Below are positions 1 to 44,404 of a stretch of 44,404 bases of DNA, one piece after another (position 1 is the stretch's first letter; each line of letters begins with the position of its first letter). Under the pieces are notes generated by a model. The model saw nothing but the letters and a program-made list of their open reading frames with translations. It was not told where the DNA came from and did no database searches. A program made the translations under genes and the position numbers. Origin of the DNA: Eubacterium sp. CAG:180 (GTDB taxonomy: Bacteria > Bacillota > Clostridia > Oscillospirales > CAG-272). The stretch spans positions 1 to 44,404 of the forward strand of contig CAVGEJ010000004.1 in assembly GCA_963628215.1 (NCBI GenBank), given 5' to 3'.

Positions 1-168
1 ACGCAAATTAGGACTGATCTGACAGTTCCCTGTCCAGGTTTTTGTCCGCAGAGCCAGATGTCAATAAATTTTCGACATTTTTTGGAAAGATCAAAGATCT
101 GCCGTTATTTATTCAGCCGGCGCAACCTGATATAGGGTTGTTTTTCGGAAAAAATGTGCGAAAACGGG

Positions 169-197
169 TTGAAAAACAGGAGGAAATGTGTTATAAT
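169..197 (+). promoter_or_regulatory. sigma-70-type promoter candidate (TTGAAA, 17-nt spacer, TGt-TATAAT)
   Basis: TTGAAA at 169-174, exact 17-nt spacer, TATAAT at 192-197 preceded by TGT (extended -10). Lies about 300 nt upstream of purE, so what it drives is unclear (see findings). Confidence 0.45.
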
Positions 198-297
198 AAA
201 ACATGTCAGAGTTGAACAGCGAACAGCCGACGGCTATTCTATGCAAAGCCGACAAAATCGGACTGAAAAAATTGGGCGATTTCTCGGTGTTGCCCTC

Positions 298-326
298 TTG
301 ATTTTTTCCGCCGGATGTGTTATCCT
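298..326 (+). promoter_or_regulatory. weaker second promoter candidate (TTGATT, 17 nt, TGt-TATCCT) directly 5' of the riboswitch
   Basis: TTGATT 298-303, 17-nt spacer, TATCCT 321-326 preceded by TGT. The predicted start near 333 would sit a few nt before riboswitch helix P1. Confidence 0.3.
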
Positions 327-339
327 TATTATTAAGAGG

Positions 340-430
340 TTCTTTGTGACTGACGGATCTGCAGAGAATACTGCGCGGGAGCAAAGAATAATAGGAGGGG
401 GCTTTGGTCTCTTCGCCGACCGTCTGGGCA
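340..430 (+). promoter_or_regulatory. ZTP (pfl motif) riboswitch aptamer candidate
   Basis: P1 TTCTTT (340-345) pairs with AAAGAA (383-388). In between lie GTGACTGACGG (compare conserved UGACUGGCG), a short hairpin and GGGAG, in the conserved order. The 3' subdomain CCGTCTGGGCA (420-430) resembles conserved CCGCCUGGGCA. The G-to-A change in the 5' element (GACGG) is compensated by C-to-T in the 3' element (CCGTC), preserving the pseudoknot. Context (purine operon ending in fhs) is typical for this class. I did not resolve the P3 pairing. Confidence 0.65.
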
Positions 431-474
431 CAGTTAAGTTACCTCAAGCCTTAACTGCGCCCTTTTTGTTTTTC
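428..474 (+). terminator. intrinsic terminator, expression platform of the riboswitch
   Basis: CAGTTAAG (431-438) pairs with CTTAACTG (450-457), and flanking GC pairs can extend the stem. It is followed by TTTTTGTTTTT (463-473). The 5' arm abuts and overlaps the last aptamer nucleotides (CTGGGCA), consistent with an ON-switch. Confidence 0.6.
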
Positions 475-499
475 ATTTTCCCACAGGAGGTTTATCGAT

Positions 500-994
500 A
501 TGAAAAAAGTTGCCGTAATTATGGGAAGCGACAGCGATCTGCCCATCGCAAAAAAAGCCGCCGATACGCTCGCGTCTCTCGGCATTCCGTTTGAAGTACA
601 CGTGTACTCCGCGCACCGCACGCCCGATGAGGCGAAAGCCTTTGCCGCAAGCGCCGCGAAAAACGGATTCGGCGCGATCATCGCGATTGCCGGAATGGCG
701 GCGCATCTTGCCGGCGCCATTGCGGCTTCCACCACGCTCCCGGTTATCGGGATTCCCGTAAAATCGGGTTCGCTCGGCGGCATTGACGCCCTGCTGTCCA
801 CCGTACAGATGCCGTCCGGCATCCCTGTTGCCACGGTTGCGATAGACGGCGGCATCAACGCCGCTTTGCTGTGCGCGGAGATTCTCGCCGTCGGTGACGA
901 CGAACTGGCTGCCGCGCTCATGGAAAAACGCCGCGCGGACGCGGAAAAAGTGCTTGACAAAGACATCGCCATCTCGGCGGAATTCAAAAAATAA
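500..994 (+). CDS. purE: N5-carboxyaminoimidazole ribonucleotide mutase (class I PurE)
   Basis: 164 aa. GSDSDLP, SAHRTP and AGMAAHLAG motifs. GGAGG 9 nt upstream of the ATG. Confidence 0.93.
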
Positions 995-1011
995 ATCGGA
1001 GGATTCCAACA

Positions 1012-1719
1012 ATGGAAAAGAAGGAACAGCTCTACGAAGGAAAAGCAAAAAAGGTTTTTGCAACGGATGACCCCGCGTTGGTCATTGTATCCTACAAGGA
1101 TGACGCCACTGCGCTGGACGGACTGAAAAAAGGAACGATTCTCGGCAAAGGCGCGGTCAACAACCGCATGTCCGACTTCCTCTTCTCGCTTCTGGAAAAG
1201 GAAGGAATTCTGACGCACTTTGTAAAAGAGCTGAACGATCGGGAGGCACTGGTCAGAAAGGTGTCCATCGTTCCTCTGGAGGTCATCATCCGCAACATTT
1301 CCGCCGGCTCGTTTGCAAAGCGCTACGGCGTGGAGGAAGGAATCGTTTTCTCCGAACCGACGATCGAGTTCTCCTACAAAAACGACGCGCTGCACGATCC
1401 GCTTCTCAACTCCTACCACGCTCTGGCTCTGGGGCTTGCAACCAAGGAAGAGATTGAAACCATCAAATCCATGGCGTTCCGGGTCAACGAGATTCTGAAA
1501 GCCTATTTCCTGAAGCTGAATGTCCGTCTGGTGGACTTCAAGTTGGAATTCGGCAGACTCCCCGACGGAAAGATTGTTCTGGCGGATGAAATCTCCCCCG
1601 ACACCTGCCGTTTCTGGGACGCGACCACGGGAGAAAAGCTTGATAAAGACCGTTTCCGCCGCGATATGGGCGGCGTGGAGGACGCTTATCGGGAAATGAT
1701 GAAGCGTGTGTTCGGCTGA
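1012..1719 (+). CDS. purC: SAICAR synthetase
   Basis: 235 aa. [43 protein letters not shown] and LDKDRFRR closely match recalled Bacillus PurC. Confidence 0.93.
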
Positions 1720-1749
1720 TCGATCCTGTTTTCTCACTGCGGAGGAAGT

Positions 1750-3180
1750 ATGAGTAATCTGAGAGAAGAGTGCGGCGTTTTCGGCGTCTTTTCGCCCGAA
1801 ACGACCGAAGTTGCACACACCGCTTACTACGGTCTTTTTGCACTCCAACACCGCGGGCAGGAGTCCTGCGGAATCGTGGTAAACCGCGACGGCGTTTTCA
1901 GCGGCTACAAGGACACGGGGCTTGTCAACGACGTTTTTACCCCTGCCGTGATGAGCCGTCTCGGAAAAGGCAGAATCGCCGTCGGGCACGTCCGTTACGG
2001 CACGACAGGCTCCAATGACCGCAACAACGCGCAACCGATCGTGGTCAATCACATCAAGGGGCGTATCGCACTGGCGCACAACGGCAATCTGGTCAATTCC
2101 GGAGAGTTGCGGCATGAGTTGGAACTGAACGGTTCCATTTTCCACACCACAAGCGATACGGAAGTCATTTCCTATATCATCACCAAGGAATGGCTGAGCA
2201 CCGATACGCCGGAGGAAGCGGTGGAACGCGCCATGCGCCGGTTGCGGGGCGCTTATTCGCTTGTCATCATGTCCGACAGCAAGCTGATCGCCGTGCGGGA
2301 CGAAAACGGCTTCCGTCCGCTGTGTTACGGAAAAACGTCGGACGGCAGATACATTATCGCCTCCGAAAGCTGCGCTTTGGATTCCGTCGGCGCGGAATTC
2401 GTGCGCGATGTTCTGCCGGGAGAAATTGTGGTGTTTGAGGACGGCGGAGTCCGCAGTATCAAGACCCATTGCAACCGCGTTCCGTGCTCCATGTGCGTAT
2501 TCGAATACATTTACTTCGCCCGTCCCGATTCGGTAATCGACGGTTGCAGCGTTCACGCGGCGCGGATGCGCGCGGGAACATTCCTCGCACTGGAGCACCC
2601 CGTGCAGGCGGATGTGGTGATCGGAGTTCCCGACAGCGGAATCGACGCGGCGATCGGCTACTCCAAGCAATCGGGCATTCCGTATGAACTCGGATTCATC
2701 AAAAACAAATATATCGGACGAACCTTCATCTCCCCCGGGCAGGAAAGCCGCGAGGATCGGGTGCGCATCAAGCTGAACCCGATTACGGAGGTTGTGCGCG
2801 GAAAGCGGGTTGTGATGATCGACGACTCCATCGTGCGCGGCACGACCAGCGCGCGCATTGTGCGCCTTTTGCGGGACGCGGGCGCGAAGGAGATTCATAT
2901 GCGCGTTTCCGCTCCCCCGTTCCTGAATCCGTGCTACTACGGCACGGACATCGACTCCCGCGAAAACCTGATCGCCTGCAAGTATTCGCCCGATGAAATT
3001 GCGGATCGGATCGGCGTGGACTCCCTCGGATATCTCAGCGTGGAAAGTGTAAAACAGATTGCAAAGGGTGTGAAGGGCACGGGATACTGCACCGCCTGCT
3101 TTGACGGAAAGTACCCGACGGAAATTCCCGCCGCGCCCCGGAAAGACCGTTTCGAGTCCCAACCGGAAAACAAGGAGTAA
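1750..3180 (+). CDS. purF: amidophosphoribosyltransferase (Fe-S type, short propeptide)
   Basis: 476 aa. Nucleophile Cys in [17 protein letters not shown] loop [14 protein letters not shown]-terminal CTAC cysteine pair. Confidence 0.93.
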
Positions 3181-3184
3181 ACGA

Positions 3185-4228
3185 ATGGAAAATTCAAAAT
3201 CGGAAGCATACGCAAAAGCCGGTGTGGATATCACCGCAGGATACCGTGCCGTTGAACTGATGAAACAGCACATTGCCCGCACCGAAACCGACGGCGTTCT
3301 GTCCGGAATCGGCGGATTCGGCGGATTGTTTCAGCCGAACCTCGGCGGCATGACCCAACCGGTGCTTGTCAGCGGAACAGACGGCGTTGGCACGAAACTG
3401 AAGCTTGCCTTTCTTCTGAACCGTCACGACACGGTCGGAATCGACTGCGTTGCCATGTGCGCCAACGATATCATCTGTTGCGGCGCGCGCCCCCTGTTCT
3501 TTCTGGACTACATCGCCTGCGGGAAGAACATTCCCGAGCGGATTGCGGATATCGTAAAGGGCGTCTGCGACGGGTGCGTACAGTCGGAAGCCGCGCTCAT
3601 TGGCGGAGAAACCGCCGAAATGCCGGGGTTCTATCCGGAGGATGAATACGATCTCGCCGGGTTCTGCGTCGGCATTGTGGACAAAAGCAAGATCATCGAC
3701 AATCGGAACATGCAGGCGGGAGACGTTGTGATCGCGCTTTCCTCCTCCGGTCCTCATTCCAACGGCTATTCGCTGATCCGCAAGGTCTTTGACGTGGAAA
3801 ACCGCGACCTGACGGTTCGTTTGCCGGAACTCGGCGGAAAAACGCTCGGAGACGCGCTTCTCGCACCGACCAAAATCTATGTAAAGCCTGTGCTGAAGCT
3901 TCTTGAAAAGGTTTCGGTACGCGGCATTTCCCACATCACGGGCGGCGGCTTTTACGAAAACATTCCCCGCAGCATTCCCGAAGGGCTTTGCGCGGTGATC
4001 GACAGACATGCCGTTCGGGTTCTTCCCATCTTTGATCTGATCGCCAAGGAAGGCAACATCAGCGAGCGCGATATGTTCAACACCTTCAACATGGGGGTCG
4101 GCATGAGCATCGTCGTGCCGGAAGCCGAAGCCGATACAGCGCTTTCCCTGCTGCATGCAGCCGGAGAGGACGCATATATCATCGGCAGGATTGAAGAGAG
4201 CGGAAACGAAAGAATCCGGATAATCTGA
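3185..4228 (+). CDS. purM: AIR synthetase (phosphoribosylformylglycinamidine cyclo-ligase)
   Basis: The start was moved to ATG 3185 ([16 protein letters not shown]), which has AAGGAG just upstream overlapping the purF stop. The track ORF start at 3101 overlaps purF. Motifs GGFGGLF and [10 protein letters not shown]. Confidence 0.92.
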
Positions 4229-4247
4229 GGACAACCACGCAGAGAAA

Positions 4248-4880
4248 ATGAAAACGGAACAGAATCAAATCAACATTGCCGTACTGGTCTCGGGCGGCGG
4301 GACGAACCTTCAGGCGCTCATCAACGCCGAGCGGAAAGAACTTCTGCACAGCGGCAAAATCGCGCTTGTCATCTCCAACCGTGCGGACGCCTATGCGCTC
4401 AAACGCGCCGAAAAAGCGGGAATTCCGACCGCCCTTGCCGTGAAAAGCGAGTGCGGCGGACAGACAGGCATGGAAGCGCGGATCTGCGCCCTGCTTTCGG
4501 ATTATTCCGTCGACCTGATCATTCTCGCGGGGTTCATGAGCATTCTCAGCGGTGATTTCACATCCCGCTTCGACCATCGGATTCTCAACGTGCACCCCTC
4601 TCTGATCCCCGCTTTCTGCGGCGAGGGATTTTACGGTCTGCGGGTTCATCGGGCGGCATTGGAAAAAGGGGTCAAGGTCACGGGCGCAACGGTGCATTAT
4701 GTCAACGAGATTCCCGACGGCGGAGAAATCATTCTGCAAAAAGCCGTCCGGGTCTGCGACGGTGACACCCCCGAGATGTTGCAAAAACGCGTGATGCGGC
4801 TTGCGGAGTGGAAGATTCTCCCCGCCGCGGCAGAACTGGTTTCCGAAAAAATTCTGAAGGAGAAAGAAAATCATGACTGA
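4248..4880 (+). CDS. purN: GAR formyltransferase
   Basis: 210 aa. IAVLVSGGGTNLQALI, NVHPSLIP and GATVHYV motifs. Confidence 0.92.
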   Translation: MKTEQNQINIAVLVSGGGTNLQALINAERKELLHSGKIALVISNRADAYALKRAEKAGIPTALAVKSECGGQTGMEARICALLSDYSVDLIILAGFMSILSGDFTSRFDHRILNVHPSLIPAFCGEGFYGLRVHRAALEKGVKVTGATVHYVNEIPDGGEIILQKAVRVCDGDTPEMLQKRVMRLAEWKILPAAAELVSEKILKEKENHD

Positions 4881-5595
4881 CGTTTACGAAGTTCTCCCGA
4901 TCGCCGACCGCATCCGAGGCAACCGCTATGTCGGTCGCGGAATCGTCATCGGAAAATCCGCAAACGGAAAATATGCCTGCTCGGCATATTTCATTATGGG
5001 CAGGAGCGCAAACAGCCGCAACCGCATTTTTGTCGAGCGGGTCGGCGTGCTTTACACAGAGCCTTACGACGTTTCCCGCGTGGAAGATCCGAGCCTGATT
5101 ATTTATGCGGCGCAACGCCGTTACGGGAATCGGCTCATCGTAACCAACGGAGACCAGACCGACACGATATATGAAGGACTCCGCGTGGGAAAGACCTTTT
5201 CGGAAGCCTTGGAAACCCGCGCCTTCGAGCCGGATTTTCCGAATCTGACTCCGCGCATCAGCGGAATGCTGACCTTTTCGGAGCAGGATTTTCGCTATGA
5301 AATGAGCATTCTCAAAAGCGCGGACGCCGCGGGAAGCGCCTGCAACCGCTATACTTTCTCCTTTGCCGCACTTCCGGGGCTCGGACACTTTCTTCATACC
5401 TATGTCTGCGACGGCAATCCGCTCCCCACATTCCGGGGAGAGCCGGAGCGGGTATCCGTTCCGGATGACATCGACGCGTTTACCGCCTCCCTCTGGGACG
5501 CGCTCGACGCGGAAAACCGCATTTCGCTTTATGTCCGTTACACCAATCTGGAAACGGGCGCGGAAGAAAACCGCCTGATCAATCAAAACCGATAA
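4873..5595 (+). CDS. IMP cyclohydrolase, PurO-like (archaeal-type) family
   Basis: 240 aa. N-terminal NRYVGRGIVIGKS...YFIMGRSANSRNRIF matches my recollection of the stand-alone IMP cyclohydrolase family. There is an 8-nt overlap (ATGACTGA) with purN. Confidence 0.7.
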   Translation: MTDVYEVLPIADRIRGNRYVGRGIVIGKSANGKYACSAYFIMGRSANSRNRIFVERVGVLYTEPYDVSRVEDPSLIIYAAQRRYGNRLIVTNGDQTDTIYEGLRVGKTFSEALETRAFEPDFPNLTPRISGMLTFSEQDFRYEMSILKSADAAGSACNRYTFSFAALPGLGHFLHTYVCDGNPLPTFRGEPERVSVPDDIDAFTASLWDALDAENRISLYVRYTNLETGAEENRLINQNR

Positions 5596-5604
5596 GGAGT
5601 CGCC

Positions 5605-6789
5605 ATGAAATCGTTTGCGTTAAAATACGGTTGCAACCCGAACCAGTCGCCCGCAAGAATCTTTATGGAAAGCGGAGCGGATCTTCCGATTGAAATTCTG
5701 AACGGAAAACCCGGGTATATCAATTTTCTGGACGCCTTCAATTCCTATCAGTTGGTAAAAGAACTGAAGGCGGCGTTGGGACTTCCCGCAGTCGCCTCCT
5801 TCAAGCACGTCAGCCCTACCTCCGCCGCAATCGGGCTTCCGTTGTCGGAGAAGCTGAAAAAAGCCTGCTTTGTGGAGGATATTCCCGAACTTGACGCGTC
5901 CCCGCTCGCCTGCGCTTATGCACGGGCGCGCGGAACGGATCGGATGTGCTCCTTCGGCGACTGGGTCGCCCTGTCAGACCCGTGCGACGTGCCCACGGCA
6001 CAGCTGATCCGCCGGGAGGTCTCGGACGGAATCATTGCGCCGGGATATGACCCCGAGGCTCTGGAAATTCTGAAAACCAAGCGGAAGGGCAACTACAACA
6101 TCGTGCAGATTGACCCGCAATACGTACCGACGGAGACCGAGCGCAAGCAGGTCTTTGGAATCACCTTCGAGCAGGGCAGAAACAACCTCGAAATTACGCC
6201 GGCTCTTCTGAAAAACATCGTAACCGAAAACAAGGAACTTCCAGAATCCGCCGTCCGCGACCTGCTGATCTCCCTGATTACGCTCAAATACACGCAGTCG
6301 AACTCGGTTTGCTACGCATTCGACGGGCAGGCAATCGGCGTTGGCGCGGGACAGCAGTCCAGAATCCACTGCACCCGTCTCGCGGGCAGCAAAGCGGACA
6401 CGTGGTTTCTTCGTCAGCACGAAAAGGTGCTTGCGCTCCCCTTCCTTCCCACGCTCGGCAGACCCGATCGGGACAATGTCATTGACGGATATATCAACAA
6501 AAACGAAGAGGATGTCTGCGCCGACGGCAACTGGCAGAAGTACTTCACGCAACGCCCCGATCCGCTCACGGAGGAAGAGATCCGCGCGTATCTTGCGGGA
6601 ATAGACGGCGTTTCGCTCGGCTCGGACGCATTCTTCCCCTTCAGCGACAACATTGAGCGCGCGAGAAAAAGCGGTGTGCGCTATGTTGCAGAACCCGGCG
6701 GATCGATCCGCGACGACGCGGTTATCGAATGCTGCAACCGCCACAATATGGTCATGGCGTTCACGGGAGTCCGGTTTTTCCATCACTGA
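5605..6789 (+). CDS. purH: AICAR formyltransferase (AICARFT half of PurH only, no MGS-like cyclohydrolase domain)
   Basis: 394 aa. LKYGCNPNQ (compare LRYGENPHQ), GSDAFFPFSDN and EPGGSIRDD are PurH C-domain signatures. AGGAG RBS upstream. Confidence 0.82.
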   Translation: MKSFALKYGCNPNQSPARIFMESGADLPIEILNGKPGYINFLDAFNSYQLVKELKAALGLPAVASFKHVSPTSAAIGLPLSEKLKKACFVEDIPELDASPLACAYARARGTDRMCSFGDWVALSDPCDVPTAQLIRREVSDGIIAPGYDPEALEILKTKRKGNYNIVQIDPQYVPTETERKQVFGITFEQGRNNLEITPALLKNIVTENKELPESAVRDLLISLITLKYTQSNSVCYAFDGQAIGVGAGQQSRIHCTRLAGSKADTWFLRQHEKVLALPFLPTLGRPDRDNVIDGYINKNEEDVCADGNWQKYFTQRPDPLTEEEIRAYLAGIDGVSLGSDAFFPFSDNIERARKSGVRYVAEPGGSIRDDAVIECCNRHNMVMAFTGVRFFHH

Positions 6790-6833
6790 TCGGAAACGCA
6801 CTGTATATTCACGAAAGGCAGGTACTTCCTTTA

Positions 6834-8102
6834 ATGAAACTTCTTGTTGTGGGAAGCGGAGGGCGTGAACACGCCATCATCAAAAAGCTGAAGGAAAATC
6901 CGACGGTGGAAGTGATCTACGCGCTCCCCGGAAACGGCGGAATCGCCGCAGACGCGGTCTGCGTTCCGATCGGCGCGTGCGAGATTGAGCGCATTGTTGC
7001 GTTCGCCGTTGAAAAGCACATTGATTTTGCGGTCGTCGCACCGGACGACCCGTTGGTGCTCGGTTGTGCCGATCGGCTCAGAGAAGCCGGAATCCCCTGC
7101 TTCGGTCCGGGGGCAAACGCCGCTGTCATCGAGGGCAGCAAGGTCTTTGCCAAGGATTTGATGAAGAAATACGGGATTCCGACTGCGGCATACGAAACCT
7201 TTGACAATATGGATCGGGCTTTGGCGTATCTGGAGACTTCCCCGCTCCCCGTGGTGATCAAAGCGGACGGTCTGGCGCTAGGAAAGGGCGTGACCGTTGC
7301 CGCAACCCGCGAGGAAGCAGTCCGCGCCGTAACCGAAGCCATGCGCGACAAAAAATTCGGGAAAAGCGGGAATCGGATCGTCATTGAGGAATTCCTTTCC
7401 GGTCCTGAGGTTTCGGTTCTGACCTTTACCGACGGAAAAACCGTAGTTCCGATGGTCTCGTCCATGGATCACAAGCGCGCATTGGACAACGACTGCGGAC
7501 AGAACACGGGCGGAATGGGCACGGTCGCGCCCAATCCTTACTACACAAAGGAAATCGCCGAACGTTGCAAAAAAGAAATCTTCCTTCCAACCGTGGAAGC
7601 CATGAACCGGGAGGGACGAACCTTCCGCGGCTGTCTCTATTTCGGGCTGATGCTGACGCAGGACGGACCGAAGGTGATCGAATACAACTGCCGCTTCGGC
7701 GACCCCGAAACGCAGGTGGTACTCCCCCTTCTGGACTGCGACCTGCTCACGGTCATGCAAAAGACCGAGAACGGAACGCTTTCCGAATCCGACGTCAGAA
7801 TCCGTGACGGCGCCGCCTGTTGCGTCATCATGGCATCCGACGGATATCCCGCATCCTACCAAAAGGGATTTGAGATTCGGATTCCCGAGGAAATCCGCCC
7901 TGCGGTCTCGGTTGCGGGCGCCGCTCTGGAAGGAGACAAACTGCTGACAAACGGCGGCAGAGTGCTCGGGGTCACGGCTGTGGCGGACACGCTCCGCGAA
8001 GCGATTGCAGAGGCTTACCGGATGGTTGGAAAAATTTCGTTTGAAAACGCTTATTACAGAAAAGACATCGGCAAAAAGGCGCTGATGGGAACGGAGAAAT
8101 AA
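6834..8102 (+). CDS. purD: GAR synthetase (phosphoribosylamine--glycine ligase)
   Basis: The start was moved to ATG 6834 (MKLLVVGSGGREHAI, the canonical PurD N-terminus). The track start at 6729 overlaps the previous gene. Confidence 0.92.
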   Translation: MKLLVVGSGGREHAIIKKLKENPTVEVIYALPGNGGIAADAVCVPIGACEIERIVAFAVEKHIDFAVVAPDDPLVLGCADRLREAGIPCFGPGANAAVIEGSKVFAKDLMKKYGIPTAAYETFDNMDRALAYLETSPLPVVIKADGLALGKGVTVAATREEAVRAVTEAMRDKKFGKSGNRIVIEEFLSGPEVSVLTFTDGKTVVPMVSSMDHKRALDNDCGQNTGGMGTVAPNPYYTKEIAERCKKEIFLPTVEAMNREGRTFRGCLYFGLMLTQDGPKVIEYNCRFGDPETQVVLPLLDCDLLTVMQKTENGTLSESDVRIRDGAACCVIMASDGYPASYQKGFEIRIPEEIRPAVSVAGAALEGDKLLTNGGRVLGVTAVADTLREAIAEAYRMVGKISFENAYYRKDIGKKALMGTEK

Positions 8103-8103
8103 G

Positions 8104-11100
8104 ATGGTTTACCGGGTCTATGTCGAAAAAAAGCCGGAACTTGCCGAGGAAGCGGCGGCACTCTTTCGGGAAGCCGTTTCCCTGCTCGGCATCACCGCAC
8201 TGCGCGGCGTGCGCATCATCAACCGCTATGACGCGGAGAACATTTCCCCCGAACTATTTTCCGCCGCCGAAAAGACCGTCTTTTCCGAACCGCAACTGGA
8301 CACGGTGAGCGACAGTTTTGACGCGAAGGGCGGCGCAGTGTTTGCCGTGGAATATCTGCCCGGACAGTTTGACCAACGGGCGGATTCTGCGGCGCAATGC
8401 ATTCAGATTCTTTCCAAGTCCGAGCGTCCGCTGATCCGAACGGCAAAGATTTATATTCTCTCCGGAGATTTGACGGAAGCGGATATCCGCGCAATCAAGA
8501 AATACGTCATCAATCCCGTAGAAGCGCGGGAGGCATCTCTGGAACTGCCCGAAACGCTCCGGATTCCCTACGAGATTCCGAAGCGGGTGACAACGCTGGA
8601 CGGCTTTACCCGCCTTGACCGCGCGGAACTGGACGTGTTCCGCCAAAAATACGGGCTTGCCATGGACACGGACGATCTTGCGTTCTTTCAGACCTATTTC
8701 CGCTCCGAGAATCGCGATCCTACCGTTACGGAACTCCGCATGACGGATACTTACTGGTCCGATCACTGCCGCCACACAACGTTTCTGACGGTCATTGACG
8801 ACATTTCGTTTGAAGATCCGCTCCTGCAGAAAACCTATGAGGAATACAAGGCACTGCGGCAAAAACTCGGCAGAACCGCTCCGATTTGTCTGATGGACAT
8901 TGCCACCATCGCCGTCCGGGCGCTGAAACGGGAAGGAAAACTGCCCGATCTGGACGAAAGCGATGAAATCAACGCCTGCACGGTCAAAATTGAGGTGGAA
9001 GCCGACGGCGCGCGCGAGCCTTGGTTGCTCCTGTTCAAGAACGAAACCCACAACCACCCGACGGAAATCGAACCGTTCGGCGGCGCTGCCACCTGCATCG
9101 GCGGCGCGATCCGCGACCCGCTTTCGGGACGTTCCTATGTCTACGGCGCAATGCGGGTCAGCGGCGCGGCAGACCCTCTGACGCCGATGGAAAAGACCAT
9201 CAAAGGAAAACTGCCGCAGCGGAAGATCGTAACCTCCGCCGCCGCAGGCTATTCCTCCTACGGCAACCAGATCGGGCTTGCCACGGGAATCGTGGATGAA
9301 ATCTATCATCCCGGTTATGCCGCCAAGCGGATGGAAATCGGCGCGGTGATTGCCGCAACGCCCGAATGCAATGTGCGGCGCGAAGTTCCCGCCCCCGGGG
9401 ATGCGGTCATCCTTCTGGGCGGCGCGACCGGGCGCGACGGATGCGGCGGCGCCACCGGCTCTTCCAAATCCCACACCGAACAGTCCCTCGAGACCTGCGG
9501 CGCGGAAGTGCAGAAAGGAAACGCTCCCGAGGAACGCAAACTGCAGCGGCTGTTCCGCAATCCGGACGCCTGCCGCAAGATCAAGAAGTGCAACGATTTC
9601 GGCGCGGGCGGCGTCTCGGTTGCCATCGGCGAACTGGCGGACGGGCTGTCGATCAACCTTGACGCAGTCCCGAAAAAATACGAGGGTCTGGACGGCACCG
9701 AACTGGCAATCAGCGAAAGTCAGGAGCGCATGGCGGTTGTGGTAGCGCCCGAGGATGTGGAAGCCTTCCTGCAGCTTGCGCACGGGGAAAATCTCTCGGC
9801 AACGCCCGTTGCCCGCGTGACGGACGACAATCGGCTTCGGATGACGTGGAACGGCGCGGAAATCGTCAATGTCAGCCGGGAATTCCTCAATTCCAACGGT
9901 GCGGAAAAGCACATCCGGATCAAAACCCAAGCCCCCCTGCCCCCGGATCAACCCGCGTCCGACAAGACCTTTTCGGAGCGGTATACGGCGCTTGCGGGAG
10001 ACCTCAACATCTGCTCCAAGCGCGGACTGGCAGAGCGTTTTGACTCCACCATCGGCGCGGGAACGGTTCTCATGCCGTTCGGCGGGCGGAATCAGCTCAC
10101 CCCCGCGCAGGCAATGGTGCAGAAAATCTCGATGGAGAAAAAGCACACCGACGACTGCTCGCTCATGGCGTTCGGTTACAATCCGTTCCTCTCCGAAAAG
10201 AACCCCTATCAGGGCGCTTATCTTGCCGTGGTGGAATCGGTCTGCAAACTCATTGCGTCGGGCGCAGATTTCAAAAAGGTGTACCTGACCTTCCAGGAAT
10301 ATTTCAAGCATCCCGGGAAGGACGGTGCGCGTTGGGGCGAGCCTGCCGCCGCGCTCCTCGGCGCATTCAAGGCGCAGATGGAACTCGGCATCGGCGCGAT
10401 CGGCGGAAAGGATTCGATGAGCGGAAGCTTTGAGAAACTGGACGTTCCCCCAACGCTCGTTTCCTTCGCCGTTACGACATCCAAGGTCGGCAACATCGTC
10501 TCTCCCGAATTCAAGGCAGCAGGACACAGCGTGGTTCTGCTCCGCGCCGCATATGACGAGCACGGGTTGCCCGTGACGGAATCGCTCCTTGCGGTGTTCC
10601 GAGCGGTCAGCGATCTGTTGCACAGCGGAAAAGCCGTTGCCTGCTATACGCCCGGAATGGGCGGCATTGCCGCGGCGGTTATGAAAATGTGCTTCGGCAA
10701 CGGCATCGGATTCCGATATGCGGACGGGATCGGAACAGACGAAATCTTCGGCAACAGCTACGCTTCCTTCCTCTTGGAAATGGCGGACGGAGCAGAAGGC
10801 TACCCGTTGCTCGGAACGACAACGGAAGCCCCCGAGATTGCGCGCGGCGCTGAAACGCTCCCGCTCGCGGCATTGCTAACCGTTTATGAGGACAAACTGG
10901 AAAGCGTATTCCCCTGCAACATTCAAAACCGCGCGCCGAAACCGGAAACGCTCTCCTACCATGCAACCGGGCGTTGCGCACCCGCAATCAAAGTGGCGGA
11001 ACCGCGCGTGCTGATTCCGGTCTTTCCGGGTACAAACTGCGAATACGATTCCGCCAAAGCCGTTGCCGACGCGGGCGCGATTCCCGAGATCGCCGTGATC

Positions 11101-11799
11101 CGGAATCTCAGCGCCGACGATATTGCGGCAAGCGTTTCGGAGTTTGCGGCAAGACTGAAGCAAGCGCAGATCGTCTTTCTCCCCGGCGGCTTTTCCGGCG
11201 GAGACGAACCGGACGGAAGCGGCAAGTTCATCACCGCATTCTTCCGCAACCCCGAAATCCGGGAAGAGGTTACGAATCTGCTTGAGCGGCGGGACGGGCT
11301 GATGTGCGGAATCTGCAACGGATTTCAGGCGCTGATTAAACTCGGTCTTGTTCCCTTCGGAAAGATCGTCGAACCGGACGCGTCCTACCCCACCCTCACC
11401 TACAATACCATTGCGCGGCATCAGTCCCGCATTGTGCGCACCCGCATCGTCTCCAACAAATCTCCGTGGCTGTCGCTGACAGAGGTCGGAGAAATCGTCA
11501 ATGTTCCCATCTCGCACGGCGAAGGCAGATTCTATGCCGACGACGCATGGCTTGCGCGCCTTGCCGCAAACGGACAGATTGCAACGCAGTATGCGGATTT
11601 CGACGGTAACGCCACCAACGACATCCGCTTCAATCCGAACGACTCCGCAGGCGCGGTGGAAGGCATCACCTCCCCCGACGGCAGAGTGTTCGGAAAAATG
11701 GGGCACAGCGAACGGATCGGGAACGGGCTGTATCGGAACGTCCCCGGGAACTATGACATCCGGATGTTTGAATCCGCAGTCAGATATTTCAAATCGTAA
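8104..11799 (+). CDS. purL: FGAM synthase, single-chain large form
   Basis: 1231 aa. [23 protein letters not shown], and a C-terminal glutaminase domain with GICNGFQAL and HGEGRF. One-nt gap after purD. Confidence 0.93.
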
Positions 11800-11810
11800 G
11801 GAGAACCGCC

Positions 11811-13487
11811 ATGGCAGTTTTATCGGATATCGAGATCGCCCAAGCCTGCCGCCCGAAGCACATTTCCGAAATTGCGGAGCGCGCGGGCATTGCGCCGGAA
11901 TTTGTGGAGCAATACGGAAATTACAAAGCAAAAATTGATCTGTCCTATCTGAATTCCGCCGGAAAGAAAGACGGAAAGCTGATCCTCGTAACCGCCATTA
12001 CGCCGACTCCCGCAGGAGAAGGCAAGACCACAACGACCATCGGTCTTGCCGACGGGCTTGCCAGAATCGGTAAAAAAGCAGCGGTTGCCCTGCGCGAACC
12101 GTCTCTCGGACCTGTATTCGGCATCAAGGGAGGCGCCGCGGGCGGCGGGTATGCGCAGGTCGTTCCGATGGAGGATATCAACCTGCACTTTACGGGGGAT
12201 TTCCACGCCATCGGCGCAGCAAATAACTTGCTTGCCGCCATGATCGACAATCACATCCAACAGGGCAACGCGCTCGGGATCGACCCGCGCAGAATCACAT
12301 GGAAGCGTTGCGTGGACATGAACGACCGCCAGCTCCGCTTTATCGTGGACGGGCTTGGCGGGCGGGTCAACGGCACGCCCCGGGAGGACGGATTTGACAT
12401 CACGGTCGCCTCGGAAATCATGGCGATTCTTTGCCTGTCATCCTCTATTTCGGATCTGAAAGCCCGCCTTTCCCGCATCATCATCGGTTATACCTATGAC
12501 GAACGCCCCGTCACCGCAGGAGACCTAAAAGCGGCGGGCGCTATGACCGCGCTCCTCTGCGACGCGCTCAAGCCGAATCTGGTGCAAACGCTTGAAGGAA
12601 CGCCCGCGTTTGTACACGGCGGTCCGTTTGCAAACATTGCGCACGGCTGCAACTCGGTGCTTGCCACGCGGATGGCGTTGCAGTGCGCCGATTATGCCGT
12701 AACCGAAGCGGGATTCGGCGCAGACCTCGGCGCGGAAAAGTTTCTGGACATTAAATGCCGCATGGCGGGACTCTCGCCGGACGCCGCCGTTGTGGTGGCA
12801 ACCATTCGGGCATTGAAGATGCACGGCGGCGTTCCCAAAGCGGAACTGGGCGCGGAAAACCTGCCTGCGCTTGAGGCGGGACTCCCCAACCTTGCACGCC
12901 ATGTTTCCAATATGAAAACCGTTTTCGGTCTTCCCGTTGTGGTTGCTGTCAACCGTTTTCCGACCGACACGGATCGGGAAATCGCGTTCCTGATGGAAAA
13001 ATGTCGGGAAATGGGCGTTAACGCCGTTCTTTCCACCGTCCATGCGGAGGGCGGAAAGGGTGCGGAAACGCTCGCGCGGGAGGTTGTCCGCCTCTGCGAA
13101 GAGGAAACGGCTGATTTCCGTTTTGCTTACCCGGATGAAATGTCCCTGACGGAAAAGGTGGAAACCGTTGTCCGCCGCGTTTACGGCGGAGCGGGAGTTG
13201 CCCTGCTCCCCGCCGCCAAAAAACAGCTTGGCGCATTGGAAGCGCTCGGGTTCGGCAACTGCCCCGTCTGCATTGCCAAAACGCAATACAGCTTCTCGGA
13301 CGACCCGACAAAGGTCGGCGCGCCCGAAGGCTTTACGGTAACCGTTCGGAACGTGCGCGTTTCTGCCGGAGCAGGATTTGTCGTGGTGCTCACGGGCGAT
13401 ATCATGACCATGCCCGGGCTTCCGAAATCGCCTGCGGCGGAACGGATCGACGTAGACGAAAACGGAAAAATCAGCGGGCTGTTCTGA
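11811..13487 (+). CDS. fhs: formate--tetrahydrofolate ligase
   Basis: 558 aa. [14 protein letters not shown] and [27 protein letters not shown]. Last gene of the operon. Confidence 0.93.
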
Positions 13488-13518
13488 CAATCCGGAACTT
13501 ACCCGCAAAAAACAAGCC

Positions 13519-13554
13519 CTGCGCCCCGCGATACTTCGCGGGGCGCAGTTTTTT
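13519..13554. terminator. bidirectional intrinsic terminator between the convergent fhs and envelope operons
   Basis: CTGCGCCCCGCG (13519-13530) pairs perfectly with CGCGGGGCGCAG (13537-13548). It has TTTTTT on the plus side and an A-run (13507-13512) on the other side. Confidence 0.8.
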
Positions 13555-13574
13555 ATATGATTCCGAAACCGCCG

Positions 13575-14855
13575 TTATGCCGGATCGTCCGTCGGTTTGC
13601 GCCGGAACAGTCGCGCTTTCCGCACGTGACGGACAATGGCAACCGCGACGGACGCCACCGCAAGAACCGCGCCGATAAGGATCAAAAGGTAACCCCACAT
13701 GGGCATCCGGAACGCGATGCCGGGAACACAGACCACATACGTCCCTTTCCGGTCGGTCGTTGCCCTGACATATCTCCCCCATCCTTCGCTCTCGAGTTCC
13801 GTCAGAGAACCGTCCTCCTCGATGCGGTATACACTTGCCTTCCTGCGGTCAAACCGATCGTCCGCGCGGAAATACAGCACGAAATCCCCTGCCGCCGTCA
13901 CTTCTTCCCCTTCGCTGTCCAACAATTCCACGGTATAAACCTCGAACCGATCCGCCACCGTTTTCATGCGTTCCGCAACGGTCGCATACCCCGCCGCCGC
14001 GTCGGTCATCCGCCCTGCCAACAGGTAAGTCCCTGTCGGGAGCACGCCGTTCGGATCTTCCGAGCGAACCGCTTCGTTCTCACCCGTTACCGCGTGAATC
14101 ACCAACCGATACTCGGTGAAGGTGTTGTTATCCAAAGATGTCCGGTAGCGTTCGCTTTCGGCGCGGTAGAGAACCGTATAAGTTCCGACCTGCTCCAACG
14201 TCAGCTTTCCGTCCGTAATCTGCTGTTCGACTCCGCCGCAGAAAGCCTGCATTGTAACCGTGCATTTCTCCGCGCCGAGCGTTGCCGTTGCCGCAGGAAG
14301 CCGAAGTACCGTTCCCTGCCGCAGGGTATATTCCGCCGCGTCGGTGGCAATCACGGGGACAAACTCCGCAGGGCGTTCCCCGAGGTCGCGCACACTGTCC
14401 GAGAGTTTCTCCGCCGCCGAAAGATCCAGCGTTCCCGCAAACTCGGTCTGCCGCCCCATCGCGTTGATATACGCCGCGAAGGAAAGGCTTCCGCGCAGAA
14501 CCTCCGCGCCGACGGTGTAGGTTTCATAGGTCCACGACTCCTCTTTCTCCGTCGTTTTTCCGACCTCGGCGTCCCCCGCGACAAGGCGCAGATAACCGAT
14601 TGAGGACGAGAACCCGACGGTCAGATAGTACCGCCCGTTCAGAACCTCCACCGTGGCGGTTGACGTGAAGTTATCCGCGCCCATCCGGATATCGTACCGG
14701 ATCGGGACACGGTAAGTTCCGTCGCCCGAAAAACCGGTTTCCTCCGCCCGCGCGGTCAGAATGCCGGTCGGAAGAAGCCCGAAGCAGAGAACCGCAAGAA
14801 GTATTGCCGCGCAAAAGCGGGAAATCCGACCGATTCCGTTCTTTCTGTTCACCAT
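13575..14855 (-). CDS. secreted, C-terminally membrane-anchored surface protein of unknown function
   Basis: 426 aa. N-terminal signal peptide ending TARA/EE, and a C-terminal TM helix (WGYLLILIGAVLAVASVAVAIV) followed by a basic tail. The start overlaps the upstream stop by 7 nt (ATGGTGA). Any NEAT-like or Ig-like fold is speculative. Confidence 0.75.
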   Translation of the reverse strand: MVNRKNGIGRISRFCAAILLAVLCFGLLPTGILTARAEETGFSGDGTYRVPIRYDIRMGADNFTSTATVEVLNGRYYLTVGFSSSIGYLRLVAGDAEVGKTTEKEESWTYETYTVGAEVLRGSLSFAAYINAMGRQTEFAGTLDLSAAEKLSDSVRDLGERPAEFVPVIATDAAEYTLRQGTVLRLPAATATLGAEKCTVTMQAFCGGVEQQITDGKLTLEQVGTYTVLYRAESERYRTSLDNNTFTEYRLVIHAVTGENEAVRSEDPNGVLPTGTYLLAGRMTDAAAGYATVAERMKTVADRFEVYTVELLDSEGEEVTAAGDFVLYFRADDRFDRRKASVYRIEEDGSLTELESEGWGRYVRATTDRKGTYVVCVPGIAFRMPMWGYLLILIGAVLAVASVAVAIVRHVRKARLFRRKPTDDPA

Positions 14856-17800
14856 ACCCGATTCCCCTCACTGTCCTCAAAAATCGCAACCAAAGTCAGC
14901 GTATAGGTTTCGGGATCTGCCAGAGCGCCGCTGATCGGCTTGGTCAGATCCACCATCACAGGCGCGCCGTCCACGATCACCGCCCAACCGAGGAACGTAT
15001 AGCCCGCCGCGCCGCGAATCCGCAGATAGTAACCCGGATTCTGGAGCAGTTCTCCCTCGGGAACAGACGCAGATCCCAGCACATACGTGCCCGCAACATA
15101 TTGCTTCGGCTGTGTGAACACCATTCTGACTGTCCGACGGTAAACGGGACGGATGACCAGTTCCTCTTCGGTCAGTTCCGCACTGCGGATGTAAACCTTG
15201 TCCGTGCGCACCGCCGTACCGATGAAGCCGCCCGTCCATCCGACAAAGGTATAACTCGAAGCGTCCCCTTCTGTCGGCGGTTGCGGGATGAATGCCGAAA
15301 GATCGATACAGTAAGCGCCGCGTTCCGTGCCGCCGTCCTTGTCGGTCACCGTTGCACGGTAATACACCGTGTCGTAGGTCTTTCTGACCCCGTTGATCTC
15401 GGTTGTGATACGGATTCCGTCGTCCCATACCGCATACAGATACAGATTTGTGGTGTTGTAGTTCCCGTAATTCTCAAATTCTCCGCCCGGAAGCGTTGCA
15501 AGAGCGGGGCGCACGCGGCGGTCGGTCACCCAACCGAACAGGACCGAATCGGTGGGCAGGAAGTTCTCCCGTTGCAAAAGCGTTGCCATTTCTCCGCCGA
15601 GGGTGTAGGTCACCCGCTTTTGCAGAGTCCCGTCCGCAAACGGGTGATCCTCGTCGGTGACGAAGGTAATGTTCACGTCGCTCTTGTCGCTAAGCACGTC
15701 AAAGTACTGCAGGAAGGAGAAGTACGTATTCTCGCCGCCGAGTCCCGTCAGACGGTATTCATAAGCCAAACGGTATCTGCCTGCGGTGTAGAAATCGATT
15801 CTGACATTGTAGCCGTCGGCTTCGCAACGACCGTAACGCGCGGAAACGATGTTGTTCTGGAGCACATCCCCCTTGTATGCCTGAAGGATGAAAGAGACTG
15901 CCGAGCCAAGCTTGGTTCCGTCGGACGCATAGACATCGTTGCAAGGCGCAACATACTTTTTGCCGATGAAGTAAGCCTCGTAATCCAACAGTTCCGCGCT
16001 CTTTTTCCCGCCGAAGGTCACCTTGCAGAGGAATTTGCGCACCACAAGATCATCTCCCGACTGATAGGTCAGACTGACATAGAAGTAGCTTCCCGCCTCC
16101 ATTTCCTCGCGGAAATGCGCCGTCAGCGCCGAGACGCTGTCGGCAGGAATATCGGTCTCGGTCACACGGTCGGTGCAAAGCGTGTAGGAAATCAGCCCGA
16201 GGTCGGTTGTGTTCCCGTCCACGGTCAACGTCAGATTGCGGGAAAGTTCCGCGATCACCGTACCCGGATCGGGGTCATAGAAGGAGAATTCCCGCTCGAG
16301 CACCTTGCGTTTCCCGTTTTCATCGTAAGTGATATCACGCTGTTCCAGAATATTTCCGGCGGAATCCGCGATCACGTACTGCTTTGCACTGTCGGACTGA
16401 TACGCCAGTTCGTAGTAATACCGCTCCCCGTAAGGATTCTGCAATTCGTACAGCACGCGCGTGTCCTTTTCAATCAGGTTCATGGTCGTGACCGGAGTCA
16501 CCACACATTCGAAGAAGGTGGGCGTATACACGCCGCTCCGCACCGAGAATTTGACGGCGCGGATGATGTGAATTCCCTTCAGTCCCTCTTCGCTTGCGAA
16601 ATAGTTCTCGATGAAATTGCCGTCCTGCCCGTCCCATGTATAGCGCACGTCGGCAAGTTTCACCACGTCGCCGACGGCGAGTTCCGCGTTTGCGTCGTAG
16701 TCCGTCACCCGTCGGATCGTCGGCTCGGTGCGGTCGGTCAGATAAACCGTTGTGCGGATCTTTCCGCCCGCCGCAGTCCTGCGCTCGAAGACAACCGCAA
16801 GATTTGCATAGTTCCCGCCGTAAGAAAAGCTGCCCGGCAGGCTGACCGCCGCAGATTCGTCCGCCTTCCCGTTTGCCAGCCGATAAGCGTGAACGCCGAC
16901 CTCGGAGAAACTGCCCGTCGGGTCAACCTTCTCCGCATAAAGGCTTTCGAGCGACACGGTATCGCCCGCGTTCAGACTCTTGCCCGTCCGGATGTTCAAC
17001 GTCTCGCGCATGGCATGACTGCCGAGCGACTGGAGCGTGAGGGAATCGGCATACAGGTTGCCGTCCGACTCCTTGTAGCCGTACACCACCGCGCCCACGC
17101 GGAAGCGCGCAATCGAATACCGCGCGTCCGCAACCGGAGTTGCCGCCGTCTCACCCGTCGGCGAAACCGTAATGCGGCTGCTGTAAACCTTTCTGCCCGT
17201 ATAGGGCACGGAGAGGCTTTCCGCCGAGAAGAAAAAGTTAATCAGATGCGTTCCCATTCCGGTTTCCTTCAGCGCGGCATAGACCAGATTCCGCTCGGTC
17301 AGGTCGGATTCGTTGCCGGGATAGTACTGCATTTCCTCGGCATAAGCATAGCCGTCCTCGCCGCTCTCGGTCAGCGGGGTGTAATCCTTCGCCACCTCTT
17401 CGTCCGAAAGCTTGACCAGATGCCGATAGTCGATCGACAGAATCTGATTTGCAGCGCCCATACTGGAAGCCGCCTCCATAAAGCCCGTAATGCCGCCCAT
17501 AATCATACGCTCGCGCGTCAGGTCAGTTCCGAAATCGTAAATGGAGTAGTATTTTCCCGTGTCGGCGTGAAATTCCGCGACATAAGTTCCGTAGGTCGTG
17601 CCGCCGTAGGTGGCGGGGTAATAATCCGAGGTCACTTCCCCGTCGCCGAACGCGGACGCGTCCATATCGTAGGAAAGCTGAATCGGCGCGAAACTAGTCA
17701 TGCGGTTATAATAGTTTGCCGTAACCGGATTCAGGAGAGTGTTCGAAGTGCCGAGCATTCCGAGGTAAGGCGTAAACTCCTTGACCAGCGTGTACCGCCC

Positions 17801-18766
17801 GTTCTCGGCACGCAGATAGGAATAGACGGGGTTGAAGCCCGAACCCATGTTGGGCTTGTTGTTCTCGCTCCGATAGTAGGACTTGGCAAGATACCACCCG
17901 TCCTCAAGCGGTTGGGTGTAATCCGCATAGGGTTTGCTGAACCCGATAAAGCGCGAAACGGTGATCTCCGCCGTGTAAGAGGTCAGGGTTGCAATCCGCT
18001 CGGAGGAGGAAAGGTTGGTTGCCTCCCAGTTTACGGTGCGCACCTCCAGCCACAGCGGCGTTTCCATATTCCAATCGTCGATATTCAGAAAAACGGTCTT
18101 TCTGCTGTCGGCGTAATTTGCAATCGTTTTCGTGGAATCCAGATATGCGGACGTGTTTTTGCTGCTGTCCGACACGCGCAGCGCGGGAAGCGTATCCGCG
18201 TCGTTCATGTTCTCTACAATCCCGCAGTCGTAGGGAATCTTCAGATAGCGGTGTCCGTCGGAATTCTCGATGCACACCTCGTCGTACAGAATACAGTCGG
18301 CAAGATTCTTATAGCCGCCCGCCGCGTCGGTCATAGAGCCTTTGGAAACGGTTTCGGGAAGTACCGACACCGCAATTTCAAGATCGTATACCCCGCTTCC
18401 GGTCAGTTCCTCTTTTACCCACTTGGCATAAAGCGTCACATCCCGCATATACAGGTACAGAATCCCGTCCACATACGGGGTCGAATAAGCGGAGTCCAGA
18501 TACCACCCCGCGAAAACATAGCCCACGCGGGTGGGAGACGGCAGAACCGGCATATGATTGGCGGTATAAACGATGTCCTCAATCGGCGTGTCCAATCCGC
18601 TTGTATGGAACGAGATGGTGAACTCCCGATTTCCGTATTCGTTCCGAATCGCCTCGGTCGGGTCGGACACCGTTTTCTGCGAGCAAGCCGCAAGCGAAAG
18701 CGCTACGGTTGCCGCCATGCAGACCGATGCCAGGAATTTTGCTAATTTTCCGGTTTTCCGTTTCAT
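14849..18766 (-). CDS. giant lipoprotein with Listeria-Bacteroides (Flg_new / InlB B-repeat type) repeats
   Basis: 1305 aa. Lipobox LSLAAC-S after a basic N-terminus. Repeat signatures GYVFAGWYLDSAYSTPY, LFGWVTD, YTFVGWTGG and YTFLGWAV. GGAGGA RBS. Confidence 0.8.
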   Translation of the reverse strand: MKRKTGKLAKFLASVCMAATVALSLAACSQKTVSDPTEAIRNEYGNREFTISFHTSGLDTPIEDIVYTANHMPVLPSPTRVGYVFAGWYLDSAYSTPYVDGILYLYMRDVTLYAKWVKEELTGSGVYDLEIAVSVLPETVSKGSMTDAAGGYKNLADCILYDEVCIENSDGHRYLKIPYDCGIVENMNDADTLPALRVSDSSKNTSAYLDSTKTIANYADSRKTVFLNIDDWNMETPLWLEVRTVNWEATNLSSSERIATLTSYTAEITVSRFIGFSKPYADYTQPLEDGWYLAKSYYRSENNKPNMGSGFNPVYSYLRAENGRYTLVKEFTPYLGMLGTSNTLLNPVTANYYNRMTSFAPIQLSYDMDASAFGDGEVTSDYYPATYGGTTYGTYVAEFHADTGKYYSIYDFGTDLTRERMIMGGITGFMEAASSMGAANQILSIDYRHLVKLSDEEVAKDYTPLTESGEDGYAYAEEMQYYPGNESDLTERNLVYAALKETGMGTHLINFFFSAESLSVPYTGRKVYSSRITVSPTGETAATPVADARYSIARFRVGAVVYGYKESDGNLYADSLTLQSLGSHAMRETLNIRTGKSLNAGDTVSLESLYAEKVDPTGSFSEVGVHAYRLANGKADESAAVSLPGSFSYGGNYANLAVVFERRTAAGGKIRTTVYLTDRTEPTIRRVTDYDANAELAVGDVVKLADVRYTWDGQDGNFIENYFASEEGLKGIHIIRAVKFSVRSGVYTPTFFECVVTPVTTMNLIEKDTRVLYELQNPYGERYYYELAYQSDSAKQYVIADSAGNILEQRDITYDENGKRKVLEREFSFYDPDPGTVIAELSRNLTLTVDGNTTDLGLISYTLCTDRVTETDIPADSVSALTAHFREEMEAGSYFYVSLTYQSGDDLVVRKFLCKVTFGGKKSAELLDYEAYFIGKKYVAPCNDVYASDGTKLGSAVSFILQAYKGDVLQNNIVSARYGRCEADGYNVRIDFYTAGRYRLAYEYRLTGLGGENTYFSFLQYFDVLSDKSDVNITFVTDEDHPFADGTLQKRVTYTLGGEMATLLQRENFLPTDSVLFGWVTDRRVRPALATLPGGEFENYGNYNTTNLYLYAVWDDGIRITTEINGVRKTYDTVYYRATVTDKDGGTERGAYCIDLSAFIPQPPTEGDASSYTFVGWTGGFIGTAVRTDKVYIRSAELTEEELVIRPVYRRTVRMVFTQPKQYVAGTYVLGSASVPEGELLQNPGYYLRIRGAAGYTFLGWAVIVDGAPVMVDLTKPISGALADPETYTLTLVAIFEDSEGNRVW

Positions 18767-18881
18767 ATTCTCCTCCGGTATCTCCGCTTCCGCGCTCCCC
18801 CCGAACGGTCGGAGGGAGCGCTTTTGGGTAAGGCGTCACCATCGGAATTGCGTGGTGATGCCTTAAATCGGTATTGGTTTC

Positions 18882-21800
18882 TCAGTTGAGCGACGAGTTG
18901 GTAAACCGTTCGATGTCGGCGAGTTTTTCCTTCATGACCTCGTTCGACATTCCCTGCCACCAACCGTCCTCAAAGATCGTAGAATCCTGCGAGGTGATCT
19001 GATCTTTTGTTGTCCACGAATCGAAAGCGTCCGCGTTGTCAAAGTATGCAAACCGTTCGATGCCCATATCGGTGAACGCATTCTTATGAATCTTCTTGAC
19101 GATGCCGAGGGTGATTTCGTTGAAGGACTGGTTCTTGACGCCGTAGGTCACATAGTACGCCGAGCCTTCCATCATCTCATAGCGCATGACCGCCGTGCCC
19201 GCAACAGGCCAGTTGCTTTCGTAATAGCGCATGGTTCTGCCGATGGCAAACGTATCGCTTCCGCCCGCGTAGCCGCCTGCGGTTGCAAGGTACTGCACGT
19301 CGTAAACCGTAACGTCCACTTCGCCGCCCGCACTGTTCTTCTTCACAACCTCACTGCCCGTATACTTCACAATGCCGTAGTTGTTTCCCGCTCCGCCGCA
19401 GACGAAGAAGAAATCGCCAACCTGCGCATTCGGGTAAACATAGTCCTTCGACCACGGGTAAGCAAGCAGGTATCTGCCCTCTTCGCCCGCAACCGGCGTA
19501 AACATCTTGATGGCGCGGGTCTTGAACGCGTAGGGTGCAATGCTCTTGAGGTTTGCAAGCGGAATTGTGACGTTCAGTTCGCCGCTTGCAACGTAGAGGT
19601 TCTGCACGGGGTCGAGATAGCAACCCGCGTCGCCGAACGCATACGACCCGATCTCTTCCAGTCCGCCCTGCTCAATGACAACCAGGCGCAGGTTTGCGGT
19701 GTTGCGGAAAGCGTTCTCTCCGATCACCTTCACGCTGTTCTTGATGTAGACCTGCGCGATGTTCTCGTTGTCCATGAACGCGCCTGCGGCAATCGCGGTA
19801 ATCTTCTTGCCGTCGATCGCGGCGGGAATGTTGACGATGTAAAGCCCTTCCTCGCCCGGCACTTGCTGTGCGTTTGCGGAATCAAAGCCCGTCACGGTCA
19901 GAGTACCGTCCGCATTCTCCGAGGTGGTAATGCCGTACTTGTCGTACTCCAGTCTGAGCGTGATGTAAAGGTTTCTCGTCACGGTCGCGTTCGGGTCGAA
20001 GTCCCCGTTCAGTTCGCTCAGTTCGGTAATGACATAGGCGTAAGGAAGATCGTTCAGCCCAAGCACCTCTGCAATCGTCTCTTTCGTCAGCTTCTCACCG
20101 CTCTTGAGCAGTTTCTTGGAAGAATAGGACTTCGAGAAGCCCGTCATCTCGCTTGAAGCAAAGATGTTGACGGTAACCGCCGTGCCTTCGGCAATCTCCT
20201 TGGTGAACACCACGGGGTAGCCGTTCATTTCGGAATAAAGGAGCGTGTCGTAGTTACTGGTGGAATAAACAAAGTTGAAATTCTTGAATTTGGTCGGCAT
20301 TTTGGTGTTGTCGATCTCCACTCTGCCGATTCCCTCGCCCAGTGTGGACACCACCGAGAACCAATCCGCGCCCGCATAGTCTCTCGTCGGGTCGGCAATC
20401 ACATTCGGGCGATAGAGCAGACCACCGCGGGATTTCGTTGCGCCGTTATAGCCCGGAACGATCGAGACCGACGCATTGTAGGACGCCTGCGTGACGGTTG
20501 CCGGAAGCTTCAGCACGTCAGCCTCGATTGCCGAATACAGACCGACCTGAATTTTCGTCACGCCGCTCGGAATCTCCAGCACACCGTCTTTGACATTCTT
20601 CTGATAGTCCGAAACCAACACCTTATCCGTGCCGTTGACAAGATAGATGCGGCTGTCACTTTCGTCGCGCGTGAACACCGATTTTTCACCGAAGGTCACA
20701 TTCTCCGGCAGTCTCGCAATATTCGTCACGGAATCGGGAATTGCGATCTCGAAGTCATATGCCTTGTCGCTCTTGGGTTTGAGCACATCCGCCGTTGTCT
20801 CATATTCCGCCCAGAAGCAATCCAGCACCGACACCAGTTTGGAGGGCAGCGTAACCGACTTCAGTCTCGGCATGACGTTGAAGGAACGCTCCAGAACCTT
20901 CAGCGTGGAGGGCAACTGCACCGTTTCCAGTTCGCTTGCCTCGCTCCCGTTGAACTTGGCAATCCACTCGATGCCTTCGTCAAAGAGGAAGACCTTTGCG
21001 CCGCTGAAGTTCGAACCGAGCGTTTCCGCCATCACACCGGTTACATTTCCGTAGGTCACCTGAATGCCGTCCTCGGTCTCTTCCTGATCGACAACCGCGT
21101 TCGAGGAAAGAATCGACACGACCGGGAAATCCTTGATTCCGCTGACCGAGGAATCCACAAAATCAAGGTAGTAGTTGCCGCTGTCGCTGTCGCGGGAGAA
21201 GCCGAGTCCGGGCGTTTGCCAACGGACGCGGATCGTCATATTGCCCGAAACCGCTTTGTCGAAATTCACGCTGTTTCCGTCCGCCACATAGGAGACCGAA
21301 ACGGGATCCATATAGGATTGCAGGATGTACTTGCTCTCAAAGCTGACGTCGTTGCCGTCGCTGTCCTTCGCAACCGCCGCCCCGGGTGCGGTAAGCTTCT
21401 CCCCAACGGGAATATCGGCTTCGTACAGGGCGTTCTGATACCCGTCGCCGAAGGTGACGTGCGCGAGATATCTGCCGAACAGTTCGGTTACATCCGCGCC
21501 GACTTCGTATTTCACCGCATAGCTTGCGTCGGTATACCAACCGTCAAACGACAGGTTGTATTTCAGCGCGTCCGCAGTGTACTGCCATGTCAGCGCGTCC
21601 AGTTCCTCGAGCTTCTTCTGCTCGCTCTCGCCGCCGTTGACAGACACCTGTACCTGCGCGGGAACAAAATATGCGTACACCGTCACCGCGCCCGTCAAGC
21701 CGTCATTGCGGAACGGGGTCGGCGTTTCCGAGTAGTCGTACCAATCACGGAACACATAGTTCGTCTTGGTCGGATCTTGCGGCAGGGTGACCTTGCCGTC

Positions 21801-21968
21801 CTTGGCGTCAACTTGGGCGTATTGCTCCCAAGCGCCGTTTTCGTTCTGCACCATAAAGGTAACAGACGCGTTTTCCTTGCTCCCGCACGATATGAGCGTG
21901 CAGGCACTGACAAGCAGCATCGCGAGGCAGAGCAGAATGCCACGGACGCTCTTTCTGATTGTTGTCAT
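18882..21968 (-). CDS. giant lipoprotein with Listeria-Bacteroides repeats and BspA-type leucine-rich repeats
   Basis: 1028 aa. Lipobox TLISC-G. NYVFRDWYDY and LSFDGWYTDASY repeats. LRR_5-like segments (for example ITAIAAGAFMDNENIAQVYIKNSVKVIGENAFRNTANLRLVVI). AGGAGG upstream. Confidence 0.8.
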   Translation of the reverse strand: MTTIRKSVRGILLCLAMLLVSACTLISCGSKENASVTFMVQNENGAWEQYAQVDAKDGKVTLPQDPTKTNYVFRDWYDYSETPTPFRNDGLTGAVTVYAYFVPAQVQVSVNGGESEQKKLEELDALTWQYTADALKYNLSFDGWYTDASYAVKYEVGADVTELFGRYLAHVTFGDGYQNALYEADIPVGEKLTAPGAAVAKDSDGNDVSFESKYILQSYMDPVSVSYVADGNSVNFDKAVSGNMTIRVRWQTPGLGFSRDSDSGNYYLDFVDSSVSGIKDFPVVSILSSNAVVDQEETEDGIQVTYGNVTGVMAETLGSNFSGAKVFLFDEGIEWIAKFNGSEASELETVQLPSTLKVLERSFNVMPRLKSVTLPSKLVSVLDCFWAEYETTADVLKPKSDKAYDFEIAIPDSVTNIARLPENVTFGEKSVFTRDESDSRIYLVNGTDKVLVSDYQKNVKDGVLEIPSGVTKIQVGLYSAIEADVLKLPATVTQASYNASVSIVPGYNGATKSRGGLLYRPNVIADPTRDYAGADWFSVVSTLGEGIGRVEIDNTKMPTKFKNFNFVYSTSNYDTLLYSEMNGYPVVFTKEIAEGTAVTVNIFASSEMTGFSKSYSSKKLLKSGEKLTKETIAEVLGLNDLPYAYVITELSELNGDFDPNATVTRNLYITLRLEYDKYGITTSENADGTLTVTGFDSANAQQVPGEEGLYIVNIPAAIDGKKITAIAAGAFMDNENIAQVYIKNSVKVIGENAFRNTANLRLVVIEQGGLEEIGSYAFGDAGCYLDPVQNLYVASGELNVTIPLANLKSIAPYAFKTRAIKMFTPVAGEEGRYLLAYPWSKDYVYPNAQVGDFFFVCGGAGNNYGIVKYTGSEVVKKNSAGGEVDVTVYDVQYLATAGGYAGGSDTFAIGRTMRYYESNWPVAGTAVMRYEMMEGSAYYVTYGVKNQSFNEITLGIVKKIHKNAFTDMGIERFAYFDNADAFDSWTTKDQITSQDSTIFEDGWWQGMSNEVMKEKLADIERFTNSSLN

Positions 21969-22046
21969 GTTTACATGACCTCCTTTGAATATATGTCAAC
22001 CCGCTTGCGCGGTGTTGCATCAGGAATTGGCTGCTGTCCGACTCCG

Positions 22047-24314
22047 TCAGATGTCATAGCCCGCAAGAATTGCGGACGGCGTTTTGGTCAGCACGAAGAG
22101 ATACGGAATCAGCGAGACAGCGACCATCAGAAGGCTGCCTGCCGCCGCTCCGACCGCCGCAAGCCCGAGGAAGGGCGTCACCGACAGGTTCAGAATTCCG
22201 TACCGCACCGCGATCAGCGCCACGGTGACCGCCGAGAACAGCAGGAACGGCAGAACGCTGCCCGCAACCGCACGAACGGTCTCGCGGAACAACAGATTGC
22301 TCCGGTTTACGCCGATGGCGCGCAGAACGCCGTATTCCTTGCTGTTGCGGATGCTTGCGGATTTCTCGATAAAGAAGTAGATGAGATACAAGAGAACGAT
22401 TACGACCGCATAGAGTACCAAACCGCCCGACGCGTCGCGCCGCGCTTCCGCATCCTGTCTGTCATAAATCCCCTGCACGTCCAAAGTGGTAATTCCCTTT
22501 TCGGCAAGCAGATTCTTCAGCGCCCCAAATTGCTCCGCGTCCTTGGCGGAGACGGCAAAGCATGCCTGCGAGTCGGTTGCAAGTCCGGTTTCCCCCGGTT
22601 TGAGGTAAACGAAGATGTTGGAAAGCACGTTTTTGTTTACGATAATCCGCAGATCGGTTGTCATCACGTCGCGCGTCAGGCGGAACTGTCTGACATACAT
22701 CGGCTTGCTTCCGACAATCGAGATTGCGGTGGTCAGTTCCTTGAGCCGGCTGTTTGCGGCAGTGATGCGCGCGTCTGCGTCGGCGGTATCGGTCATCATT
22801 TTATATAGCGAATTCCGGCTGATTTCCAGAATCACGCGGTTATCCTCCAAACCCTCGCTGTCATCCGCCAGACAGATTTCGGTGGAAAAGCGATTGGAGG
22901 AAAAATTCTGTTCGAGGAAGATCTCGCCCGGGTCGGAAAGCCGCGCGGACGCATACACGCCGAGGTGATTCACATAGTCAATCCGATTGAACCAGACCGC
23001 GCTTTCCTCGCCCTCCACAATGCCGCATACGGGATACGTACCGTTCAGCGTAACCATCAGCATCGCAGAATCGCGCTTCAGTTCTTCCAAACGCAAGCCC
23101 GCTTTGATCTTTTCGGCAAGCCCGCGCGAGATCAGCACCTCGCCGCGCTCGGGAAGCCTGCCCCAAAGCCCCGCAGGCTCGCCGTCGGTCGGAATCGACT
23201 TCGGCGCAAACCCGAGTTCCAGTTCCGAGAGCGCCGCAACCTCGCCGTAGGAAAAGCTTCCCGTTTCAAAGGCAGTCTCGAAAAAGTCAATCGAATCATA
23301 TCGGGACGGATCGGTCACGCGGAGTTCGGAATAGCTGTTCAGCCCTGTGAACACCGTGCTTTCGGAAAGTGTTTTGTGCTCGGTCGTCACATTCAGCGCC
23401 TCGTTCACGGAGAAGGCAAAGAAGCAGAGCACCACCGCCATGGCAAGAATGAACACCTGCTTGAACGCGTCCCCCGCGCCAAATCCCTCGCCGTCGTCGC
23501 GTTTCCGCCGCAGAATCGACCGCAACCGAAACAGTCTGCCGTTGCGCTTTGCCGTGCTTCCGCGAAAATCGGAAAGCGCGCTGTGCCCGCTTTCGCTGTG
23601 CGGCGCGCGGTCATAAGTTCCGGGCGCGAGGTCGCTGTCGTCAATTTCCGCGTCCTCCACCAACTCGCCGTCCACAATCTTGATGTGGCTGTCGGCGTAG
23701 GTTCGGATCAGCGACACCTCATGCGTTACAACCACCACCAACCGCGTTTTGGAAATCTCCTTGAGAATATCCATGACCTTCACGGTGTTCTCCGCGTCCA
23801 GATTTCCCGTCGGCTCGTCCGCCAGAAGGACGTCGCCGCCCTTTACAATCGCCCTTGCAATCGCAACCCGCTGTTGCTGACCGCCTGAGAGCGCGTCGCC
23901 GCGCTTGTTGCGGAAACGCTCCATGTCAACCAGTTTCAGCGCCTCGTCGGTGCGGCGGGCAATCTCGTTTTCATCGCGGAAGCCCGCAATCAGCATCTGG
24001 TTGCGCAGAATCTGCGCGATGGTGTAGCCCTTTTCGAGATAGTAATTCTGAAAAACGAATCCGATTTTGGCGTTTCGGATGCGGTCGGTTCTGCCGCTTG
24101 TGCAAACGCCGTCAATATAGACCTTGCCGCTGTCCGCGCGCTCCAGACCGCCGATGATGTTGAGCAGAGTCGTTTTTCCGCTCCCGCTCTTTCCGTAAAT
24201 GCAGACCAACCCGCAGTCGGGAAGCGTAAAGGACACGCCCTTGAGCACCCGATTCGCATTTCGGGAATGCCGCCGGAAGGTCTTTGTGATGTTTTCCACA
24301 CGGATAACTGCCAT
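22047..24314 (-). CDS. MacB-type ABC protein: N-terminal ATPase fused to an FtsX-family permease with a large extracytoplasmic domain
   Basis: 755 aa. Walker A GKSGSGKTT, Q-loop VFQN, signature LSGGQQQR, Walker B LLADEPTGNLD, H-loop VVTHE. These are followed by TM1, about 330 aa of hydrophilic insert, and three C-terminal TM helices. Confidence 0.85.
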   Translation of the reverse strand: MAVIRVENITKTFRRHSRNANRVLKGVSFTLPDCGLVCIYGKSGSGKTTLLNIIGGLERADSGKVYIDGVCTSGRTDRIRNAKIGFVFQNYYLEKGYTIAQILRNQMLIAGFRDENEIARRTDEALKLVDMERFRNKRGDALSGGQQQRVAIARAIVKGGDVLLADEPTGNLDAENTVKVMDILKEISKTRLVVVVTHEVSLIRTYADSHIKIVDGELVEDAEIDDSDLAPGTYDRAPHSESGHSALSDFRGSTAKRNGRLFRLRSILRRKRDDGEGFGAGDAFKQVFILAMAVVLCFFAFSVNEALNVTTEHKTLSESTVFTGLNSYSELRVTDPSRYDSIDFFETAFETGSFSYGEVAALSELELGFAPKSIPTDGEPAGLWGRLPERGEVLISRGLAEKIKAGLRLEELKRDSAMLMVTLNGTYPVCGIVEGEESAVWFNRIDYVNHLGVYASARLSDPGEIFLEQNFSSNRFSTEICLADDSEGLEDNRVILEISRNSLYKMMTDTADADARITAANSRLKELTTAISIVGSKPMYVRQFRLTRDVMTTDLRIIVNKNVLSNIFVYLKPGETGLATDSQACFAVSAKDAEQFGALKNLLAEKGITTLDVQGIYDRQDAEARRDASGGLVLYAVVIVLLYLIYFFIEKSASIRNSKEYGVLRAIGVNRSNLLFRETVRAVAGSVLPFLLFSAVTVALIAVRYGILNLSVTPFLGLAAVGAAAGSLLMVAVSLIPYLFVLTKTPSAILAGYDI

Positions 24315-24315
24315 A

Positions 24316-26388
24316 TCAGCCCTTTACCCCCCTTCTCAGCGACCGACGGATGCTCTGCCCGCCGATGGTTCGGTTGAACCCGAACGCAACGCATTCCACA
24401 ATCAGAAGCAACATCCCCTCGATGAAGAAATACTGTCCGAGCGGAATGAAAGCAAGTCCGCTCCCCGGAAGCATCGCCGCAATCAGGCTTACAAGCGGCA
24501 ACAGCCCCAAGGTCGGCAGGAAAATCAGCGCCATCTGGACATAGAGCGAACGCGATGACACCTTTCCCGCAATGCCGAGCGTGCGATAGACGGCAAAGTC
24601 GGTCTGGAAAATCTTCACGCTTCTGCCGAAGATGACCGAAATCAGCGCCGCGAACAGCAGGCAGACCGCAATCAGCGCAATATAATATAGCACATTCATC
24701 GTGTAGAGCCCGGCGGCATTCGTCACATAAACCGTGCTTGCCGAAAGCATTCCGATCAACCCGTCGGGAAGCTGCGCAAGCGCCGCCTGCGCCGTTTGTT
24801 CGTCGGGGAAATAGAGCACCGAGCGGCTCGCGCTCTCCCGCTCCCCTTCAAAAATCCTGCTGTAATCCGCCTCGCTCAGCTTTACAATCAGCCGCCCCGA
24901 ACGGGCGTCGTCCTTTTCGGTATCGTCGGTGATCGTGTAGGAACGGTTGGATTGCACTGCAGGAACAGCTTCGTAGCGGGTTGCCTGATAGATATCGGAA
25001 TTGACCAGACGCATCGTCCCTTCCTCCAGAGCGGAATCCGCCTCGTAAGTATAGACGGTTACGCTGTTTTCCCCAAGCCGCATGGAGGTGTTGATGGCGC
25101 GCAGGCGTCCACCGTTTTCCTCTGCATCCGTATGGGAGAGATACAGAAGCACGCGATCGTCCGAAAGCGTTGTCCGCACGTCAATCTCCGTAAGTCCCGC
25201 GCCCGCTTCGGAAAAGACCGAGGCAATCGCAGCCCCGTCCCGCTCGGAGGAGCGCGGAAGCACCAGTACCGCATGTCCCGCTTCGGGATTGTGCACATAG
25301 GGCGCATACAGGCAGGTCACCGTGTAAGCGGAGAGCATTCCGCTTTCCCGCAGAACGTTCACCGTAAATTCCGAAAAAGATTGATCCGAGAGGCAGAATC
25401 CCGCCTTCGTCAGCCCCGCCGCCTCGTCGGTTTCTTCGGCGGTCACGCGACCGCTCTCGCCCGACAGAATCACCTTCCCCGCCACGCCGACGGTATCGAG
25501 CGTTGCACGGATCGGGCGGATCAGCGAAGAACCGAACACCGAAAGCGTGAGGAACAGCGTGACCGCGCAGACCAACAGCGCAAGACTCATCATCAGCGTA
25601 AAGCGCGGACGGCTTTTGTAGTTCAGCGTTCCGATAAAGAAGGTGTCCCGCCATGCCTTGCGACGGCTGACCTTCCCGTCCGGAATCGCGGGACAGGCGC
25701 TTGCCGTCGGCGCTTCCAGAACGCGATCCTCCTGCACAGCGCCGTCGCGGATGGTGATACGCCGCGTGGCGTATGCCTCGAAAAATTCGGGATTATGCGT
25801 GACAACGATCACCAGTTTGTCCTGCGACACGTCCTTCAGCAGTTTCGCAATCTCGCGCGACGCTTTGACATCCAGATTTCCCGTCGGTTCGTCCGCAAGG
25901 ATAATCGGCGCGTCCTTCGCAAGCGCCCGCGCGATCACCGTGCGTTGCTTCTCTCCGCCCGAGAGCCTGCTTCCGCGGCGGTTCATCTGGCGGGTCAGCC
26001 CCACCTTTTCAATCAGTTCCCGCGCCTTTTCGCGGCGAACCGCGCGGTTCTCAAAACGGAGCAGAGCCAACTCCACATTCTCGAGCACGGTCAGATTTTC
26101 GATGATATTGAAGTCCTGAAAAACCGTTGCGATGTATTTCTCGCGGTATTTCTCCCATTCTTCCGCACCGTAATGCGACGTTTCCTCGTCGCAGATGTAC
26201 AGCTCGCCTTCCTCGTAACTGTCGTTCGCGCCGATGACGTTCAGCAGTGTGGATTTTCCGCTCCCGCTCTCGCCTTCAATCGTCACGAATTCATTGGTAT
26301 CGAAATCCAGATTGATTCCGCGGATACCGATGGTCAGAATATCGTTGCTGTCATAAATTTTTCCGATGTTCTTCAGCCGCAGTAGCAA
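24316..26388 (-). CDS. MacB-type ABC protein (paralogue): N-terminal ATPase fused to an FtsX-family permease
   Basis: 690 aa. TTG start with GGAG 8 nt upstream and an in-frame TAA five codons upstream. GESGSGKST, LSGGEKQR, ILADEPTGNLD, VVTHN. Same TM1, large insert and 3-TM layout. One-nt gap to the next gene. Confidence 0.85.
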   Translation of the reverse strand: MLLRLKNIGKIYDSNDILTIGIRGINLDFDTNEFVTIEGESGSGKSTLLNVIGANDSYEEGELYICDEETSHYGAEEWEKYREKYIATVFQDFNIIENLTVLENVELALLRFENRAVRREKARELIEKVGLTRQMNRRGSRLSGGEKQRTVIARALAKDAPIILADEPTGNLDVKASREIAKLLKDVSQDKLVIVVTHNPEFFEAYATRRITIRDGAVQEDRVLEAPTASACPAIPDGKVSRRKAWRDTFFIGTLNYKSRPRFTLMMSLALLVCAVTLFLTLSVFGSSLIRPIRATLDTVGVAGKVILSGESGRVTAEETDEAAGLTKAGFCLSDQSFSEFTVNVLRESGMLSAYTVTCLYAPYVHNPEAGHAVLVLPRSSERDGAAIASVFSEAGAGLTEIDVRTTLSDDRVLLYLSHTDAEENGGRLRAINTSMRLGENSVTVYTYEADSALEEGTMRLVNSDIYQATRYEAVPAVQSNRSYTITDDTEKDDARSGRLIVKLSEADYSRIFEGERESASRSVLYFPDEQTAQAALAQLPDGLIGMLSASTVYVTNAAGLYTMNVLYYIALIAVCLLFAALISVIFGRSVKIFQTDFAVYRTLGIAGKVSSRSLYVQMALIFLPTLGLLPLVSLIAAMLPGSGLAFIPLGQYFFIEGMLLLIVECVAFGFNRTIGGQSIRRSLRRGVKG

Positions 26389-26418
26389 TGTTCTCTCTCC
26401 TTACCGCAAAATCGTGCA

Positions 26419-26434
26419 GTTAGCCTTGGCTAAC
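26419..26434 (-). promoter_or_regulatory. operator-like palindrome GTTAGCC-TT-GGCTAAC (RBS-proximal site)
   Basis: Arms are perfect 7-bp inverted repeats. The site lies 30 nt upstream of the TTG start. Its 22-nt context is 20/22 identical to 33669-33690. Confidence 0.6.
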
Positions 26435-26493
26435 CAATTGGCTTTGGAATCGGTGAAAGGAAGATTCCCTTCACCGTTTTTACCGCTCATTCG

Positions 26494-26509
26494 GTTAGTC
26501 CAAACTAAC
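26494..26509 (-). promoter_or_regulatory. operator-like palindrome GTTAGT-CCAA-ACTAAC (overlaps the predicted transcription start)
   Basis: Same GTTAG-N6-CTAAC frame, positioned 10-25 nt downstream of the -10 hexamer. Confidence 0.55.
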
Positions 26510-26518
26510 ACACGCCAT

Positions 26519-26547
26519 ATTATAGCATAGCAGACAAGCCTTGTCAA
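26519..26547 (-). promoter_or_regulatory. consensus sigma-70 promoter of the envelope operon
   Basis: On the minus strand: TTGACA (26547-26542), exact 17-nt spacer, TATAAT (26524-26519). Confidence 0.75.
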
Positions 26548-26659
26548 TATTCTTTCCGAAAGTTATCTCGGGCTAATTTTTTCGGGGTGGCGGAAGGGGA
26601 TTCCCGACCTCCTGATTTCGGGCAAAACAGAACCCTTTCCGTTTGATGGGAGAGGATTT

Positions 26660-26953
26660 ATCCCCCCTCATCAGTCGCTTACGCGACAGCTTCCCCCCCA
26701 AGGGGAAGCCTTTTTGCAAGAGTTGCCTCGTCCTTTCAATTGCAAATCAAATACAAAAAGATACAAAATTGATTTTTCGAAAATCGCAACGCTTACAAAG
26801 GCATCCTCTCGGTGGAAATTCTTTTTGCAAAAACTTCTTCACATTTCCAACCAAGCAAACAGAAGAAAAACCTGATTTTTCGGAAATCGCACTGTGTACA
26901 GAAGGCTTCCCCTTGGGGGGAAGCTGTCGCGCAAGCGACTGATGAGGGGGGAT
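26660..26953. repeat. MITE-like element: 50/51-bp terminal inverted repeats around an AT-rich 193-bp core with internal direct repeats
   Basis: The left arm (26660-26710) and the reverse complement of the right arm (26904-26953) differ by one substitution and one C indel. Each arm holds two small hairpins (GTCGC..GCGAC and GCTTCCCC..GGGGAAGC). The core has a direct repeat GATTTTTCGRAAATCGCA (26771-26788, 26874-26891) and a degenerate extra copy of the right-arm sequence near 26800-26820. Confidence 0.7.
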
Positions 26954-27002
26954 CTCCTTGCTCCAACCGCAAATAAATGCTTTTTTTGCATACAAATTTA
27001 GC

Positions 27003-28415
27003 TTATCCCCCGAAAAATGCCCGCACAAGTTCTTTGCCGCCGACCTCCTGCGCCACGCCCGAGCCGATCCGAACCGCAACGTCGCAAAGCGCCTCGGCAC
27101 AGCGGCGGTCATGCGTAACCGTCAGAAGCGTAGTCCCGCGCTCGGTATGAATCCGGTTCAGCACCTCCACCATATCGCAAAGCCCGCGATAATCCTGCCC
27201 GACGGTCGGCTCATCCAGAATCAGAAGTTCGGGCACGGTTGCCGCCACCGCGGCGATGGATACCCGCCGTTTCTGCCCCTCCGAAAGGGACTGCGGATGC
27301 CGCGCGTAGAGTGACCGCACACCGAATGCCTCCGCAATTTCGTCCGCATAATCGTCCGAACCTGCGCCGAAGCGGATTTCCCGTTCCACCGTCGGCATGA
27401 ACAGCTGATAATCGGGATTCTGGTAGACCACGCCGACCCGCCGATACCATTCCCGACTTCCGCGCGTTCCCTGCCCGAGGCGGGAATCCAGAGTCTGGCG
27501 GATTCTGCCGCGCGTCGGTTTCTCCAGTCGCGCAATCAGTCGCAGGAGCGTGGTTTTGCCGCACCCGTTCTCCCCCAACAGAACCGTCCGCGAGCCACGC
27601 GGGATGTCAAACGTCACCCCGTCCAACACCTTGCGGTCACGCACCGAAAACGCAACGTCGGAGAGCGACAGCAGGGGTTCGCCGCCCGCAAACGCGGGAC
27701 AGCCGTCCGGAATCGGCGTTGATTGCTCCCGCAGATATGCCGCAGGATCGGAAACCTCCCGTGCCTGCCGGTTTCCGACATGGAAAACCCGATTCACAAA
27801 CGGCAACACCATGTCCAACCGATGCTCGATGACAACCACGCAGTAACCCGCGTCCGCAAGCGCGCGCAGAGTTGTCATCAGGAGTTCTGCGCCCGCCGTA
27901 TCCAGATTTGCAAGCGGCTCGTCCAGAATCACAATCTTCTGTCCCATTGCGAGCACCGACGCCGTTATCAGCCGCTGTTTCTGCCCGCCCGAAAGGCTGC
28001 GGCACTGCCACGACGGATTCAGCTGCATCAGATCGCAAACGGTTGCAATCTGCTTTTGTATCCGCTCGGGCGGGAAAGCAAGATTTTCACAGCCGAACGC
28101 CAACTCATCCTCAACCGTTTTCTGCAGAATCTGCGCGTCGGCGTTCTGGAGCACCACACCGACGCGGCGGCAGACCTCCCCGACCCGCCTGCCGCGAATG
28201 GGTTCGCCCGCAACCAGTACCTCGCCCGTCACCTCGCCGCCGACAAGCCCCGGCGCAATCCCGCTCATGACCGAAAGCAGGGTGCTTTTCCCCTCGCCCG
28301 AGTGTCCCGCAAGCAGAGTCACCTCTCCGTAGTTCAGAGCAAGGCTGATCCCCTCCAACACCCGCGTTTTTCCGTCATAGGAAAACCCGACATCCTTCAG
28401 TTCAATCGCCTTCAT
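27003..28415 (-). CDS. ECF transporter ATPase, duplicated (EcfA-EcfA' fusion)
   Basis: Start set at ATG 28415 (MKAIELKDVGF), an ATGA overlap with the upstream stop. There are two complete NBDs (GHSGEGKST / LSGGQKQR / ILDEPLANLD, and GENGCGKTT / LSEGQKRR / ILDEPTVGQD). Confidence 0.85.
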   Translation of the reverse strand: MKAIELKDVGFSYDGKTRVLEGISLALNYGEVTLLAGHSGEGKSTLLSVMSGIAPGLVGGEVTGEVLVAGEPIRGRRVGEVCRRVGVVLQNADAQILQKTVEDELAFGCENLAFPPERIQKQIATVCDLMQLNPSWQCRSLSGGQKQRLITASVLAMGQKIVILDEPLANLDTAGAELLMTTLRALADAGYCVVVIEHRLDMVLPFVNRVFHVGNRQAREVSDPAAYLREQSTPIPDGCPAFAGGEPLLSLSDVAFSVRDRKVLDGVTFDIPRGSRTVLLGENGCGKTTLLRLIARLEKPTRGRIRQTLDSRLGQGTRGSREWYRRVGVVYQNPDYQLFMPTVEREIRFGAGSDDYADEIAEAFGVRSLYARHPQSLSEGQKRRVSIAAVAATVPELLILDEPTVGQDYRGLCDMVEVLNRIHTERGTTLLTVTHDRRCAEALCDVAVRIGSGVAQEVGGKELVRAFFGG

Positions 28416-29089
28416 AATACCACCGCAAGGAGTGCGCCGACGGCAATCCCCAGAACGAAGATCACGTCGGACAGACAAACCGTTTCCTTTTTGTAAACCG
28501 TATCGGGAACTTTCTCAAGAGAGAAGCCGCGCGTTTCAACCGACAGCGAGAGCGTATCGGAAATATCAACCAACCGCATGACAAGCGGAACAAGGAAAGC
28601 GCGGTAGAAAATACGCGGATTCAGCGCGCTTCCCGCGCCGCGCGTCCGCATTGCCTCCCGCACCCGCCGGATCTCCGCGCCGAGGACAGGCGGAAAGGAG
28701 GTTGCGATCAGCATTCCGAGCGTCACCCCGCGCGGAACTTTCAGGGTGCGGAGACAACGCGTCATGTCCGCCGCCTCGGTGCTCATTCCGAGCGCCGCCG
28801 CGAGAAGCACCGCGCCGAACCGGTTGACCATCGCCAACGCAGACAGCGAATCGTGACCGTAGGCAAAATAGGCAATCGCGCCGAATGCCCCGCCGAACAG
28901 CGCCAACATCGGCAAAACCCGCAGAACGCCCCGCGCGCCGCCGAACAGGCAGAGCCAGAGGTATGCGCAACCGAGAAAAACGGTGCACCGCAGACTCCGC
29001 GCCGTGCAAAGTCCGAACACGAGGAAAAACAGCCCCGCAAGAAAAACGAAGATGGGATAGACCCGCCGCTTCCGAGAGAAAAAGCTCAT
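28412..29089 (-). CDS. ECF transporter T component (EcfT/CbiQ family)
   Basis: Start set at ATG 29089 (MSFFSRKRRVYPIF), an ATGA overlap with the upstream stop. Polytopic, with two coupling-helix-like motifs (EAMRTRGA and SVETRGF). Confidence 0.75.
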   Translation of the reverse strand: MSFFSRKRRVYPIFVFLAGLFFLVFGLCTARSLRCTVFLGCAYLWLCLFGGARGVLRVLPMLALFGGAFGAIAYFAYGHDSLSALAMVNRFGAVLLAAALGMSTEAADMTRCLRTLKVPRGVTLGMLIATSFPPVLGAEIRRVREAMRTRGAGSALNPRIFYRAFLVPLVMRLVDISDTLSLSVETRGFSLEKVPDTVYKKETVCLSDVIFVLGIAVGALLAVVL

Positions 29090-29778
29090 GACCGCAGAAC
29101 TCCCGCCTTTTTCATCTCCCGCGAGACCAACATTCCAACGCACGATCCCGCAAAGCAAAGCGCCACAACCGCCGCCGAGATGCCGATCACCACCCACGGG
29201 TCGGTACTGCCGAGGAAGATGGAGGTTGCCGCCTTCTCATTGCCCGTTACCTGATAGAACACCCGATAATAAAGGAACATCAGCGGAAGCGTCATGGGCA
29301 GGTAAACCGTTCCCGCAAACACGCATGCCCAATCGTTCCCGTAGCCGTGAAACAGCAGGAGAACCAGCGCCTCCGCAATCAATGCGCATACCGTGATAAG
29401 CGCCATCGGCGGAAACATGAAAATCAGAAACACCGAAATGAACACCGCCTGCAAAAGAAGCGCGCCCGGCTTCCGCACCTTCATCAGCCCGATTACGGGA
29501 AAGACCGAAAACTGAAGTCCAAGCCCCAGTTGGACAATGCCGAACAGCGGAACGTTGACAAGCAGCGGCATAACCGCGCCCGTTACCAACGTACAGGCGG
29601 TTATCACCGCAAGAAATACGATATCCCGGACGCTGTATTTCCGAATCGCATGCGGGCGCGCCGCGTGATCCGCTTTTTTCTCCTGCGCAGGGGCGGGGGC
29701 AGCCCCGGTTGCCTCTTCCGCGTTTTCCATCAATGCCGAAGCCGCCTCGGCGGCTTTGCGTTCTTCGTTCCCGTTCAT
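29086..29778 (-). CDS. MptD-family putative ECF S component (TIGR02185 Trep_Strep-like membrane protein)
   Basis: 230 aa. About 45 aa of hydrophilic N-terminal extension, then a strongly hydrophobic polytopic core and a basic C-terminal motif (REMKKAG). Sits directly upstream of EcfT/EcfA. Family assignment is by recollection. Confidence 0.55.
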   Translation of the reverse strand: MNGNEERKAAEAASALMENAEEATGAAPAPAQEKKADHAARPHAIRKYSVRDIVFLAVITACTLVTGAVMPLLVNVPLFGIVQLGLGLQFSVFPVIGLMKVRKPGALLLQAVFISVFLIFMFPPMALITVCALIAEALVLLLFHGYGNDWACVFAGTVYLPMTLPLMFLYYRVFYQVTGNEKAATSIFLGSTDPWVVIGISAAVVALCFAGSCVGMLVSREMKKAGVLRS

Positions 29779-31478
29779 GCCTTTACCTCCGTCATGTGCC
29801 CGTTTTCCACACGGTAAATCCGATCGGCAATCGCCATGGTCGACTCCCTGTGCGAAACCAGAATGATACTCTTCCTGCGCTTCTGCTCTTTCAGCGCGCC
29901 GAGAATGATGCCCTCGTTGATGCTGTCGACGTTGCTGGTCGGCTCGTCAAGCAGGATCAGCTCGCTTCCCCGCAAGAATGCGCGGGCAAGACCGATGCGC
30001 TGCTTTTCCCCCGCCGAAAGGTTGTCCCCCAGTGCGCCGACCCGCGTTGCGTAACCGTTCGGGAGCGACAGGATGAAGTCGTGCACCGACGCCATCCGGC
30101 ACGCCGCCTCGAGTTCCTCGCGCGTGGCGTCCGGCTTTGCAATGCGCAGATTGTCCTCAATCGTCTCGTCAAACAGATAGGTGCTCTGCGAAACCATGGT
30201 CACGTTCTCCAGAAGAGACGCGGTGTTGATACGGTCGATGTCGGTATCGTTATAAGCGATTCTGCCGTCGTCCTTTTCCCAGAACCGCAGAAGCAGCTTC
30301 AGAAGCGTGGATTTGCCGCAACCCGACGCGCCGACAATTCCGATGATTTCGCCCTTCTCCGCATGCATGCGGATGTCCTCCAGAACGCGCCGCTCCCCGT
30401 CGTAGGAGAAGGAGAGATCCGACACGTCCAGCGTTTTGTAATCGAAATCCGTCCCGTCGGTCACATCCTCCACCGCCGGCTTTTCCGCAAGCAGTTTCAG
30501 CACTCTGTCGCCGCTCGCCAACGTCTGCGTCAGATTTCCCGGGAGCGACCCGACCGCGATAACAGGACCGAACGACGAGAACACCGTCACCATGCCGATT
30601 ATCATGCGACCGATTCCCAACTCGCCCCGCGACACAAGCAGAATGCCGACCGCCAACGTCAGAAGCACGAACAGCGAAACCGACAACTCAATCGCCGCGC
30701 CCGCACGGGTGATGTTATGTTTCATCTTTTTCGTCTCGCACAGCATGGAATCCGAGCGGCGGTTGACCTCGGTCTCCCGCTCCGCCCCCGCATTGTTGAG
30801 CACGATATCGCGGATGCCCCGGATGCTGTCAAGGAAGTATGCCGAAAAGGAGGAAAACTCCGCGCGATACCGCACGCCGCTCTCTTTGAGCCTGCCCGAG
30901 GAAATCAGCGGCACGGCAATGCCGATGAACAGATATCCGACCAACGCCACAAGCGCAAGATACCACGAAGAAACCGACCCGACGAACAGGAACACCGCAA
31001 GCGACACCAGAACCGCAATGCAGATCGGCGACACGGTGTGCGCGTAGAACACCTCAAGCGTTTCGATATCCGAGGTAATCATCGCAATGATACCGCCCTT
31101 TTGCCGGCTTTCCAGTTTTGCGGGGCAGAGTCTGCGGAGCGCGCCGAAGATTTTATCCCGCAGAACCGCAAGAAGGCGGAACGCGATATAATGGTTGCTG
31201 TACTGCTCAAAATAGCGCAGAATGCCGCGCAGAACGCCGCACCCGACGGCAATGCCGATGATCGCGCCGTAGGAAAGCGCAATCGGCTCGCCCAATGCTT
31301 TCGCAACGCCGACCGCACCCGAAACCGTGACGCCCATTGCGCAGACGAATCCGAGGCTTCCGTTCAGTACCGCCAGAAGCATGATGTAGGAAAGACTGCC
31401 CAACAGCAAAATCAGGCTCGCCATGATTTTTGCGCCGTTCTCGCGAAGCGGCTTCCGCTGATTCGACCCGGTTCTCAT
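29775..31478 (-). CDS. ABC transporter, exporter-fold half-transporter (TMD-NBD, CydC-like)
   Basis: 567 aa. Six-TM N-terminal half, then GASGCGKST, LSAGEKQR, LLDEPTSNVD. ATGA overlaps at both ends. Confidence 0.85.
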   Translation of the reverse strand: MRTGSNQRKPLRENGAKIMASLILLLGSLSYIMLLAVLNGSLGFVCAMGVTVSGAVGVAKALGEPIALSYGAIIGIAVGCGVLRGILRYFEQYSNHYIAFRLLAVLRDKIFGALRRLCPAKLESRQKGGIIAMITSDIETLEVFYAHTVSPICIAVLVSLAVFLFVGSVSSWYLALVALVGYLFIGIAVPLISSGRLKESGVRYRAEFSSFSAYFLDSIRGIRDIVLNNAGAERETEVNRRSDSMLCETKKMKHNITRAGAAIELSVSLFVLLTLAVGILLVSRGELGIGRMIIGMVTVFSSFGPVIAVGSLPGNLTQTLASGDRVLKLLAEKPAVEDVTDGTDFDYKTLDVSDLSFSYDGERRVLEDIRMHAEKGEIIGIVGASGCGKSTLLKLLLRFWEKDDGRIAYNDTDIDRINTASLLENVTMVSQSTYLFDETIEDNLRIAKPDATREELEAACRMASVHDFILSLPNGYATRVGALGDNLSAGEKQRIGLARAFLRGSELILLDEPTSNVDSINEGIILGALKEQKRRKSIILVSHRESTMAIADRIYRVENGHMTEVKA

Positions 31479-33202
31479 GCAACCACCTCCCCGAAATTTC
31501 CTTCCAGAGTTTTCTGCGCCGTGTAAAGCCGCGCGTAGCCGCCCTGTTTTTCCATCAGTTCCGCATGCGTGCCGCTCTCCCGCACTTCGCCGTTTTCCAT
31601 GTAATAGATTCTGTCTGCGGGCACAACGTTTTCCAAGCGATGCGAAATCACCACCACGCTCTTTTTCCCGGCAAGCTTCCGGACGTTCCGCATGATGATG
31701 GCTTCGCTTTCCACGTCAATGTTGCTGGTCGCTTCGTCAAACACATAGATGTCTTTTCCCGCCACCAGTGCAACCGCCAACGCCAACCGCTGTTTCTGAC
31801 CGCCCGAGATATTGCTTGCGTCCTCGGTGATAACCTTGTCAAGTCCGCCGTTTTCCTCCACAAAGCGCCGCAGGTTGACCTGCTCCAATGCCGAAAAGAT
31901 CTCATCGTCGGTTACATCCCGCTTTGCCAACCGGAAATTGTCGCGCACGCTCTCGTTGAAAATGTAGGTATTGTAGCTGACCGCCCCGAGGCGCGTATAC
32001 AGACCCTCGCGCGACAGCGCCGACAGCGGCTTGCCGCCAACCGTGACCTCGCCCGAGGCGGGACGGTTTGCGCCGATCAGCAGATTCACCGCGGTGGATT
32101 TTCCGCATCCCGAAGCGCCCACGATTGCCGTCATGCCGACTGCGGGAAAGTCCATGCTCACGTGCCGCAGAACTTCCCGCTTGCCGTCGTAAGAGAACGT
32201 CACGTCGCAGAGGCGCATTTCCGTATTTTCAGCCGTTTCCGTCCCCCATTCGGGATCGGGCGTGTTCAGAAGCGTGATAATCTTCTTTCCCGCGCTCGCG
32301 CCGTTCATGGCAACATGGAACGCCGAGCCGAACGCCCGAAGCGGCAGAAAGAACTCCACCGCCACAAGGCACAGGAAGAGCGCCGCAATGGGGTTCAGTC
32401 CGCGGAACGCCGCGCCGCTGACCGCCAACGCGATTCCCGCGCCCGCGCCGCCGTAGGCAACCAGATCCATGATGGTCGTACTGGCAAGCTGCATCACCAA
32501 CACCTTCATCGTGATCTCGCGGAATTCCTCGGCGCTCTCGTTCAGCTTCTCGTGCTGCGCCGCGTCCGCACGGAAGATTTTCAGTTCCTTCAGCCCCTGC
32601 ACACTGTCAAGGAAGGTATCGCCCATCGAGGTATACTTGCCCCAGTACTTGGCGAAGATTTTCTTTGCGTACTTGCTGACCGCAACAATTGAGATCGGAA
32701 TCAGCGGCACGCAGGCAAGCAGCAGGAGCGCGGTACGCCAGTCGATTCCCACGCAGATAACGAACAGCAGCACGGGCGCTAACATGGCAAAGAAGAACTG
32801 CGGCAGATAGGAGGAATAGTACAGATCCAACTGCTCCACGCCCTCCACGGACACCTGCGTCAGCCCTGCCATGCTCATGCCGTCCGCGTTCTTCACGCCG
32901 AGGGTCACGAGTTTGTTATAAACCCGCTCGCGCAAATCCTTCTTGACCGATCTGCCGAGCCGATCCTTGACGTCTCCCGTCAGCCGTGTGCAAAGATACC
33001 GCACTCCAACGGCAACCGCCGCGCCGATCAGCGGCGCGAGGTATCGCTCCGTATCTGCCCCCTGCGTCAGAAGCCATACCGCATAGCAGACGCACCCCGT
33101 GACCGATACGTTTGCAATCAGCCCCAACGCCTGCAATGCCACCGCAATGAAAATATATTTTCGGTTTGACCCGATCAGGCGGAACAACGCCTTGTCAATC
33201 AT
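31475..33202 (-). CDS. ABC transporter, exporter-fold half-transporter (TMD-NBD, CydD-like)
   Basis: 575 aa. N-terminal TMD, then GASGCGKST, ISGGQKQR, VFDEATSNID. Confidence 0.85.
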   Translation of the reverse strand: MIDKALFRLIGSNRKYIFIAVALQALGLIANVSVTGCVCYAVWLLTQGADTERYLAPLIGAAVAVGVRYLCTRLTGDVKDRLGRSVKKDLRERVYNKLVTLGVKNADGMSMAGLTQVSVEGVEQLDLYYSSYLPQFFFAMLAPVLLFVICVGIDWRTALLLLACVPLIPISIVAVSKYAKKIFAKYWGKYTSMGDTFLDSVQGLKELKIFRADAAQHEKLNESAEEFREITMKVLVMQLASTTIMDLVAYGGAGAGIALAVSGAAFRGLNPIAALFLCLVAVEFFLPLRAFGSAFHVAMNGASAGKKIITLLNTPDPEWGTETAENTEMRLCDVTFSYDGKREVLRHVSMDFPAVGMTAIVGASGCGKSTAVNLLIGANRPASGEVTVGGKPLSALSREGLYTRLGAVSYNTYIFNESVRDNFRLAKRDVTDDEIFSALEQVNLRRFVEENGGLDKVITEDASNISGGQKQRLALAVALVAGKDIYVFDEATSNIDVESEAIIMRNVRKLAGKKSVVVISHRLENVVPADRIYYMENGEVRESGTHAELMEKQGGYARLYTAQKTLEGNFGEVVA

Positions 33203-33259
33203 CTTTCCGTTCCTCTCTTTCCTGTTGCTTTTTGTTCTTTCGCGGAATGCAGAATGCGT

Positions 33260-33637
33260 TCATGACGCGCCTCTGCCCATTCCCGAACGGATGAAATTCG
33301 CCACCCCGTTCCGCGTGGCGTCCGAAAACGCACAGCTGACATTCAGCGCGTCCTCATACGCCTGCTCGGGAGGAGTTCCGCAATGCACCGACAAATGCGT
33401 GGAGATAAAGCCGATGATCGTCATGTATTCCCCGAGAATCCGCAAACCTTCTTCGGTTAATGTGACAAGACGCTCGGTCTTTTCGATGTACCCCTTGTCC
33501 CGCAGGCGCTCCACGGCGTTGTAAGCGCTGACCTTGGACACGCCCAGCCTTGCGGCAATGTCTTTTTGTTTCACCGCCGCTCCGCTCTCGGCAAGCCTGT
33601 TCGCCGCAATCAGATACCGCAGTTCCGATGAACTCAT
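33260..33637 (-). CDS. DtxR/MntR-family-like winged-helix transcriptional regulator
   Basis: Start set at ATG 33637, with GAGGTG 6 nt upstream (track start 33646 is a GTG). 125 aa. ELRYLIAANRL...VKQKDIAARLGVSKVSAYNAVERLRDKGYIEK...VTLTEEG aligns by eye with the MntR/DtxR N-terminal DNA-binding domain. First gene of the operon. Confidence 0.65.
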   Translation of the reverse strand: MSSSELRYLIAANRLAESGAAVKQKDIAARLGVSKVSAYNAVERLRDKGYIEKTERLVTLTEEGLRILGEYMTIIGFISTHLSVHCGTPPEQAYEDALNVSCAFSDATRNGVANFIRSGMGRGAS

Positions 33638-33668
33638 ATTCATCACCTCACAAATAAATTCGCAATTA

Positions 33669-33684
33669 GTTAGCCTTAGCTAAC
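33669..33684 (-). promoter_or_regulatory. operator-like palindrome GTTAGC-CTTA-GCTAAC (RBS-proximal site)
   Basis: Lies 31 nt upstream of the regulator ATG. Its 22-nt context is 20/22 identical to 26419-26440. Confidence 0.6.
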
Positions 33685-33725
33685 CGATTGGTAAAAAGAA
33701 TGAATCGATCTTTTTCGGCATTTTA

Positions 33726-33741
33726 GTTAGCCAAGGCTAAC
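33726..33741 (-). promoter_or_regulatory. operator-like palindrome GTTAGCC-AA-GGCTAAC
   Basis: Perfect 7-bp arms, located in the leader about 40 nt downstream of the -10 hexamer. Confidence 0.55.
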
Positions 33742-33780
33742 CGATGCCCGAAAAAAATCGGTTCGGGTCGAACCATCTGT

Positions 33781-33809
33781 ATTATACACAGTCGGGAAGA
33801 ATTTGTCAA
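33781..33809 (-). promoter_or_regulatory. consensus sigma-70 promoter of the regulator/ABC/ECF operon
   Basis: On the minus strand: TTGACA (33809-33804), 17-nt spacer, TATAAT (33786-33781). Confidence 0.75.
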
Positions 33810-33895
33810 GCAAAAGTTAGCGACAGACTAAAAAGTTTTCCGTTTGTTCATTTTTGAAACGAACGCGGAAAGCACGATATTTCTGCCGGAAAACC

Positions 33896-33924
33896 TTGAA
33901 ATCTCCCGCTTTTTATGCTATAAT
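33896..33924 (+). promoter_or_regulatory. sigma-70 promoter of the divergent small gene
   Basis: TTGAAA (33896-33901), 17-nt spacer, TGc-TATAAT (33919-33924). Confidence 0.6.
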
Positions 33925-33966
33925 GGAAGGAACGGAAGGATTCCTGTTTTCGGGCGGAGGATGACG

Positions 33967-34470
33967 ATGGTGACTTTGAATATTGAATTTCTGGAAGAAT
34001 ACAAACACCTTGACCGTTTGTGCCGAGACCTTCTGGGCAGCGCGGAGGGGGTATCCGAGTATATCCGTCAGATGGACATGACCCCGCAACGGGATCGTCG
34101 CTATGCCGTGAATTGGGAATTTGACTACAGACAGCTGAAACGCCTTCGCGCAATCCGCAATCGGCTCGTGCATGACGATGATATCCGGTATGCCGACCGT
34201 TGCACGGAGGAAGATCTGGCATGGGTCAAAGCGTTCTACAGCCGGATTCTGAATGAAAATGACCCGTTTTGCGTTGTGCGGAAGGAAAAGGAAGCCGAAG
34301 CAAAGCGCCTTGCGCAACAACGTCGGACTGCCGATCAAATGCCGCAGCGGGTGAAAAAAAACGATCCTGCACCCCAAACGAGCCCGATCCCGCCCGCGGA
34401 AGAACCGAAACCGCGGAAGCCGCTTGTCAAACGGATTTTCGAAAAATTGCGGGCTTGGCTTCGGCGATAA
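33967..34470 (+). CDS. hypothetical protein with a helical N-domain and a basic Pro/Lys-rich tail
   Basis: 167 aa if started at ATG 33967, which has GGAGG 6 nt upstream. ATG 33961 is possible but abuts the SD. No motif recognised. Promoter and terminator are both present. Confidence 0.6.
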   Translation: MVTLNIEFLEEYKHLDRLCRDLLGSAEGVSEYIRQMDMTPQRDRRYAVNWEFDYRQLKRLRAIRNRLVHDDDIRYADRCTEEDLAWVKAFYSRILNENDPFCVVRKEKEAEAKRLAQQRRTADQMPQRVKKNDPAPQTSPIPPAEEPKPRKPLVKRIFEKLRAWLRR

Positions 34471-34473
34471 TCC

Positions 34474-34508
34474 GGACAGAACCCTTTACGGTTCTGTCCT
34501 TTTTCTTT
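34474..34508 (+). terminator. intrinsic terminator
   Basis: GGACAGAACC (34474-34483) pairs with GGTTCTGTCC (34490-34499), followed by TTTTTCTTT. Confidence 0.8.
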
Positions 34509-34547
34509 ACAATTACCGGACACTTTTCCGCAAAGCCGCAAAACCGC

Positions 34548-34576
34548 TTGAAAAAAGCCCGAAAATGTGGTATACT
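34548..34576 (+). promoter_or_regulatory. sigma-70 promoter of the nucleoside hydrolase gene
   Basis: TTGAAA (34548-34553), 17-nt spacer, TGg-TATACT (34571-34576). Confidence 0.6.
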
Positions 34577-34604
34577 GATTCCACTTCAGAAAACGAGGTA
34601 TGGT

Positions 34605-35525
34605 ATGGAACGCGGACAGCCTGTTAAAAAAAGAATTCCCGTCATCATTGACACGGACATCGGAAACGATATTGATGACACATGGGCATTGGTCTTTGCC
34701 CTTCTGCGCGACGAGTTGGACATCCGTTTGGCGACAACCGTGCTCGGCGACCCGATCTATTCCGCCAAACTGATTGCCAAACTCACGGAGGTCTGCGGAA
34801 AAGCGCCGATCGACATCGGGCTTGGAAAGCGCGGGTCAGAGCCTGCGCGCTATCAGGGAAAATGGGTGGCGGATTACGACCTTGCCTCCTATCGCGGCAG
34901 GATTTATGAGGACGGCGTGGCAAGAATGCTGGAGGTCATACGCGACTGCGACGAGACGGTCACGATCCTTGGCATGGGTCCCTGCACCAACCTTGCCGAA
35001 GCGCTCCGCCGCGACCCGCGCATTGCGGAAAAAGTGCGCGTGATTTCGATTTTCGGCGGACTGTTCCGGGGCTACTTCGGCTCTTCCCCCTGCCCCGAGT
35101 ACAACGTTCATCAGGACATCGAAGCGGCAAAAGCCGTGCTTGCCGGCTATCCGCACCTGCTCATCTCCCCCATCGACACCTTCTTTGACGTGGTACTGGA
35201 CGGGGAGCGGTTGGAGCGGATCAGGCGCATGCGCGACAGGAGCGCCCCGGTTCGCGCGGTCCTCGAAAACTTTGACATCTGGGCAGACAGCTATCCGCTT
35301 TGGCGGGACAAGCCCCGTGACCGCACCTCCGAACTTTGCGACGTACTCCCCGTCTACCTTGCGATCACCAACGAGGGGCTTATCAATCGAACCTACCGTC
35401 TGGAGATCGCCGAAAAGGGTCTGACAAGGGTCTCCGACGCGGGTGTTCCCGTTGAGGTCGCAATCGAATGGAGCGACAGGGATCGTGTGTTGGATTTTCT
35501 GACCGATACCTTTTGTGAAAGCTGA
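34605..35525 (+). CDS. nucleoside hydrolase (IUNH family)
   Basis: Start moved to ATG 34605, with GAGG 6 nt upstream. N-terminal IPVIIDTDIGNDIDDTWAL is the DxDxxxDD calcium/ribose-binding signature. 306 aa. Confidence 0.78.
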   Translation: MERGQPVKKRIPVIIDTDIGNDIDDTWALVFALLRDELDIRLATTVLGDPIYSAKLIAKLTEVCGKAPIDIGLGKRGSEPARYQGKWVADYDLASYRGRIYEDGVARMLEVIRDCDETVTILGMGPCTNLAEALRRDPRIAEKVRVISIFGGLFRGYFGSSPCPEYNVHQDIEAAKAVLAGYPHLLISPIDTFFDVVLDGERLERIRRMRDRSAPVRAVLENFDIWADSYPLWRDKPRDRTSELCDVLPVYLAITNEGLINRTYRLEIAEKGLTRVSDAGVPVEVAIEWSDRDRVLDFLTDTFCES

Positions 35526-35554
35526 AAAGGCGCACGGCAAGCCGTGCGCCTTTT
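35525..35554. terminator. bidirectional intrinsic terminator (nucleoside hydrolase / EF-G paralogue)
   Basis: AAAA-GGCGCACGGC-AA-GCCGTGCGCC-TTTT, located between convergent stop codons. Confidence 0.8.
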
Positions 35555-35564
35555 CCTTTCGGAA

Positions 35565-37619
35565 TCAGCCCTGCTGTTTGTTCTCCTCGATGATCTTTGC
35601 CGCGAGGTTGGCGGGAACGGTGTCGTAGCCGGTTACCGCAAAGTCAAACGAGCCTCTTCCCTGCGTCATGGCGCGCAACGTGATCGGGTAGTCCAACAGT
35701 TCCACCTTCGGCGCGATTGCCTGAATGGTGGTATAGCCCTTATGCGCCGCAGGTTCCATGCCCATCACGCTGCCGCGGCGTTTGTTCAGGTCGCCCATCA
35801 CATCGCCCACCAGACTGTCGGGCACTGTCACCTGCAGATCCCCCACAGGCTCCAGAATCACAGGACCTGCCTGCTCCAACATCTTCTTATATGCCAGAGA
35901 AGCCGCCGTTTTGAAAGAAATTTCGTCCGAGTCGACCGCATGGTAAGAGCCGTCGTAGAGATCCGCCGCGAGACGCGTCATCGGGAAGCCCGCAACGCCC
36001 TTCTGCATTGCCTCCTGAATGCCCTTTTCCACTGCGGGATAGAAGTTCTTCGGCACAGTTCCGCCCACAACCGAAACGGTGAAGGTCAGCCCCTCGTCCT
36101 CTCCCGGCGCAAAGCGCATTTTGACGTGCCCGTACTGTCCCGAGCCGCCGTTCTGCTTCTTGTGCTTGCCTTCCACGTCTACCGACTTGGTAATCTTTTC
36201 GCGATAAGCGATCTTCGGCGTGTCGTATTTGATATTCAGCCCGAAGCGGCTCTTCAGCCGTGCGGCAAGAACCGCCAGATGAACCTCGCCCAAGCCGTAG
36301 ATCAGAAGCTGCTTGGTTTCGGGGTTGTTCTCAAACCGCAGGGTGTAATCCTCTTCGACCATCTTTGCGATGCTCTGGGAGATCTTGCCCTCGTCGCCTT
36401 TGGAGGCGGGGGTCATACCCTTGACGTAATACGGTTTCGGGAACACGATTCTGCGGTATTCAAACGCCTTGTTCCATGTCAGCGTATCGTTCGTGTTCGT
36501 GTTGTTCAGCTTTGCCACCATACCGATGTCTCCGCAGGCAAGTTCTTCGACCTCGGTCTGCTTCTTGCCGCGCACGGTATAGATGTGCGCCAGTTTCTCG
36601 TTGTCGCCCGTGGTGTTGTTGCGCAGGGTCATGTCGCGGCGGATACTGCCGTTCATCACCTTGAAGAAGGACATTTTTCCCACAAACGGGTCTGCAACCG
36701 TTTTGAACACGAAAATTGCGGGCTCTCCTTCGGGAACGATATCAATCTTTTCGCCGTCCGTCAGCGTTTCCTGCTTCTTGGCAGTGTGGCGCGGGAAGGA
36801 CTCGGTAATCTTATCAAGCATTGTCCAAACGCCCCACAGCTTGGTTGCCGCGCCGCAGAATACGGGCACGATCTCGCCGTGAATGATGCCTTCGTGAACG
36901 GCATTGACCGCCTCCATGTGCGAAATCTCTTCGCCCTCGAAGTACTTCATCATCAGATCCTCGTTGGTGCTTGCAACCGCTTCCATCAGCATATCGCGGT
37001 ACTTTGCGGCGGCTTCCTTCGATTCTTCGGGGATCATTTCCACGCTGTGGCGACCGTTTGCGTCAAAGACGTGCGCGGTCTGATCGATCAGGTCGATTGC
37101 GCCCACCACTTCGCCGCCGCGCACCATCGGAATGGTCAGCGGGCAGACATTTTTACCGAAGGTCTCGTGAAGCGAATCCAATACGCGACCGAATCTTGCT
37201 TCGTTGTCGTCAAATTTATTGATGAAGAACGCATGGGGCAGACCCGCCGCCGTGACGGAATCCCACGCCAACTCCGTTCCGACCTCGATACCCGCCTTGC
37301 CGTCCACCACGATAATCGCGCTGTCGGCAACGCGGAGCGCCTGCACGACCTCGCCCGCAAAATCCAGATATCCGGGCGTGTCAATGACATTGATCCTGAT
37401 ATCCTTCCACATCATCGGCGCAACGGAAGCCGAAATCGAGATTTTTCTGGAAACCTCTTCCGTATCGTAGTCACAGACTGTATTTCCTGCGGTTACTGTT
37501 CCGAGTCTGTCCGTTTCTCCCGTCAGGTAGAGCATTGCCTCCGCGAGGGAAGTCTTTCCGCTTCCGCCATGCCCGAGCAAGGCAATGTTTCTGATGTTCT
37601 TTGTTTCAATCTTAGCCAT
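35565..37619 (-). CDS. elongation factor G paralogue (EF-G2-like translational GTPase)
   Basis: 684 aa. G1 GHGGSGKTS (not the canonical AHIDAGKTT), G3 DTPGYLDF, G4 NKFD. The N-terminus resembles recalled Thermus EF-G2. Monocistronic and not in an str operon context. Confidence 0.85.
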   Translation of the reverse strand: MAKIETKNIRNIALLGHGGSGKTSLAEAMLYLTGETDRLGTVTAGNTVCDYDTEEVSRKISISASVAPMMWKDIRINVIDTPGYLDFAGEVVQALRVADSAIIVVDGKAGIEVGTELAWDSVTAAGLPHAFFINKFDDNEARFGRVLDSLHETFGKNVCPLTIPMVRGGEVVGAIDLIDQTAHVFDANGRHSVEMIPEESKEAAAKYRDMLMEAVASTNEDLMMKYFEGEEISHMEAVNAVHEGIIHGEIVPVFCGAATKLWGVWTMLDKITESFPRHTAKKQETLTDGEKIDIVPEGEPAIFVFKTVADPFVGKMSFFKVMNGSIRRDMTLRNNTTGDNEKLAHIYTVRGKKQTEVEELACGDIGMVAKLNNTNTNDTLTWNKAFEYRRIVFPKPYYVKGMTPASKGDEGKISQSIAKMVEEDYTLRFENNPETKQLLIYGLGEVHLAVLAARLKSRFGLNIKYDTPKIAYREKITKSVDVEGKHKKQNGGSGQYGHVKMRFAPGEDEGLTFTVSVVGGTVPKNFYPAVEKGIQEAMQKGVAGFPMTRLAADLYDGSYHAVDSDEISFKTAASLAYKKMLEQAGPVILEPVGDLQVTVPDSLVGDVMGDLNKRRGSVMGMEPAAHKGYTTIQAIAPKVELLDYPITLRAMTQGRGSFDFAVTGYDTVPANLAAKIIEENKQQG

Positions 37620-37720
37620 TGTGATACCCTTTTTCTGTGAACCTTTCTTCAGTTTAGCCGAAAATCAAACCGTTATGGATCGCAACGCACAAAACCGTGC
37701 GGATTTTCCTGCTTTCTTTT

Positions 37721-37749
37721 ATTATATCACACAAAAAAGGATTTTGCAA
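37721..37749 (-). promoter_or_regulatory. sigma-70 promoter of the EF-G paralogue
   Basis: On the minus strand: TTGCAA (37749-37744), 17-nt spacer, TGa-TATAAT (37726-37721). Leader of about 95 nt. Confidence 0.6.
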
Positions 37750-37810
37750 GAGCGAAATTGAACTCTATTACCGACGGGATGTAGAATTCCGTCGTCTCTT
37801 TTTGGCAGTT

Positions 37811-38647
37811 TTATACAAAATCAGCGATTCGGAACAGCTCTTCTGCGTTTTTCGCGGTCTTTTGCGCGGCAAATTCGGGGGAACAGCCCTTGACTTCCGC
37901 AAGAGACGCCAACGTATAAACCAACAGCCCCGAATGGTTCAGACTCCCGCGCATAGGGTGCGGCGCGAGGTAGGGCGCGTCGGTTTCCACCAGAATTCGC
38001 TCAAACGGGACTGCTTCCGCAACAGCCCGCACGCGCGCGGCGTTTTTGAAGGTCAGTGTTCCCGAAAAGGAAATATACCACCCGCGCCGCACCAGTTCAT
38101 GCGCCATTTCCGCGCTCCCGCTGTAGCTGTGGAACACGCCGCGCACATTCGGATGCCGCAGAACGGTTTCAAAACAGTCGCCGTGCGCTTCGCGGTCATG
38201 GATGATAACGGGAAGATTCAATTCTTCCGCCAGATCCAGTTGCGCTTCGAAAAAGCGCGTCTCCTTCGCCCGATCCATCGGGATATCCCCGTAATTTTCA
38301 TAGTGATAGTCCAATCCGATCTCCCCGAGCGCAACGATTTTATCCCGCCGCCGGCTCTCCGGAGTTCCGAGGAGCGCCCGCAGGCGATCCATGGCAATCT
38401 GCTCGTCGGGCAGGTAGTGGCAATCCTCGGGATGGATGCCGACTGCCGCAAACATTCCCGCATAGCGCGCCGCCTGTTTCACCGCCTCGGCGGAGTTTTC
38501 GGGGTTCGTGCCGACGTTGACGATATGCGACACGGGGTCTGGCAGAATCTGCGAAAGGATCGCATCCGCGCCGCCCGCCTCCGTCTCAAAACGGCGGTCG
38601 AAATAGTGCGCGTGGCTGTCAAAAATACCGTGAATCTGCGTTGCCAT
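37811..38647 (-). CDS. tatD: TatD-family metal-dependent hydrolase/DNase
   Basis: Start set at ATG 38647, with GGAGG 6 nt upstream, one nt after the gpsA stop. Motifs FDSHAHY, LGEIGLDYH, VIIHDREAH, FHSYSGS, ETDAPYL. Confidence 0.88.
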   Translation of the reverse strand: MATQIHGIFDSHAHYFDRRFETEAGGADAILSQILPDPVSHIVNVGTNPENSAEAVKQAARYAGMFAAVGIHPEDCHYLPDEQIAMDRLRALLGTPESRRRDKIVALGEIGLDYHYENYGDIPMDRAKETRFFEAQLDLAEELNLPVIIHDREAHGDCFETVLRHPNVRGVFHSYSGSAEMAHELVRRGWYISFSGTLTFKNAARVRAVAEAVPFERILVETDAPYLAPHPMRGSLNHSGLLVYTLASLAEVKGCSPEFAAQKTAKNAEELFRIADFV

Positions 38648-38648
38648 G

Positions 38649-39632
38649 TCAGACCTCCCGACAGCACTTGCCGTCAATCTCCCGCTTCAGGGAACGGCGG
38701 AACAGTCCGTCGATCTCCCCTTTCGCGTCCGCGCCCTCGTAAAGGACGCGGTAAACCGCGTCGCAGATGGGCAGATCGACCCCGTAGCGCGCCTTCAGCG
38801 TTTGCATGGCTGCGGCGGTGTAGTAGCCCTCGGCAAGCGCGGTGTACGGCTCGCCCTTCACAAAGGCTTCCCCGAAACTGCGGTTGTGGGAATACGGCGA
38901 AAAGACCGTTGCTTCGTAGTCGCCGAGGTGGCACAACCCGTAAGCGGAAAAGGGATTGCCGCCCATCGCCTCGATCAGGCGGGCAATCTCGCGCGTTCCG
39001 CGGCTCATCAGCGCGCCTTTGAGGGTGGAAAGCCCCATGCCGTCGAGAAAGCCTGCGGCAATGCCGATGACATTTTTGGAAGCCGCGCCGATCTCGTTTC
39101 CAAGCAGATCCTGCCCGTAATAGAAGCGGATCAGATCACCCGAGAAGGCGTCGACCAGACGGTTTTTGAGCGCTTCGTCGTCGCTATCGATGACCATGCA
39201 GTTCGGGATACCCGCATAGAATTCCTGAACGTGCCCAGGACCGAGCCAGACCGCAACGCCGTTTGACGGGTCGGTATTCTCGCGCACGATTTCGGAAAGG
39301 CGCTTGCCCGTGCCGATCTCGATTCCCTTCATGCAGAGGACAAAGGCGCGGTTTTGCAAATTCAGCGGGCGCAGTTCGTCCATGAGTCCGCGCAATCCTT
39401 GTGACGCGATGGCAAGAATCAGAACCTCCGCGCCCTGCGTGGCGGCGGAAAGATCGGTGGAGAGGCTGACGCTTTCGGGGAGTGCGAGCAGATCGTTTGC
39501 GCGCGTTTCGAGGAACGCCTGCATATGCCGTGACCCGGCGCGACCGTAAAGCGTGACGTTGTGCCCCCTGCGGTCAAGATACCAGGTGATCAGCGAACCC
39601 CATCTGCCGCAACCGATAACCGTAATATTCAA
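38649..39632 (-). CDS. gpsA: NAD(P)H-dependent glycerol-3-phosphate dehydrogenase
   Basis: Start set at TTG 39632, with AAAGGAG 7 nt upstream, giving (M)NITVIGCGRWGS (Rossmann GxGxxG at the N-terminus). The track start at 39767 adds 45 non-homologous residues across a hairpin. KGIE and NRSFG motifs present. Confidence 0.8.
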   Translation of the reverse strand: MNITVIGCGRWGSLITWYLDRRGHNVTLYGRAGSRHMQAFLETRANDLLALPESVSLSTDLSAATQGAEVLILAIASQGLRGLMDELRPLNLQNRAFVLCMKGIEIGTGKRLSEIVRENTDPSNGVAVWLGPGHVQEFYAGIPNCMVIDSDDEALKNRLVDAFSGDLIRFYYGQDLLGNEIGAASKNVIGIAAGFLDGMGLSTLKGALMSRGTREIARLIEAMGGNPFSAYGLCHLGDYEATVFSPYSHNRSFGEAFVKGEPYTALAEGYYTAAAMQTLKARYGVDLPICDAVYRVLYEGADAKGEIDGLFRRSLKREIDGKCCREV

Positions 39633-39652
39633 TGCGTGACTCCTTTCATTGG

Positions 39653-39677
39653 AAAACGGGACTGTGAGTCCCGTTTT
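39653..39677. terminator. palindromic terminator-like hairpin 21 nt upstream of the gpsA start
   Basis: AAAACGGGACT (39653-39663), a 3-nt loop, AGTCCCGTTTT (39667-39677). It has A and T tracts on both sides. Probably ends metG transcripts. A weak CATAAT (39686-39681, minus strand) would start gpsA mRNA inside the hairpin. Confidence 0.5.
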
Positions 39678-39894
39678 CTGAATTATGGAATGTTGGATGA
39701 TAAAAAGTGCAGATTTTTTCACGCTTTTTCTTTGCTTGAAGGAGGCGCAAAGAAAAAGACTTTGCAAAAAGAAACGCCGATTGGGGGATTTCGCCGCCTG
39801 CGGGCGGCGACCAGCGCTCCACGGCGCTGAACCCGTGCCGCCTTTTAGAAAAGGCGGGCGAAAATTTTAACCCAAATTCCCTTTTTTGCGTTCG

Positions 39895-41859
39895 TTATCT
39901 GACCCGTTCGCCGAGCGGGGTATCGTCGGAGAGGAACACCACGCGGACGGTTTCTTCTCCTGCGGCAAGAACCATGCCGTTGGACTCCACGCCGCACAGG
40001 GTTGCGGGCTTGAGGTTTGCAACCACAATCAGCTTCCGTCCGATCAGATCCTCGGGCTTATACCACTTTGCAATGCCCGACACGACCTGTCTCTGCTCAT
40101 AGCCGAGATCCAGTTGCAGTTTCAACAGCTTCTTTGCGCGCGGGACAGGCTCGCAAGCCAACACTTTGGCGGTGCGAAGTTCCACGTTCATGAAGTCCTC
40201 AATGCCGATCAGGGCGCATCCCTCCGGCTTCTCGGGTTTCTCGGGCTTCTCCGGCTCTTCCTTTTTCAGCGCCGCAAGCTGTGCCTGCCGCTCGGCTTCA
40301 AATGCGGCAAGTTTCTTTTCCTCGTCGGCTCTTGCAAACAGCACGCGGGAATCGCCCACGGTATCGCCTGCGCGGAGCGCGCCGAAGGTCTCGAGAGACG
40401 CAAAGTCGCGGCGGTCGGTGTTCAACTCGTTCAGAATTTCCTCTGCGGTTGCGGGAATGAACGGCAGGAGCATCACCGCGCCGAAGCGGATGGTCTCCAT
40501 CAGATTATAGAGCACCGTGCCCAAACGCCCGCGGTTCGCCTCGTCTTTGGCAAGACTCCACGGCGTGGTTTCGTCGATATACTTGTTCGCGCGGCTGAGC
40601 ATTGCGAAGATATGCTCCAGTGCGTCGGCGATATGGAACGCATCCATTTCCGCCTTCATATCGGCAAATGCGGAGAGACAGGTCTCCTTCAGTTCGCGGT
40701 CGCTCCCCTCTTCGCCCTGCGGCGCGGGAATGACCTTGCCGAAATACTTCTTCTCCATATCCAGTGTGCGCTTGACCAGATTGCCGAGGTTGTTGACCAG
40801 ATCGGTGTTATAGCGCTTGATCACCGCTTCATAGGTGATCGAACCGTCGCTTGTAAAGGGCATTTCGGAAAGCGCATAGTAGCGCACGCCGTCCACCGTG
40901 AAATGCTCCGCCAACTGATCTGCGTAGATGACGTTGCCCTTGGATTTCGACATCTTGTCCGTTCCGAAGTTGAACCACGGATGACCGAACACCTGCCGCG
41001 GCAGGGGCAGGTCGAGCGCCATTAAGAAGATCGGCCAATAGATGGTGTGGAAACGCAGGATGTCCTTGCCGATGATGTGCACGTCGGCAGGCCAGTAGCG
41101 GCGGAAATGCTCCGACTGCTCGGCATAGGTCTTGTCGGGGTCGTATCCAAGCGCCGTGATATAGTTGGTCAGCGCGTCCAGCCAGACATACACGACATGG
41201 CGGTCGTCGAAGTCGACGGGAATGCCCCACTTGAACGAAGTCCGCGACACGCAGAGATCCTGCAAGCCCGCCTTGAGGAAGTTGTTGACCATTTCTTTCT
41301 TCCGCAACTCGGGCTGAATGAAGTCGGGGTGCTCGTCAATGTAGGTCATCAGGCGGTCGGCATACTTGCTCATTTTGAAGAAGTACGCCTCCTCCTTTGC
41401 CTGCGTGAGCGGCGCGCCGCAGTCGGGGCACTTGCCGCCCTCCGCCTGCGTTGCGGTGAAGAAGGATTCGCAGGGCGTGCAGTACCAACCCTCGTATTCG
41501 CTCTTGTAAATGTCCCCCTGCTCATAGAAGCGGCGGAAGATTTTTTGAACGGTTTTGACATGGGCTTCGTCGGTTGTGCGGATGAAGTAGTCGTAGCTTG
41601 CGTTCATCAGATCCCAGACCCCGCGGATCTCGCCCGAAACGCCGTCCACATATGCCTGCGGGGTGATCCCCTTTTCTTTGGCGTAATTTTCGATTTTCTG
41701 CCCGTGCTCGTCCGTTCCCGTGCAGAAAAAGACGTCCTTGCCGAGCGCCCGTTGATAGCGCGCAACGGCGTCCGCCATAATCACCTCGTAGGTGTTGCCG
41801 AAGTGCGGCTTGCGCGAAGCATACGCAATCGCGGTTGTCAGATAGTAGCTTTCTTTCAT
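39895..41859 (-). CDS. metG: methionine--tRNA ligase with a C-terminal tRNA-binding (Trbp111/EMAP-like) domain
   Basis: Start set at ATG 41859 (MKESYYLTTAIAY), with GGAGG 8 nt upstream. HFGN (HIGH-type) and KMSKS motifs. Zinc knuckle CTPCESF...CPDCGA. C-terminal VVSGIAKWY...VVANLKPATLCGVESNGMVLAA. Confidence 0.92.
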   Translation of the reverse strand: MKESYYLTTAIAYASRKPHFGNTYEVIMADAVARYQRALGKDVFFCTGTDEHGQKIENYAKEKGITPQAYVDGVSGEIRGVWDLMNASYDYFIRTTDEAHVKTVQKIFRRFYEQGDIYKSEYEGWYCTPCESFFTATQAEGGKCPDCGAPLTQAKEEAYFFKMSKYADRLMTYIDEHPDFIQPELRKKEMVNNFLKAGLQDLCVSRTSFKWGIPVDFDDRHVVYVWLDALTNYITALGYDPDKTYAEQSEHFRRYWPADVHIIGKDILRFHTIYWPIFLMALDLPLPRQVFGHPWFNFGTDKMSKSKGNVIYADQLAEHFTVDGVRYYALSEMPFTSDGSITYEAVIKRYNTDLVNNLGNLVKRTLDMEKKYFGKVIPAPQGEEGSDRELKETCLSAFADMKAEMDAFHIADALEHIFAMLSRANKYIDETTPWSLAKDEANRGRLGTVLYNLMETIRFGAVMLLPFIPATAEEILNELNTDRRDFASLETFGALRAGDTVGDSRVLFARADEEKKLAAFEAERQAQLAALKKEEPEKPEKPEKPEGCALIGIEDFMNVELRTAKVLACEPVPRAKKLLKLQLDLGYEQRQVVSGIAKWYKPEDLIGRKLIVVANLKPATLCGVESNGMVLAAGEETVRVVFLSDDTPLGERVR

Positions 41860-41863
41860 GTTT

Positions 41864-42640
41864 TCATCCTCCGATCGAAGCATCGTCAATAGTAGCGCCG
41901 CCCGTCAGCATTCGCCACAGGCGGAAATAGGAAATCAGCATGCGCGGCAGAATGTCCGCGAGCAGATAAATCAGAACCGAGAGCACAGACAGAATCAGGT
42001 GCGGCAGAAAATGCCCCCAATACCAAGCCCCCGCACGTCGCGCGCTTCCGGCGCATGTTTGCCCGTTTCCACGGCGAAAGACCGCAAAAATCCAACGGAA
42101 GCCGCCGAGAAGCAGGAAAATCAGCAGGCAGTCCGCAGCCACCGCCGCGAGCGCAACCAGAACCCAACGCAATAGCTGTTGTCCCGCAAAGCCCGCAAGC
42201 ACCGCAACCGTCACACGCGGCGCGGCATACAGCGCGGCAAGCGGGAGCGCCAAGCACAGCCCCACGCGCAGAGCGGAACGGTAAGCCGCGCCGCTTGTAA
42301 AGGCATGGAACACGTCCGCAAGCGCGGTTTCCTCGTCCGCCTCCATTCGCTCGGCGAGATAGAACAGCCCCGATGCGAGCGGGAGCGTGAGGAACAGGGT
42401 CCGCAGGAACAGGAGCACCGCGACCCCGCCGGAAATCAGCGCCGCGCCCCCTGCGGTCAAGCCGTCAAGTGAGAGCAGAAGCCCCGCAAGCTGAAGCAGG
42501 AGCAGATACGGCAGGGCGGCGGTTGCAACAATCAGCGTTGCCGAAATGAGACGTAATCGGTTACCGTCGCGCGACAGGATCGCCGTTGTGTCCCGCCATA
42601 ATTCGCGCCAAGTCTCCGCCGACAGCGTTTTTTGCTTCAT
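41864..42640 (-). CDS. polytopic membrane protein of unknown function, co-transcribed with metG
   Basis: 258 aa with about six hydrophobic segments. GGAGGGAGG RBS. Its stop lies 4 nt before the metG start, and the metG SD lies inside its 3' end. Confidence 0.65.
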   Translation of the reverse strand: MKQKTLSAETWRELWRDTTAILSRDGNRLRLISATLIVATAALPYLLLLQLAGLLLSLDGLTAGGAALISGGVAVLLFLRTLFLTLPLASGLFYLAERMEADEETALADVFHAFTSGAAYRSALRVGLCLALPLAALYAAPRVTVAVLAGFAGQQLLRWVLVALAAVAADCLLIFLLLGGFRWIFAVFRRGNGQTCAGSARRAGAWYWGHFLPHLILSVLSVLIYLLADILPRMLISYFRLWRMLTGGATIDDASIGG

Positions 42641-42671
42641 GCGCTCCCCTCCCTCCGTAAAATCACCTTAT

Positions 42672-42700
42672 ATTATACCAAATCGTGGAACATTTTACAA
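42672..42700 (-). promoter_or_regulatory. sigma-70 promoter of the membrane-protein/metG operon
   Basis: On the minus strand: TTGTAA (42700-42695), 17-nt spacer, TGg-TATAAT (42677-42672). Confidence 0.6.
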
Positions 42701-42730
42701 TAGCTTTTGCGGATTTTCTTTTGATTTTGC

Positions 42731-42770
42731 CAAAAAACAATCGCACCGCCGACCAAACGGTCGGCGGTGC
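42731..42770 (-). terminator. intrinsic terminator of the TasA-like gene
   Basis: GCACCGCCGACC (42743-42754) pairs with GGTCGGCGGTGC (42759-42770). On the minus strand the hairpin is followed by GATTGTTTTTTGG. Confidence 0.8.
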
Positions 42771-42791
42771 TTGATAGAATTCGTGAAAAAA

Positions 42792-44396
42792 TTACTTGAC
42801 GGTGACAAAATCGGGCTTATACGCGGTGGCAGATTTCCATCCAACGCTGAGCTGTGCGCCGTTCAGGGTGTTGCCGGAAACCGTGAAGGTTGCCCCATCA
42901 GCCATTGCGGTCTTGCTGGGGTTGAAGAAGGTCAGCAGGGCGTTTGCGCCTGTAACCTCATTGCCGCTGATCACAACATCACCAAGCGTAGAGGCATCGG
43001 TAATATCGGAGAACATAATAGCATCATTCTTCGGTTCGCCATCCTTATTGGCAGAGTTGGTCAGGCTCATATCAAACTTGTTGTCCGTGATGGTGATATT
43101 TGCGCCGGAGACAGTCTGCTCAACAACCTTGATCGGGCGGGAAGCCTTGAAGGTGCAGTTCTTGATCGTCACATCGCAGGAGTTGATATTGCAGAACCAC
43201 AGCGGGTTGGAATCGTTGGGACTTGTCTTGTTCTCATAAGCATTGAAGGCGCAACCGTCAAACGTGAGACTGTCGGCAAGGAAGCCGCCGTTCTGAATCC
43301 AGATACCGTTGAAGGTGCTGTGGTCAAACAGAACGCTCTGAATCTTGTGAGATGCAACGCCGCCGCCCAGAGTCTGGTTGTCGTTCCAACTGAAGTAGCA
43401 ACGGAAATAACCGTTCACGGTGAAATCTTTGGTAAATACAATGTTGGAAGCATCGGGAATGACGAAACCGAGGGAGTGCGAATTGCTCTGAAGCAGTCCG
43501 CCTTCAGGATTATCCTTGACCGAGCCGCTGATATAAAGGTTGATACCCGCCTTATTGGAGTTAGCAAGATAAATATTCTTGCTTGCATTCCAAACGCTCG
43601 TAACAACTCTGCCGTCATCGAGTTCCTGCCCGACAGTATAATCACCGGTCACGGCAGTATAGATATCAGCCATGCTCTTATTACCGATGGTAACGCCGCC
43701 ATCCTTGAGAGAGACCTCGCCGATGTTCAGATACACATTCTTGATTCCCTCGGGAATCTCGGTCAACGCGTTGAATTCCTTCAACGTGTAGAACGCGGTA
43801 TCTTTTCCTGCGTTTTCATCGTAGGTTTCGTCCTTGCTGTCCTTTTCAGACATCGCTTGCGTTGCATAGACCATAATGCTGATACCGTCAATGCTCAAGC
43901 CCTGATATTCGTTGCCTGCGGTCTCGGACATTTTACCCGTGATGGTAAATTCAGCCGTGCCGTTCGGAGCAAGCATTTTTTCCGTGCCGTCTGCTACTTC
44001 GCCGATCGTCCAGTCGATTACCTTGTTGAGTTCCGCATCGCCTTTAATGCCGGAAATCATAACCTTGTACTTGATTGCCAGATTGCCGTTGTTGACCACG
44101 CGCAGATCGGGCAGGCGGTATGTACAACCCGGCTCCCAATAAATCTTGGTCTCCTCTGCGGGAATCTCGCCGCCAACAAGGAATTGCAGGGTCTTGCCCT
44201 CTGCGGACACCCACTTGCCGTCGTTGTCCTTCATTTCGAGCGCCACGTCAAGCGTACCTGCCTGAATGGTGTTCACCGAGGTGGTCGCGGTGTCGGTAAA
44301 CCACGCATAGGTGGAACCGACGAGCATCGAAACGCAGAGCAGCATAGAAAGCAGGCTCAGGATCAACGCTCTTTTGGTTGAAACGTGCTTTGTCAT
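42792..44396 (-). CDS. secreted TasA/CalY (camelysin, M73)-like N-domain with a SipW-type signal peptide, fused to a beta-helix-like C-terminal domain
   Basis: 534 aa. The N-terminus LLCVSMLVGSTYAWFTDTATTSVNTIQAGTLDV matches the SipW-cognate signal/TasA motif. WEPGCTYRL...VVNNGNLAIKY and NEYQGLSIDGISIMVYATQ parallel TasA LKPGDKL...ENNGSLAIK and NKYQGNSIKLQFSFEATQ. The C-terminal roughly 340 aa is rich in short N/G/T/V-rich repeats typical of parallel beta-helices. Only 8 nt of upstream sequence are in the window. Confidence 0.75.
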   Translation of the reverse strand: MTKHVSTKRALILSLLSMLLCVSMLVGSTYAWFTDTATTSVNTIQAGTLDVALEMKDNDGKWVSAEGKTLQFLVGGEIPAEETKIYWEPGCTYRLPDLRVVNNGNLAIKYKVMISGIKGDAELNKVIDWTIGEVADGTEKMLAPNGTAEFTITGKMSETAGNEYQGLSIDGISIMVYATQAMSEKDSKDETYDENAGKDTAFYTLKEFNALTEIPEGIKNVYLNIGEVSLKDGGVTIGNKSMADIYTAVTGDYTVGQELDDGRVVTSVWNASKNIYLANSNKAGINLYISGSVKDNPEGGLLQSNSHSLGFVIPDASNIVFTKDFTVNGYFRCYFSWNDNQTLGGGVASHKIQSVLFDHSTFNGIWIQNGGFLADSLTFDGCAFNAYENKTSPNDSNPLWFCNINSCDVTIKNCTFKASRPIKVVEQTVSGANITITDNKFDMSLTNSANKDGEPKNDAIMFSDITDASTLGDVVISGNEVTGANALLTFFNPSKTAMADGATFTVSGNTLNGAQLSVGWKSATAYKPDFVTVK

Positions 44397-44404
44397 TGTT
44401 GTTT

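Follow-up and report, generated by a model that had tools for sequence, protein, structure and literature searches.

The window, a stretch of 44,404 nucleotides from Eubacterium sp. CAG:180, carries on its minus strand a five-gene operon (13575-26388; ABC1-ABC2-g3-g4-g5) that we read as the surface half of a two-operon, metal-regulated regulon for scavenging heme (or heme iron), a reading to which we give even chances. The operon is conserved in uncultured gut Clostridia and looks like a hitherto undescribed form of heme/iron capture in Gram-positives. The evidence points to heme/iron acquisition rather than to a generic machine for lipoprotein display, because the last gene encodes a Shp-like NEAT protein and because predicted operator boxes are common to this operon and to a neighboring one that encodes CydDC-like and ECF transporters. 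Overall, we regard the link of the operon to heme as moderately supported.

Layout and conservation of the operon

The five genes are packed between a single perfect sigma-70 promoter and a single strong terminator, in the following arrangement (positions are those of the window):

26519-26547, minus strand: promoter, TTGACA (26547-26542), 17-nt spacer, and TGcTATAAT (TATAAT at 26524-26519), from sequence reading
24316-26388, minus strand: ABC1, 690 aa; NBD 1-225, elbow and TM1 242-285, outside domain ~286-558 (mixed alpha/beta), TM2-4 559-676 (ORF, domains, hydropathy, AF2)
22047-24314, minus strand: ABC2, 755 aa; NBD 1-225, TM1 ~283-301, outside domain ~302-630, three C-terminal TM (ORF, domains, hydropathy)
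18882-21968, minus strand: g3, 1028-aa lipoprotein; lipobox LISC with Cys28, two N-terminal Flg_new domains, BspA-type LRRs (LRR_5 ~723-778) (translation, Pfam)
14849-18766, minus strand: g4, 1305-aa lipoprotein; lipobox LAAC with Cys28, N-terminal Flg_new at aa 41-120 (translation, Pfam)
13575-14855, minus strand: g5, 426 aa; signal peptide, NEAT-fold domain ~aa 45-145, Ig-like beta domains, C-terminal TM helix with basic tail (translation, hydropathy, AF2)
13519-13548, unstranded: bidirectional intrinsic terminator common to the operon and the convergent fhs (hairpin with T-runs)

The promoter is the sole 12/12 consensus match in the 13.7 kb scanned (13400-27100), and the TTG start codon of ABC1 is preceded by AAGGAG. 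From ABC1 to g5, the intergenic distances are 1, 78, and 115 nt, followed by a 7-nt overlap of g4 and g5, and no terminator-like sites are listed in the 78-nt and 115-nt gaps. The terminator has a 13-bp stem with 11 G-C pairs. The original prediction had proposed one promoter and one bidirectional terminator for five minus-strand genes with these same spacings; both elements were found flanking the genes, T-runs are present on both strands of the stem, and the distances are identical in the ORF coordinates. As judged from these sequence features, the five genes are well supported as one tightly packed operon.

It had also been asked whether the ABC pair keeps the company of the giant lipoproteins. 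Of 28 related loci whose downstream flank extends for 6 kb or more, all but one retain the ABC pair, both lipoprotein genes, and g5 in the same order (27/28), and a search seeded from g5 gave the same result. The start/stop coupling of ABC1 with ABC2 and of g4 with g5 is also kept across relatives.

The NEAT-type protein and the shared operators

A signal peptide and a C-terminal anchor had been proposed for the last protein, and g5 has both. The NEAT domain of g5, the operator boxes, and the regulator operon are absent from the original prediction. A Foldseek search with the AF2 model of g5 (pLDDT 76) places IsdB, IsdH, IsdX1, IsdX2-N5, Hbp2-N2, and IsdC at the top. IsdB is matched at E 7e-5, and single NEAT domains (IsdX1, IsdX2-N5, Hbp2-N2) superpose with TM 0.67-0.69 and rmsd 3.0-3.1 A over 114-125 aligned columns. 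In Pfam, g5 falls below the NEAT gathering score (12.2 bits vs. 32.8), as does its best homologue (26.8 bits), and HemeBinding_Shp weakly matches one g5 homologue. The g5 family profile reaches P0487, a three-NEAT LPXTG protein (131 bits on NEAT and 51 bits on Shp), at E 3.6e-8, and an HMM of the g5 NEAT region alone matches two P0487 NEAT domains (1e-9 and 4e-7). Taking the modeled NEAT fold together with the profile link to bona fide NEAT/Shp proteins, we conclude that g5 carries a NEAT domain (heme-binding type).

The canonical heme motif YXXXY is missing from g5, where YINAM (Y129-I-N-A-M133) takes its place. M58, Y129, and M133 are invariant across 30 homologues, an FxMPMWGY motif is likewise invariant, and both Met positions (58 and 133) recur in remote relatives, as judged by eye. 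Shp itself is a bis-Met, distant NEAT relative (PMC8977872), and it has in common with g5 a signal peptide, a NEAT-like domain, a C-terminal TM, and a basic tail. We regard g5 as a Shp-like NEAT protein, and its ligand would be heme.

The regulatory elements and the neighboring operon are as follows:

33809-33781, minus strand: second TTGACA-17-TATAAT promoter, upstream of the regulator gene (sequence reading)
33670-33683 and 33727-33740, unstranded: two further TTAG-N6-CTAA boxes, between the second promoter and the regulator gene (pattern scan)
33260-33646, minus strand: DtxR-family regulator, 128 aa, "type B", with Fe_dep_repress HTH and a weak MntR match (Pfam, NCBIfam)
31475-33202, minus strand: CydD-like ABC exporter subunit (NCBIfam 383.8 bits, just under the cut-off of 435)
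29775-31478, minus strand: CydC-like ABC exporter subunit (NCBIfam 315.5 bits, just under the cut-off of 329)
29086-29778, minus strand: ECF S component, Trep_Strep (domain match)
28412-29197, minus strand: ECF T component, CbiQ (domain match)
27003-28478, minus strand: ECF double ATPase (domain match)
26495-26508, unstranded: operator box 1, TTAGTCCAAACTAA, TTAG-N6-CTAA, beginning 11 nt downstream of the -10 hexamer (pattern scan)
26451-26476, minus strand: leader hairpin between boxes 1 and 2 (RNA folding)
26420-26433, unstranded: operator box 2, TTAGCCTTGGCTAA, in the 5' leader, ~32 nt upstream of the ABC1 start (pattern scan)

TTAG-N6-CTAA occurs four times in the 44-kb window, where 0.09 copies are expected, and all four lie in the two leaders; besides the ABC1 leader, the pattern is found only upstream of the DtxR-family regulator gene, 7 kb away. 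The 128-nt ABC1 leader folds strongly (MFE -48.4 kcal/mol, z = -5.6) with boxes 1 and 2 paired with each other, which may simply reflect the presence of two similar palindromes. In 29 of 31 related loci, the 300 nt upstream of ABC1 contain one to three copies of either TTAG-N6-CTAA or GTTC-N8-GAAC. The same box type reappears at the head of the regulator/CydDC operon in several of these loci, and in several relatives a DtxR-family gene is the immediate upstream neighbor of ABC1 or immediately follows g5. The two operons have common predicted DtxR-family operators, and a DtxR-family repressor probably binds the TTAG-N6-CTAA boxes.

The signal to which this repressor responds may be a metal or heme. 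The regulator matches Fe_dep_repress (E 1e-7, 32.4 bits vs. a cut-off of 26); as a type B protein it is without the E..MYLE and AC.IEH motifs, the canonical metal ligands of DtxR/MntR, which "type A" paralogues in related loci retain. Its gene heads the CydD-like/CydC-like pair, which is followed by ECF S, T, and A. When domain families and their order are compared, this exporter pair and ECF set follow the siaD-E-F-G-H order of Streptococcus pyogenes, whose MtsR-controlled sia operon also encodes Shr (NEAT and LRR) and Shp (PMC6593403). There is also precedent for ECF heme importers that adjoin NEAT genes (PMC7299338) and, in HrtBA, for the handling of heme by a MacB-family system (PMC11282960).

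Several observations stand against the heme reading. The NEAT score of g5 is only 12 bits, with YINAM for YXXXY, and the regulator is without canonical metal ligands. Only around half of the relatives have the CydDC/ECF operon alongside, and neither a heme-degrading enzyme nor a substrate-binding-protein importer is found nearby. Type VII ABC systems are mostly exporters or extractors, and heme detoxification would fit equally.

The fused ABC pair and its possible work

Both ABC proteins have an ABC_tran domain (Pfam E 7e-29 and 2e-30) and find their best NCBIfam matches among ATPases of the LolD/FtsE/MacB type (E 1e-42 to 1e-48 on the LolD, FtsE, and MacB models). The catalytic motifs that had been described as complete are all readable in the two translations (Walker A, Q-loop, LSGG(E/Q)(K/Q)QR, Walker B with Glu, and H-loop). 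Hydropathy gives both proteins the topology originally proposed (TM1, a long hydrophilic loop, and three C-terminal TM), which for ABC1 is also seen in the AF2 secondary structure; the insert length given as 300-330 aa holds for ABC2 (~330 aa), but the ABC1 insert is shorter (~275-285 aa). For ABC1, the claim of a MacB-type architecture is borne out by the AF2 model, for which the top seven Foldseek matches are full-length MacB (E 2e-28 to 9e-23, TM 0.51-0.61, ~720-750 aligned columns), with the best NBD-only matches reaching E 9e-19. The model thus supports a MacB-type fold for this protein.

Of the domains suggested for profile searches of the ABC proteins, ABC_tran was matched but Pfam FtsX (PF02687) and MacB_PCD (PF12704) were not, in ABC1 or ABC2. 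The latter two are also absent from 11 ABC1 membrane-part homologues at E up to 10 and from the precomputed Pfam annotations of 240 listed homologues, and sequence profiles matched no FtsX-type chain in the PDB. Description of the pair as adjacent paralogues applies to the ATPase domains, where ABC1 and ABC2 are 36% identical (aa 2-221), but not to the membrane and outside parts, which have no detectable similarity (including by hhalign of whole membrane parts); an alignment of the C-terminal 141 columns is in register at the post-TM2 motif, with E 0.059.

Like other members of the type VII superfamily (MacB, LolCDE, FtsEX, HrtBA, BceAB, YbbAP), these proteins have an NBD of the LolD/FtsE/MacB subfamily, N-terminally fused as in MacB, and four TM with a large outside domain between the long TM1 and TM2 helices. 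They differ in that two very unlike fused chains stand side by side, in that no MacA- or TolC-like partner gene is seen in the operon, and in that their partners are two proteins of >1000 aa and a NEAT protein. Type VII systems do not transport substrate across the membrane; ATP hydrolysis moves their outside domains. ABC1 and ABC2 probably form a heterodimer, and its job would be ATP-driven work outside the membrane.

The lipoboxes predicted for g3 and g4 are present, and their Cys28 is nearly invariant across 23 g3 homologues and invariant across 24 g4 homologues. The expected domains were matched as well, Flg_new in both proteins and LRR_5 in g3. Neither contains a NEAT domain, and g4 beyond Flg_new has no known domain, except for Flg_new/Flg_new_2 in relatives.

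It is conceivable, though we think it unlikely, that the MacB-type pair is a dedicated LolCDE- or FtsEX-like extractor, releaser, or activator of g3 and g4 that works independently of heme, with g5 as an accessory anchor. The ABC genes are strictly co-linear with g3 and g4, and ABC1 has, in its model, the MacB fold. LolCDE itself is built around a heterodimer of unlike type VII permease subunits (LolC/LolE) and acts on lipoproteins, although it is known from diderms, has a separate LolD ATPase, and passes cargo to LolA, none of which is seen here. Conservation in g4 is highest in the N-terminal Flg_new domain, which lies close to the membrane and could plausibly serve for docking. This explanation leaves the NEAT domain of g5, the DtxR-type operators, and the CydDC/ECF neighbors unaccounted for; it is also compatible with heme scavenging, as receptors released as hemophores would unite the two.

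We consider it quite unlikely that the pair instead protects the cell, clearing surplus heme from the outer leaflet and expelling it, with heme collection left to the other genes. The model for such a role is HrtBA, a MacB-family extractor that handles heme at the outside face of the membrane (PMC11282960); HrtA is among the structural matches of the ABC1 NBD (Foldseek), and an exporter pair, SiaDE, also lies within the streptococcal uptake operon (PMC6593403). However, the HrtB permease is small and homodimeric, its ATPase is a separate protein, and the system is heme-induced and without associated surface proteins, whereas ABC1 and ABC2 are large, unlike, fused chains, predicted to be repressor-controlled together with capture proteins. 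Their outside domains (275-330 aa) are also far bigger than heme extrusion alone would seem to require.

An adhesion or host-interaction module, in which g3 and g4 are BspA/internalin-like adhesins, metal scarcity is a host cue, and the NEAT-like domain binds protein rather than heme, seems improbable to us. BspA-type LRR and InlB B-repeat matches fit it, HupY/LrrG serves as both adhesin and heme binder (PMC6593403), and g3 and g4 diverge fast among relatives (27-36% identity), as is typical of exposed adhesins. Two ATPases with intact catalytic motifs would have nothing to do in such a module, and the ECF/CydDC-like link and the conserved Met/Tyr positions in the putative pocket region of the g5 NEAT domain would go unexplained. 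Finally, a MacB/BceAB-like exporter of peptides or bacteriocins, or resistance to antimicrobial peptides, is very improbable: a "putative bacteriocin export" ATPase family is the top NCBIfam match of both NBDs, and the nearest solved structures include BceA and S. pneumoniae Spr0694-type ATPases, but the family scores (182 and 166 bits) are far under the cut-off of 255, the operon is without a peptide precursor, immunity gene, or two-component sensor, and its predicted regulation is of the DtxR type.

A proposed route for heme

Under heme scavenging, the reading that we prefer, a DtxR-family repressor would sit on the TTAG-N6-CTAA boxes just downstream of the two consensus promoters, one of which would drive the regulator, the CydDC-like pair, and the ECF transporter, and the other ABC1 through g5. 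With repression lifted, g3 (which has BspA-type LRRs) and g4, both lipid-anchored, would be displayed as receptors for heme or hemoproteins; LRR surface proteins are known from Gram-positive heme capture (Shr, HupY, Hal, and IlsA) (PMC6593403, PMC8977872). Heme would then be taken by the NEAT domain of g5, probably via Met58/Met133 and/or Tyr129, and the membrane-anchored g5 would hand it toward the membrane, where the neighboring ECF transporter, by analogy with LhaSTA and SiaFGH, is the likely importer. ABC1 and ABC2, as a heterodimeric fused MacB-type (type VII) machine, would most likely pull heme off or between partner proteins or from the outer leaflet, or remodel or release the lipoprotein receptors.

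The closest known arrangement is the sia/hts operon of S. pyogenes (shr-shp-siaABC-siaDE-siaFGH), which is repressed by the DtxR-family MtsR (PMC6593403, PMC8977872). Alike are the control by this family, a Shp-type NEAT protein anchored in the membrane, a large surface receptor with LRRs, and the exporter pair followed by the ECF genes. Here, however, the genes are divided between two operons, the receptors, which are lipoproteins, have Flg_new and BspA-type LRRs but lack NEAT domains, and a fused MacB-type pair stands where sia/hts has SiaABC, a substrate-binding lipoprotein and type II importer. The Isd, IsdX, Hal, IlsA, and HupY systems and LhaSTA likewise offer a NEAT heme relay, LRR proteins in capture, and an ECF importer beside NEAT genes (PMC8977872, PMC6593403, PMC7299338), but they are sortase-anchored (LPXTG), Fur- or MtsR-regulated, and have no MacB-type component.

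A further step can be suggested only tentatively, and we hold it with considerable doubt: the operon may represent a class of heme acquisition not described before in Gram-positives, in which a type VII (MacB-type) heterodimer replaces the binding-protein-dependent importer. Spending ATP on its cytoplasmic side, the heterodimer would strip or hand over heme on the outside, among the giant lipoprotein receptors, a shuttle of the Shp kind, and an ECF importer. The controller would be a DtxR-family member whose metal site is lost and which may sense something else, for example heme.

The five-gene operon and its conservation

The five minus-strand genes were originally predicted to share one promoter and one bidirectional terminator. 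A single consensus promoter is indeed present (TTGACA-17 nt-TGcTATAAT, 26547-26519), and it is the sole 12/12 match within 13.7 kb. The terminator was recovered at 13519-13548, as a hairpin with a 13-bp stem (11 GC) and T-runs on both strands, and is common to the operon and the convergent formate-tetrahydrofolate ligase gene (fhs). In transcription order, the genes are:

24316-26388, minus strand: ABC1, 690 aa, TTG start with AAGGAG ahead
22047-24314, minus strand: ABC2, 755 aa
18882-21968, minus strand: g3, 1028 aa
14849-18766, minus strand: g4, 1305 aa
13575-14855, minus strand: g5, 426 aa

The ORF coordinates reproduce the predicted spacings (1, 78, and 115 nt) and the final 7-nt overlap, and neither internal gap has a listed terminator-like site. 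Between g3 and g4 (18767-18881) are two GC-rich hairpins that lack T-runs; these might adjust the balance between upstream and downstream transcript or shield processed mRNA.

The surroundings of the cassette are ordinary chromosome, with a purine operon to the left and genes for an EF-G paralogue, GpsA, and MetRS to the right. The purine biosynthesis operon (purC, purF, purM, purN, IMP cyclohydrolase, purH, purD, and purL, then fhs) is preceded by a ZMP/ZTP riboswitch at 336-436 on the plus strand (49.3 bits; gathering score 39). A ~295-bp element at 26660-26953, which separates the ECF ATPase gene from the ABC1 promoter, ends in inverted repeats of 45 nt (93% complementary) and contains direct repeats internally. 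No further copy of its arms is present in the window, and from its sequence it looks like a MITE.

A scan of one genome per species (species representatives) returned 38 related loci, the record titles of which are mostly uncultured gut Clostridia, Christensenellales/Christensenellaceae, and related MAGs. ABC2-type membrane parts form 946 clusters at 90% identity. The expectation that the ABC pair and the giant lipoproteins stay adjacent across relatives held: of the 28 loci whose downstream flank is 6 kb or longer, 27 have the order ABC1-ABC2-g3-g4, and g5 follows g4 wherever the flank extends that far. Look-ups begun from g5 homologues retrieve the same cassette, and it is also present on metagenome contigs. 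The exception is L038, where ABC1 lies in two ORFs (204 and 431 aa); we considered this an ABC1 gene standing without partners, but the split suggests a decayed copy. In nearly all loci the ABC1 stop and ABC2 start are no more than 3 nt apart or overlap, and g4 and g5 overlap too. Such coupling of both gene pairs fits a fixed stoichiometry. Downstream of the cassette in one relative (L043, 14990-21254) is a gene for a ~3760-aa protein with MutS_I, SNF2-like, helicase, and primase-polymerase-like domains; it adjoins WYL, LexA-like, and sigma-70 genes, and the context looks like that of a mobile element.

The ABC pair and the surface proteins

Both ABC proteins have the complete ATPase domains that were predicted (ABC_tran, E 7e-29 and 2e-30). 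Their best curated matches, in NCBIfam, are LolD, FtsE, MacB, DevA, and bacteriocin-export type ATPases, and the solved structures nearest to them belong to this LolD/FtsE/MacB type as well. Hydropathy likewise places the proposed TM1 ahead of a long hydrophilic stretch in both proteins, with three TM helices at the C-terminus. The insert, put at 300-330 aa, has that length in ABC2 (about 330 aa) but is shorter in ABC1 (about 285 aa). The description of the two as adjacent paralogues holds for the ATPase domain, where residues 2-221 are 36% identical, but not for the remainder, for which profile-profile comparison of the membrane parts by hhalign found nothing. When the C-terminal parts alone were compared by hhalign, E was 0.059, with a post-TM2 motif in register (consensus KEYGIYRAIGVN for the ABC2 family, KEYGVLRAIGVN for the ABC2 of the window, and DFAVYRTLGI for ABC1).

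The membrane parts had been expected to belong to the FtsX family, and here the family HMMs gave no match. Neither ABC protein matches Pfam FtsX or MacB_PCD, and neither family appears among 11 ABC1 homologues at E up to 10 or in the precomputed Pfam annotations of the 240 homologues listed. PDB sequences searched by HMMER, with profiles for the membrane and the outside parts of both proteins, yielded no FtsX-type chain (PsbH, V-ATPase c, and glucuronidase were chance matches only), and a homologue search with the ABC2 profile returned close relatives only, with no bridge to FtsX. In an AlphaFold2 model of ABC1 (35 sequences, mean pLDDT 80), elbow and TM1 form a helix of 44 residues and the outside domain is mixed alpha/beta; the model further has helices 45, 32, and 27 residues long. 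Searched against the PDB with Foldseek, its top seven matches are full-length MacB (E 2e-28 to 9e-23, about 720-750 columns, TM 0.51-0.61), and ATPase-only matches reach E 9e-19 at best. Because full-length MacB tops the Foldseek results, the predicted architecture of ABC1 is that of MacB (type VII), with a sequence that has drifted past those HMMs. For ABC2, topology, NBD subfamily, and the post-TM2 motif support, short of proof, membership of the same class.

The lipoboxes assigned to g3 (LISC) and g4 (LAAC) were confirmed, with the Cys near-invariant across 23 g3 homologues and invariant across 24 g4 homologues. The repeats attributed to these lipoproteins are also general: Flg_new is found in all g3 and g4 homologues, and BspA-type LRR_5 in all g3 homologues. 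The g3 family profile matches solved BspA-type LRR proteins (4gt6, 4fs7, PcpA, and TpLRR). Nine g4 homologues additionally carry Flg_new_2, with no further recognizable domain in this family, and the best-conserved stretch of g4 is the membrane-proximal Flg_new domain (residues 41-120). Both lipoproteins are 27-36% identical to most relatives and about 60% to the closest (L007); same-locus values are 47-67% for the ABC1 membrane part, 39-54% for the ABC2 membrane part, and 33-53% for g5. The faster divergence of g3 and g4 (14849-21968) compared with the ABC genes (22047-26388) is as expected if they are exposed, possibly diversifying receptors.

At default thresholds, Pfam and NCBIfam assign g5 to no family. 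Its homologues score up to 26.8 bits against Pfam NEAT (gathering score 32.8), and one has a weak match to HemeBinding_Shp. A g5 family profile had 0 matches among PDB sequences. A fold search with the AlphaFold2 model of g5 (pLDDT 76) retrieved IsdB and IsdH, both of Staphylococcus aureus, with E between 7e-5 and 4e-4. The model aligns with the single NEAT domains of IsdX1, IsdX2-N5, and Hbp2-N2 at TM 0.67-0.69 (rmsd 3.0-3.1 Å, 114-125 columns); IsdC is a weaker fold match. When 1.84 billion representative proteins were searched with a profile built from 30 g5 homologues, a small family emerged (53 clusters below 1e-30); the profile also reaches, at E 3.6e-8, a three-NEAT, LPXTG-anchored protein that itself scores 131 bits for NEAT and 51 bits for Shp. 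An HMM restricted to the g5 NEAT region matched two NEAT domains of that protein (1e-9 and 4e-7). The NEAT link of g5 comes only from the fold search and the 1.84-billion-protein search. In g3, g4, and the outside domains of the ABC proteins, the g5-derived HMM detected no NEAT-like segment.

The canonical YXXXY is absent from g5. Invariant in its family are M58 (in K-M-G-A-D-N-F) and Y129 and M133 (in Y-I-N-A-M), and by eye both Met positions recur in remote relatives. The protein consists of a signal peptide, a NEAT-like domain, a beta-rich spacer, a TM helix, and a basic tail. The Shp protein of Streptococcus pyogenes is held by a C-terminal membrane segment. Shp binds heme via two methionines and is distantly related to NEAT proteins (PMC8977872, its reference 53). 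By its layout, g5 follows the Shp plan. An invariant F-x-M-P-M-W-G-Y motif (g5 residues 382-390, 13683-13709), also present in P0442, a remote 206-aa NEAT relative, directly precedes the C-terminal TM helix of g5, with its basic tail. This succession of motif, helix, and tail is reminiscent of a signal for sorting or docking; known CTERM models do not match it.

Operator boxes, regulator, and upstream operon

Two pairs of palindromes in the window, and the gene behind the second pair, suggest shared regulation:

26495-26508: TTAGTCCAAACTAA, candidate operator palindrome, leader of the ABC1 operon
26420-26433: TTAGCCTTGGCTAA, candidate operator palindrome, leader of the ABC1 operon
33670-33683 and 33727-33740: the other pair of candidate operator boxes, between a second TTGACA-17-TATAAT promoter and the regulator gene
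33260-33646, minus strand: regulator gene, 128 aa, with an Fe_dep_repress DNA-binding domain

TTAG-N6-CTAA occurs four times in the window versus 0.09 expected, and more than one copy was seen in 0 of 100 shuffles. Among the 31 relatives with enough upstream sequence, 29 have one to three box copies within 300 nt upstream of ABC1 (TTAG-N6-CTAA in 21 and GTTC-N8-GAAC in nine, with both in one). In several, the matching box type appears again at the head of the regulator/CydDC operon, and boxes are otherwise rare across the 10-20 kb related loci. In L036 (2931-6824) and L034 (7325-9164), TTAG-N6-CTAA boxes lie ahead of other metal-type genes, and box-preceded genes in relatives include an ABC ATPase with a 742-aa permease and proteins that, by eye, are ZIP-like metal transporters; because of these the regulon may be wider than the two operons of the window.

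A DtxR-family gene is directly upstream of ABC1 in four loci (L001, L029, L034, and L041) and 10 nt after g5 in two (L043 and L044). The regulators fall into two subfamilies, one (type A) that retains the canonical metal-ligand motifs and one (type B) that has lost them. The latter, described from the window's regulator and from L006, L007, L009, L012, L013, and L015, is without E..MYLE and AC.IEH and keeps invariant HCGT and CA(F/V/I)SD; canonical DtxR paralogues adjoin it in some relatives. The window's regulator may respond to a signal other than free metal.

The 128-nt leader RNA (26386-26513, minus strand) folds at -48.4 kcal/mol (z = -5.6), with a central hairpin flanked by the two operator palindromes, which pair together. 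Probably the fold simply follows from the similarity of the two palindromes; alternatively, it may be a genuine 5' stabilizing or regulatory structure. No riboswitch or known RNA was found in the leader.

The regulator gene heads an operon encoding a CydD-like and CydC-like exporter (383.8 and 315.5 bits, both just below curated cut-offs), then ECF S (Trep_Strep), T (CbiQ), and double ATPase components. By NCBIfam name, CydDC is a heme ABC transporter. This operon is directly upstream of the cassette in roughly half of the related loci; of the remainder, one has the CydDC-like pair only and all others have unrelated upstream genes. The CbiQ-type ECF module prompted us to consider corrinoid uptake, which we judge less likely because there is no cobalamin riboswitch and there are DtxR-type boxes instead.

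A possible heme-scavenging system

Taken together by analogy, the cassette and upstream operon would most economically be a repressor-controlled heme (heme-iron) scavenging system. Each transporter type in the regulon has a heme precedent: for the ECF module LhaSTA, within the isd locus (PMC7299338), SiaFGH (PMC12671055, PMC6593403), and Lsa1836-1840 (10.1101/864751), for the CydDC-like pair the NCBIfam naming of CydDC, and for the MacB family HrtBA, which extracts heme from the membrane (PMC11282960). LRR surface proteins (Shr, HupY, Hal, and IlsA) participate in heme capture (PMC6593403, PMC8977872). The closest overall match to the window's regulon, by domain families and gene content, is the S. 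pyogenes sia operon, which is repressed by the DtxR-family MtsR and encodes Shr (NEAT and LRR), Shp, SiaABC, the ABC transporters SiaDE, and SiaF/G/H (ECF S, T, and A) (PMC6593403). Unlike a sia-type system, the cassette includes a fused MacB-type pair and has no binding-protein importer.

In such a system, g3 and g4 would be the receptors, g5 a Shp-like shuttle, the ECF module the likely importer, and an ABC1/ABC2 heterodimer the ATP-driven extracytoplasmic engine. This engine may strip heme or hand it over, draw heme out of the outer leaflet, or, as originally proposed, release or remodel the lipoproteins, options that are compatible with one another.

The kinds of component are already known (type VII ABC proteins, NEAT/Shp, BspA-LRR/Flg_new lipoproteins, and DtxR operators), and our literature search found no paper on the cassette or its combination of parts. 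What would be new, by comparison with described systems, is the presence of a fused, sequence-divergent, and predicted heterodimeric MacB-type pair in a NEAT-based operon that does without a binding-protein importer. To our knowledge, the heme and heme-iron supply of strictly anaerobic gut Firmicutes is poorly understood, and almost all described Gram-positive heme systems come from pathogens. The operator boxes offer a handle to delimit the whole regulon. The cassette is widespread and would be a concrete example of how a type VII ABC machine cooperates with defined outside partners in a relay based on NEAT, and through it the MacB fold and the Flg_new/BspA-LRR lipoproteins may gain a new function.

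Follow-up and report, generated by a model that had tools for sequence, protein, structure and literature searches.

Why do two adjacent operons begin with nearly the same sequence? Both lie on the minus strand of a 44,404-nucleotide stretch of DNA, here called the window. An earlier note on this DNA had pointed out two minus-strand 22-mers with 20/22 identity (26440-26419 and 33690-33669), a second GTTAG-N6-CTAAC site in each operon leader, and a TTGACA-17-TATAAT promoter for each operon. The sequence confirms all of these; both second sites are exact and both promoters match at 12/12 positions. The note had also seen no full palindrome elsewhere, which a scan of the whole window bears out. 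Although one mismatch was tolerated, all four matches are exact copies (26419-34, 26494-509, 33669-84 and 33726-41), and every one lies inside the two leaders. The number expected in 44 kb is 0.24, and 0/100 shuffles reached four.

The MacB-type operon, or operon A (14849..26388, minus strand), consists of four genes. Two encode fused ABC ATPase/4-TM proteins with a MacB-like topology (24316-26388 and 22047-24314), and two encode giant lipoproteins, one with LRR_5 and Flg_new (18882-21968) and one with Flg_new (14849-18766). In the internal gaps no minus-strand promoter or terminator was found. The TTG start of macB1 (26388) is backed by the arrangement AAGGAG-N8-TTGCTG, which is kept in relatives. 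The promoter occupies 26519..26547 (TTGACA at 26547-42, TATAAT at 26524-19). Operator A1, GTTAGTTTGGACTAAC (26494..26509), begins 9 nt after the -10 element, which puts it at about +4 to +19; its placement is the same in L005, L007 and L017. Operator A2, which reads GTTAGCCAAGGCTAAC on the minus strand (26419..26434), is the proximal site, 30 nt before the TTG start; its equivalent is kept in L005, L007, L022 and L097. The CAATTG flank of A2 (26435..26440, minus strand) belongs to an extended palindrome, TTGGTTAGC..GCTAACCAA. Between the two operators lies a hairpin, CGGTGAAGG-gaatctt-CCTTTCACCG (26451..26476, minus strand; -16.6 kcal/mol), with its 3' end 16 nt upstream of A2, and hairpins of different sequence occupy this position in L005, L007, L017 and L022. 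An imperfect site with two mismatches, ATTAGCCCGAGATAAC (26562..26577), is found 14 nt upstream of the -35 element. Similar imperfect sites precede the -35 element of the MacB promoters of L005, L007 and L017.

The regulator operon, or operon B (27003..33637, minus strand), consists of six genes. The first encodes a 125-residue DtxR-like regulator (33260-33637). It is followed by CydD-like and CydC-like ABC half-transporters (31475-33202 and 29775-31478), a Trep_Strep-like ECF S component (29086-29778; slightly below the Pfam cut-off for Trep_Strep, and with no NCBIfam match), an ECF T protein (28412-29197, start uncertain) and a fused ECF A1A2 ATPase (27003-28478). The promoter (33781..33809; TTGACA at 33809-04, TATAAT at 33786-81) is invariant among relatives. 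A variant site of the form TTTAG-N7-CTAAC, TTTAGTCTGTCGCTAAC (33816..33832), ends 6 nt upstream of the -35 element. Downstream of the promoter, hairpin 1 (33759-33775) is followed by a run of seven T residues (33751-33757), and a scan tool classes the whole (33751..33775, minus strand) as terminator-like. Next comes operator B1, GTTAGCCTTGGCTAAC (33726..33741, about +34 to +49), enclosed in the transcript by a long stem, TTTCGGGCAT / ATGCCGAAA (33713..33753, minus strand); stems of other sequence surround B1 in L005, L007, L017 and L018. A second T-run (33693..33697, minus strand) ends 8 nt before operator B2, GTTAGCTAAGGCTAAC (33669..33684), the proximal site at about +91 and 31 nt before the ATG (33637).

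Coincidence, or dispersal as a repeat without regulatory role, is a scarcely credible account of the motif. Besides the excess in the window, 61 exact sites occur in the window and 25 genome loci together (359 kb), where about 0.4 would be expected. The sites are restricted to intergenic promoter and leader regions, and their flanks are otherwise unrelated. In the same 359 kb, sites with one mismatch number only 8, where about 12 would be expected: the motif is all-or-none. Ten core bases are invariant across the 61 sites, and the consensus extends to TTGGTTAGC-N4-GCTAACCAA, with a core of TTAGC-N4-GCTAA and with the CAATYG flank as part of it. As the fifth base of the half-site, 46/61 sites have C and 11/61 have T. 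Paired sites are frequent, separated by 34, about 57 or 149 bp. Since B1 is the exact reverse complement of A2, the orientation of a site is immaterial. No earlier publication on the motif in Clostridia was found in a literature search of incomplete coverage. The operator of S. aureus MepR also has GTTAG repeats, with another spacing and for a protein of another family.

A palindrome in a leader could also act in the transcript, and the earlier note had offered as its alternative that GGUUAGCC..GGCUAACC works as an RNA hairpin in the two leaders. Each of the four window sites falls within a transcript and is able to form a stem of 5-6 bp, and in L025-L027 a U-run directly follows the first site. 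Nevertheless, this reading is very improbable. The 61 sites contain no compensatory change and no excess of pairing at variable positions; positions 6 and 11 pair in 34 sites, compared with 31.8 expected from independent preferences (Fisher p=0.45). RNAalifold on a MAFFT alignment of the regulator leader returned only the invariant palindrome, with a covariation term of -0.04. Related sites also occur upstream of the -35 element, hence outside the transcript, and sites are found in both orientations and in front of divergently transcribed genes. Rfam was run on the window at its gathering threshold and on the two leaders at an E-value threshold; it reported nothing relevant to the palindrome, its sole results being a ZTP riboswitch elsewhere and one chance miRNA match. 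Because the core bases are invariant and the positions next to them do not covary, the palindrome is, on these comparisons, a DNA operator and not an RNA hairpin. Strict conservation of half-sites, which the note had proposed as the mark of an operator, is what the comparison of leaders across relatives gave.

The operator is shared by both operons in relatives as well. Among the 25 related genome loci, those with the relevant upstream sequence have the motif before the regulator operon, with the exception of L023, and it precedes macB1 wherever that region is present (L005, L007, L017 and L022). Further ABC operons are also preceded by sites. The proposal that a common conserved operator makes the two operons one regulon is thus well supported by sequence conservation. 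The distance of 30 or 31 nt to the start codons, to which the note had also drawn attention, is exact in the window. It is not conserved, and no meaning for it is supported: in relatives about 13-41 nt separate the proximal site from the start of the regulator gene, with a wider gap in L015 and L017, and for macB1 the range is 36-45 nt.

The closest published counterpart of the operator is the one-dimer IdeR/DtxR site, an inverted TTAGG-N4-CCTAA. It is represented by TTAGGNNNNCCTAA, bound by Saccharopolyspora IdeR, in which Gln43 contacts the first C of CCTAA (PMC8464063). The two are alike in having inverted TTAGx pentamers 4 bp apart, in lying at metal-uptake promoters, and in adjoining a gene for a DtxR-fold protein. 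They differ in the fifth base, which is swapped here (TTAGC/GCTAA), and in their hosts: Actinobacteria for the published site, uncultured Clostridia-like bacteria of the gut and rumen for the present one. The IdeR-type sequence TTAGG-N4-CCTAA has no occurrence in 736 kb. The classical 19-bp iron box of DtxR and IdeR is built from four overlapping repeats, TTAGGTTAGSCTAACCTAA, and binds two dimers. That arrangement is never found here; GTTAG-S-CTAAC likewise has no occurrence in 736 kb. The sites may represent a naturally occurring example of the one-dimer DtxR site, a type that has only lately been proposed from work on IdeR.

A metagenome scan added at least 120 further loci with 213 sites, and TTAG-N6-CTAA (that is, TTAGx-N4-xCTAA) is present in all 61 + 213 sites. 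The neighbours include FeoB (7 loci), pairs with the ABC exporter fold (19), Trep_Strep (5), AraC (14) and DUF3793 (20), as well as canonical small DtxR genes. Sites before genes for metal acquisition and for the repressor itself (feoB, ABC pairs, ECF modules, DtxR) are what a DtxR/IdeR-type operator would be expected to show. The palindromes thus read as DtxR/IdeR-type sites, a signal widespread in uncultured bacteria of the gut and rumen, and metal supply would very probably switch the two operons in concert. TTGGTTAGC-N4-GCTAACCAA could then serve as an operator consensus with which to trace a regulon responsive to metal in Firmicutes of the gut and rumen that are abundant and for the most part uncultured, including Christensenellales-like and Mollicutes-like MAGs. 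Such a regulon would join candidate genes for iron or haem acquisition: feoB, ABC pairs of the exporter fold, ECF modules with Trep_Strep, the MacB-type pumps and their giant LRR lipoproteins, DUF3793 and AraC regulators.

An example of a comparable gene set is the sia operon of Streptococcus pyogenes, which contains the ABC genes siaD and siaE and the ECF genes siaFGH and is controlled by MtsR, a member of the DtxR family (PMC6593403). In gene families and order, both systems combine two ABC half-transporters with an ECF S/T/A module in one operon under DtxR-family control, which is putative here, and both have co-regulated surface LRR proteins (Shr and HupY in S. pyogenes). Here, however, the Trep_Strep match stays just below the Pfam cut-off, NEAT proteins are absent, and the operator has another sequence.

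Which protein would bind the operator is a separate question. The earlier note took the product of the first gene of operon B, a DtxR/MntR-like protein, to regulate its own operon and to repress the MacB/lipoprotein operon along with it. The assignment to this fold holds. The 125-residue protein matches Fe_dep_repress (PF01325) at 32.3 bits with a cut-off of 26, and the best Foldseek matches of its AlphaFold model (pLDDT 91) are all SSO2273, DR2539, MntR, DtxR or IdeR, with a TM-score of about 0.7 over 111-121 columns. It resembles two-domain proteins of the MntR type (B. subtilis and E. coli MntR, D. radiodurans DR2539, Sulfolobus SSO2273) in its size (about 125-140 residues for the group), in its winged helix-turn-helix and putative helical dimerisation domain, and in having no SH3 domain. 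It differs from them in not having kept the metal ligands of MntR; MntR H77, for instance, aligns with an invariant I75. The invariant residues of the family are instead H81, H85, C86, D96 and C102, with D106 nearly invariant. Since these ligands are absent and Fe_dep_repr_C was not detected by Pfam, its effector may be something other than Fe or Mn.

The less secure part of the claim is the identity of the binder. In its fullest form the claim would make the 125-residue protein the only binder, within a local two-operon system. In its favour, the gene always lies directly downstream of sites, the protein has the DtxR fold, and in our own alignment S34/V36/S37/N40 of its recognition helix resemble S37/P39/T40/Q43 of IdeR, the latter residues being taken from PMC8464063. 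This is nonetheless doubtful, because the motif is so widespread. Most of the metagenome loci lack the gene, which is found in just 3-4 of 120 motif-selected loci (of at least 120 found), and the genes that follow the sites in these loci are feoB, other ABC systems and canonical, apparently autoregulated DtxR genes. The element private to the promoter of the gene is moreover the N7 variant, seen solely there, and not the N6 site. Canonical small DtxR proteins are at least as good candidates. A real possibility, if short of an even chance, is that a canonical 120-residue DtxR (recognition helix SKPSVSR) encoded elsewhere is the global iron repressor acting on N6 sites, with its 125-residue paralogue binding, for example, TTTAG-N7-CTAAC or differing in role. 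In 7 relatives such a paralogue is the immediate upstream neighbour of the regulator promoter, and in metagenome loci canonical DtxR genes bear N6 sites 100-139 nt before their own starts. By the geometry and base-contact logic of PMC8464063, from which one paper the point derives, the Arg that it has at the position of IdeR Gln43 should be a better partner than Asn for the G of GCTAA. On the other hand, the canonical gene is absent from the window, and in 17/25 genome loci it is absent within 10 kb; the imperfect sites upstream of the MacB promoters are N6 and not N7.

Whether one paralogue binds or both do, the four palindromes are probably one-dimer DtxR/IdeR operators at which a metal-loaded repressor shuts both operons jointly, as one metal-acquisition regulon. 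The following observations count against this reading: the fifth half-site base departs from the IdeR consensus and the four-repeat 19-bp box is missing; positions +34 and +91 are an unusual location for DtxR-type repression; and the 125-residue regulator lacks the MntR metal ligands. In the proposed mechanism, a dimeric DtxR-family repressor, loaded most likely with Fe2+, would bind the four operators and turn off both operons together; we infer repression rather than activation. Operator A1, the distal one of the MacB-type operon, lies over the transcription start, where binding would give classical occlusion. At the regulator operon, with operators at about +34 and +91, repression would have to act on the elongating polymerase, as a roadblock.

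Roadblock repression inside transcribed regions is exerted by CodY, CcpA and LacI, and in eukaryotes Reb1/TTF-I terminates Pol I by roadblock at a T-rich element. In its sequence the regulator leader resembles these systems in having an operator within the transcribed leader and a T-rich stretch and hairpin just upstream. Hairpin 1 and its T-run are always present in the regulator leader at a fixed position, 8 nt before the first operator. Its stems are only 5-9 bp long, and in most relatives the T-run begins 2-5 nt past the stem. The MAFFT leader alignment puts hairpin 1 out of register, and a small covariance model was therefore built instead. The stem covaries in relatives, with counts that come from a fitted, slightly contaminated alignment, since the model missed the window, L002, L009, L020 and L022 and made 3 off-target matches. 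As a part of the operator itself the T-run was rejected, because it is missing from the MacB leaders and present at just 10/184 of the general site set.

At each operator of the regulator leader, the roadblock would probably be assisted by the hairpin and T-run conserved immediately before it. A bolder reading, and a rather unlikely one, is that this leader may be a composite switch with two inputs. In the first, a repressor at +34 (and +91), 8 nt past the U-run behind the covarying hairpin, would halt the polymerase, which would then be released, so that the roadblock assists attenuation. In the second, the private N7 site may belong to the 125-residue paralogue, whose Cys and His residues would sense haem, a metal chelate or the redox state. 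A DNA loop that joins the N7 site to B1 was considered as a further possibility; their spacing is 88.5-93.5 bp (102.5 bp in one locus), without clear phasing. No bacterial precedent for a fixed module of hairpin, T-run and operator was found in the literature searched. This conserved module could be a new means of tightening a roadblock repressor.

The palindrome GTTAG-N6-CTAAC occurs four times in the 44-kb window when one mismatch is allowed, against 0.24 expected. Every copy is exact, and all four lie in the leaders of two minus-strand operons. Sites at 26494-26509 and 26419-26434 precede the MacB-type/lipoprotein operon (14849-26388), and sites at 33726-33741 and 33669-33684 precede the regulator operon (27003-33637); the sequence at 33726-33741 is the exact reverse complement of that at 26419-26434. 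An earlier note had described two minus-strand 22-mers identical at 20 of 22 positions, 30 nt before the TTG start codon at 26388 and 31 nt before the ATG at 33637, together with a second site in each leader, perfect TTGACA-17-TATAAT promoters for both operons and no full palindrome noticed elsewhere in the window. All of this was borne out. The near-equal distance to the start codons, which the note took for a meaningful link, is coincidental when relatives are compared. The proposal of a single regulon is supported, since the same exact sites precede the regulator gene and macB1, the first gene of the MacB-type operon, in relatives.

These relatives are 26 genome loci retrieved with a profile of the regulator (55-93% identity), most of them gut MAGs with a Clostridia/Christensenellales-like label and three of them Mollicutes-like. 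Exact sites precede the regulator gene wherever upstream sequence is present, L023 excepted, and are usually paired, 54-66 bp apart. They also precede macB1 in all loci that reach that far (L005, L007, L017 and L022), and further ABC operons likewise. The 359 kb compared contain 61 exact sites (about 0.4 expected) and only 8 with one mismatch (about 12 expected), so all ten core positions are under strong selection. Extra sites in L020 (8753-8768 and 9032-9796) and L012 (3680-3695) precede an ATC_hydrolase-family gene and a transglutaminase-like gene, possible further members of the regulon.

The earlier note had allowed that the palindrome might act as an RNA hairpin, of which covariation in aligned leaders would be the sign. 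No covariation is found there. The five core pairs are invariant among the sites of relatives, so nothing in them is compensatory. At variable positions beside the core, 34 are paired compared with 31.8 predicted by independent base preferences (p=0.45), and the RNAalifold covariation term is -0.04. No Rfam family matches the palindrome, and some related sites, being placed upstream of a -35 box, are not transcribed at all. The RNA reading is therefore rejected, although a genuine RNA hairpin does sit beside the palindrome, which is itself a putative protein-binding DNA site.

Judged by its core, TTAGC-NNNN-GCTAA, this site appears to be a variant of the DtxR-type iron box. IdeR binds CCTAA repeats with one subunit apiece, and TTAGGNNNNCCTAA is the target of a single dimer (PMC8464063). 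The core shares half-site length and spacer with that single-dimer site but differs in the fifth base of the half-site. The 19-bp two-dimer iron box does not occur in 736 kb of motif-selected metagenome loci. The first product of the regulator operon (33260-33637) is a 125-aa winged-helix protein with a Pfam Fe_dep_repress N-domain. Its AlphaFold model (pLDDT 91) has exclusively DtxR-family proteins as top PDB matches (SSO2273, DR2539, MntR, DtxR and IdeR; TM about 0.7). The MntR ligands are not kept; within the family H81, H85, C86, D96 and C102 never vary and D106 hardly does. Regulon content makes iron the probable effector. The 125-aa protein, with its atypical Cys/His set, may respond instead to haem, to a different metal or to a redox cofactor.

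All orthologues share one leader architecture: an N7 variant of the palindrome, a consensus promoter, a short hairpin that begins around +1, a run of 5-8 T and the first operator. The first operator lies 38-42 nt from the -10 box in all loci except one, and exactly 8 nt from the T-run in most. Another T-run precedes the second operator, again with 8 nt between them. In the window, the hairpin and T-run (33751-33775, minus strand) are called terminator-like by a scan. In an alignment fitted to a model, the covarying 5-9 bp stem is 94.7% paired with double changes in 5 of 7 pairs, and scores 0.585 compared with 0.265 in shuffles (0 of 500 reached 0.585) and at most 0.155 with partners slid. At 30 of the 61 sites the best upstream hairpin has its end 16-19 nt from GTTAG; on the mirrored side the figure is 4 of 61. 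The 30 include the proximal MacB operator, and hairpins there are non-homologous in sequence. A T-run as part of the general operator was rejected (10 of 184). The N7 variant, TTTAG-N7-CTAAC, has a spacer one base longer than the N6 site and never G as first base. Ending 6-7 nt upstream of -35, it is found at all 23 + 2 regulator promoters (33816-33832 in the window, upstream of -35 in the relatives L002-L027, and at 4448 in L101 and 339 in L043, both metagenome loci), and nowhere else in the 1.1 Mb examined, the 736 kb of metagenome loci included.

The distal operator of the MacB-type promoter spans about +4 to +19, and a bound repressor would occlude initiation there. The regulator promoter has its operators at +34 and +91, where a repressor cannot keep polymerase from initiating and would have to impede elongation instead. 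The constant succession of hairpin, T-run and operator points to a weak terminator that may be made efficient by a roadblock at the operator.

A metagenome scan with TTGGTTAGCNNNNGCTAACCAA gave at least 120 loci (L028-L147), with 213 exact N6 sites in the 736 kb listed. Among the matches listed, adjoining genes most frequently encode DUF3793 (20 loci), ABC exporter-fold pairs (19) and AraC (14), followed by FeoB (7), Trep_Strep (5), LysR, AhpC and others; this neighbourhood has an iron-acquisition flavour. Paired sites are common in these loci, with exactly 34 bp (18 cases) or 149 bp (17 cases) from one to the other; where the distance is 149 bp, an AraC gene and an ABC pair diverge from the sites.

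The 125-aa regulator does not have the motif to itself. A regulon shared by the two operons of the window is solidly supported, whereas no single binder can be assigned with the same firmness. Among the at least 120 matches listed, that regulator is present in only 3-4 loci, and a canonical small DtxR (Fe_dep_repress + Fe_dep_repr_C, helix SKPSVSR) in 10, in 5 of which sites lie 100-139 nt upstream of its own start. In seven genome loci (L006-L008, L012-L015) this canonical paralogue closes a separate ABC-ABC operon, which has its own N6 site and directly precedes the regulator promoter. There it is 120 aa long and 27% identical to the window's regulator (e.g. L014 8258-8620); 13-50 nt separate the end of its gene from the regulator promoter, and the ABC-ABC operon is itself preceded by a TetR gene. 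The operon-encoded 125-aa protein and the canonical paralogue are roughly equally likely as binders of the N6 sites, and both may bind.

Further genes of the regulator operon code for a pair of CydD/CydC-like ABC half-transporters and for an ECF module made up of a Trep_Strep-like S component, a T component and a fused ATPase. The longest ECF T frame (28412-29197, minus strand) overlaps the S-component gene (29086-29778, minus strand) by 112 nt, so its true start is probably further downstream. In many relatives (L003, L005, L012, L017, L018, L021, L022, L024-L027; e.g. L005 1074-1490) the regulator gene is separated from the CydD-like one by a Cys-rich gene of the YgbA_NO family (PF11756, E=5e-39), which the window lacks.

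No promoter or terminator was found to interrupt the MacB-type operon. It encodes two fused ABC proteins of MacB-like topology (22047-26388, minus strand), in which an NBD is followed by one TM, a loop of about 285 aa and three TM. Across the pair, extracytoplasmic loops measure about 285-330 aa beside 4-TM regions; Pfam gives no FtsX/MacB_PCD match and recognises only the ATPase domain. Two giant proteins (14849-21968, minus strand; 1028 and 1305 aa) carry lipoprotein signal peptides (lipoboxes VSAC and LAAC) and LRR_5/Flg_new repeats, with BspA-type LRR in one and Listeria-Bacteroides repeats in both. NCBIfam also gives a weak hit, through LRR alone, to HupY, a haem-binding adhesin (E=9e-4); it is no indication of function. 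The window neighbours of both operons are housekeeping genes: an EF-G-like gene, metG, and the pur operon (purC, purF, purM, purN, IMP cyclohydrolase, purH-like, purD, FGAM synthase and fhs), upstream of which lies a plus-strand ZMP/ZTP riboswitch (336-436; 49 bits, gathering score 39).
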